Source: Candidatus Saccharimonadota bacterium (GTDB lineage Archaea > Micrarchaeota > Micrarchaeia > Micrarchaeales > Micrarchaeaceae). Taken from it: a DNA stretch of 32,000 nucleotides. A model generated the notes under the pieces. It saw only the letters and a list, made by a program, of their open reading frames with translations, was not told where the DNA came from and made no database searches. The stretch covers positions 450,001-482,000 of the forward strand of contig AP024486.1 of NCBI GenBank assembly GCA_021654395.1. The letters are read 5' to 3'. Below are positions 1-32,000 of the stretch, in pieces. The first letter of the stretch is position 1, and the number at the start of each line of letters is the position of its first letter. A program made the position numbers and the translations under genes.

Positions 1-232
1 TATTCCACATATCCTTTATAAGATCTCTAAATCTGTATGACTCTGGAAAGTCTATGCCATTATCTATATTTATTACGTCATAAGGGATCTCTCCTTCAAA
101 TAGCTTTCTTATAAGATATAATACAGCTGTCGAATCCTTCCCCATACTCCACAAAACTCCTATCTTATTAAACCTCTTATCTGCCTCTTTTATTATATAG
201 AAGCTTCTGCTTTCTAGATAATTTAGATTCAT
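1..232 (-). CDS. PAPS reductase / CysD-like PP-loop ATP pyrophosphatase family protein. Only the N-terminal part is present; the gene continues past the window start.
   Basis: This ORF is not on the supplied track because it runs off the edge. Minus-strand translation from the ATG at 230-232 gives MNLNYLESRSFYIIKEADKRFNKIGVLWSMGKDSTAVLYLIRKLFEGEIPYDVINIDNGIDFPESYRFRDLIKDMWN. It has the PP-loop-like S(M)GKDS motif and the LES..I.I.REA opening typical of the CysD/CysH family. Confidence 0.7.
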   Translation of the reverse strand, partial: MNLNYLESRSFYIIKEADKRFNKIGVLWSMGKDSTAVLYLIRKLFEGEIPYDVINIDNGIDFPESYRFRDLIKDMWN

Positions 233-310
233 AATTCTCTCCTTATTACTTATATAGAAAGTAGATTAGAGTTAAAAAGTTATTAAAAGCTTTTAGATAA
301 TAAATAATAT

Positions 311-1162
311 TTGATCGTAATGGCTGAGATGGTTCAGAAAGGCTCTTTAATATTCTTTATGGTATTCTGGGCTGTATCTATAGGCTTTTTAGTACTATCA
401 ATATCAATACCTAAGGGCCAGATATATACTATACCTCTAGAGCTTATAGCTGTGATTATAGCAATTCTATTTGCTATACTTGCCTATGGTACTAGATTTC
501 ACTCACCTATAATAATAGAGTTTCTAAATCAGAGAAAGAAGCTGATAGTACTAAATAATGATTATCCATACTACATATATCCATCTAATGATGCTATAGT
601 TAGAAAGCTATCATCTGAGTATGTCGCAACTGTTATAATAAAGCTTCCTATGTATAGATCAGCTACAGAGATGAGTGAAGAAGAGAGATACACATTTGCA
701 AAGAATATAGGTAGAGCATTAACACTATCAGATAAGCCAGTAAGATTCGCATCACAGCTATACTACATGAATAACGAGTCTTATATATCAGTTATTAGAG
801 AGCAGTTGAATAAAGCAGAGACTGAGCTGCTTAGTCTGCAGCAGCAGAATGTGCCGCAAGAGAAGATAGAGAAGGCTAAGGGTCAATTGGCGATGTGGAG
901 AAATATACTATCTGCAGTTTCATCATCTAACGCTATGCAGCTAGACAGCGTCGTCTATGTCTCTGCTAAGGGTGTTAGAGACTACGAGGCAGTAGCTTAT
1001 GCACAGCAGAGAGCGAGAGAGATTATATCTGGAATTGGTGCTATATTTGGCGTTATACCAACAATAGTTACAGGTCAAGACATAATAAAGTATATAGAGC
1101 CAGAAGGTGTAATTACAGAAGCTATAGTAACAGAGAAGATTAAGAAAGAGATAAGTGATTAA
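311..1162 (+). CDS. Membrane protein of unknown function (paralog A): two N-terminal TM helices followed by a soluble alpha/beta domain with a helical insert.
   Basis: 283-aa ORF. The TTG at 311 or the ATG at 320 could be the start. Hydrophobic segments are LIFFMVFWAVSIGFLVLSISI and LELIAVIIAILFAILAYG. It shares colinear motifs with the next gene: NDAIVRK/QNAIIKQ, MSEEERY/LSEEDTY, KPVRF/VPFRY and VVYVSAKGV/IMYIEVFGAGV. Confidence 0.75.
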   Translation: MIVMAEMVQKGSLIFFMVFWAVSIGFLVLSISIPKGQIYTIPLELIAVIIAILFAILAYGTRFHSPIIIEFLNQRKKLIVLNNDYPYYIYPSNDAIVRKLSSEYVATVIIKLPMYRSATEMSEEERYTFAKNIGRALTLSDKPVRFASQLYYMNNESYISVIREQLNKAETELLSLQQQNVPQEKIEKAKGQLAMWRNILSAVSSSNAMQLDSVVYVSAKGVRDYEAVAYAQQRAREIISGIGAIFGVIPTIVTGQDIIKYIEPEGVITEAIVTEKIKKEISD

Positions 1163-1164
1163 TT

Positions 1165-2001
1165 ATGGTAGATCAGGAAACAGTTATATTTACTCTATTT
1201 GCAGCAGTTCCTATAATAGTTATAATGGCCTTATCCGGAGCATATGGAAAGTATGTTAATATATTAGTTATAATAATAGCTCTTATTGGATTGGCGCTGC
1301 TGCTAGCTTTAGCGTTTGCAGACTTCTTAATAGTTCCGTACTTTATGAATCTCTTTGGACTTAAGGTACAGCCAGCTAAAGACTTTACAACGAATAGGCA
1401 GCAGAATGCAATAATTAAGCAGAGTAATGGGATATACTATACTATCGGATATCTTACCGCGAATCTATACTCTTATACATTTAAGCAAGAGCTTAGCGAA
1501 GAGGATACTTATCAAAAGATAATTAATAGTCCGTTGATATGGGAGAATATAATCTCTAGCGTAAAGGTCCCATTCAGATACAACATAGTCTCATTTGCAG
1601 AGAATGTGCAGAAAGTAAGAGAGGCGTTAGAGGCACAGAGAGGCCTTAAAGAGTCTCAGCTTACAAAGCTTATGCAGGCATCTAAGACAGAGTTTAGCTC
1701 GGCAGTAGCAGATCTTCAGAGAGCTATAAATATCATACAGAGAAAGATAGACAGAATATCTGCTGGAGAGAAGCCTGTAAGAACAATAATGTATATAGAG
1801 GTATTCGGAGCTGGAGTAAATGAGAAGGCAGCATTAGACGATCTAGAGTATAACATAGATCAAGTGAGGTCTGCCTTTGCATCATTTGATATAGAGATAA
1901 ATAGAGTAGCTGGAAGAGAGCTTTTTGTACTATTTGAGTTTGGCTTCTTCCTACCATCTAGCTATTCAGATATAGAGCAGCTATTCAGCAAGGAGGAGTA
2001 G
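1165..2001 (+). CDS. Membrane protein of unknown function (paralog B of 311-1162).
   Basis: 278-aa ORF that starts 2 nt after the stop of the previous gene. It has two N-terminal TM helices and the same downstream motif order as paralog A. Confidence 0.75.
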   Translation: MVDQETVIFTLFAAVPIIVIMALSGAYGKYVNILVIIIALIGLALLLALAFADFLIVPYFMNLFGLKVQPAKDFTTNRQQNAIIKQSNGIYYTIGYLTANLYSYTFKQELSEEDTYQKIINSPLIWENIISSVKVPFRYNIVSFAENVQKVREALEAQRGLKESQLTKLMQASKTEFSSAVADLQRAINIIQRKIDRISAGEKPVRTIMYIEVFGAGVNEKAALDDLEYNIDQVRSAFASFDIEINRVAGRELFVLFEFGFFLPSSYSDIEQLFSKEE

Positions 2002-2569
2002 AGAGCCTTGCTATTAGTATATATCCAGTATGCATTATTCCGTAGTTTACAGGCCTTACTCCTTTCTCTCTTAGCAAGATCTCTCTATCTATTATCTCTA
2101 AGCATATCTGATCTTTTATCATATCCTTTATCTTTATATAAAGCTCCTTTATCTGATCGATATTAGGCATATAGAAAGCAAGATACGCATTGTCCTTTAA
2201 GCTATCCTTTATATTTAATAAGGCATCTGCAGCAGATGGTATGTCAAATGTAGCAAGATCATAGATCTGCCTATTATCTAACCTCTCTTTTGTCAGGTCT
2301 TTTAGATAAAAGTCTATATTCTTTATATCTAGTCTAGATGCATTTCTTTTAGCTATCTCAAGATGCTCTTCGTTTATATCAAAGCTATCTACATGCTTAC
2401 AGAATCTAGCTAAGGTTAGAGCAAGCCAGCCACTCCCAGTACCGATATCTAAGCATATACTATCTTTATTCAGATCTGTATAAGTCAGTATGATTCCTAT
2501 ATCCTTTGGGAGTATAACCTGTGGTCCTCTCTTAAGTCTTCTATAAAACTCTGGTAGATAGTACTTCAT
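1985..2569 (-). CDS. trmI: tRNA (adenine-N1)-methyltransferase, TrmI/GCD14 family, short form lacking the N-terminal beta domain.
   Basis: Motifs seen: RGPQVILPKDIGIIL, the SAM-binding DIGTGSGWLALTLA, FDIPSAADAL and a C-terminal RPVNYGIMHTGYILIARL. These match the family pattern RGPQIIYPKD ... GTGSG ... D.P.PW ... RP...HTGYL. Confidence 0.8.
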   Translation of the reverse strand: MKYYLPEFYRRLKRGPQVILPKDIGIILTYTDLNKDSICLDIGTGSGWLALTLARFCKHVDSFDINEEHLEIAKRNASRLDIKNIDFYLKDLTKERLDNRQIYDLATFDIPSAADALLNIKDSLKDNAYLAFYMPNIDQIKELYIKIKDMIKDQICLEIIDREILLREKGVRPVNYGIMHTGYILIARLSTPPC

Positions 2570-2658
2570 GTAGCTCTATACAGTTTAATATTAGGCATCT
2601 TAAAGCTTTAAAAATATAATTTAAAAAAGTCTTCTTTTAAAATATTATCAGATAACAC

Positions 2659-3999
2659 ATGAGATATATAGCTATTGGATTTACAATACTAGCCTTACTT
2701 AGAGTAGCCTTCTCTAGCACTGAGGTGCTTGGAGCGAGCGCATCAGTATACTGCCCATTTAATGCAACTCTATTAAATAGCTATATATTAGAAGTCAGTA
2801 AAGATCAGATTGTGATTCAGCTCAATTCTAGTAATAGATGTCCGATAGGCCCATTTAATTATACATCCTACTTATATAAGAATGGATCTATAATCTATAG
2901 CAGATATGGTAAGGCTTTAGCTAATAGCTCTATATATAATATATCATTAAATCTTCCTGTTAAACTAGAACAAGGTAGATATAAGATATATAGTAAGATT
3001 AATGCAATAAACTTCTCAAACTATATAAACACAAGCCTATATGTAATTGAGCCGCCTAATATAAGCATATCTGTTAGCTATCTTAAAGATATATATCAGT
3101 ACTCTAATGATTATATATATCTAAATCTAACGAATAATGGTGGCTTAGCTGCTAGAGGCATAGTTGCAAATATAAGCATATCTGGACCAGCATCTATAAG
3201 TCTATCAAAGAGTATAGCTGCAATAGATCCCAAATCTAGCTACTCTTTAGTATATGCAACTCAGCCTTTAAGTGTAGATGGAAGATATAATATTAGAGTA
3301 AATGTAAGCTATATCTATACATTTAATAATATAAGCTATAGCTCTAATCTTAGCATAAGTAATCTGAGTATATATGTACTCTCTAGGCCATCGGTATCTA
3401 GAAGCTCTATAAGTAGCTATACAATACTACCAGAGGTAAAGAGGAATATAAGCACAAATGTATTTGCTATAGAGCTTCCTTTCTACTTTAGTGGCTACTC
3501 ATCAGGCTATATCTCTGCACCATTAGCCATAAGAAACTCTGGAAACTCAACGATATATGCTAGAATAATTACAAACGCCTCATTTAATAGATCTATAATA
3601 CCAGATGCTTATTCTATATATATACCAGAGCATCAAAGCATAGATGATATACTAAATATAAACTATTCAGCTATAGAGAGTGGCTTAAGCATAATACCCA
3701 TTTATATAAATATAAGTTCATTAAATGGCAGTAATAGTAGGCTATTTAAGTATAATATACTAGTTCAGAAGAATAAGCCGTATGGTTATATAAGCAGCTA
3801 TCAGTACACACTGCTTTATAACAACATGAGCTCCGCATACTCGCTTATTGCAATAAGATCTAACGCTAATAAGGTAATAAGGGATGCAGTTATAGAGCTT
3901 AGACTTCCAATCTCAGTAACAGATAGCTCTAGTAATATATATGCATATGGTCTTCCAAGCAATATATCTGAAAGCAATGGATCATTCATCATAAGATGA
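2659..3999 (+). CDS. Secreted, heavily sequon-rich surface (S-layer-like) glycoprotein, N-terminal 446 codons up to an in-frame TGA.
   Basis: Sec-type signal peptide MRYIAIGFTILALLRVAFSSTEVLGASA. My manual count gives about 25 N-X-S/T sequons. Composition is rich in S, N, Y and I. See the 4000-4602 continuation. Confidence 0.8.
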   Translation: MRYIAIGFTILALLRVAFSSTEVLGASASVYCPFNATLLNSYILEVSKDQIVIQLNSSNRCPIGPFNYTSYLYKNGSIIYSRYGKALANSSIYNISLNLPVKLEQGRYKIYSKINAINFSNYINTSLYVIEPPNISISVSYLKDIYQYSNDYIYLNLTNNGGLAARGIVANISISGPASISLSKSIAAIDPKSSYSLVYATQPLSVDGRYNIRVNVSYIYTFNNISYSSNLSISNLSIYVLSRPSVSRSSISSYTILPEVKRNISTNVFAIELPFYFSGYSSGYISAPLAIRNSGNSTIYARIITNASFNRSIIPDAYSIYIPEHQSIDDILNINYSAIESGLSIIPIYINISSLNGSNSRLFKYNILVQKNKPYGYISSYQYTLLYNNMSSAYSLIAIRSNANKVIRDAVIELRLPISVTDSSSNIYAYGLPSNISESNGSFIIR

Positions 4000-4602
4000 T
4001 ACTCTAAGTATCTATATCCTAATCAGACGCTATACGCATACTATAATATATCTAAAATCTCTCTTGAGCCTTTCTATAGCGATCAAGAGCTGCTTATAAC
4101 ATACTCTAATCAGTCAAACGCATCATTAGATCTTATAGCAATAAAGAAGCGTACATACTTAAACTATAGCTTAGTCTCATTACTGCTATTCTATAACGGT
4201 TTAAACAGCACATATATATACACAACAGCTAAGGCAGATAATGCTACAGTATATCCAATAAGCTCATACTACTTAGTTAAGCCAAGTAGCACATTATATA
4301 TTAATGAAACGGTATCATCTTTAAGATCTAATAGCACAACTCTTTACATAAATCTGCTTTATAATAATAAAGAGCTATCGTATAGCATACCAGTATCAAA
4401 GGAGCTCTTATTTAGAAGTTCAACATCTAGTAGTCCAGAGAGCATTAGCTTATACAGTAGGCTTAAGAACGCTATCTATGTTATACTTATATTGACAGTA
4501 GCACTTATAGTTATATCAATATTAGTTATCTATAGAGGTAGGCCAAGATATAATAAGAAGAGAGCAGAGATGTTTAAGAGGCTCTACAGAAGCATAAGAT
4601 AG
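4000..4602 (+). pseudogene. In-frame, stop-free continuation of the 2659-3999 surface protein (200 codons). It carries the C-terminal TM anchor and has no start codon of its own.
   Basis: The frame is the same as 2659-3999 (2659 + 1341 = 4000). I translated it by hand: YSKYLYPNQTLYAYYNISK...SRLKNAIYVILILTVALIVISILVIYRGRPRYNKKRAEMFKRLYRSIR, then TAG at 4600-4602. It contains about 9 more sequons. There is no in-frame ATG, GTG or TTG before codon 4492. Confidence 0.7.
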
Positions 4603-4653
4603 AAGTTACTTAAAGATTTATATAATTTTTGTAGATCTTAATATTGTAATAAG

Positions 4654-5358
4654 ATGAGGATCTTAAGAGTAAGCTCAAATAAAGGGGGCGTTGGAAAGAG
4701 TGTAATAGCAATTAATATTGCAATAGATTTAGAGAATAAAGGCTTTAATGTATTGCTAATAGATGCAGATATAACTAACTCTAGTATAGCTACATATCTA
4801 GGCTTAGCTAATGTAAAGCATACTTTTCTAGATATACTTAAAGGAAAGAGGAGTATAGATGAGTGTATAATGATACACGATACCGGATTAAGATATGTTG
4901 TATCATCAAACAAGATAAGTCAGTATACAACTATAGTAAATGGGAAGCAGATGCATAGATTAAAAAGAGAGCTACTGAAGCTGAAGTACGATTATGTAAT
5001 CTTTGATACTGCTCCAGGTTATATATTAGAAGATATAGCAAGCTTATACAACATGGCTTTTATAGTAACAGAGCCTTATACAGGATCTTATATAAGCGCT
5101 CTGAGGCTTGCTAAGTTTTACGATAAGAATAATATAGAGCATATGCTTATAGTAAACAAGATACAGAATAGAAGCTATGAGCTGAATATAAAAGAGATAG
5201 AGGAGTCTTATAACAGCTATATACATAAGATACCTTATGATGATAATGTAAATAGGTCAATTCAGCTTCAGAGGCCTATTATTATAGATAAACCTAACTC
5301 TAAGTTTAGTAGATCTATAAGCAGACTTTCAGAGAGAGTCATAAAGATGAGTGATTGA
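4654..5358 (+). CDS. MinD/ParA-family P-loop ATPase.
   Basis: Deviant Walker A SSNKGGVGKSVIAINIA, followed by VLLIDADI and a Walker B-like YVIFDTAPG. Its TGA stop directly abuts the GTG start of nfo (TGAGTG). Confidence 0.8.
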   Translation: MRILRVSSNKGGVGKSVIAINIAIDLENKGFNVLLIDADITNSSIATYLGLANVKHTFLDILKGKRSIDECIMIHDTGLRYVVSSNKISQYTTIVNGKQMHRLKRELLKLKYDYVIFDTAPGYILEDIASLYNMAFIVTEPYTGSYISALRLAKFYDKNNIEHMLIVNKIQNRSYELNIKEIEESYNSYIHKIPYDDNVNRSIQLQRPIIIDKPNSKFSRSISRLSERVIKMSD

Positions 5359-6252
5359 GTGAGAATAGGAGTACATGTCTCTATTAATAAAGGACTAAGC
5401 AATGCGATAAGCTATGCAAATAAGATGAGATACTCAGCAGTTCAGATCTTCTTATCTGGAAATATATCTAATAGGCTTAGCGAGTTCAAAGACTCTGATA
5501 TAGAAGAGTTCAATAGGCTTAGAGAGCAGTATGATATAGAGATTTATGTTCATCTACCATATATAGCAAATCTTGCATCTCAGGATAAAGAGATTCATAG
5601 AAGAAGCAGAGATCTGCTTATAAGATATCTAGAGAAGATGTCTGTTATAGGATTAAGACATCTGACAGTTCATGCTGGCTCATCTAAAGGCGGAGATAAA
5701 GAGAGATCTATTAAGATACTTAAAGAAACTATAGACGAGGCAGCAGGCTCATATAATAATATAAATATACAGATAGAAAACTCTGCAGGCTCTAAGAGTA
5801 GCTTATGCTCATCTATAGATGAGATTATAGGTCTAGTAGATGATATAGATAGAAAGAATGTTGGCATCTGTTTAGATACATGTCATCTATTTGCAGCAGG
5901 ATATGATCTTAGAGATTCTGATATTACTAATAAGCTACTCAGTAAGATAGCAGATAGTATTGGTATGGATAAGCTTATGCTAATTCATCTGAATGACTCT
6001 AAGTATGATCTGAATAGCAATGTAGACAGACACTGGCATATAGCAAAAGGATATATAGGATCTAAAGGCTTCATAAATCTCTTCTCATTTAAAGGCATAG
6101 AAGATAAATCGTTTATACTTGAGACTCCAATAGAGAAGAATTATGGAGATAAGGAGAATATAAGAAAGGCTTTAGAGCTATTTAATAAAGCAGTTAATAG
6201 CTCAGATGCAGATCTAGATCTTAAAAATAAAAATAGAAAGAAGAAAAGATAG
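5359..6252 (+). CDS. nfo: Endonuclease IV (AP endonuclease family 2).
   Basis: Metal-ligand motifs appear in the family order: HLPYIANLAS, TVHAGS, QIENSAG, LDTCHLFAAGYD, IHLNDSK, DRHWHIAKGYIG and ILETP. Confidence 0.9.
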   Translation: MRIGVHVSINKGLSNAISYANKMRYSAVQIFLSGNISNRLSEFKDSDIEEFNRLREQYDIEIYVHLPYIANLASQDKEIHRRSRDLLIRYLEKMSVIGLRHLTVHAGSSKGGDKERSIKILKETIDEAAGSYNNINIQIENSAGSKSSLCSSIDEIIGLVDDIDRKNVGICLDTCHLFAAGYDLRDSDITNKLLSKIADSIGMDKLMLIHLNDSKYDLNSNVDRHWHIAKGYIGSKGFINLFSFKGIEDKSFILETPIEKNYGDKENIRKALELFNKAVNSSDADLDLKNKNRKKKR

Positions 6253-6254
6253 CG

Positions 6255-6509
6255 CTATCTATCATTATCTGCTAGTATGAGTGCTGCTGGGCCTAGATTC
6301 ATATTCTTCTTCTTTGCTATCTTCTGCGCCTTTATTATGTACTCGGTAATCCTCTTCGCCACAATAACCTTTAAGGCCTCACTGCAGCTCTTTGATTCTT
6401 CTACGCCCAGCTCATTGAAGAGCTTTGCGAAGTCGTTCTCTGCTAGTAGCTCACGAGCTACTAACTCCAGTTTATCCTCTAACTCCTCTCTATCTTCTAC
6501 CACACCCAT
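6255..6509 (-). CDS. Small acidic/basic helical protein, function unknown.
   Basis: 84-aa ORF: MGVVEDREELEDKLELVARELLAENDFAKLFNELGVEESK...KAQKIAKKKNMNL. Its composition is balanced and protein-like, whereas the overlapping plus-strand ORF 6277-6561 is S/F-rich low complexity. The segment is visibly more G+C-rich than its flanks. Confidence 0.5.
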   Translation of the reverse strand: MGVVEDREELEDKLELVARELLAENDFAKLFNELGVEESKSCSEALKVIVAKRITEYIIKAQKIAKKKNMNLGPAALILADNDR

Positions 6510-6559
6510 CCCTCTTATATACTATGACTTTCTAGATATATATGCCTTTTCTTTAAGAT

Positions 6560-6585
6560 AAAAAGTAATTTATAAATTACTTTTT
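6560..6585. terminator. Perfect 26-bp palindrome with flanking T/A runs. Candidate terminator hairpin after the TBP-domain gene.
   Basis: The sequence is aaaaagtaattta|taaattacttttt, and the two 13-nt halves are exact reverse complements. It overlaps the TAA stop (6585-6587) of the minus-strand gene and is followed by oligo-T on either strand. Confidence 0.4.
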
Positions 6586-6881
6586 TAAGAATTAGTCTTC
6601 CTTGCTGCCTTTAGAATCTTTATAGCCTCGGCAACAGCTCTTTCAAGCTCTTCCTTGCTCCTTGTCCCAGCGCAGATTATCTTACCTTGTTTAAATAGAA
6701 GCATTGCTGCCTTGGGATTCTCTATCTTTAGTATAGCTCCTGGGAACTGCTCCGGCTCATAATCTATGTTTCTAGAGTTAAGTGCAAGTGATATAAGATC
6801 TAGCTGCATTGGTACCTGAACGCTAGCTACTATATTAACAATCTTATATGTTGGCTTTATCTCCTTACTCATATTAATCAT
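6585..6881 (-). CDS. Single-repeat TBP-domain protein (half-size TATA-binding-protein homolog).
   Basis: The 98-aa product is IVNIVASVQVPMQLDLISLALNSRNIDYEPEQFPGAILKIENPKAAMLLFKQGKIICAGTRSKEELERAVAEAIKILK. This matches one archaeal TBP repeat (NIVAS ... LDL ... EY.PEQFPGL ... P. ... L.F.SGK.VCTGA.S.E). Only one repeat is present, and neither neighbouring gene supplies a second. Confidence 0.8.
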   Translation of the reverse strand: MINMSKEIKPTYKIVNIVASVQVPMQLDLISLALNSRNIDYEPEQFPGAILKIENPKAAMLLFKQGKIICAGTRSKEELERAVAEAIKILKAARKTNS

Positions 6882-6925
6882 TCTTATAAATATTTTAGAA
6901 GCAATAATTATTAATTCTTTTTAAT

Positions 6926-7561
6926 CTACTTTATACTAGCTTTAAACTGCTCTAGGCTTATTGTGTTTAACAGCTCATTCGGCTTATATAATCTATTAAA
7001 TTTAAGTATCTTATAGCTTAAGCCAGTATATGCATCTACAGCTATCTCTCTAAGCTCATTTCCAAATAGGTCGATCTCTACAATAGGCAGCTTCAGCTTA
7101 TTGTCTAATATATTATAAAGCTCTCTTATGTAGTCTGCCCCATAGTTATTCTGTAATCCGAATATCCTTATCTCAAATCTCTTCTTCTTTAACTTCAGCG
7201 ATCTTACAAATCTATTTAGCTCTGTATAGAAATTTATTAGATTCTCTGGCAATGCTCTTATACCAAAGAGAGATCTCGAGTTTATCTCATATAATGTTAA
7301 GAATATATCATAAGAGAGATCTAAAGCAGCTATATATCTCTTATCACTAACTCCTTTCTTAAAGTTAATGATCTCTTTCTTATCATTATAGCCTAGATAG
7401 TAAGTCTGTTCAAACTCATCTAGTATAGATTTAGAGATATGCAGTCTATCATTAAAGCCCGATGTGAGCTCTCTAAAGCTCATATACAACAGATTTTTAG
7501 ATAGGTTTTCATCTATCCTTCTCTGAAGCTCTCTATTCAGCTCTAGCTCTATAAGACCCAT
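6926..7561 (-). CDS. Hypothetical protein coupled to PolD. Weak resemblance to the CheD fold, without the catalytic Cys/His.
   Basis: 211-aa ORF starting 6 nt after the DP2 stop. The segments LDLSYDIFLTLYEINSRSLFGIRALP and FEIRIFGL...LPIVEIDLFGNELREIAVDAYTG line up, from my memory of CheD, with GLGSCV.V.LYD....G.AHVMLP and L.AK.AGGA...I.I..ED.GG...R.I.F...TG. The Cys and His positions are substituted. Confidence 0.6.
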   Translation of the reverse strand: MGLIELELNRELQRRIDENLSKNLLYMSFRELTSGFNDRLHISKSILDEFEQTYYLGYNDKKEIINFKKGVSDKRYIAALDLSYDIFLTLYEINSRSLFGIRALPENLINFYTELNRFVRSLKLKKKRFEIRIFGLQNNYGADYIRELYNILDNKLKLPIVEIDLFGNELREIAVDAYTGLSYKILKFNRLYKPNELLNTISLEQFKASIK

Positions 7562-7567
7562 ATTAGA

Positions 7568-10500
7568 TCACATAAATGCGGTAAGGTTAGTAGCTCCGCT
7601 ATAGCTACTACCAAATACTTCTTTTATCTCATATCTTATTAATCTTATTCTTTGCTTTATATAGTTATCTAAATTATACCTTTCTGCAAGCTTTTCAGCA
7701 GAGTCTAAGTACTTCTCTATGCTACCCCTTGAGATCGTGAGAGTTAGCTTTCCACCACATCTTTCACATACTCCTTTTATAGGAACTCTTCTGTACTTTG
7801 CATTGCATGTTGTGCATCTAAATCCTTGCTTAAAGTATGAATGAAGATTTCCTATAAGATCTGGTAAGAAGTGGCTTAATATAAGCTTTCTAGCTGCATC
7901 AGACTTATTAACACACTCTAGCTTATCTATTAAGCTGAACTCTGCCTCTATCTTCTCTTGCATACTCTTTAGTATAGTATACCTAGATCTCTTAGGGCTA
8001 CTGCTTATAACATTTATGCTTGATAGATGTGTAAAGTTTAGATTGTCATATACTGTCTCTTTACCTAATCTACTTCCAACCGTATCAAGCTGTAGATCTC
8101 CAGGCATCTTTCCTTCAAGAGTCGCTCTATAGAAATTTAGATCATAACATGATTGTACCTCCATCTCATGAACCTCGTCATCAACCTCCTCTGGATGTAC
8201 ATTAACAGTTAGTACTATAGGGGCATCCATAGTACCTCCTATAGTTGATGGAAGATAGTTTCTAGAGAAGTTTATAAGCGCATCTAGTAGAAGCATCATT
8301 GTATCCTCATCTCCATCGCAGTTTCTTCTTCTTGCTGATATAGTGTATGGGTGAGCAAGTATGGCATTAACATCCATATAGCCAACTATTCTATTCAGAA
8401 CTCCTGCAGATGTATGCGGAGATAATGTAATAACATACTGTCCAATAATATCCTCGCTGCTCTTTAGATTATAGAATCTCTCAAGGCCATAGTACTTCTC
8501 TAAGAGCTCATCTATATAGTTTGCTACATTATATAGAAATTCTAATGCTTTCTTAGGTATTATTATATCCTGATGCCTTAACTCTATAAGCTGATCATCT
8601 CTTTCTAATGGAGCTCCTTTATAGTCTGTAGTATATCCAAGCTGCCTCGCCTTCTCAACTGTTATCCCAACCTCTCTTGGATAGAAGTGAGTTATAGGTA
8701 CATCTGTTCCATCAAATCTAGCAGTTCCGTCCTTAAAGATATGTACATTATGCTTAGCTCTTAATATTCCTTTCTCTAATGGCTCTGGTATCTTATCAGC
8801 ATTAGTAAGCCCCTTAATTCCCTTTATAACTTCGATATTTGAGTGCTCATTTAGTCTATCTAAGGCTCTCTTATAGAGCTCTACTATATCAATCTCTCTC
8901 TTAGAATAAGCAACTGTCTCTGAGCCGCATCTAGGACAGATCTTGTCAACTGTCTTAATGCCGCACTTATTGCAAGATCTTTGAAGTACAGCTCTTACCT
9001 TATGCTTATCACAGTAAGGAGTAACTATAAGCTCTTTATCTATAGGGCATTCGTAGTTAGCTATTGTGAGCTCGATTCCTCTATTATCGAATCTCTTCTT
9101 TGCATTATTATAAGCCTTAACTACATTTCTCTCACTACCTCCATACAGCTCTAAAGGGAATAGAACGTGCGGAGGTGGCTTCATTAGCCTCTCTCTTGCC
9201 TTTTCTGGTCTTCCAATTCTAGCTCCTATTCTGCTAGATCTCTTCATGACCTTAAAAGGAGCGATCTTGTTTATAAGCTCAAGAGAGCTTTTTGCATCTA
9301 TACTTCTATAGCCATCAATCTTCTTAGGATCAACTACTATCTGCTCATTCTCTGAGAAGCCCAATGTAGCTAATAGGGCTTGGGCATCGTCATTCTCTAT
9401 AATAATATGGCTTATAAAGTCTCTATGCGGTATACAAAGCCTCTCTAGTATATGCCTTATCAGATCTACATTCTCTTTTATCTTTATAGACTCTACAGAG
9501 AATAAGCTACCATTATGCTTTATATCTGATCTGTATAGCGAATCGATAACTGCAATAAGATCGCTTACGCTTACATCTTGATACTCGTATATATACCTAG
9601 GATGCATTGGGATACCGTAGCTCTTTGAGATCTCATAAGCATCCTTAAATCTGTTCACTGATGGTATCTGATCTACACCCTTTGCTCTTAGCTCTGCCTC
9701 CCAGAACTCTTCAACGTAGCTGCTTTCTATAAGCTGCGTATTGGTTTTCTTAAAGTCTCCATAAGTTACTAGTATATCTCCTACAGATATTATCTTTTGA
9801 ACCATACTCTTATACTTGCGTGCCTCATCAGCAGTGTTAATCCTAAATGCTCTCCCATCAGTAAGCTTTACAAAAGGCCCCTCTATAGTATCTACAGGTA
9901 CTGCAACGCAGCCCTTTCCTGGTGTCTCTATCTTAAGCTGAGTTCCTACTGCTATAAAATCATCAAGCAGAATCATAGTAGCTGGATTAAAGCCTTTAGC
10001 TGCTATTCCTGTGAATCTTGATCTGCCATATCTCAATCTAAACGATCCACTCATCTTAGGATATGCTAAGACAGGTCTTCCAGCTACAAGCTCTGATAAG
10101 AATGTTGCTTCATTGCTCTCTCCTTCTTGCTTTGCCTTATCTACCTTTATAACCTTCTCTAACCAGCCCCAGTTTAGATTGAATGTATTAGCATACTTTA
10201 ATACGCTCTTTGCCTTCTGAGCGATTCCTTCGCATATAACTAATCCTATTCCGCTTCTTACCTTATTTGTTACTGTCTCCTCTGTATTGTCAAGCCTTAT
10301 CCTTTTAATATCTCTATGAACTCCAACCTCTATATCGTGAGATGCTATACTATCAACGCATACAGGACAGTTCTGTACTATTATTCTTATATGATCCTCT
10401 GGCGGCTTATACTGAAGTCTTGCAATTCTCTGATCATATAGCTCTATCTCCTCAATATACCTTTCAACCTCATTAGATGATGGCTTATATTCTCCAATAT

Positions 10501-10990
10501 TAAATACTCTTCTTAGATAATCTACCAAAACTACAGATAACGCAGCAGCAGTTCCACCAGCGCTTCTTATTGGACCAGCATATATTATAGAGGCATATGT
10601 TGTGTTATCTGGATTCTTATATATCTTTATTCCCTGCATACCTTCTGTAGGCGCTACTAGTACTCCATCTGTAAGTATAGCTAATCCTACCCTTACAGCT
10701 AATGTTAATGTTGCCTCTATACTATCTTGTTTAAATCTTTCATCTGTGCAGATGGCTTTAGCTACATCAAATGCTAATACTCTTGTAGGCTGTCCATGAG
10801 ATAGACTTCTTATAAGCTCTGCTACTCCTTTATAGCCAACTATTCCTTCTACTCTTGATGCTAGATCTGGTGCTTTAGAGATCTCAACATAAGGCTCTGG
10901 ATCATATCCTTTCTCTCTAGCTGCGCTAGCAACCTTATAAGCCTTATCAAACTCTTTATTCATTAGCTCTTCATACTCTTTAATATTCAT
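7568..10990 (-). CDS. polC: DNA polymerase II (PolD) large catalytic subunit DP2.
   Basis: The 1140-aa length is typical of an intein-free DP2. It has the N-terminal MN..EYE...EFDKAY..A...R.KGYDPE opening, several Zn-finger Cys clusters (CPVCV; CNKCG...CPRCG; CTTCN...CERCG) and the conserved SAGGTAAALSV and RRRNCDGDED segments. It overlaps the DP1 stop by 4 nt (ATGA). Confidence 0.95.
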   Translation of the reverse strand: MNIKEYEELMNKEFDKAYKVASAAREKGYDPEPYVEISKAPDLASRVEGIVGYKGVAELIRSLSHGQPTRVLAFDVAKAICTDERFKQDSIEATLTLAVRVGLAILTDGVLVAPTEGMQGIKIYKNPDNTTYASIIYAGPIRSAGGTAAALSVVLVDYLRRVFNIGEYKPSSNEVERYIEEIELYDQRIARLQYKPPEDHIRIIVQNCPVCVDSIASHDIEVGVHRDIKRIRLDNTEETVTNKVRSGIGLVICEGIAQKAKSVLKYANTFNLNWGWLEKVIKVDKAKQEGESNEATFLSELVAGRPVLAYPKMSGSFRLRYGRSRFTGIAAKGFNPATMILLDDFIAVGTQLKIETPGKGCVAVPVDTIEGPFVKLTDGRAFRINTADEARKYKSMVQKIISVGDILVTYGDFKKTNTQLIESSYVEEFWEAELRAKGVDQIPSVNRFKDAYEISKSYGIPMHPRYIYEYQDVSVSDLIAVIDSLYRSDIKHNGSLFSVESIKIKENVDLIRHILERLCIPHRDFISHIIIENDDAQALLATLGFSENEQIVVDPKKIDGYRSIDAKSSLELINKIAPFKVMKRSSRIGARIGRPEKARERLMKPPPHVLFPLELYGGSERNVVKAYNNAKKRFDNRGIELTIANYECPIDKELIVTPYCDKHKVRAVLQRSCNKCGIKTVDKICPRCGSETVAYSKREIDIVELYKRALDRLNEHSNIEVIKGIKGLTNADKIPEPLEKGILRAKHNVHIFKDGTARFDGTDVPITHFYPREVGITVEKARQLGYTTDYKGAPLERDDQLIELRHQDIIIPKKALEFLYNVANYIDELLEKYYGLERFYNLKSSEDIIGQYVITLSPHTSAGVLNRIVGYMDVNAILAHPYTISARRRNCDGDEDTMMLLLDALINFSRNYLPSTIGGTMDAPIVLTVNVHPEEVDDEVHEMEVQSCYDLNFYRATLEGKMPGDLQLDTVGSRLGKETVYDNLNFTHLSSINVISSSPKRSRYTILKSMQEKIEAEFSLIDKLECVNKSDAARKLILSHFLPDLIGNLHSYFKQGFRCTTCNAKYRRVPIKGVCERCGGKLTLTISRGSIEKYLDSAEKLAERYNLDNYIKQRIRLIRYEIKEVFGSSYSGATNLTAFM

Positions 10991-12486
10991 CTATACTCAC
11001 CACTAAAGTCCATAGATACGAGATTATTATTCTTTAATCCGTAGGCATAAAAGTTGCAAGGAGTTGGATTATGTCCTAGCTTTATCTGGTATATTGTCTT
11101 AGCCTGCCAAGTACCGCTATTTATAAGTATGCTTCCTTTATGCGTTGCAAAGTCATTCTTATGTATATGTCCTGTATGAAATATATCTGGATCTATCTCC
11201 ATTACTAGATTATCCTCAGCAGATGGTATAACAGGATTCATTCCATATACTGGAGATAGATGCCTCTTTCTTAATAGCTGCAGCATTACCTCTGCTGGCT
11301 TATCATAGCTAAGCCCTGGTATAGACTTAATCATGGAGTCTATAGATGCGCCATGGTATCCAACAAGATTAAACTTATGTACGCTTATATACATAGGATT
11401 TGGTAGTATAGATATATTATCTGCAGCATTCTTAAACTCTCTTATTATGTCTTCTGGTAATGGTGGCTGCGGCTCAGCTAAAGCTACAGCATCATGATTT
11501 CCAGGTGCTAGGAATATATGTATGTAATCCGGTACATCTGAAAGCAGATCAAACAGATATCTATACTGAAGATATATATCTGCTATACTAAGCTCTCTTT
11601 CTTGCTCAGGGTATACCCCTATTCCATCTACTAGATCTCCTGAGATTACGAGATACTTTATCTTGCCGCTTATGCTATTTTCGTCCTTGCTATTCAACCA
11701 ACTCAAGAATGCTCTAAAGTTCTTCTCTAAGAATAGCTTGCTACCTACATGTATATCTGATAAAAATCCTATATAGATATCATCTTCTGATCTCTTATTC
11801 TTAACTGATGTATCTGGGAAGTATATATTACTGACTAAGAGCAGATCCTTCGAGATGAGCTTTCCCTTAACAGCTATTACCTCATCATTTACAAGATATC
11901 TCGCATCCTTCTCTAGCTCAGTATTCCCTCTATTCATCGGTATAATAGCATTTATAGAGCCAGTTTCATCCTCAATAGTTATTGTTATATTGCCGTTCTT
12001 TGTATCTCTCTTATCTCTTATTATGCCAGCAGTTACAAATGTTCTTCCAGATGCGTAGTTATCTATGCTATTTATATTTACTAGCTCATTTCTTATCTCT
12101 AAGTTATTTCTAAGGATCTTATCTCTAATCTTAAATAGTCTGCTTCTAAAGTAGCTTACAAAGTCATTTGCTGTTGCATTACAGTAGCTATCCTTTGTAT
12201 TGTAGATCTTATACTCTGCCTCTATCTCGCTTGCCTCTGCTCTATAGCTCTTATTTAAGACCTCTACTCTCTCTGGCTTTGAGCTCTTTATAGATTCTAT
12301 TATGCTTGATAGCTTATTCTTATCTAGTACTACTAAGCCTTTCTCATCCTTATACTGCTTTACTATATAAGCGGTAAGAAGCTCAATATCTACATCGCTG
12401 ATTAGCTCTGTAGCATCCTTCTTTATAATTATATTCGGTGCGATATCTCTTAATCTGTTAAGTAGCTCTGTAGCTGCCTCGTTCAT
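10987..12486 (-). CDS. polB: DNA polymerase II (PolD) small exonuclease subunit DP1.
   Basis: 499 aa. An OB-fold-like middle region is followed by calcineurin-type phosphoesterase motifs: FLSDIHVGS, ISGDLVDGIGVYP, APGNHD and FHTGHIH. Confidence 0.93.
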   Translation of the reverse strand: MNEAATELLNRLRDIAPNIIIKKDATELISDVDIELLTAYIVKQYKDEKGLVVLDKNKLSSIIESIKSSKPERVEVLNKSYRAEASEIEAEYKIYNTKDSYCNATANDFVSYFRSRLFKIRDKILRNNLEIRNELVNINSIDNYASGRTFVTAGIIRDKRDTKNGNITITIEDETGSINAIIPMNRGNTELEKDARYLVNDEVIAVKGKLISKDLLLVSNIYFPDTSVKNKRSEDDIYIGFLSDIHVGSKLFLEKNFRAFLSWLNSKDENSISGKIKYLVISGDLVDGIGVYPEQERELSIADIYLQYRYLFDLLSDVPDYIHIFLAPGNHDAVALAEPQPPLPEDIIREFKNAADNISILPNPMYISVHKFNLVGYHGASIDSMIKSIPGLSYDKPAEVMLQLLRKRHLSPVYGMNPVIPSAEDNLVMEIDPDIFHTGHIHKNDFATHKGSILINSGTWQAKTIYQIKLGHNPTPCNFYAYGLKNNNLVSMDFSGEYR

Positions 12487-12488
12487 TC

Positions 12489-12776
12489 TTACTTAACTTT
12501 TATTGATTCTAATATAGACAGTATATTCCATATTAGAGTTCTCTCTTGCTGCGGTATATTTATATCATTGCTTACAGAGTCTAGATCATATATTACTGAA
12601 GATATCTTTATATCTAAAGAGTCTTTGCTATTAAGAAGTCTATCCTTTGCGTTAGATATAGTTGCCCTTATGCTTCTAGGCACTTTCATATCATTTATAA
12701 GAAAGTCCATCTGCTTAACAGCCTGCTCTATAAGACTATTAATCTCACTGCTTGATCTTCTAGGCATTCTAATCAC
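12489..12776 (-). CDS. UPF0147-family small helical protein.
   Basis: 95 aa with the motif order MKVPRSIRATISNAKDRL ... DLDSVSNDINIPQQERTLIWNILSILE. This resembles the VPRNIRR ... DPN.P...RT.IW signature as I remember it. The gene sits 2 nt upstream of DP1. Confidence 0.55.
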   Translation of the reverse strand: MIRMPRRSSSEINSLIEQAVKQMDFLINDMKVPRSIRATISNAKDRLLNSKDSLDIKISSVIYDLDSVSNDINIPQQERTLIWNILSILESIKVK

Positions 12777-12789
12777 CCAATAAGTAGCT

Positions 12790-12813
12790 AATTAAGTAAC
12801 TAATTACTTAATT
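12790..12813. promoter_or_regulatory. 10-bp perfect inverted repeat (aattaagtaa ctaa ttacttaatt) within a pair of TAAGTA(G/A)CTAAT direct repeats.
   Basis: It lies between the stop of the VIT1-like gene (12865) and the start of the UPF0147/PolD operon (12776). It could be a terminator hairpin or an operator. Confidence 0.3.
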
Positions 12814-12864
12814 AAATCATTAAATATAAATAAATCTTATTAACTATAATTTAAAAGGGCTTCG

Positions 12865-13770
12865 TTAATACAGATTGACTCCTAAGGCTATCCTTACTAT
12901 ATATCCTAATAGAGATGTTACTAAAGCTGCAGATAGTGAGAATATTAGAGTCTTTGCTATATATCTATCAATGCTATTATTGCTCATAACTGCTATTATA
13001 AATGATGATATATACAAAGCCATGCCTGTAAATAGGAATGCTAATATTATGCCCTCAAGATGCTTAAATCCTATAATAAATGGTATTATCGGAATTACTG
13101 CTCCAGTTATATAAGATAAGCCAACGTACTTTGCAGATCTCTTTGCATCCTCTCTGCTGCTCTCTGCTCCGGTTGATAGATAAGCTCCAACTGTCATAGA
13201 TAAGGTACCAGATAGCGCTACTATAAGGCCGCTTATTATTACAAGTAATGGATTCTCTATAGCAGTAGCTATACCCGAGACAGAGGCTAAGACCTCAACA
13301 AGCCCATCATTTATTCCAAAGACTATATCTCTAATGTTGCTTGCCTCTCTCTCATACCTAAGTATCCTCTTCTTTATCTCCTTCTCTATTATAGCTCTAT
13401 ATCTCTCTATACTTCTTATCTCAGATAGCTCTTTATCTGATAGCTTTAGGCTGCTCTTATGCTTATTAAGCTCTTTCTCTGTGTCTATCTCTTCTCTTTC
13501 GATAAGCTTCATAGTAAATGCTATTCCAAATAATCTCCTTAGAAGATCTATTAGATAAGCATGTATCCTCAATAGAATATCTATGGATGGCTTAATATCT
13601 GCTAATCTCGCCCATCTTATAGAATCATTATACTCTATCTTATATAGCCTCTTTGCTAGCTCTCTTACCTCCTCTGGCAGCCTTGCATCTTTTGATAGTC
13701 TCTTGTAGAATAGATAGTGCAAGCTTTCAATCTTGTATAGCCTCTTATAGAAAGAATACTTATCATGCAT
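12865..13770 (-). CDS. VIT1/CCC1-family iron/manganese transporter with an N-terminal helical (ferritin-like?) extension.
   Basis: The C-terminal half has DIVFGINDGLVEVLASVSGIA plus further TM helices, typical of VIT1. I place the start at the ATG at 13770 (MHDKYSF...) rather than the track start at 13860, because the first 30 codons run into the AT-rich divergent promoter and its palindrome. Confidence 0.7.
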   Translation of the reverse strand: MHDKYSFYKRLYKIESLHYLFYKRLSKDARLPEEVRELAKRLYKIEYNDSIRWARLADIKPSIDILLRIHAYLIDLLRRLFGIAFTMKLIEREEIDTEKELNKHKSSLKLSDKELSEIRSIERYRAIIEKEIKKRILRYEREASNIRDIVFGINDGLVEVLASVSGIATAIENPLLVIISGLIVALSGTLSMTVGAYLSTGAESSREDAKRSAKYVGLSYITGAVIPIIPFIIGFKHLEGIILAFLFTGMALYISSFIIAVMSNNSIDRYIAKTLIFSLSAALVTSLLGYIVRIALGVNLY

Positions 13771-13837
13771 AAAAAGGCCTGTATTATCTCTTAATTGATA
13801 TAAAGGTATAAAAATATTATCAGAATTGCTATTTATG

Positions 13838-13864
13838 TAGATTGTGTAAGATAAGCACAATCTA
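13838..13864. promoter_or_regulatory. 9-bp inverted repeat (tagattgtg N9 cacaatcta) in the divergent VIT1 / ilvE intergenic region.
   Basis: The arms are exact reverse complements. It sits 32 nt upstream of the ilvE ATG and about 70 nt upstream of the preferred VIT1 start. Confidence 0.3.
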
Positions 13865-13895
13865 TTAAGAAGCTATCTAAGATTAATATCTATAT

Positions 13896-14810
13896 ATGCA
13901 AGCCTTAGAAGAGGAGTATATATGGATAGATAATGAGATAAAGCGCTACTCTGATTATAAGGTTGGCTTACTAAATCACTCATTGCAGTATGGAAGTGGT
14001 ATATTTGAAGGAATACGCTCTTATGCAACAGAGGATGGTGTAGCAGTATTTAGACTAGGAGAGCACATAGAGCGATTAATAAACTCCGCTAGGATCTATC
14101 ATATCAATATAAGCTATACAAAGGAGCAGATAGAGGCTGCTGTAAAGGATCTTATAAGACTAAATAAGCTTAATGACTCTTATATAAGGCCATTCATATT
14201 CTATAATTCAGAGAGTATTGGGCTTAACCCTTACGGTAAGAAGGTAAGCTTAGCCATAGTAGCTATAGAGATGGGCAGCTACTTCAAGAACAAAGATAGT
14301 GGAATAAGATGCATTGTTTCATCATGGAGAAGAATAGATAACAGCATACTGCCTCCAATGGCGAAGGCTAGCGGTAACTATATAAACTCTATACTAGCAT
14401 CCTTAGAGGCACATTACAGAGGAGCAGATGAGGCAGTAATGCTTAACTCTAGAGGATATGTAAGTGAAGGGCCTGGAGAGAATATATTCCTAGTTAAGGG
14501 GGATAAGCTTATAACTCCAAGCTTAGATTCTAATATTCTAGAAGGTATAACTAGAGATACTATAATAAAGATAGCTAAGGATCTCGATATAGAGGTAATA
14601 GAGAGAGTTGTAAATAGAGAGGAGCTATATACCGCGGATGAGCTATTCTTCTGTGGTACAGCAGCAGAGATAACACCGATAATCTCTGTTGATGATATAG
14701 AGATAAAGAATAAGGATATGCCAATAACAAAGAAGATAAGTAAGTACTATAGCGATATAGTAAGAGGCAAGGTAGAGAAGTACAAAAGCATGTTAACTTA
14801 TGTAGGATAG
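13896..14810 (+). CDS. ilvE: Branched-chain amino acid aminotransferase (PLP fold type IV).
   Basis: 304 aa. Motifs seen: HSLQYGSGIFEGIRSY, VFRL.EH..RL, the catalytic-lysine context PPMAKASGNYINS, and GENIFLVKGDKLITP ... LEGITR. Confidence 0.9.
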   Translation: MQALEEEYIWIDNEIKRYSDYKVGLLNHSLQYGSGIFEGIRSYATEDGVAVFRLGEHIERLINSARIYHINISYTKEQIEAAVKDLIRLNKLNDSYIRPFIFYNSESIGLNPYGKKVSLAIVAIEMGSYFKNKDSGIRCIVSSWRRIDNSILPPMAKASGNYINSILASLEAHYRGADEAVMLNSRGYVSEGPGENIFLVKGDKLITPSLDSNILEGITRDTIIKIAKDLDIEVIERVVNREELYTADELFFCGTAAEITPIISVDDIEIKNKDMPITKKISKYYSDIVRGKVEKYKSMLTYVG

Positions 14811-14821
14811 ATATTAATAAG

Positions 14822-14856
14822 AAAGTAGAATCTTTATATAAGTTTTCTTCTACTTT
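14822..14856. promoter_or_regulatory. 9-bp inverted repeat (aaagtagaa N17 ttctacttt) enclosing a TATA-like tttatataa.
   Basis: It begins 12 nt after the ilvE stop and ends 9 nt before the DHH gene ATG. It could be the ilvE terminator, an operator over the next promoter, or both. Confidence 0.3.
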
Positions 14857-14864
14857 AATTTAAT

Positions 14865-15965
14865 ATGACAGCGTATAATGATAGCTATAAGGTAATGAGT
14901 AAGTTTGAGAGCGATATAAAAGATCTATTTGATGATGCCCCTTTTGTTATAGGTATTGTTCATAGGCAGGATCTTGACGGTGTAGGCTCAGGGGCGATGA
15001 TAGAGAAGGTATGTGAAAGATTTAACAAGAGATCTATTATACTCTACTCCAACTACGATAGAGAAGATGCAGAGAGGTTGTATAATCAGCTATCAGATGC
15101 TATAAAGAGATATGGCATATACAAGTTCTTGGCCATAGTATCAGATATAAGCATAAATGAGCAAGCAGTAGACCTATATAAGAAGGTATTTGAGCTTATA
15201 GAGGCAAGTAATGGAAAGCTAGTTTTCTTAGATCATCATGCATTTAGCGAGAGAGTTGTAGAGATACTGAATCGCTATGCAGATATCTATATAATAGGGG
15301 ATGATCCAGAGAATACTGGAGCGACTCTTACTTATAGAGAGTTTGCTAGAAAGCTGATAGGCTTTGATAAGGCATTATTCAAGATATATGCCATCGCGCT
15401 AGCTACCGATCTAGGCCTATTTACTGTAAAGGAGACAGAGTCATTTGATACCTTATATAAAGTTATAAGCTATGCGAATGATATAGTAGGTGTAGAGAAT
15501 AAAGATGAGGCAGATAGGATATTAGATAAAGTAAAAGATCTGCTTAAGAGCGGCAGTAGCGTAAACGATAATAAAGAGCTATTAGAGATTACTGAAAGGT
15601 ATAAGAGGGAAGAGGAGAAGATACTTAATGATATAATTAGTAAGTCAATCTATATAGAGAAGGGCAGATATAAGGTAGCTGTCGCCACAAGTTTAGGTAA
15701 GTATGATCTAGATGCCTCAGTAGTATGCGACACACTAAAGCTAAAGTATCCAGAGTCCAACCTTAGAGTGTATATAAAGAATGCAGGGCAGGTTAGATTA
15801 AGATCAAATGGAGATATAGACTGCGCTAGAATATCTAAGGCTTTTGGTGGCAATGGTCATATTGGTGCAGCAGGGTTTGTATTAAAAGATATAGATAAGA
15901 ATAATATTGATGCTATAAATGATCTAATAGATCGTATTATAAGTATAGCCGATAAGCTTAATTAA
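14865..15965 (+). CDS. DHH/DHHA1-family phosphoesterase (RecJ/NrnA-like).
   Basis: Motifs seen: HRQDLDGVGSG (the DxD-G motif), FLDHHAF (the DHH motif) and the DHHA1 motif GGNGHIGAAGF. Confidence 0.8.
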   Translation: MTAYNDSYKVMSKFESDIKDLFDDAPFVIGIVHRQDLDGVGSGAMIEKVCERFNKRSIILYSNYDREDAERLYNQLSDAIKRYGIYKFLAIVSDISINEQAVDLYKKVFELIEASNGKLVFLDHHAFSERVVEILNRYADIYIIGDDPENTGATLTYREFARKLIGFDKALFKIYAIALATDLGLFTVKETESFDTLYKVISYANDIVGVENKDEADRILDKVKDLLKSGSSVNDNKELLEITERYKREEEKILNDIISKSIYIEKGRYKVAVATSLGKYDLDASVVCDTLKLKYPESNLRVYIKNAGQVRLRSNGDIDCARISKAFGGNGHIGAAGFVLKDIDKNNIDAINDLIDRIISIADKLN

Positions 15966-16627
15966 AATAGTTTCTTCTGCTTCTCATCCTCTATTCTTTT
16001 ATAAGTGTACCACTCTTTTCTTATAAAGCGCTTTAGAAGATCCTTTTTACTCTTAAGTGCCTCTATCGCTTTAGGATCTGATGGATATCCTGATCCTATA
16101 TCTACCTTGTATCTGCTTTTAATGCTTTCTATTATAAAATCTCTATTAACCTTTGCAACTATACTAGCAGCAGATACAACCTTAAAATCTCTATCAGCGA
16201 AGTGCTTGGCTATTATCTTATCCTCTGAGATCTTTACATCTAACTTATTCAGTATATTTAAGATCCTTCTTGAGAAGCTTCTCTCCTCTGTATCTGGAGA
16301 GTCTATAATAAACTTATCCACAAACTGGTTAAATCTTAAGATATAATTTGCAATAAAATCTGCTTCGAGCTGATTTAGCGAGTATCTCCTTTTAATAGCA
16401 TTATCTATTGTTGATGGACTTATCTCCACAAAATCGTATATAGAAGCTCTACTTATTATCATACTATTTGCAATCTCTCTAGAACGAGGCGATAGCGTCT
16501 TAGAGTCTCTTATTATAGAATTACTCTCTAGATAATCTAGATCAGACTCATAGAATGCTACAAAGCCGATGACAAGAGGCCCAAAGATCGCGCCTCTGCC
16601 GGCTTCATCGAAGCCAGCAATAAGCAT
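15962..16627 (-). CDS. rnhB: Ribonuclease HII.
   Basis: N-terminal GFDEAGRGAIFGPLVIG, followed by DSKTLS, IIDSPD and SIVAKVNRD. Confidence 0.92.
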   Translation of the reverse strand: MLIAGFDEAGRGAIFGPLVIGFVAFYESDLDYLESNSIIRDSKTLSPRSREIANSMIISRASIYDFVEISPSTIDNAIKRRYSLNQLEADFIANYILRFNQFVDKFIIDSPDTEERSFSRRILNILNKLDVKISEDKIIAKHFADRDFKVVSAASIVAKVNRDFIIESIKSRYKVDIGSGYPSDPKAIEALKSKKDLLKRFIRKEWYTYKRIEDEKQKKLF

Positions 16628-16647
16628 AGATACACTAAATTAAAAAA

Positions 16648-16899
16648 TCAGCTGAATCTCTTTCTATCTACTATTATATAGTCATTTACTGCTACAACTG
16701 CAACATAAGGTATATTTATCTGTCCCTCTTCTGCCTTTAGAGATCCGGATAAGCTGCTATCTGGATTTATCTCTGTTATTAGGCCCTGTATCTTACCAGT
16801 GGCATCAACCTCGAGATCTAGCAGTCTGCCGAGATCAAAGCCATCGTTAGTTATTACTCTTTTACCAACAAGCTGCCTACCTAAAAAGTACTTTGCCAT
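16648..16899 (-). CDS. PRC-barrel domain protein.
   Basis: 83 aa. The segment LVGKRVITNDGFDLGRLLDLEVDATGKIQGLI ... IPYVAVVAVNDYIIV is a typical archaeal stand-alone PRC barrel. Confidence 0.75.
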   Translation of the reverse strand: MAKYFLGRQLVGKRVITNDGFDLGRLLDLEVDATGKIQGLITEINPDSSLSGSLKAEEGQINIPYVAVVAVNDYIIVDRKRFS

Positions 16900-16964
16900 A
16901 CAAGATCACTTAATGGTCGCTAATATATATTTTTACTAGCAAACTTTATAAAGCTAATATATTA

Positions 16965-17372
16965 TCACTTTGGTGGCTCTAGCTTTATAGGCGCTACTAA
17001 GATAGGTGGTAGTAATCCTAATGAATACGATACTAAAGTACCAACGCCGGAGCATGTATATGCTAATAGGCTAAGAATCTGCTCTGATACCTCATTTGGT
17101 ACCTGCTTCTTCTCATTCCATAGCTTCTCTATATCCTTTATCTTACTTTCATCATCACTTATTAGTACATCTCCATTTATCTCCATCTTTGCAATCTCTT
17201 TGTTATCTGGAGATAGATAATCAGCTACAAATCCAAACTTTATCGTTGCTTTACTATCCTTCGTTTCTAGGCTGTCAAATCTATAAGTCATCCTTGGCGG
17301 CATCTGTCTAGATAGTAAGCTATGCTCTTTAACTTCTACTGAGACTCCTTTTACATAGATACCTTCTATCAT
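16965..17372 (-). CDS. Hypothetical protein; possible SecB-like chaperone fold.
   Basis: 135 aa. The motif order is colinear with my recollection of E. coli SecB: IEGIYVKGVSVEV vs IQRIYTKDISFEA, LLAYTCSG vs LGAYCPNI, and LLPPILVAPIKL vs FPQLNLAPVNF. This has not been tested computationally. Confidence 0.6.
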   Translation of the reverse strand: MIEGIYVKGVSVEVKEHSLLSRQMPPRMTYRFDSLETKDSKATIKFGFVADYLSPDNKEIAKMEINGDVLISDDESKIKDIEKLWNEKKQVPNEVSEQILSLLAYTCSGVGTLVSYSLGLLPPILVAPIKLEPPK

Positions 17373-17470
17373 TCGTCTTCACCTAAATAATTATTTAATA
17401 GATAGATAATTTAATAAAAGTGTATATCAATCTTTATTATAAAGTCTTTAGTATATATAAAGTAGTTTAT

Positions 17471-18289
17471 ATGAAAGATAATAATAGAAAGAGTCAGATA
17501 CTTATTAGATATGTAGTATCAATAGTATTCATAGCAGCTATCTATATTATAGCATATATATACTTATCTAGCAAGCCTAAATACAACAGTAGCTTATATA
17601 CAACAGTATACACAACATATACAACTATACCGAATAGCTCAAGCAGTCAAGACAATAGCACTATTGTTATAACAGTAAACAGCTTAAATATATCTCGTTA
17701 TAACTTTAGCTTTAATATATCAAGATACGAAGAAGATAAGAAAGCGTTATTGAATGTCTCCGTATACAATAGATTTAATCAGTCTATAGGAGTAGATGCA
17801 TATCTATATAATCCATCGAACACTACAGTAATATTATATAGAAATATGAGCATAATAACAGATATAGTCAGTAATACAAGCTTTATAAATAATGAGTATC
17901 CATGTAGCTACAATAGCTTTATTATAGCTATAGCACTCTATAAAGGGATATATAACGTAACGCAGCTTTACAATAAAAGTCCCTTACTATTATATAAGCC
18001 ATTTATCGTTACCTGCCCTCTAATAACAGGTAATGCCTCGCCTGTCTATCTATTTAGTAGATCAAGTAATATATCTATATACTATAGCTCAGCGCAGAGC
18101 ACAGATCATGTCTATAATACAACGTCTAAGACCTCTTATATTATAAGTAGCTACTGGATATATGCAAATAATACATATAAACAAGAGCCGCTTAATGGAA
18201 GTTATACTCTGCTTATAGTTTCACCGTATACAAGCAGCTATGATATTATACATATCCATGCGAAAAGGCAGATGCTAAGCTATAATTAA
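17471..18289 (+). CDS. N-terminally anchored, sequon-rich surface protein (paralog 1).
   Basis: I prefer the ATG at 17471 (MKDNNRKSQ...) over the track GTG at 17420. It has one N-terminal TM helix, many N-X-S/T sites, and a shared C-terminal LNGSYTLLIVSPY motif with the next gene. Confidence 0.75.
   Translation: MKDNNRKSQILIRYVVSIVFIAAIYIIAYIYLSSKPKYNSSLYTTVYTTYTTIPNSSSSQDNSTIVITVNSLNISRYNFSFNISRYEEDKKALLNVSVYNRFNQSIGVDAYLYNPSNTTVILYRNMSIITDIVSNTSFINNEYPCSYNSFIIAIALYKGIYNVTQLYNKSPLLLYKPFIVTCPLITGNASPVYLFSRSSNISIYYSSAQSTDHVYNTTSKTSYIISSYWIYANNTYKQEPLNGSYTLLIVSPYTSSYDIIHIHAKRQMLSYN
17798..17905 (+). repeat. 108-nt near-identical patch shared with 18640-18747 (copy 1).
   Basis: The patch gcatatctatataatccatcGaacactacag...aatgagtatccatgt differs from copy 2 at a single synonymous position, 17818 G versus 18660 A. 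Confidence 0.9.
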
Positions 18290-18372
18290 GATCGTAGATG
18301 ATTCTTATATTATTTATATATTATATTAATAGATTTTTAAATTAGTAGAGTATTAACTTATAATGATTAGTT

Positions 18373-19140
18373 ATGGTATCTGATAAGCAGAGTAGGCATT
18401 ATATGCCTTTATATCTAATATTGGTATTGGCTTTAATAGTACTGATACTATACTATATAGAATCTAGTCCTAATGTTAAGTATTCAAATAGTGGCGGATT
18501 ATACTCAAATAACCAAAGCCTAAATAATAGCGTTAACTCAAGCTACAATAACAAGACAGAGCTAATAAATGAATCTAAGCGCTCAGTCATTTTATATGCG
18601 AACATTACAGAGCTAAAGAATAATACATTTAAGCTCACTGCATATCTATATAATCCATCAAACACTACAGTAATATTATATAGAAATATGAGCATAATAA
18701 CAGATATAGTCAGTAATACAAGCTTTATAAATAATGAGTATCCATGTGATTTAAATCTATTTCCTATAGTAGTAGCGCTATTTAAAGGCAACTATAGCAT
18801 ATCTCAGCTATATAATAAAACACCATTGCTTATAGAGCCACCCCCACCACCTTATCTACTCTGCCCTGTATCAATACTATCTAGAGTAAGCTATGTAAGT
18901 ATGCCGGCTAGATCAACAGATATAGAAGTAAATACAACTCTTACACCAACCTCGCAAAGACTAAACTATAGCGAGAATACTAAGACAACCTTTTACATAT
19001 CTGAATACTTTTCACCGCAATCTACAAGTAATTTAACCAGCTCACAGTACTATCGCGCATATAAGCTTAATGGAAGCTATACCATACTTGTTGCCTCTCC
19101 TTATGTAAAAGATTATAGAGTATTCCATATTAAGGCATAG
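18373..19140 (+). CDS. N-terminally anchored, sequon-rich surface protein (paralog 2).
   Basis: 255 aa with the TM helix MPLYLILVLALIVLILYYI. It shares the identical 36-aa block AYLYNPSNTTVILYRNMSIITDIVSNTSFINNEYPC and the C-terminal LNGSYTILVASPY with paralog 1. Confidence 0.8.
   Translation: MVSDKQSRHYMPLYLILVLALIVLILYYIESSPNVKYSNSGGLYSNNQSLNNSVNSSYNNKTELINESKRSVILYANITELKNNTFKLTAYLYNPSNTTVILYRNMSIITDIVSNTSFINNEYPCDLNLFPIVVALFKGNYSISQLYNKTPLLIEPPPPPYLLCPVSILSRVSYVSMPARSTDIEVNTTLTPTSQRLNYSENTKTTFYISEYFSPQSTSNLTSSQYYRAYKLNGSYTILVASPYVKDYRVFHIKA
18640..18747 (+). repeat. 108-nt near-identical patch shared with 17798-17905 (copy 2).
   Basis: See copy 1. The flanking sequence of the two genes is much more diverged. 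Confidence 0.9.
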
Positions 19141-19157
19141 TAAGATAGTGCAATAGC

Positions 19158-21533
19158 ATGTACACTAAAGAGATAGAGAAATGGTTAAGGCAGCATTATA
19201 TAGTAATAATTCTCTATATATTAGCCTCGATGCTAGAGTTCTATTTTATACTTGGTAATATAACAAGATATGCAATAGGCTTTGGAAGCGATACATTTCA
19301 GGCGTTATGGTTTATATTCTGGACTAGGTATGCGATCTCAAATCATCTTAACCTATTTAACACAGATCTTATATACTATCCTGTTGGCGCTAATCTTCTA
19401 GTAAATGCATACCCTGTTCTAACATATCTTTTAGCTGCAGTCATAAGCTCCATATCGAATATAGTCTTTGCTTACAATATATTAAAGATATTCGGCTTAG
19501 CTTTCTCTGCATTTATGATGTACCTTCTTGCATATAAGATAACTAATAACAAGTACGCAGCATTCTTCAGCGGATTCATATTTGCATTTGGATCGTTTTC
19601 TTTAATACACTCCTTAGGAGAGCTCGATATGGAGTTCTCTGGCTTCTTGCCTCTTTCTTTACTTGCGCTAATTAACATAATAGATTCAAAAAGTACAAAG
19701 AAAGTCATCTTAAATTCATCTATAATAGGGTTATCATTAACACTTGTTTATCTAATGAATAATATTGAGTTTATAGTCTTTGATAGCCTTCTTCTATTGG
19801 CCTATCTTTTAGTATATATAGTTACGGATAAAGAGAAGAGAGCAGCTCTTATAAGTAAGGTTAATCTAAGCAGCATAAAGATAAGCAAGATATATCTTGC
19901 TATAATAGTTGTATCTATTACATTTATAATAACCAGCATATGGCTTCTCTATCCAACATATGAGCTATATAGAGAATATAGATACTCACTAGCAGGTGTA
20001 AGCTCAGTAGCACAGTATGCTTTGTATAGCAATAATCTGCTAAGCTTCTTTATTATACCATATTTTAATGGTATATTTTACCCATTAACAAACGGTTACG
20101 GCCTATTTAACGGATCTGCCTCTTGCCTATCAATTCTAACTTATACATCAGTAACACTTGGTACAGAGAGGACAGCATTCATAGGCTATTCTGTTATACT
20201 ATTAGTAATGTATGCGATATACAGATTTAGATCTAAGGTAATCCCAGATCTGCTAGTTGCTTTATTCTTCATGATAGTCTCTCTTGGCCCATATATAACG
20301 CTAGGCCCTTATGGTGCTAGCTGTACTCAACCATACTCTCAGAATCTACCTCCAGATAATCCTCTATTTGATGTATTTAATAGCATACCATTAGTAAATG
20401 CAGTTAGAGAGTATGATAGATACTTTGTGATAAGTCTGGTTGCATTATCTATAATAGCAGCTATCGCGCTATCTGATATAATAGATAGATCTAATAATAG
20501 AAGATCTAAGCTTATAGTATTATCACTACTCTTGATAGTATTTGTATTAGGTAATAATCTATTTCCAACAAATAGCTATCTTACTCATTTTGATGAGCAG
20601 CCTATAGAAGGTATAAGCTCAAGATTTTATGATACGATAGCGAATATAAGCAGTAACTTTACAGTCTTACCACTGCCAGCAACACCAGTTACTGGAGTAT
20701 ATCCGAATCTATATCTATCAATGAATATGTATTTTGAGTCGATATACAAAAAGCCCATACTTACAGGATATACATCTAGAGTGACACCACAGGAGGAGAA
20801 TCTATTATATACTATACCTCTTGCTATTCAAGCAGACACTGCGCTATTTCCATCTCTATCGATAAATTACTCTGCAGTGGTAAATGAGAACTTTAGTAAT
20901 GTAACATTACTTTCATTATATAATTATAGAACTGCATTTGTAGTTATAAATCTACTACCATATCTAACACAAGAGAACTTCTCTGGATTCCAGAAGCTAT
21001 ACAGCTACTTATATAGTCTTTTTGGGTATCCTGTATATGATGGTAATACCACTATGGCTTTCTTTGTACTTAATAAGACGACAGAAGCCGCATATAGATC
21101 ATACGTGGCTTATACTTATCCGCAGTACTGGCCAAGGATCCAGATATATAACAGCAGCTTAGACTTCTATACACCATTAGCTTATAATGGATCAAGCGCC
21201 TATATCATAGTTTACGCTCCATGTAACTCAAGCATAAGTATAGCAGAATGCTCAAGCTCCTATATAGAAAGGCCAACAAGAATAAGCTTCTATGCAAGAT
21301 CTCTAAATCTTAATAATCCTCAGCTCAATAGTAGCGTAGATATGAATATATATGAGTATAATAAAGGAGCACAAAGAAAGATCTTCTCTGGATATATAGA
21401 TGGAGATATTAAGCAATATATTATAAATACAACGATGCTTGAGGGCGCTAATCCAAATATACTGGTATTTAGCTATAATAGTAATGGCGTAATTCCATTG
21501 ATAACAAATATAACCTTCAGCAGTGAAGGCTGA
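19158..21533 (+). CDS. Large polytopic membrane protein with a C-terminal extracytoplasmic domain. Candidate GT-C-type glycosyltransferase; not AglB.
   Basis: 791 aa. The first ~470 aa contain roughly a dozen hydrophobic segments. The first loop carries an acidic residue (GFGSDTFQALWFIFW). The C-terminal ~300 aa form a sequon-rich soluble domain. No WWDYG motif is present. Confidence 0.55.
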   Translation: MYTKEIEKWLRQHYIVIILYILASMLEFYFILGNITRYAIGFGSDTFQALWFIFWTRYAISNHLNLFNTDLIYYPVGANLLVNAYPVLTYLLAAVISSISNIVFAYNILKIFGLAFSAFMMYLLAYKITNNKYAAFFSGFIFAFGSFSLIHSLGELDMEFSGFLPLSLLALINIIDSKSTKKVILNSSIIGLSLTLVYLMNNIEFIVFDSLLLLAYLLVYIVTDKEKRAALISKVNLSSIKISKIYLAIIVVSITFIITSIWLLYPTYELYREYRYSLAGVSSVAQYALYSNNLLSFFIIPYFNGIFYPLTNGYGLFNGSASCLSILTYTSVTLGTERTAFIGYSVILLVMYAIYRFRSKVIPDLLVALFFMIVSLGPYITLGPYGASCTQPYSQNLPPDNPLFDVFNSIPLVNAVREYDRYFVISLVALSIIAAIALSDIIDRSNNRRSKLIVLSLLLIVFVLGNNLFPTNSYLTHFDEQPIEGISSRFYDTIANISSNFTVLPLPATPVTGVYPNLYLSMNMYFESIYKKPILTGYTSRVTPQEENLLYTIPLAIQADTALFPSLSINYSAVVNENFSNVTLLSLYNYRTAFVVINLLPYLTQENFSGFQKLYSYLYSLFGYPVYDGNTTMAFFVLNKTTEAAYRSYVAYTYPQYWPRIQIYNSSLDFYTPLAYNGSSAYIIVYAPCNSSISIAECSSSYIERPTRISFYARSLNLNNPQLNSSVDMNIYEYNKGAQRKIFSGYIDGDIKQYIINTTMLEGANPNILVFSYNSNGVIPLITNITFSSEG

Positions 21534-22195
21534 TGAAAGAGATAAGGGTTATAGTAGATGATAGAGAAAGAGATCTTGATATATTATATAGATTAGAAGA
21601 GCTTAATCTAGATATAGAAATAAGACATCTTGAGATAGGGGATTATTTAGCCTCTGACAGAATAGCAATAGAGAGAAAGAGTATTGAGGACTTTCAGAGA
21701 TCTATAATAGATGGAAGATTATTTAAGCAAGCGAAGCGATTGAGAGACAGCTTTGAGAGGCCTGTTTTAATAATAGAAGGATCAAAGGAATACTTCTTAC
21801 TTAATAGTAATGTATATAGTGGCGCTATTGCATCTCTTATAGCTCATTACAATATATCTGTCATAAATACCTCAGACAAGACAGAAACTGCAGATATAGT
21901 AGCACAGATATGTAAGCACGAGCAGATAGATGAGCATAGAGCAGTATCGTTTAAAGCTGGAAGGATACTAAAGACAGACTCTGATTATATGGAGCAGATA
22001 GTAGGATCTCTTCCTTACGTTGGACCAATAACAGCAAAAGAGCTGCTTTTAAGATTTAAGACTATACGTAACATAGCTAATGCTTCTATAGAGCAGCTTG
22101 ATAGTATTAGAAACATAAGTAGAAAGAAGGCAACAAGAATATACCAAATATTTAATAATACATATTGTATAGATAATAATAGTGAGTCTTATTGA
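21533..22195 (+). CDS. xpf: Short-form XPF/ERCC4 structure-specific endonuclease (nuclease plus HhH2 domains, no helicase domain).
   Basis: It has the ERCC4 signature IGDYLASDRIAIERKSIEDFQRSIIDGRLFKQ and a C-terminal tandem helix-hairpin-helix LPYVGPITAKELL ... IEQLDSIRNISRKKATRIY. Confidence 0.88.
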   Translation: MKEIRVIVDDRERDLDILYRLEELNLDIEIRHLEIGDYLASDRIAIERKSIEDFQRSIIDGRLFKQAKRLRDSFERPVLIIEGSKEYFLLNSNVYSGAIASLIAHYNISVINTSDKTETADIVAQICKHEQIDEHRAVSFKAGRILKTDSDYMEQIVGSLPYVGPITAKELLLRFKTIRNIANASIEQLDSIRNISRKKATRIYQIFNNTYCIDNNSESY

Positions 22196-23454
22196 ACGAT
22201 CCTATAGAGTTTCATAAGCTAAGAAATGGTAAGATACAGGTAATGCCAAAGGTTAAGCTTAAGGATAAAAATGATCTAAAGCTTGCTTATACTCCTGGAG
22301 TTGCAGATGTCTCATTGGCTATAAAGGCAGATAAGAATCTTTCGTTTGAGTATACAAATAGAAGCAATAGCATAGCTATAGTTACTGATGGAACAAGAAT
22401 ATTGGGCTTAGGAAAGATAGGTCCAGAAGCTGGAATGCCAGTTATGGAGGGAAAGGCCCTGCTCTTTAAGCACTTCGGCGGGGTTGATGCTATACCATTA
22501 GCTATAAGCAATACAGATAAGGGATTTATATTAAGCTTTATAAGAGCTATAGCTCCTTCATTTGGTGGAATAAATCTAGAGGATATAGAGTCTCCAAAGG
22601 TAGTAGAGATCTTAAAGGAGCTAGAGAGCAGCCTAGAGATACCAGTATTTCATGATGACAGCTATGGTACTGCAGTATCTGTATTAGCAGCATTAATAAA
22701 TGCATTAAAGCTAGTTGGTAAAAGCATTAAAGAGATAAAGATAGTAGTTAACGGTGCAGGATCTGCAGGATATGGCATAGTAAAGCTTCTTGTTAGCTTT
22801 GGCGCTAAGGATATCATAGTATTTGATACAAAAGGCGCTATCTTTAAGGATAGAGACCAAGAGGTAAAGACAAATATAATTAAAAGAGAGATCAGCGAGA
22901 TAACTAACAAGGATCAGCTTAGCTTAAGCATAGAAGAGGCAGTTAAGGGAGCAGATCTGCTGATAGGAGTATCAACTAAGGGCGCATTTAATAAAGAGAT
23001 GATAAAGAAGATGAATGATAAAGCTATAGTATTTGCTTTAGCGAATCCGATACCAGAGATAGACGAGCAATCAGCTTTAGATGCCGGCGCTTATATATAT
23101 GCCTCTGGAAGAAGCGATCAGAAGAATCAGGTAAACAATCTGCTTGCATTTCCTGGCATAATGCGGGGTCTACTAGATGTAAATGCTATTAGAGTAAATG
23201 ATAATGCACTAATAGCAGCAGCAGATGCGATAGCCAGCTCATTAAAGGGGGATCTTGATAGATTTAATATAATACCAGACATATTTAGTCAAAGATCAGA
23301 GCTTGCTTTGAATGTAGCATATGCTGTCGGAAGATCTCTAATAAAAGATGGTCTTGCTAGAAGAAGATTATCAGACGAAGATCTAAAGGCAAAGATAGCA
23401 GATAAGCTTAAATTAAGCTTCGATATTGAAGATTATATATTAGATAAGCTATGA
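22192..23454 (+). CDS. NAD(P)-dependent malic enzyme (oxaloacetate-decarboxylating malate dehydrogenase), short prokaryotic form.
   Basis: Motifs seen: LAYTPGVA, VTDGTRILGLGKIGPEAGMPVMEGKALLFKHFGGVDA, GINLEDI, the NAD-binding fold VVNGAGSAGYG, and LANPIPEI. It has a TTG start that overlaps the xpf stop. Confidence 0.9.
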   Translation: MNDPIEFHKLRNGKIQVMPKVKLKDKNDLKLAYTPGVADVSLAIKADKNLSFEYTNRSNSIAIVTDGTRILGLGKIGPEAGMPVMEGKALLFKHFGGVDAIPLAISNTDKGFILSFIRAIAPSFGGINLEDIESPKVVEILKELESSLEIPVFHDDSYGTAVSVLAALINALKLVGKSIKEIKIVVNGAGSAGYGIVKLLVSFGAKDIIVFDTKGAIFKDRDQEVKTNIIKREISEITNKDQLSLSIEEAVKGADLLIGVSTKGAFNKEMIKKMNDKAIVFALANPIPEIDEQSALDAGAYIYASGRSDQKNQVNNLLAFPGIMRGLLDVNAIRVNDNALIAAADAIASSLKGDLDRFNIIPDIFSQRSELALNVAYAVGRSLIKDGLARRRLSDEDLKAKIADKLKLSFDIEDYILDKL

Positions 23455-24428
23455 TCTATATGAATAATAACGATATACTGCCCTGGGTGGAGAAGTATAG
23501 GCCTAAGAGATTAGATGATATAATAGGGCAAGAGCCTATAGTTAAAAGATTAAAGTACTTTGTGCAGCAGAGGAGCTTCCCAAATATGATCTTTGCTGGA
23601 CCTCCAGGAGTTGGAAAGACTACATCAGCTATAGCATTTGCCAACGAGCTCTATAACTTTAATCTTAGAGGAAACTTTAAGGAGCTTAACGCTAGTGATG
23701 AGAGAGGTATAGATGTAATAAGAGGCGCTGTAAAAGAGTTTGCAAAGATCACTAGTCTATCTGATATAAAGCTTAAGATAATATTTCTTGATGAAGCAGA
23801 TGCGTTAACAACAGACGCACAGCATGCATTAAGGAGAACTATGGAGCGCTACTCAGCTGAGACAAGATTCATACTAAGCGTTAATTACTCTAGTAAGATA
23901 ATAGAGCCGATTCAGAGTAGATGCGTTGTATTCAGATTTAAGCCATTGACAAGAGATGAGGTAAAGAGATATATACAGAAAATAGCAGAGAATGAGAAGC
24001 TTATAATAGATGAGAATGCGATGCAGGCCTTAATAGATGTCTCAAATGGTGATCTTAGAAATATAACAAATATACTGCAGTCTATAGCTATCATCTCAAA
24101 TAAGATAGAGGTAGATAATATATATGAGATAGCAGCAAAGGTAAAGCCGGTAGAGTTAAGCAGAATGCTTAAAGAGGCTGTAGAAGGCAAGTTTAACGAT
24201 GCTAAGAAGGATCTAGAGAAGCTTATAGTAGAGTACGGTATAAGCGCAGAGGATCTATTAAAAGAGCTCAATAAGGAGCTTACCAATGCAGTATATATAG
24301 ACGATTACAATAAGCTCAAGATCTTAGAGATAATAGCAGATACCAACTTTAGGATAGTAGAAGGGGCTAATGAGCTAATACAGCTAGATGCTATGCTTGC
24401 TAGAATAGCATCATTAAAGATAGTATAA
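23451..24428 (+). CDS. rfcS: Replication factor C small subunit.
   Basis: Motifs seen: PWVEKYRPKRLDDIIGQE, Walker A GPPGVGKTT, Walker B FLDEADALT and the SRC motif QSRCVVFRF. It is intein-free at 325 aa. Confidence 0.95.
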   Translation: MIYMNNNDILPWVEKYRPKRLDDIIGQEPIVKRLKYFVQQRSFPNMIFAGPPGVGKTTSAIAFANELYNFNLRGNFKELNASDERGIDVIRGAVKEFAKITSLSDIKLKIIFLDEADALTTDAQHALRRTMERYSAETRFILSVNYSSKIIEPIQSRCVVFRFKPLTRDEVKRYIQKIAENEKLIIDENAMQALIDVSNGDLRNITNILQSIAIISNKIEVDNIYEIAAKVKPVELSRMLKEAVEGKFNDAKKDLEKLIVEYGISAEDLLKELNKELTNAVYIDDYNKLKILEIIADTNFRIVEGANELIQLDAMLARIASLKIV

Positions 24429-24435
24429 AATTATT

Positions 24436-25650
24436 ATGATTGGTAAAGAGCTTGAGGTAGTAAAGAGCTATGATGTATATAGAAGACTAAAGGAAGCTAG
24501 ATATCTGAAGTTTCTATCTAGAGCAGATGTCATATCAAATATAAAAGCTAATGAGATAAATGCTATAACGCCTCCATCTGTCTTCGTTGGCAGATACGGC
24601 TATCCTAAGCTAAGTATAGGGCCTTTAATGGCATTCTCTGATAGCATAGCAGATAGAGCAAATAGTCTAGTAGGATTGAGCATAGAAGATATAATAAGAG
24701 TAAGAAGCAGCTTAGTGAGGGTTGCATATCCAGCATCTGCATATAATGTATACTATAGCAATGACAGAAATATTATAAATATACAAGAGCTAGCACTCTC
24801 TGATTATAAGAGCTATGTAGATACTCATATAAAGAAGATCTCAGATGTTCTGCATATAGATGGTATCTCTCAGCCGTTTGGGCCTACTGTATTAGCAGAT
24901 AGAATAGAGATAGAAGATATAAAGAGCAATAGAGTAATAGAGAGTAAAACTAGCGATACAGATGCAAAGGCTAGAGATATAATATATGAGTTATATAGAT
25001 CTAAGATAGATACAAACAAGATAGTCGAGCTGCTATCTACAGGCTTATTAGGAGAAAAAAGCTCTAGAAGGCTAGTACCGACAAGATGGGCCATAACTGC
25101 TGTAGATAGCACAGTATCAGAGATTAATCTGGAGAAGGTTAAGGAGATGAATCCAGTAGATCATATCTCTGCTTACACAGGCTACTATCTTGGCAATAGA
25201 TGGCTCATCTTCTTTATACCTGGATACTACGAGTATGAATCGATAGAGGCTTGGTATCCAAATACAAGATGGAATAGTACTGATAAGATAGATATAGGAG
25301 CATCTTATGAGGGCTTTAAAGGGAGGAGCAGCTATGCAGAGATCGGCGGCTGCTACTACGCTGCGAGATTGGCTACTTCAGAGAAGCTTATTAAAGATAA
25401 CATACAGGCAAAGGTACTAATACTCAGAGAGGTTCATGAAGACTATATACTGCCAGTAGGTGTGTGGAATGTTAGAGAGCATGTGAGGTTGACGCTAAAT
25501 AACGATCCAATAATACTAGAAAGCAAAAGCGATATGCTTAATATCATAGACAGATATATGCGATTGAAGCACGATATATGGATTAAGAATAGTATCATAC
25601 TTAGAGATCTATTTAAGCAGAATAAGATTACCGATTATATAAAGAGTTAA
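24436..25650 (+). CDS. nreA: NreA-family (DUF650/DUF651) archaeal DNA-repair protein with a C-terminal PIP-like box.
   Basis: Motifs seen: PPSVFVGRYGYPKLSIGPL, RRLVPTRWAITAVD and a C-terminal QNKITDYI (Qxx[I]xx[Y]x) at 25618-25641. Confidence 0.75.
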   Translation: MIGKELEVVKSYDVYRRLKEARYLKFLSRADVISNIKANEINAITPPSVFVGRYGYPKLSIGPLMAFSDSIADRANSLVGLSIEDIIRVRSSLVRVAYPASAYNVYYSNDRNIINIQELALSDYKSYVDTHIKKISDVLHIDGISQPFGPTVLADRIEIEDIKSNRVIESKTSDTDAKARDIIYELYRSKIDTNKIVELLSTGLLGEKSSRRLVPTRWAITAVDSTVSEINLEKVKEMNPVDHISAYTGYYLGNRWLIFFIPGYYEYESIEAWYPNTRWNSTDKIDIGASYEGFKGRSSYAEIGGCYYAARLATSEKLIKDNIQAKVLILREVHEDYILPVGVWNVREHVRLTLNNDPIILESKSDMLNIIDRYMRLKHDIWIKNSIILRDLFKQNKITDYIKS

Positions 25651-25874
25651 GACTTCTTTCTAGATAACCTCTTCTTTGTAGACTCATCTTTACTTACTTT
25701 CTCAAGATCCTTATTTGCAATATATGTCAATATAACAAATATAAAAGCTATAATAAAGAATATATAGAATAGAAGCTGATTACTAGTAATAAAGCTGGCT
25801 ATAGCAGCTACTGATGAAACTATTATAGCTATAGAATAGTATAAAAGTCTTCTTTCTACGCTATTTATCTGCAT
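25647..25874 (-). CDS. Small two-TM membrane protein with a basic C-terminal tail.
   Basis: 75 aa. The hydrophobic segments are LLYYSIAIIVSSVAAIASFI and LLFYIFFIIAFIFVILTYI, and the tail is KKRLSRKKS. No homology recognised. Confidence 0.5.
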   Translation of the reverse strand: MQINSVERRLLYYSIAIIVSSVAAIASFITSNQLLFYIFFIIAFIFVILTYIANKDLEKVSKDESTKKRLSRKKS

Positions 25875-25947
25875 AATACTTAATTGTTTAATAATCTTTA
25901 TATAGCTTTGTAAACATTATTGATTATTCTTAAAGCGGTTATTATAT

Positions 25948-26343
25948 ATGATAAGTATATTTAGCTTATTAGAGATACTCACAGCTGCATTTTTAGCAGC
26001 AACAGCACAGATATTTATTAAACACTTTATAGACTCTGCAAAGCATACTATTAAAAAGATGCTAAATATGTTAAAAGAGCTTAGAGTTGGCATAATCTTA
26101 AAGGATATACTGTCACTTATAAACATAAACTCTGTTACTGCAGCTTTGCTATATATAATAGCTCTTCTTATATATCTTCATGCCTTGAAAGAGCTTCCAT
26201 TATTTTATGTCTATTCAATATTCGGTAGTGTATTTGTCTTTGTATATATATTTTCAGTTACAATACTAAGAGAGAGGTCAAATATAGTTAACTTTGTTGG
26301 AGTACTGCTCATATTTATCGGAGTTTCTTTACTAGCGATATAA
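25948..26343 (+). CDS. Small 4-TM EamA/SMR-like half-transporter (ArnE/ArnF-like), subunit A.
   Basis: 131 aa. TM1 carries the A.AQ...K motif (LAATAQIFIKH), and the C-terminal VGVLLIFIGVSLLA is typical of EamA repeats. Confidence 0.6.
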   Translation: MISIFSLLEILTAAFLAATAQIFIKHFIDSAKHTIKKMLNMLKELRVGIILKDILSLININSVTAALLYIIALLIYLHALKELPLFYVYSIFGSVFVFVYIFSVTILRERSNIVNFVGVLLIFIGVSLLAI

Positions 26344-26351
26344 GTGATTAG

Positions 26352-26681
26352 ATGAGAAGAGCCTTACTTATAATACTTATACTTATCATAAATCTACTTG
26401 GGGCCTTTGGGCAGATCTCGCTAAAGATATACGCCGATTACAATAAGCTTTTAGTATTTCTAATACTGGGTTTATTACTATATATATCATCTACCTTCTT
26501 ATACCTATATCTTTTAACATTCAACGATCTATCATGGAGCTATAGCATAATAAGCCTAAGCTATCTATTTACAGATATTCTTTCTGTTATTATATTTAAG
26601 AGTAGTATACCATTAGATGCATGGATCGGCGCATTGTTAATAGTTATAGGAATAGTACTGATAAGTTATAAAAAGGTTTAA
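26352..26681 (+). CDS. Small 4-TM EamA/SMR-like half-transporter (ArnE/ArnF-like), subunit B.
   Basis: 109 aa. LLGAFGQISLKIYA resembles the ArnE segment SVAGQLCQKQA as I remember it. The C-terminal segment is WIGALLIVIGIVLISY. The gene starts 8 nt after subunit A. Confidence 0.6.
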   Translation: MRRALLIILILIINLLGAFGQISLKIYADYNKLLVFLILGLLLYISSTFLYLYLLTFNDLSWSYSIISLSYLFTDILSVIIFKSSIPLDAWIGALLIVIGIVLISYKKV

Positions 26682-26709
26682 TAAAGTGAATTAAAAATCT
26701 ATTAATAGT

Positions 26710-28062
26710 ATGGACAACCAAGATAAGAGTAGCTTAGACTCTTCAGAAGTAAAGACTCAGATAGATGCGTTATATCAGCTAATAAAAGATAGAGGAAAGA
26801 TAGATAATCTAACTGCAGCAGCAATACTTAAAGCAAGCCCAGATATAGTTGATAAGTGGGCCGAGGTGCTGTATAACAACAAGCTAATAAGGATTACCTA
26901 TGAGATGGGCAAGACTCTATATCAAACAGTAGAAGCTGACAAGAAAGAAGATAAGGCAGAGATATCTACAAAGATAGATACTCTATCTAATCAGATAAAT
27001 GCAGCATTAGTACAGATAGATGCTTATATAAAGGACTTATCTAAGCTTGAGACAAATACTGCAGAGCTTAACAAGAAGTATAAGTCATCTCTACCAACAT
27101 TCTACAAGGAGCTCAGCGGTATAAATAGAATCTATATGAAGATAACATCCTACTCTAAGAAGATAGAACAGTATGAGAGCAGGATAGAGAAGCTTATAGA
27201 AGATGTAGAGAAGAGAAAGAACCAGTTAAGCGATTCATTATTTAAGCTTTCATCAATAGATATGACATCAAAGATAGCAGATGCAGACTCTAGAATAGAT
27301 AAGATAAGGGCAGAGCTGGAAGAGCTAGATAAGGAGTACGCGAATCTGCTAGTAGAGAAGAGAAATTCATTAAAGAGCATAAAAGAAGAGCTAGAGAAAG
27401 ATATAAAGAGTATATATAAAGATCTAGATAAGAGGTCAGTAGACATAGAGACAAAGGTAAAGGATTCAAAGAAGGATCTTGATAAGCTTTTACTAGATTT
27501 TAAATCTACAGTAGAGTATATAAAGAATAGTAAGAGAGAGCTTAATAAAGATTCTAAAGAGGTGGACAAGCTTATAAAAGATGTTACAGACTCATTTAGT
27601 AAGTTTGAGGGATTATACAAAGATGCATTAAATAATATAAACAAGGAGATAGAGGACTTTAATCAATCCTTTAATAAGCTTGTAGAGAATATTAGATCTG
27701 TAAAGTCAGAGTTTGGCAGAATAGGAGATATCGATACAAAGCTTAATGAGACTATAATGCAAGTAAATGATATAAAATCAGATTTAGATACATTAAAGAA
27801 CGATATACAAAAGTCAAGTAGAGATCTAAGAAAGATAAAGCTTACCATAGAGTCTCTAGATTCAAAGTCTAAGAAAGATAAGAAGCAGAACATAGATCTT
27901 AATGATATTAAAGATAAGATAGATAGAATAAGCGAAGGCGTAGATAAGGATCTAGAAGAGCTTAATAATGTGTATATGAGAATAGGTAAGATATCTCAAG
28001 CAATAGGAGATATAATACAGGAGATAAAAGAGGGCAATAAAAATAAATCTAACAAGTCTTAG
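26710..28062 (+). CDS. Putative N-terminal winged-helix-like domain plus a ~370-aa coiled-coil protein. First gene of the type IV filament operon; function unknown.
   Basis: 450 aa. The N-terminus IDALYQLIKDRGKIDNLTAAAILKASPDIVDKWAEVLYNNKLIRITY looks wHTH-like. The rest is K/D/E/I/L/S-rich with heptad-like periodicity. No TM segment. Confidence 0.75.
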   Translation: MDNQDKSSLDSSEVKTQIDALYQLIKDRGKIDNLTAAAILKASPDIVDKWAEVLYNNKLIRITYEMGKTLYQTVEADKKEDKAEISTKIDTLSNQINAALVQIDAYIKDLSKLETNTAELNKKYKSSLPTFYKELSGINRIYMKITSYSKKIEQYESRIEKLIEDVEKRKNQLSDSLFKLSSIDMTSKIADADSRIDKIRAELEELDKEYANLLVEKRNSLKSIKEELEKDIKSIYKDLDKRSVDIETKVKDSKKDLDKLLLDFKSTVEYIKNSKRELNKDSKEVDKLIKDVTDSFSKFEGLYKDALNNINKEIEDFNQSFNKLVENIRSVKSEFGRIGDIDTKLNETIMQVNDIKSDLDTLKNDIQKSSRDLRKIKLTIESLDSKSKKDKKQNIDLNDIKDKIDRISEGVDKDLEELNNVYMRIGKISQAIGDIIQEIKEGNKNKSNKS

Positions 28063-28075
28063 CTAGATAAAGCTG

Positions 28076-29572
28076 ATGCTCATGGCTGAGAAGATATTAG
28101 AGGAGTATAATCTAGATGTAAATGCACTTGCTGTAAATATAAAGATAGTGGATAGAGATGAGTTTGTACCATCATACATAGCAACTACTGTAGGAATAAG
28201 CGATATAACAAAGCTTTTAATAAATTCATGGAGGAATGAGCTAGTAGAGCTTGTTCCAATAGATATAATGCGCCTTCAGGATAAAGAGTATATAAAAGAG
28301 CTAAATAACAGATACGAGCAGGAGACAAATCTGCTTATAGATAAGTATCTACCACACACAGATGATAAAACAAGATCACTAATAGTTGCATATGTAAGAA
28401 ATATGATGGTTGGCCTTGGAGAGCTAGAGATCGTTCTTGCGGATGAGAACCTAGAAGAGGTAACAGTAAATGGACCAAAGAAGCCAGTATGGGTATTTCA
28501 TAAGAGATATGGTTGGTGCAAGACAAATATAATAATGGAGTCTGATGAGCAGATATATGAGTACTCGGAGAAGATAGGAAGAAATGTTGGAAGAGAGATA
28601 AATAATCTGCAGCCTTTAATGGATGCAGAGCTATTAGATGGTTCTAGAGTTAATGCTACTCTATTTCCCGTATCACAAAGTGGTAATACAATAACAATAA
28701 GAAAGTTCTCTAAGAATCCTTGGACTATGCCTGCTTTAATAAAGGCCAAGTCATTAACTCCAGAGCTAGCAGGTCTTATATGGCTATGTATACAGAATGA
28801 GATAAGCCTTATAATAGCTGGAGGTACAGCGTCAGGAAAGACAAGCTTCTTAAATGCGATGAGTATATTCTTTCCTCCAAATAGAAGAATAATATCTGCT
28901 GAAGAGACAAGAGAGCTAGAGCTACCAAACTTCTTCCAATGGGTAGCTATGCTTACTAGGCAGCCGAATCCAGAGGGTAAGGGAGAGATAAAGCTTTATG
29001 ATCTATTGATAAACTCATTAAGACAGAGACCAGATATAATACTAGTAGGAGAGGTTAGAACAAAGAGCGATGCAGAGGTAATGTTTGAGGCTATACACAC
29101 AGGCCATTCAGTATATGGAACAGTTCACGCAGATAATGCACAAGACTTTATAATAAGAATGACAAATCCTCCTATAGATATATCAAAGGTTACATTAAAT
29201 GCTCTAGGGGGAGTTATAGTAAACTTTAGGCATAGATCAAAAGGAATAAGAAGGGTATTAGAGTTTGCAGAGGTTACACAGAGCGGAGATGCAAGCGTAT
29301 TATATAGATGGGATGTTAACTTAGATACACAGATAAAGATCTCTGAGATGTCTAGGCTTAACGATACACTAAAGCTTTATAGCGGAATGAGCGATAAAGA
29401 GATAGTAGATGATGTGCAAGAGAAGGCTAAAGTGCTGCAATGGATGGTTAAGAATAATGTTGTAGATGTAGATAGCAGCGGATTAGTTATAGCAAACTAC
29501 TATAAGAATAAAGATAAGGTTATGCAGATAGTTAATGATGATGTTAAGTATACACCAGATCTATTTAAGTGA
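28076..29572 (+). CDS. Type IV filament assembly ATPase (FlaI/PilB/TadA, GspE superfamily).
   Basis: Motifs seen: GLGELEIVLADENLEEVTVNG, LLDGSRVNA, Walker A AGGTASGKTS, ETRELELP, Walker B PDIILVGEVR and His box TGHSVYGTVHA. Confidence 0.92.
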   Translation: MLMAEKILEEYNLDVNALAVNIKIVDRDEFVPSYIATTVGISDITKLLINSWRNELVELVPIDIMRLQDKEYIKELNNRYEQETNLLIDKYLPHTDDKTRSLIVAYVRNMMVGLGELEIVLADENLEEVTVNGPKKPVWVFHKRYGWCKTNIIMESDEQIYEYSEKIGRNVGREINNLQPLMDAELLDGSRVNATLFPVSQSGNTITIRKFSKNPWTMPALIKAKSLTPELAGLIWLCIQNEISLIIAGGTASGKTSFLNAMSIFFPPNRRIISAEETRELELPNFFQWVAMLTRQPNPEGKGEIKLYDLLINSLRQRPDIILVGEVRTKSDAEVMFEAIHTGHSVYGTVHADNAQDFIIRMTNPPIDISKVTLNALGGVIVNFRHRSKGIRRVLEFAEVTQSGDASVLYRWDVNLDTQIKISEMSRLNDTLKLYSGMSDKEIVDDVQEKAKVLQWMVKNNVVDVDSSGLVIANYYKNKDKVMQIVNDDVKYTPDLFK

Positions 29573-30558
29573 TTATATTGAATGAAGATATAATAGAGAT
29601 CCTGAAGGAGCTAGATAAGGAGAGAGCTCAGAAGCAGGTTAATGATTATCTAGATCTATCAACAAGCTCTATAGAGAGCAAAAGTGAGCAAGATTTTAAT
29701 AAGCTTCAGGATCTTGTATTAGCTATAGTTCAAAAGACAGATACAAGAAAGAAGATAGAGCAGTCTCAGAAGCAGAAGACTAATATCAAAGAGCAATCAG
29801 AGGAGCAGCAGAAGCAGCAGATAGAGGTAAAGCAACAGCAGATACCAGAAGCAAGTAGAAGCAGCGAGGAGATTAAACAGAAAGAAGAAGCTAATAAAGA
29901 GGTTATAACTAGCTCTAAGCAAGAGGAAGTTAATAAAGAAGCTCAAAGCATTACTAAGCAAGAAGAGGTCAAGAAAGAGCAAAAGAAGATAAGTATATTC
30001 GGCATTAAAAAGAAGGAGAAGCAGAAGATTGAGCAACCGCAAGAGAGTAAGCAGATTGAAGAACAGAAGCATCTAGAAGAGCAGAAGGTAAAAGCAGCTG
30101 CAGCTACTCAGCAAGCCGCTCATTTAAATCTTGAATCGCCTGTTGAGGTAATAGATAAGCAGATAGCAGAGTCTAAAGAGATCAGTAATGAGAGCATTGA
30201 AAAAGAAGAGGAGAAGATTAATACTACACAGACAGCGAAGCAGATAAAGATAAATATTAATCAGGATCTCTATCTACCAAAGATGAGCCTAGCAGATATG
30301 CTAACAGAGCTAGAGAATATAGAGTACCTCTTAAATCATAATGTATTAGATAAAAGCACTTTAAGTATAATAGTAATAGAGGTATACGGGCTATCATTTG
30401 CAATTAGTAGATGTGGCTCTATAAAGATCGATCAGGATAACTTAGCTGAAAGAATATTATATAATAAGCTAACTACTAAGCTGAGTGATATTATAAATCT
30501 ATTAAGCAGTATGGGATACTCTCCTAATGTAGAGCTTAGTGTGGTATATACATGCTAA
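29569..30558 (+). CDS. E/K/Q-rich, apparently disordered protein with a small C-terminal globular domain. Function unknown; embedded between the ATPase and the platform genes.
   Basis: 329 aa. It has a GTG start overlapping the ATPase stop (GTGA), and its stop overlaps the next gene's start (ATGCTAA). Residues ~60-200 are low complexity (KQEEVNKEA / KQEEVKKEQ-type imperfect repeats). The C-terminal ~100 aa are of ordinary composition. Confidence 0.7.
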   Translation: MIILNEDIIEILKELDKERAQKQVNDYLDLSTSSIESKSEQDFNKLQDLVLAIVQKTDTRKKIEQSQKQKTNIKEQSEEQQKQQIEVKQQQIPEASRSSEEIKQKEEANKEVITSSKQEEVNKEAQSITKQEEVKKEQKKISIFGIKKKEKQKIEQPQESKQIEEQKHLEEQKVKAAAATQQAAHLNLESPVEVIDKQIAESKEISNESIEKEEEKINTTQTAKQIKININQDLYLPKMSLADMLTELENIEYLLNHNVLDKSTLSIIVIEVYGLSFAISRCGSIKIDQDNLAERILYNKLTTKLSDIINLLSSMGYSPNVELSVVYTC

Positions 30559-31427
30559 CAGATAAGGCAGCTCAAGGTCAAGCTAAGAGCCAGAGTAAGT
30601 TCCAGCAGAGATTAGCGAGAATGGCTCGTAAGAAGCATATAGACGAAAATGTACTTAGAAAGCATAGGATTAACTCCACACCAGAGCAGTTCATATTCAA
30701 GGTCTTAATGCTCTCTATAATATTAGCTATAGCTATAGCAGTATTCATGTTTATACTATTTTATATAAGAGGATTTGCTTTACCGATATCTGCTCTAGTC
30801 TCTTTAGTTATAGGGTTTGTTGTACAGACAATCTTCTATAATATGATGACTAACTTCCCAGCAACGAAAGGCAAAAAATCAGCTAGAAATGCAGAGAGAG
30901 ATATGATCTTCGCAGCTAGAGACATAATAATATCTCTGCGTTCAGGCTCTCCTCTATTTAATGCTATAGTATATGTAAGCAACGGCTATGGCGATGCGAG
31001 CGAGGAGTTTAGAAGGATAGTTGAGAAGGTTCAAGTTGGAGTACCATTAGTAGATGCTATAGATAGAACTATTGAGGAGAGTAAGGTACCATCATTTAAG
31101 AAGATCATGCTTCAGGCGGCAGTTGCAATAAAGAGTGGATCAGAGGTAACTACAGCATTATCTTCGATAATACAGCAGATAGAGGAAGAGAGATATATAC
31201 AGCTTAAGGCTTACGCGCAGAAGCTGAATGTTCTATCTATGTTCTATATGCTATTCGGTGTTATATTTCCATCTATGGGTCTTGCCTTAGCGATAATATT
31301 AACAACATTTATATCTATTATAACAATAAATGCTACAATATTAGAGGTTGTTATAGTATTTGTTATTGCTGTGCAGGTTGTATTCCTACAGATGTTAAGA
31401 ACATCAAGACCTGCATTTACAACGTGA
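30552..31427 (+). CDS. Type IV filament platform protein with a single T2SSF domain (TadB/TadC- or EpdJ/K-like), copy 1.
   Basis: 291 aa. The cytoplasmic helical domain AERDMIFAARDIIISLRSGSPLFNAIVYV...EEFRRIVEKVQVGVPLVDAI is flanked by TM helices. Confidence 0.85.
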   Translation: MLTDKAAQGQAKSQSKFQQRLARMARKKHIDENVLRKHRINSTPEQFIFKVLMLSIILAIAIAVFMFILFYIRGFALPISALVSLVIGFVVQTIFYNMMTNFPATKGKKSARNAERDMIFAARDIIISLRSGSPLFNAIVYVSNGYGDASEEFRRIVEKVQVGVPLVDAIDRTIEESKVPSFKKIMLQAAVAIKSGSEVTTALSSIIQQIEEERYIQLKAYAQKLNVLSMFYMLFGVIFPSMGLALAIILTTFISIITINATILEVVIVFVIAVQVVFLQMLRTSRPAFTT

Positions 31428-31431
31428 TCTT

Positions 31432-32000
31432 ATGGTTAAATGGGAGGCTCTAGTATCAAGAAATGTTTATGATTATATAGATAGGGAGGCAACATTAGCA
31501 GGTCTAAAGAGGAATGCTGCAGATAGGTTAATATCAATAATGGTTATATCTTATGTTATAATATTCGTAGCTGTTATCTTATTGATGCATTATCTGCTTA
31601 AGCTTAATATATTAATATCTGCATTGGTTGCTGTTATAGCGCCATTTGCCGTTCCTGTAGCTATAATACTTATATTAGAGTATAAGATAGATCAGAGGAA
31701 GAATAAGTTAGAGGTTTGGCTTCCAGACTTCTTTAGTCTAACTGCAGCGAATCTTAAGAGTGGGATGTCATTTGATAAGGCTTTAGTCTCATCTGCTAGG
31801 CCAGAGTTCTCTTTCTTCTCAGATGATGTAAAAGAGATGATAAAGCTTGTTGTCAGTGGAGAGACTATGGAGAATGGTCTTAAGTACCTTGCCAGTAAGT
31901 ACAGATCTTATCATCTCCAACATTCAGTGAGAATGATAATTCAGTCTATTAGATATGGTGGATCTGTATCAGATCTATTGAGGAGTATAGCCGAGGATAT
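31432..32000 (+). CDS. Type IV filament platform protein with a single T2SSF domain, copy 2 (partial; runs off the window end).
   Basis: This ORF is not on the track. I translated it by hand from the ATG at 31432: MVKWEALVSRNVYDYIDREATLAGLKRNAADRLISIMVISYVIIFVAV...EVWLPDFFSLTAANLKSGMSFDKALVSSARPEF...VVSGETMENGLKYLASKY... The LPDF...L.AANL.SG.S...AL motif is typical of T2SSF domains. Confidence 0.8.
   Translation, partial: MVKWEALVSRNVYDYIDREATLAGLKRNAADRLISIMVISYVIIFVAVILLMHYLLKLNILISALVAVIAPFAVPVAIILILEYKIDQRKNKLEVWLPDFFSLTAANLKSGMSFDKALVSSARPEFSFFSDDVKEMIKLVVSGETMENGLKYLASKYRSYHLQHSVRMIIQSIRYGGSVSDLLRSIAED

Follow-up and report, generated by a model that had tools for sequence, protein, structure and literature searches.

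Can a single repeat of the TATA-binding protein (TBP) do the work for which other organisms use two? TBP is a textbook pseudo-symmetric protein whose presumed ancestor was a homodimer, and we know of no organism that relies on a one-repeat TBP. The question is raised by a gene in a 32,000-nucleotide stretch of DNA (the window, below) from Microcaldus variisymbioticus ARM-1 (Micrarchaeota, DPANN; AP024486), which encodes one TBP repeat and ends there. The phylum once called Micrarchaeota is now named Microcaldota after the genus Microcaldus. ARM-1, a thermoacidophilic symbiont of the DPANN group, is grown in co-culture with Metallosphaera sp. AS-7, and its genome, assembled from PacBio and Illumina reads, is closed, circular and 814,439 bp long (PMC8784108). 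A preliminary description of the window considered two possibilities, i.e., a homodimer that recreates the symmetric saddle of TBP and an extra paralog with a role away from promoters.

One TBP repeat in ARM-1 and its surroundings

The gene occupies positions 6585..6881 (minus strand) and encodes 98 aa from the ATG at 6881; translation from a second in-frame ATG at 6872 yields 95 aa, the form that NCBI lists as BCS91027.1 under the name 'TATA-box-binding protein'. In Pfam, the protein has a single PF00352 match that runs from residue 12 to residue 92, covers profile positions 2-84 of 85 and places it in the TBP domain family with a score of 94.3 bits against a cutoff of 22.9 (E 4e-27). The whole protein aligns separately to the N and to the C repeat of the M. 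jannaschii and P. woesei TBPs, with an identity of about 45-50% to either repeat (phmmer against the PDB), and its match to M. jannaschii TBP has an E of 6e-38. The NCBIfam TBP models are covered over half their length, the N half in some of them and the C half in others, and the best score among them, 87.9 bits against a cutoff of 270, reaches about one third of what is set for a whole TBP (PRK00394 equivalog). Where canonical TBP has two tandem repeats, the ARM-1 protein has one domain.

F46 (in EQFPG), F63 (in LLF) and the strand-S1 residue N16 (in NIVAS) are present in the ARM-1 protein and invariant in an alignment of 32 family members, so that the hallmark motifs EQFPG and LLF are intact, as the preliminary description had it. 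We take F46 and F63 to be the counterparts of the kinking pair of yeast TBP, F99/F116 or F190/F207, and N16 to be that of the groove Asn, N69/N159; the ARM-1 repeat would then have both the DNA-kinking Phe pair and the minor-groove Asn of canonical TBP. The position of the groove-contacting Thr is Ala in ARM-1 (A71) and Thr in about 90% of the one-repeat family, and Ala at this position is the consensus of the C repeats in DPANN two-repeat TBPs. The protein ends in a basic tail, KAARKTNS, and K/R-rich tails are found across the one-repeat family. An AlphaFold2 model built from the 32-sequence alignment has a mean pLDDT of 85.8, and its predicted order of elements, S1-H1-S2-S3-S4-S5-H2, is that of the TBP repeat fold. 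In Foldseek, the model superimposes on one repeat of solved TBPs with an rmsd of 0.7-1.6 A (0.7-0.9 A over 78 columns) and matches 44 solved TBP chains at E<=1e-4, the next fold class after the TBPs being the OGG1 glycosylases at E>0.1. Judged by its profile matches and predicted fold, the ARM-1 gene encodes a true TBP of one repeat that stands alone and whose DNA-binding motifs are intact, and we regard it as nearly certain that the gene is real and functional.

A second repeat was looked for in every stop-to-stop segment of the window with a profile of one-repeat homologs and the HMMER filters off. Over all six frames of the 32 kb, the search recovered the 6585..6881 ORF at E 1e-44 and no second TBP repeat, the next best match having E>1. 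The gene is flanked by two ORFs without an assigned function, one of 84 aa downstream (6255..6509, minus strand) and one of 211 aa upstream (6926..7561, minus strand), which lies between the TBP gene and the gene for the PolD subunit DP2. Neither is a TBP repeat: neither has a Pfam or NCBIfam match, and hhalign gives each of them a probability of 0.5% against the one-repeat TBP family. The 211-aa ORF has no homolog in the 80 related TBP loci described below. The earlier claims that the 98-aa ORF encodes exactly one repeat and that its neighbours carry no second one are borne out by the single PF00352 match and by Pfam, NCBIfam, hhalign and six-frame HMM searches, all of them negative for the neighbours. 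The closed ARM-1 genome and a Logan assembly made independently from Illumina run DRR248898 contain the same gene with exactly the same neighbours; therefore, the gene is not an assembly artefact, and the frameshift or assembly break that had been named as a possible undoing of the claim was not found.

Further upstream lie UPF0147 and the genes for the small (DP1) and large (DP2) subunits of PolD (7568..12776, minus strand), recognised by their Pfam matches (PF03685 for UPF0147, PF04042/PF00149 for DP1, PF03833/PF24844/PF24846 for DP2). UPF0147, DP1, DP2 and the 211-aa ORF form a tightly packed string, on the same strand as the TBP gene, that may be one operon. The AT-rich 44-nt spacer between the 211-aa ORF and the start of the TBP gene (6882..6925, minus strand) contains AAAAAGA and then ATTAATAATTA, centred about 26 nt upstream of the ATG at 6881, and these two elements may form a promoter from which the TBP gene is transcribed separately, as a leaderless mRNA. 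Downstream of the gene, the preliminary description had noted a clean TAA stop followed by a 26-bp palindrome, and such a palindrome is indeed found at 6560..6585. It is perfect (13+13, AAAAAGTAATTTA/TAAATTACTTTTT) and overlaps the last base of the TBP stop codon; no other perfect palindrome in the window is as long. Read on the coding strand, it has TTTATAAA in the middle and finishes with a T5 run. An RNA terminator hairpin at this place was rejected as weak, its folding energy being -7.2 kcal/mol (z -1.4) and 19 of 200 shuffled sequences folding as well. A second palindrome, AAGTAA-N4-TTACTT (12794..12809), lies 18 nt upstream of UPF0147, at the opposite end of the string of genes, and AAGTAA..TTACTT half-sites are common to both palindromes (2 matches against 0.08 expected). 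To go by its sequence and position, the palindrome at 6560..6585 may act as a terminator, be bound by a protein or serve as promoter for the 84-aa ORF downstream.

The position of the gene directly after PolD and close to RNase HII had been singled out in the preliminary description. The first observation stands insofar as the genes are on the same strand, with the 211-aa ORF between them, but the position does not appear to be meaningful because the adjacency is not conserved: DP2 is only loosely near the TBP gene in 3 of about 40 one-repeat loci, all of clade C, where it lies about 6.5 kb upstream. RNase HII (15962-16627) is 9 kb away from the TBP gene, with four genes separating it from the UPF0147-PolD string, and is found within 9 kb of the TBP gene at only 1 locus. 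The suggestion that its proximity is notable, made with the TBP-like domain of RNase HIII in mind, finds no support in this distance and lack of conservation. A functional link to PolD or RNase HII as a conserved feature was rejected; most relatives have L21e adjoining the TBP gene instead.

The one-repeat family and the TBP locus

A protein search returned 829 relatives of the ARM-1 protein, and of the best 120 of these, 98 are one-repeat proteins of 94-129 aa, whose named sources are Micrarchaeota, Micrarchaeales, Micrarchaeaceae, 'Marsarchaeota'-labelled MAGs, ARMAN-1, ARMAN-2 (EET90338.1) and Ca. Micrarchaeum harzensis A_DKE (QRF74309.1), which has a genome of 989,838 bp. One-repeat TBPs of 90-120 aa occur by the hundreds in Micrarchaeota, those of Ca. 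M. harzensis and ARMAN-1/-2 among them. The annotation of these proteins is inconsistent, some being called 'TATA-box-binding protein' and others 'hypothetical protein', and in one-repeat genomes a cutoff by length or by equivalog score would make TBP look absent or incomplete.

A set of loci was compiled from the best 80 in a scan of species-representative genomes that gave at least 600 rows, with the repeats counted by ORF and HMM analysis. About 41 of these loci contain a one-repeat gene and about 40 a two-repeat gene, and genes of both kinds come from genomes labelled Micrarchaeota; a few of the one-repeat genes belong to Iainarchaeota, while the named two-repeat cases are from Anstonellales (Anstonellaceae P0007 and Bilamarchaeaceae L039). 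The alignment of the one-repeat proteins has 26 invariant columns at an overall identity of about 50%. Between related pairs of one-repeat genes dN/dS is 0.05-0.27 (Nei-Gojobori), with synonymous sites at or near saturation. By this measure, the one-repeat family is under strong purifying selection and consists of functional genes.

In 19 one-repeat and 28 two-repeat loci of the best 80, the TBP gene and a divergently transcribed L21e gene lie about 100 bp apart, and in the same 19 and 28 loci neighbour clustering places RpoF/Rpb4, DUF655 and KsgA next to the TBP gene. The arrangement is confirmed in the complete genome of Ca. M. harzensis (CP060530), where precomputed Pfam matches place PF01157, PF04919, PF03874 and RpoA close to the gene. 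Since the L21e-RpoF-DUF655 neighbours are common to one- and two-repeat genes, the one-repeat gene is at the resident TBP locus, and we hold it to be very likely that the one-repeat family is orthologous to TBP. The ARM-1 gene, which follows PolD, is not at the L21e locus where the genes of the 19 one-repeat relatives and of Ca. M. harzensis are found; because of this, and because it sits on a long branch that joins the other one-repeat clades with a bootstrap of only 22-24% in a neighbour-joining (NJ) tree, its own orthology is by extension from these relatives.

One- and two-repeat genes were found together in none of the about 38 assemblies that have a one-repeat locus among the best 80, and no two of the best 120 proteins (of 829) share a long contig. 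The 19 L21e-RpoF-DUF655 loci and this lack of co-occurrence make it most likely that the one-repeat gene is TBP itself and that its product acts as a homodimer.

Homodimer, heterodimer or accessory protein

Clamping a TATA box takes a whole saddle, and the simplest working model is a homodimer; with the one-repeat gene of the relatives standing in the place of the normal one, the saddle would probably be made from two identical copies. In the mechanism that we propose, the general transcription factor TBP of ARM-1 would be a reduced, one-repeat form, two identical subunits of which would pair via their S1 strands and H2 helices into a ten-stranded saddle with two identical stirrups and four Phe wedges. 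This homodimer would bind and bend the TATA box by means of two Phe pairs, F46 and F63 of each subunit, while the polarity of the promoter would be set entirely by TFB reading the BRE. A perfectly symmetric TBP would be tolerable because the two repeats of archaeal TBPs are nearly symmetric and the polarity of the preinitiation complex (PIC) comes from the TFB-BRE contact; Bell et al. are said to have found, in 1999, that the orientation of the archaeal PIC is dictated by TFB recognising the BRE. The one-repeat TBP probably homodimerises, binds TATA and binds TFB. For ARM-1 itself, where the search covered the 32-kb window, we lean towards the view that the one-repeat protein is the sole TBP and acts as a homodimer.

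The saddle could alternatively be a heterodimer, with a second one-repeat gene elsewhere in the genome providing the other half. Split genes are common in DPANN, and the region searched in ARM-1 amounts to 32 kb of 814,439 bp. Such a solution does appear to exist in nature: Iainarchaeum AUK171, the only assembly with two loci among the best 80, has two one-repeat genes (L026 and L045) that are 66% identical and lie on separate contigs, one at the L21e locus and the other elsewhere. However, none of the about 37 Micrarchaeota assemblies with a one-repeat gene in the best 80 loci, the MAGs among which are incomplete, has a second one-repeat locus there, and both AUK171 copies rank comfortably within the best 80, as do two-repeat TBPs from sister lineages, so that a conserved second TBP of Micrarchaeota probably would have shown. 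Nor can the one-repeat proteins be divided into N-type and C-type classes, all of them being intermediate (see below), and the gene itself is the only ARM-1 match among the matches listed, which argues against a recent duplicate. We therefore consider it unlikely that ARM-1 assembles its saddle from two different halves.

It is also conceivable that the promoter work is done by a two-repeat TBP encoded elsewhere and that the half-protein is dispensable or regulatory, e.g., a modulator of TBP or a replication-linked factor. There are precedents for this, since halobacterial TbpA and the monopartite proteins of Thermococcales coexist with full-length TBPs (PMC3597702), and the ARM-1 gene follows PolD rather than L21e. 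The PolD adjacency is not conserved, however, and in the relatives the canonical TBP locus is occupied by the one-repeat gene, with no assembly among the best 80 loci having both forms. The conservation of all DNA-contact motifs and the low dN/dS also fit an essential factor, and we think it rather improbable that the ARM-1 protein has such an accessory role. Locus orthology, the lack of co-occurrence, the intermediate signature of the one-repeat proteins and purifying selection together favour a homodimer that would recreate the symmetric saddle over the extra non-promoter paralog.

Extended to the whole group, the proposal becomes more tentative: the chances seem to us evenly balanced that much of Micrarchaeota/Microcaldota, including ARM-1 and Ca. 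M. harzensis, starts all of its transcription with a homodimeric one-repeat TBP, and that DPANN lineages may have switched repeatedly between one-repeat, split and two-repeat forms. If this is true, a living and perfectly symmetric TBP exists and promoter polarity must rest wholly on the TFB-BRE contact. If Micrarchaeota rely on a one-repeat TBP, the ability of a symmetric TBP to support directional transcription can be tested in cultured ARM-1 and Ca. M. harzensis; the way in which TFB chooses its side and the purpose of the N/C asymmetry of normal TBP would become testable as well.

Origin of the one-repeat state and known systems

The half of TBP to which the one-repeat proteins correspond was examined with HMMs built from the repeats at two-repeat loci, 38 of the N and 38 of the C kind. 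The difference between the N and the C score averages +13 bits for N repeats and -14.5 bits for C repeats, whereas the one-repeat proteins, at -8 to +5 bits, and the ARM-1 protein, at +0.7, are intermediate. Column-wise and block-wise log-odds for clades A and C reveal a weak lean towards N in the N-terminal part and towards C in the C-terminal part. A purely N-derived and a purely C-derived class were both considered, and with these intermediate scores and the weak gradient from N to C neither is clear. The signal of the gradient is small, yet it fits the pattern expected of a chimeric deletion by recombination between the repeats. The identity between the two repeats is 41-69% in DPANN two-repeat TBPs, compared to 54% in M. 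jannaschii and 41% in P. woesei in the same alignment, and the unusually alike repeats of the DPANN proteins would favour such recombination. On this reading, an ordinary two-repeat TBP gene would have lost one of its repeats, possibly when the two, already very similar, recombined unequally; of the routes to a one-repeat gene, this repeat deletion seems the most likely.

The one-repeat proteins were set against the N and C repeats in an NJ tree (200 bootstraps, 95 columns), as the preliminary description had proposed to do. Four one-repeat clades are supported at 88, 96, 100 and 100%, so the shallow clades are resolved; the deep nodes are without support, and ARM-1, on its long branch, joins the ARMAN clade at only 22%, within the 22-24% given above for the other one-repeat clades. 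In one two-repeat lineage, the N and C repeats cluster together with a bootstrap of 51%.

The one-repeat gene could in principle have come down directly from the homodimeric ancestor that preceded the TBP duplication and never have had a second repeat, a possibility that concerns the origin of the gene and not its mechanism. The one-repeat sequences are equidistant from the N and C repeats, the deep branches of the tree are unresolved, and the identity of up to 69% between DPANN repeats, together with the N and C repeats that cluster in one lineage, would fit recent re-duplications of a one-repeat gene. On the other hand, as far as is known all other archaea and all eukaryotes have a two-repeat TBP, and reductive evolution is typical of DPANN. 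The same locus has two repeats in Anstonellales and one in Micrarchaeales, which are sister orders of the same phylum, and at least four supported one-repeat clades and scattered single cases are interleaved with two-repeat forms; the weak N-then-C gradient, too, fits a deletion product. A direct descent of this kind is thus improbable. With sister orders having two repeats at the same locus and two-repeat TBPs being universal elsewhere, the one-repeat state is more likely a secondary reduction in the streamlined genomes of DPANN than a relic of the presumed ancestor, which it resembles, and the idea of an ancestral state gives way to the simpler one of secondary loss from within DPANN two-repeat lineages. 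A truncated remnant left by frameshift, misassembly or recent decay is barely credible. A frameshifted two-repeat gene is present at one related locus (L061), but nothing in ARM-1 supports such a remnant, which is refuted as far as sequence data allow by the closed hybrid assembly and its identical independent counterpart, by the lack of TBP-like sequence beyond the stop codon in any frame and by the conservation of the one-repeat family under purifying selection.

If DPANN lineages have indeed switched between the forms, losing a repeat by recombination between near-identical repeats and regaining it by re-duplication, the founding duplication of TBP would be experimentally reversible. A conserved one-repeat TBP in cultured organisms makes the hypothesis of the homodimeric origin of TBP testable.

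In a full-text literature search, no one-repeat or homodimeric TBP of DPANN came up; the search yielded only the single-domain proteins of Brindefalk et al. 2013 (PMC3597702), a paper in which ARMAN and Micrarchaeota are not mentioned. One DPANN comparative study merely counts TBP as present, and there is no TBP entry in the supplements of the cryo-ET paper.

Among known systems, canonical archaeal TBP (M. jannaschii 2Z8U, P. woesei 1AIS/1PCZ, S. acidocaldarius 1MP9) has the same YEPEQFPG stirrup, Phe pair and S1 Asn as the ARM-1 protein and the same repeat fold, and in sister lineages with two repeats it is encoded at the same L21e-RpoF-DUF655 locus as the one-repeat genes of the relatives of ARM-1. 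It differs in having two repeats in about 180-190 aa, as opposed to one in the 95-98 aa of the ARM-1 protein, and with one repeat per polypeptide the saddle of ARM-1 would have to be intermolecular and perfectly symmetric. The N-terminal TBP-like domain of bacterial RNase HIII shares the single-copy TBP-domain fold with the ARM-1 protein; no sequence relationship between the two was detected, and the Foldseek matches that follow the TBPs are the OGG1 glycosylases mentioned above.

Two classes of archaeal single-domain proteins come closer. The monopartite TBP-domain proteins of Thermococcales (e.g., P. furiosus NP_578195), of about 82-136 aa, mostly 91-97, also have one TBP-like domain, but they are highly diverged, form a sequence cluster of their own and occur alongside a normal TBP (Brindefalk et al. 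2013, PMC3597702). The ARM-1 protein does not have this strong divergence from TBP repeats and is, at about 50% identity, an unmistakable TBP repeat. TbpA of Halobacterium NRC-1 and its relatives is, like the ARM-1 protein, a stand-alone repeat close to the repeats of full-length TBP; it is very similar to these repeats, clusters with them, coexists with full-length TBPs and is reported to be functional but not essential (PMC3597702). Unlike TbpA, the one-repeat gene of Micrarchaeota is found across much of the phylum, occupies the canonical locus in the relatives of ARM-1 and has no two-repeat partner among the best 80 loci. The ARM-1 protein differs from both classes in that its sequence is close to that of TBP and that, in its relatives, the one-repeat gene takes the place of TBP at the TBP locus.

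Start and flanking palindromes of the ARM-1 TBP gene

The one-repeat TBP gene of Microcaldus variisymbioticus ARM-1 has two in-frame ATG codons 9 nt apart (window positions 6872-6881), the second of which is the start chosen by NCBI and gives a protein of 95 aa. An AT-rich element, ATTAATAATTA, has its midpoint ~26 nt ahead of the first ATG, a position that would fit a leaderless mRNA beginning at that codon. The same-strand string of genes coding for UPF0147, the PolD subunits DP1 and DP2, a 211-aa protein and TBP is flanked at either end by a palindrome with AAGTAA..TTACTT half-sites, one with an 8-nt spacer (window 6563-6582) and the other with a 4-nt spacer (window 12794-12809). Two such matches were observed against 0.08 expected from shuffling. 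A regulator could bind at the palindromes, or they could serve as operon boundaries.

Putative surface proteins elsewhere in the window

Two neighbouring paralogous ORFs rich in Asn, Ser and Thr (289 aa, window 17420-18289, and 255 aa, window 18373-19140) begin with an N-terminal hydrophobic segment, contain numerous N-x-S/T sequons, and have in common an identical stretch of ~39 aa (YLYNPSNTTVILYRNMSIITDIVSNTSFINNEYPC) and, at the DNA level, identical inverted repeats. A Pfam scan of the 289-aa ORF returned no family. The pair probably represents duplicated surface glycoproteins of the symbiont. A cluster resembling type IV pilus or archaellum assembly genes (window 26710-31427), which may have a bearing on host attachment, codes for a FlaI-like ATPase (263 bits, under the equivalog cutoff of 550 bits), a membrane protein with weak likeness to FlaJ, a 450-aa coiled-coil protein, and a 329-aa low-complexity protein rich in Glu, Lys and Gln.

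One-repeat TBPs of other genomes

In the alignment of 32 one-repeat TBP family members, both termini carry Lys/Arg-rich tails, and a K-P-T-Y motif directly N-terminal to strand S1 is nearly invariant; the tails and the motif are candidates for additional DNA contacts or elements of a dimer interface. The Iainarchaeum AUK171 MAG (JAGGYF01) contains two one-repeat genes, L026 (10007-10279) and L045 (9989-10258), which are 66% identical and lie on separate contigs of similar GC content. L045 lies in the L21e-RpoF-DUF655-KsgA locus and L026 at a different site, where the next gene codes for a protein that starts with a P-loop motif (GSPGTGKT) and is possibly a KaiC/RadA-like ATPase. The two genes may constitute a naturally split TBP or else come from a mixed bin. 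A Micrarchaeota-type one-repeat TBP on a contig (DATJLP010000005.1) of a MAG labelled Candidatus Acidoferrum (Acidobacteriota) probably reflects a binning error.

Repeat likeness in two-repeat TBPs

At one locus (L061, 9950-10646) a frameshift within the C repeat breaks a two-repeat TBP gene into two ORFs (207 and 95 aa) that overlap; this is either an error in a co-assembly or a gene in mid-decay to the one-repeat form. Identity between the N and C repeats is 60-69% within DPANN two-repeat TBPs (L025, L042, L041, L077, L050 and others), compared with 54% for M. jannaschii and 41% for P. woesei in the same alignment. In L042 and L077 the N repeats group with the C repeats of these same loci (51% bootstrap). 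The likeness and the clustering point to gene conversion, or to a one-repeat gene having recently been duplicated again.

Follow-up and report, generated by a model that had tools for sequence, protein, structure and literature searches.

A putative type IV pilus motor operon of Micrarchaeota with a split platform and two conserved accessory proteins

Introduction

Micrarchaeota, a group of DPANN archaea, are tiny and symbiotic. A pilus locus of one such organism, Candidatus Mancarchaeum acidiphilum Mia14, was described in 2017 as an ATPase (0170), an unlisted gene (0171) and two TadC genes (0172 and 0173), and its authors placed it in the Methanococci/Thermococci group and linked LamG proteins to pilus loci (PMC5498576). 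A platform split over two genes defines the Epd-like, or system 1, archaeal pili and is also present in subsystem 4B and, in some DPANN archaea, at loci of subsystem 4A. The bacterial Tad pilus owes its half-size platform proteins to the fission of an ancestor with two domains (Denise et al.). Coiled-coil proteins accompany some of these machines: ArlX is described as a cytoplasmic scaffold around the archaellum ATPase (PMC5019145), and subclade 4F archaeal type IV pili have an intracellular coiled-coil protein, arCOG07564, which the authors presumed to be regulatory. Here, we report a five-gene locus in a 32,000-nt stretch of a Micrarchaeota genome (the window), which we read as a lineage-specific variant of the split-platform, Epd-like archaeal pilus.

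Results

Five tightly packed genes

The five genes are co-oriented on the forward strand and occupy the window from position 26710 to its end, in the order winged-helix/coiled-coil protein, T2SSE ATPase, E/K/Q-rich protein and two single-domain T2SSF proteins:

26710..28062, + strand: accessory gene 1, 450 aa; open reading frame with a winged helix and then four long helices
26740..26928, + strand: winged helix-turn-helix of accessory gene 1, residues 11-73; profile, AF2 and Foldseek
28076..29572, + strand: hexameric ATPase of the FlaI / archaeal GspE / CpaF kind, 498 aa; PF00437 (T2SSE) and motifs
29569..30558, + strand: accessory gene 2, bipartite, 329 aa; open reading frame with start GTG at 29569 or TTG at 29578
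30289..30510, + strand: C-terminal three-helix bundle of accessory gene 2, residues 241-314; AF2 and conserved columns
30552..31427, + strand: platform N-terminal half (TadC/FlaJ-N-like), 291 aa; PF00482
31432..32000, + strand: platform C-terminal half (FlaJ-C-like), truncated by the window; PF00482

All four junctions are tightly spaced or overlapping (13, -4, -7 and 4 nt), genes 2 and 3 sharing GTGA (29569-29572) and genes 3 and 4 sharing ATGCTAA (30552-30558). An earlier note on this DNA had described five packed, co-oriented genes with two overlapping junctions, and every reading frame and overlap was found as it had been read. The fifth gene is complete on its own contig, L001, where it encodes 333 aa (10881-11882). 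Chance open reading frames were considered and ruled out by positional orthologues of the five genes in dozens of Micrarchaeota genomes; these, together with independent public gene calls in the same order, show the genes to be real.

ATPase and platform

The ATPase matched the Pfam T2SSE family (PF00437, E=5.5e-32) and carries all four motifs, namely Walker A (GGTASGKTS), the Asp box (EETREL), Walker B (IILVGEVR) and the His box (HTGH). Among PDB profiles it aligned over its full length with A. fulgidus GspE (2oap, 1.7e-64), followed by FlaI (1.3e-55) and CpaF (1.4e-45), and it scored 263 bits against the NCBIfam FlaI model, under the cutoff of 550 bits. Genes 4 and 5 each encode a single T2SSF domain (PF00482; E=3.4e-16 and E=4.6e-09, respectively). 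The gene 4 product is a multi-pass membrane protein with hydrophobic blocks at residues 43-99 and 227-283 and aligns to positions 9-248 of 555 in an ArlJ profile. The full-length copy of gene 5, a distant paralogue of gene 4 (31% identity over 75 aa, E=0.006), aligns to ArlJ profile positions 189-464 of 465. Together the two genes correspond, in the same order, to the N and C halves of a platform of the FlaJ type. These domains and motifs confirm the type IV filament core, an ATPase with a split Tad/Epd-like platform, that had been recognised from the sequence.

Conservation across Micrarchaeota

Seventy-two related loci were recovered, mostly from Micrarchaeota MAGs, and conservation was counted over the 54 with an ATPase at least 59% identical, 49 of them testable for the upstream gene. 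The ATPase orthologues at 59-68% identity were from Micrarchaeota. Accessory gene 1 immediately precedes the ATPase in 46 of the 49 testable loci, with a median gap of 2 nt, and accessory gene 2 and both platform genes follow in 34 of these 46 and probably in four more (34-38/46). Median gaps between the cassette genes are 2, 4, -2 and 4 nt across relatives, and the flanks vary from locus to locus. Seven relatives have accessory gene 1 and the ATPase with neither accessory gene 2 nor the platform genes adjacent. Even in a subgroup whose platform genes are not adjacent, accessory gene 1 keeps its ATPase partner. The accessory proteins of relatives are 17-30% identical to those of the window.

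The two accessory proteins

No transmembrane segment was found in the accessory gene 1 product, and Pfam and NCBIfam returned only coiled-coil noise for it. Searches of Pfam (with the window protein and 25 orthologues), NCBIfam, PDB profiles and Foldseek revealed no characterised pilus or archaellum family. The winged helix itself is recognised: an orthologue profile matched MarR/Lrp/MntR-type HTH chains in the PDB (best E=0.0022), Pfam found MarR in 12 and HTH_DeoR in 11 of 25 orthologues, and the AF2 model (topology H-b-H-H-b-b, pLDDT 83-91) retrieved ArsR, MarR, TFE-alpha and Sso10a at probability 1.0 in Foldseek. It is also the most strongly conserved region: four of its columns are invariant and five nearly so, and column identity is about 0.6, compared with 0.25-0.4 along the helical rod. 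The rod comprises about 370 helical residues in predicted helices at 76-181, 185-278, 283-389 and 397-449. The family counts 184 representatives (E<=1e-10, 50% clustering), mostly of 390-440 aa and of uniform architecture. One weak member adjoins uvrB, with no ATPase there, and the family may thus extend beyond pilus loci.

The accessory gene 2 product likewise showed no transmembrane segment. It had no match in Pfam (window protein and 29 orthologues), NCBIfam or PDB profiles, nothing under E=2 in Foldseek, and only hypothetical proteins of Micrarchaeia as database relatives. Its positional orthologues measure 185-330 aa and are encoded after the ATPase and before the first platform gene. No fusion with a platform gene, which would have favoured a physical link, was found. 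The protein had been described as disordered, which holds for the linker: E, K and Q make up 54% of residues 61-230, and disorder is predicted for residues 139-229. It does not hold for the conserved N-terminal region or for the C-terminal helical domain, between which the linker varies in length and composition. AF2 models the latter confidently as a three-helix bundle (helices 241-256, 262-282 and 292-314; pLDDT 88-95), with the family motif LVLPxLSLxDQIxELExIxEGL and nearly invariant columns at L239, Q244, E247, I251, E271, L275 and R301 among 29 orthologues. The AF2 models of both accessory proteins, made from alignments of only 5-8 sequences, are on the whole of moderate quality, with a mean pLDDT of 63-64, and are confident exactly in the conserved parts.

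The earlier note held both proteins to be unrecognisable, and the Pfam, NCBIfam, PDB-profile and Foldseek searches indeed place neither in a pilus or archaellum family. The neighbourhood survey that it proposed revealed a five-gene arrangement strongly conserved in Micrarchaeota relatives. Since the accessory proteins fall outside characterised families and the arrangement recurs in relatives, its proposal stands.

Pilins and adhesins

No pilin, peptidase or KaiC-like FlaH had been seen in view, in agreement with our finding no class III signal peptide, prepilin peptidase or KaiC-like protein among the open reading frames of all 32 kb. Pilins are out of view because the only contig available stops 38 nt past the fifth gene. 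The proposed downstream search for pilins consequently yielded nothing on this contig and was answered in relatives, where the fifth gene is directly followed by a convergent operon in about 30 of 47 cassette loci. It encodes a pilin-like protein of about 180 aa and LamG/beta-propeller proteins of 500-1100 aa, all with class III signal peptides; examples from relatives are MMKAQ|FWSMDMIFAV, MKG|FVFTLDALFAL and KGQ|LMSIALLIF. Adhesin domains were detected as Laminin_G_3 (1.9e-35, 3.9e-13 and 1.5e-48) and also as a PQQ_2 propeller. In two divergent relatives (L051 and L053) the platform genes are followed directly by a co-directional gene for a canonical pilin, KGQ|AAMEYLMTYGWA. In the present genome, given where the available contig ends, LamG adhesins are linked to the locus by extrapolation from relatives.

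Discussion

A probable motor operon and its alternatives

The locus is best explained, with a probability of about 0.7, as the motor operon of a Micrarchaeota-wide split-platform (Epd-like, 'system 1') archaeal type IV pilus whose accessory proteins are cytoplasmic parts of the motor. The label 'Epd-like' rests on the split platform and on the published assignment of another genome, Mia14. As in known type IV filament machines, class III preproteins would be cleaved by a peptidase of the FlaK/PibD type whose gene lies elsewhere, and the ATPase hexamer, seated on the platform heterodimer, would lift the cleaved subunits from the membrane into a filament. This filament may show lectin-like adhesins and keep the small symbiont attached to its host cell; host attachment is probably the use of the pilus. 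Judging from localisation, synteny and charge, the two accessory proteins are most likely a cytoplasmic scaffold on the motor and would not be transcription factors. The acidic, best-conserved winged helix of accessory gene 1 may be a protein-docking module, and its weakly conserved rod may assemble around the ATPase as an oligomeric scaffold or ring, a role analogous, not homologous, to that of ArlX/ArlCDE in the archaellum or TadZ in Tad. Accessory gene 2 could tether two partners through its flexible, variable-length linker, most plausibly joining the ATPase or the scaffold to the platform.

The winged helix invites another reading, that accessory gene 1 encodes either a DNA-binding protein that regulates the pilus operon or a nucleoid-associated one (Sso10a/RacA-like), in both cases co-transcribed and non-structural. 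Its fold and profile resemble MarR, ArsR, Lrp and MntR, Sso10a and RacA also join a winged helix or HTH to a coiled coil, and the gene heads the operon, where autoregulators are common. The domain is nevertheless acidic (mean net charge -1.5, median pI 5.3), and its recognition helix is net negative (mean -1.4); W, L and E are conserved at positions that in DNA readers usually hold R, K, S or T. The rod of about 370 residues is far beyond the length of a dimerisation helix. The gene strictly adjoins the ATPase, with near-zero spacing, in 46/49 loci and stays beside it where the platform genes are not adjacent, which further makes a regulator unlikely. That the accessory frames are fast-evolving, lineage-specific fillers retained by operon position and with no role in the machine is very improbable. 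Their low identity, their large low-complexity or coiled-coil portions and the seven relatives with only accessory gene 1 beside the ATPase would fit such an origin, but defined modules are kept across dozens of genomes while every flanking gene changes. Both the winged helix and the C-terminal bundle, with its seven nearly invariant positions, have conserved columns and confident folds that coincide, and the accessory gene 1 family is uniform in architecture.

The machine might also build no adhesive pilus and be a pseudopilus or bindosome-like device for display or secretion, or a symbiont-host conduit for DNA or other macromolecules in which the winged-helix protein handles DNA. Most class III substrates of relatives are LamG and propeller proteins of very large size, and a single one is as small as a pilin, a pattern more reminiscent of surface display than of a long homopolymeric fibre; DNA exchange via type IV pili was speculated upon in the Mia14 paper (PMC5498576), and the closest solved relative of the ATPase is an archaeal 'GspE'. 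We regard this as quite unlikely, as neither the window nor the conserved cassette has a ComEC, ComEA or FtsK-like component and the winged helix looks ill-suited to DNA binding. Moreover, clade 1 archaeal pili, which are adhesive, also bear large LamG-type (DUF2341) adhesins, and divergent relatives have their canonical pilin right after the platform genes.

Comparison with known systems

Like the window, the bacterial Tad (Flp) pilus (TadA/CpaF, TadB, TadC, TadZ) combines one ATPase with a pair of half-size platform proteins. CpaF is clearly homologous to the window ATPase, but archaeal GspE and FlaI are closer. The platform order in the window is N-then-C, whereas in the alignment of Denise et al. 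the N half is matched by TadC and the C half by TadB; TadZ, a secretin and a Flp-type pilin are absent from the window locus. The archaellum motor (ArlI/FlaI, ArlJ/FlaJ, ArlH, ArlX or ArlCDE) has an ATPase and platform homologous to those of the window, which differs from it in the sub-cutoff FlaI score (263 vs 550 bits), the split platform and the lack of ArlH, ArlF, ArlG, ArlC-E and archaellin. ArlX is the closest functional parallel to accessory gene 1, whose product is not anchored in the membrane and showed no similarity to ArlX in Pfam/NCBIfam profile searches. Subclade 4F is haloarchaeal or nanoarchaeal and its description does not include a split platform, in contrast to the Micrarchaeota locus; its arCOG07564, likened here by description, is a precedent for accessory gene 1 as a clade-specific coiled-coil pilus component.

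The Epd pilus of Methanococcus maripaludis (clade 1 of Makarova et al. 2016; 'system 1' or 'Epd-like' of Denise et al. 2019) shares with the window one FlaI/TadA-type ATPase and a platform split into two single-T2SSF-domain genes, and its locus-linked large class III LamG-type adhesins are matched in the window's relatives. The cassette lacks the EppA peptidase, FleN/MinD, a FlaH-like secondary ATPase and the major pilin of about 70 aa, the pilin-sized protein of relatives being about 180 aa, and the described clade 1 components do not include the winged-helix/coiled-coil or the bipartite linker protein. In Mia14 the genes at the accessory positions, 0169 and 0171, correspond to those of the window by gene order only and are absent from the pilus-gene table. 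MIA14_0170-0177 runs through ATPase, unlisted gene, TadC and TadC, an order like that of the window, and continues with a secreted component. The locus type itself is already published for Mia14; the two accessory proteins, conserved and cytoplasmic, are named in no database.

Gene layout and contents of the window

The 3' end of the window carries five co-oriented genes, listed here from the ORF calls.

Genes of the cassette (window coordinates, strand, product)
26710-28062, +, gene 1, winged-helix and coiled-coil protein, 450 aa
28076-29572, +, gene 2, T2SSE ATPase, 498 aa
29569-30558, +, gene 3, middle protein, 329 aa
30552-31427, +, gene 4, platform A, one T2SSF domain, 291 aa
31432 to window end, +, gene 5, platform B, one T2SSF domain, 333 aa in full on Logan contig L001

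The contig L001 is identical to the window across their overlap. Successive genes are separated by 13 nt (genes 1 and 2), overlap at GTGA (29569-29572) and at ATGCTAA (30552-30558), and are again separated by 4 nt (genes 4 and 5), so that both ORF listing and junction sequence bear out the tight packing with two overlaps described in the earlier note. The cassette has archaeal housekeeping functions as its neighbours (RFC small subunit, Nre, malic enzyme and XPF/ERCC4), and for this reason a phage, plasmid or defence origin was set aside. Immediately upstream of the operon are two genes, next to each other, for half-size membrane proteins of the EamA family (131 and 109 aa; 25948-26343 and 26352-26681, both +), and the same pair is also found near the cassette, at other positions, in three related loci (L050, L027 and L033).

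No pilin, prepilin peptidase or KaiC-like protein had been seen from the sequence, and none was found among the ORFs of the 32-kb window: there is no class III signal-peptide filament subunit, no A24 class III signal peptidase (FlaK/PibD/EppA) among the ORFs scanned, and nothing resembling a KaiC-like protein. Two sets of genes were considered as pilus parts and rejected, namely the minus-strand ORFs of 1140, 499 and 211 aa at 6.9-12.5 kb and the membrane or secreted proteins at 0.3-4 kb and 17.4-19.1 kb; both sets are devoid of class III signal peptides and of homologues near the cassette in relatives. Three Asn/Ser-rich proteins, membrane-anchored or secreted and without Pfam match or class III signal peptide (2659-3999, 17420-18289 and 18373-19140, all +), may be glycosylated surface proteins. 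Archaeal pili of clades 1 and 2 are recurrently accompanied by FleN/MinD ATPases, which are TadZ-like. The window harbours a ParA/MinD-type P-loop ATPase (4654-5358, +; PF10609, 2.1e-19) 22 kb upstream of the cassette; it is unlinked to the cassette, and relatives lack a homologue of it close to theirs.

ATPase and split platform

Gene 2 matches the T2SSE family in Pfam (PF00437, E=5.5e-32) and contains all four ATPase motifs (Walker A GGTASGKTS, Asp box EETREL, Walker B IILVGEVR and His box HTGH). The protein is homologous to archaeal GspE (2oap), FlaI and CpaF, the match to CpaF being weaker than that to GspE or FlaI. Genes 4 and 5 each encode one PF00482 T2SSF domain (3.4e-16 and 4.6e-09) and are polytopic judging from their hydrophobic segments. 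Pfam and NCBIfam agree on this core of an ATPase and two single-domain platform proteins, and the operon described in the earlier note is real and was rightly read. Gene 4 aligns with positions 9-248 of 555 of an ArlJ/FlaJ profile and the full gene 5 with positions 189-464 of 465 of an ArlJ profile, and the proteins are related to each other as distant paralogues (31% identity over 75 residues, E=0.006); the two genes thus represent, in collinear order, the N and C halves of a platform with two domains. Fission of the platform into two genes has been proposed for Epd-like and Tad systems by Denise et al. (PMC6668835).

In most relatives platform A is longer, 340-470 aa (for example L021 12192-13460, L010 3614-4798 and L048 14865-16274 on the minus strand), the extra length being a low-complexity, K/Q/P/A-rich N-terminal extension that often starts with a conserved KxIELQPKPKKGxGSLFS-like motif. 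Platform A of the window (291 aa) does not have this extension. A fused middle-protein domain in the long platform genes of relatives (394-469 aa), which would have constituted a Rosetta-stone link, was considered and dismissed, as the extensions are unrelated low-complexity sequence.

Conservation in Micrarchaeota

An ATPase scan of one genome per prokaryotic species gave 72 loci, in all of which ORFs were called and compared with the window proteins. Most of these loci came from MAGs of Candidatus Micrarchaeota/Micrarchaeia, with Micrarchaeota ATPase orthologues 59-68% identical, and more distant ATPase matches were found in Woesearchaeota and Bathyarchaeota. When counts were restricted to the 54 loci with an ATPase at least 59% identical, a gene 1 homologue lay directly upstream of the ATPase in 46 of the 49 loci with enough flank, and the middle gene, platform A and platform B followed the ATPase in this order in 34/46; in four further loci the ORF picked at the low-complexity middle gene was an antisense one. 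Intergenic distances across the cassette loci had medians of 2, 4, -2 and 4 nt. The genes around the cassette vary between genomes, and the cassette is therefore the conserved unit. Its order is reproduced by independent public gene calls, which in the related locus L079 list an M50 peptidase, a coiled-coil protein, T2SSE, a 236-aa protein and two T2SSF proteins, followed by convergent Laminin_G_3 and PQQ proteins. The survey of gene neighbourhoods that the earlier note had called for has thus found the arrangement kept across many Micrarchaeota loci.

A subgroup of seven loci (L012, L013, L014, L016, L017, L022 and L067; about 8700-13700) has kept the coiled-coil gene and the ATPase side by side and nothing else of the cassette. 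The ATPase of this subgroup is slightly longer (520-524 aa), and next come genes for an unrelated membrane protein of 420 aa and for a methyltransferase-like protein; the platform genes must lie elsewhere or have been lost. The pair of coiled-coil gene and ATPase is therefore the tightest association in the cassette. In the relatives from Woesearchaeota and Bathyarchaeota the ATPase is accompanied by two platform genes and by neither accessory gene, and from this distribution both accessory genes seem to have been added in Micrarchaeota.

In L007 (7917-8630), L079 (9258-9956) and about 13 further loci, the position just before the coiled-coil gene, occupied in the window by the two EamA genes, is taken by the gene of an M50 membrane metalloprotease (about 230-250 aa, HELMHKF motif, Peptidase_M50 2e-10). 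The upstream gene of 13 relatives (about 240 aa) had been considered as a prepilin peptidase or MinD and turned out to be this metalloprotease, which may reflect mere synteny or be a processing enzyme for the system.

The winged-helix and coiled-coil protein

Pfam gives only coiled-coil noise for gene 1, and NCBIfam agrees; like that of gene 3, its product has no hydrophobic segment. The N-terminal 65 or so residues are best conserved, with a column identity of about 0.6 as compared to 0.25-0.4 for the remainder, and in the trimmed domain alignment T7, D10, G20 and L45 are invariant and I9, L31, W41, E46 and G58 nearly so. The earlier note had called this protein wHTH-like, and several lines of evidence confirm the call. 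A profile of 25 orthologues matches HTH chains of MarR/Lrp/MntR type in the PDB (best E=0.0022), and about half of these 25 orthologues have a weak match to Pfam MarR or HTH_DeoR (best 3.8e-05), the window protein itself having no Pfam match to an HTH family. The AF2 model of the N-terminal domain has the succession H-b-H-H-b-b at pLDDT 83-91, for which Foldseek returns the winged helices of ArsR, MarR, TFE-alpha and Sso10a with probability 1.0, and beyond this domain the model consists of four long helices with pLDDT values of 50-68.

A complete HMMER search across 1.84 billion representative sequences found 184 representatives of the family at E<=1e-10, nearly all of 390-440 aa and aligned from the N-terminus. 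Three of four representatives examined for their gene context directly precede a T2SSE gene. The few names attached to members are "hypothetical" or a mistaken "SbcCD ATPase subunit"; a long member of the family (cluster of P0091, 724 aa; member P0169), for example, is publicly labelled "DNA repair exonuclease SbcCD ATPase subunit", most likely a misannotation driven by the coiled coil. The fourth of those representatives, a weak family member (P0153, 539 aa, E=5.9e-14; L075 595-2214), adjoins uvrB with no pilus gene nearby and may be a paralogue with another role.

The middle protein

Gene 3 orthologues are 185-330 aa long and share an N-terminal region of about 60 residues, a linker of variable length and composition, and a conserved C-terminal segment with the motif LVLPxLSLxDQIxELExIxEGL. 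The description of this protein as E/K/Q-rich and disordered holds in part. In the window protein E, K and Q make up 54% of residues 61-230 and 13% of residues 231-329, and AF2 predicts disorder at 139-229, but it also predicts a confident three-helix bundle at 241-314 (pLDDT 88-95, from an 8-sequence alignment) and helices at 6-90 (pLDDT about 70-87). That the protein is unrecognisable was borne out by family and structure searches: Pfam and NCBIfam have no match for the window protein, Pfam has no recurrent or consistent family among 29 orthologues, a PDB profile search returned no match, only poly-Q noise, and Foldseek gave no match below E=2. The protein belongs to an unnamed family whose database relatives are only hypothetical proteins of Micrarchaeia.

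In word-indexed homology searches gene 3 alone found only itself, its 29-sequence profile found 8 proteins, and the winged-helix profile of gene 1 found 4 fragments; the AF2 models of both accessory proteins were consequently built on thin alignments.

Pilins and adhesins of the relatives

Right after platform B, about 30 of 47 related cassette loci carry a convergent operon. It encodes a protein of about 180 aa starting MMKAQ/FWSMDMIFAV, a protein of about 740 aa starting MKG/FVFTLDALFAL with a PQQ-type beta-propeller and Laminin_G_3, and proteins of about 900 and 500-1100 aa with KGQ/L N-termini and one to three Laminin_G_3 domains. These N-termini are class III signal peptides, and the Laminin_G_3 matches in the class III proteins range from 1.9e-35 to 1.5e-48. 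In two divergent Micrarchaeota a canonical co-directional pilin (KGQ/AAMEYLMTYGWA) is positioned right after platform B instead. The system thus has an obvious set of substrates in its relatives, the window itself being without a visible pilin.

The retrievable Logan contig of this genome (DRR248898_1089, 13.7 kb; L001) ends 38 nt past gene 5 (L001 11883-11920). Relatives carry multi-copy LamG adhesin genes exactly where this contig breaks, and our guess is that the break was caused by repeated LamG paralogues downstream. The class III peptidase is usually encoded elsewhere, as in Candidatus Mancarchaeum acidiphilum Mia14, where the peptidase MIA14_0570 is encoded away from the pilus locus (PMC5498576).

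Possible function and alternative explanations

From the established workings of type IV filaments, an A24 peptidase encoded elsewhere would process the class III preproteins, and an ATPase hexamer on a heterodimeric platform would assemble these into a filament with lectin-like adhesins. Such an adhesin-bearing filament would suit the attachment of a DPANN symbiont to its host. The gene 1 protein would probably act as a cytoplasmic scaffold bound to the ATPase, since its synteny is the tightest, its putative docking domain is acidic and conserved, and conservation of its rod is poor. Gene 3, whose bipartite product has conserved ends and a freely varying linker, would probably encode a flexible tether between two motor components.

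Gene 1 has the winged helix-turn-helix fold of MarR/ArsR-type factors, and it is possible that it encodes an autoregulatory transcription factor; its charge, size and strict coupling nevertheless speak against this. The basic, DNA-contacting recognition helix and wing that characterize MarR/ArsR-type proteins were not found in the gene 1 domain, which is acidic (mean net charge -1.5, median pI 5.3) with a recognition helix of mean net charge -1.4 bearing conserved W, L and E. An acidic winged helix with a negative recognition helix argues for protein docking rather than DNA reading. Less probably, the whole machine could be a display, secretion or DNA-exchange device instead of an adhesive pilus, but no DNA-handling parts were seen in the window or in the conserved cassette. 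That the accessory genes are non-functional filler is unlikely given the conserved modules in their products.

A bolder reading of the scaffold and tether is that the accessory proteins together form an undescribed cytoplasmic ring or cage on the type IV filament motor, a Micrarchaeota invention central to DPANN host attachment; we consider this doubtful, with a probability of roughly one in five. If it were true, the single ATPase could gain a property unexpected in a simple Epd-like pilus, possibly control over when the pilus extends and retracts, its placement at the site of host contact, or coupling to the uptake of host macromolecules, and the locus would be the core of a DPANN host-attachment organelle.

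Archaeal pilus loci commonly contain accessory genes peculiar to one lineage, and the cassette is such a lineage-specific version of a machine of known kind, with an ordinary core; a specialist would therefore be interested and not surprised. Attachment to host cells is the way of life of Micrarchaeota, as of the other DPANN archaea in culture. The standing hypothesis for attachment and exchange in this group invokes pili and LamG adhesins (PMC5498576), and a compact cassette widely conserved in the phylum is now linked to a convergent operon of adhesins and pilins. The main added value lies in two conserved cytoplasmic components that are absent from published surveys and annotation pipelines. 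They present themselves as targets for interaction studies and cryo-ET and as candidates for inclusion in MacSyFinder-type models of archaeal type IV filaments.

Comparison with known systems

Gene 2, with its T2SSE domain and four motifs, and the two T2SSF genes next to it are the ATPase and platform expected of a TFF-superfamily machine. The archaellum was rejected as an identity for the machine, since the ATPase scores 263 bits against the NCBIfam FlaI model (cutoff 550) and no ArlH, ArlF/G, ArlC-E or ArlX was detected in the window. A bacterial Tad pilus was likewise rejected on a TadA-family score of 174 bits (NCBIfam cutoff 373), the weaker CpaF match, the absence of TadZ and secretin, and the archaeal identity of the organism.

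With the Epd-like or clade 1 (system 1) pili the cassette shares a platform made of two single-T2SSF genes, the hallmark of archaeal clade 1/"system 1" (Epd), although subsystem 4B and, in some DPANN archaea, loci of subsystem 4A are also reported to have it. The large LamG-type (DUF2341) class III adhesins of clade 1 have counterparts in the Micrarchaeota relatives only, none being visible for the window genome. Clade 1 also has a major pilin of about 70 aa without globular domain and a dedicated EppA peptidase; neither turned up in the window or, for the relatives, in flanks of 10 kb, where pilin-sized proteins are about 180 aa. The absence of a short pilin from the locus is not decisive, as clade 1 major pilins are typically stand-alone genes.

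The pilus locus of Mia14 was described by Golyshina et al. with MIA14_0170 as ATPase, 0172 and 0173 as TadC and 0176 as a secreted component; these authors assigned it to the Methanococci/Thermococci group, linked LamG proteins to pilus loci and found key pilus components common to many Micrarchaea (PMC5498576). The positions of the two accessory genes correspond to 0169 and 0171, which are unlisted in that description (PMC5498576), and hence the type of locus, unlike the accessory proteins, was already known. The designation of the cassette as Epd-like is supported by its architecture and by the literature, the Mia14 locus having the same gene order, and not by phylogeny.
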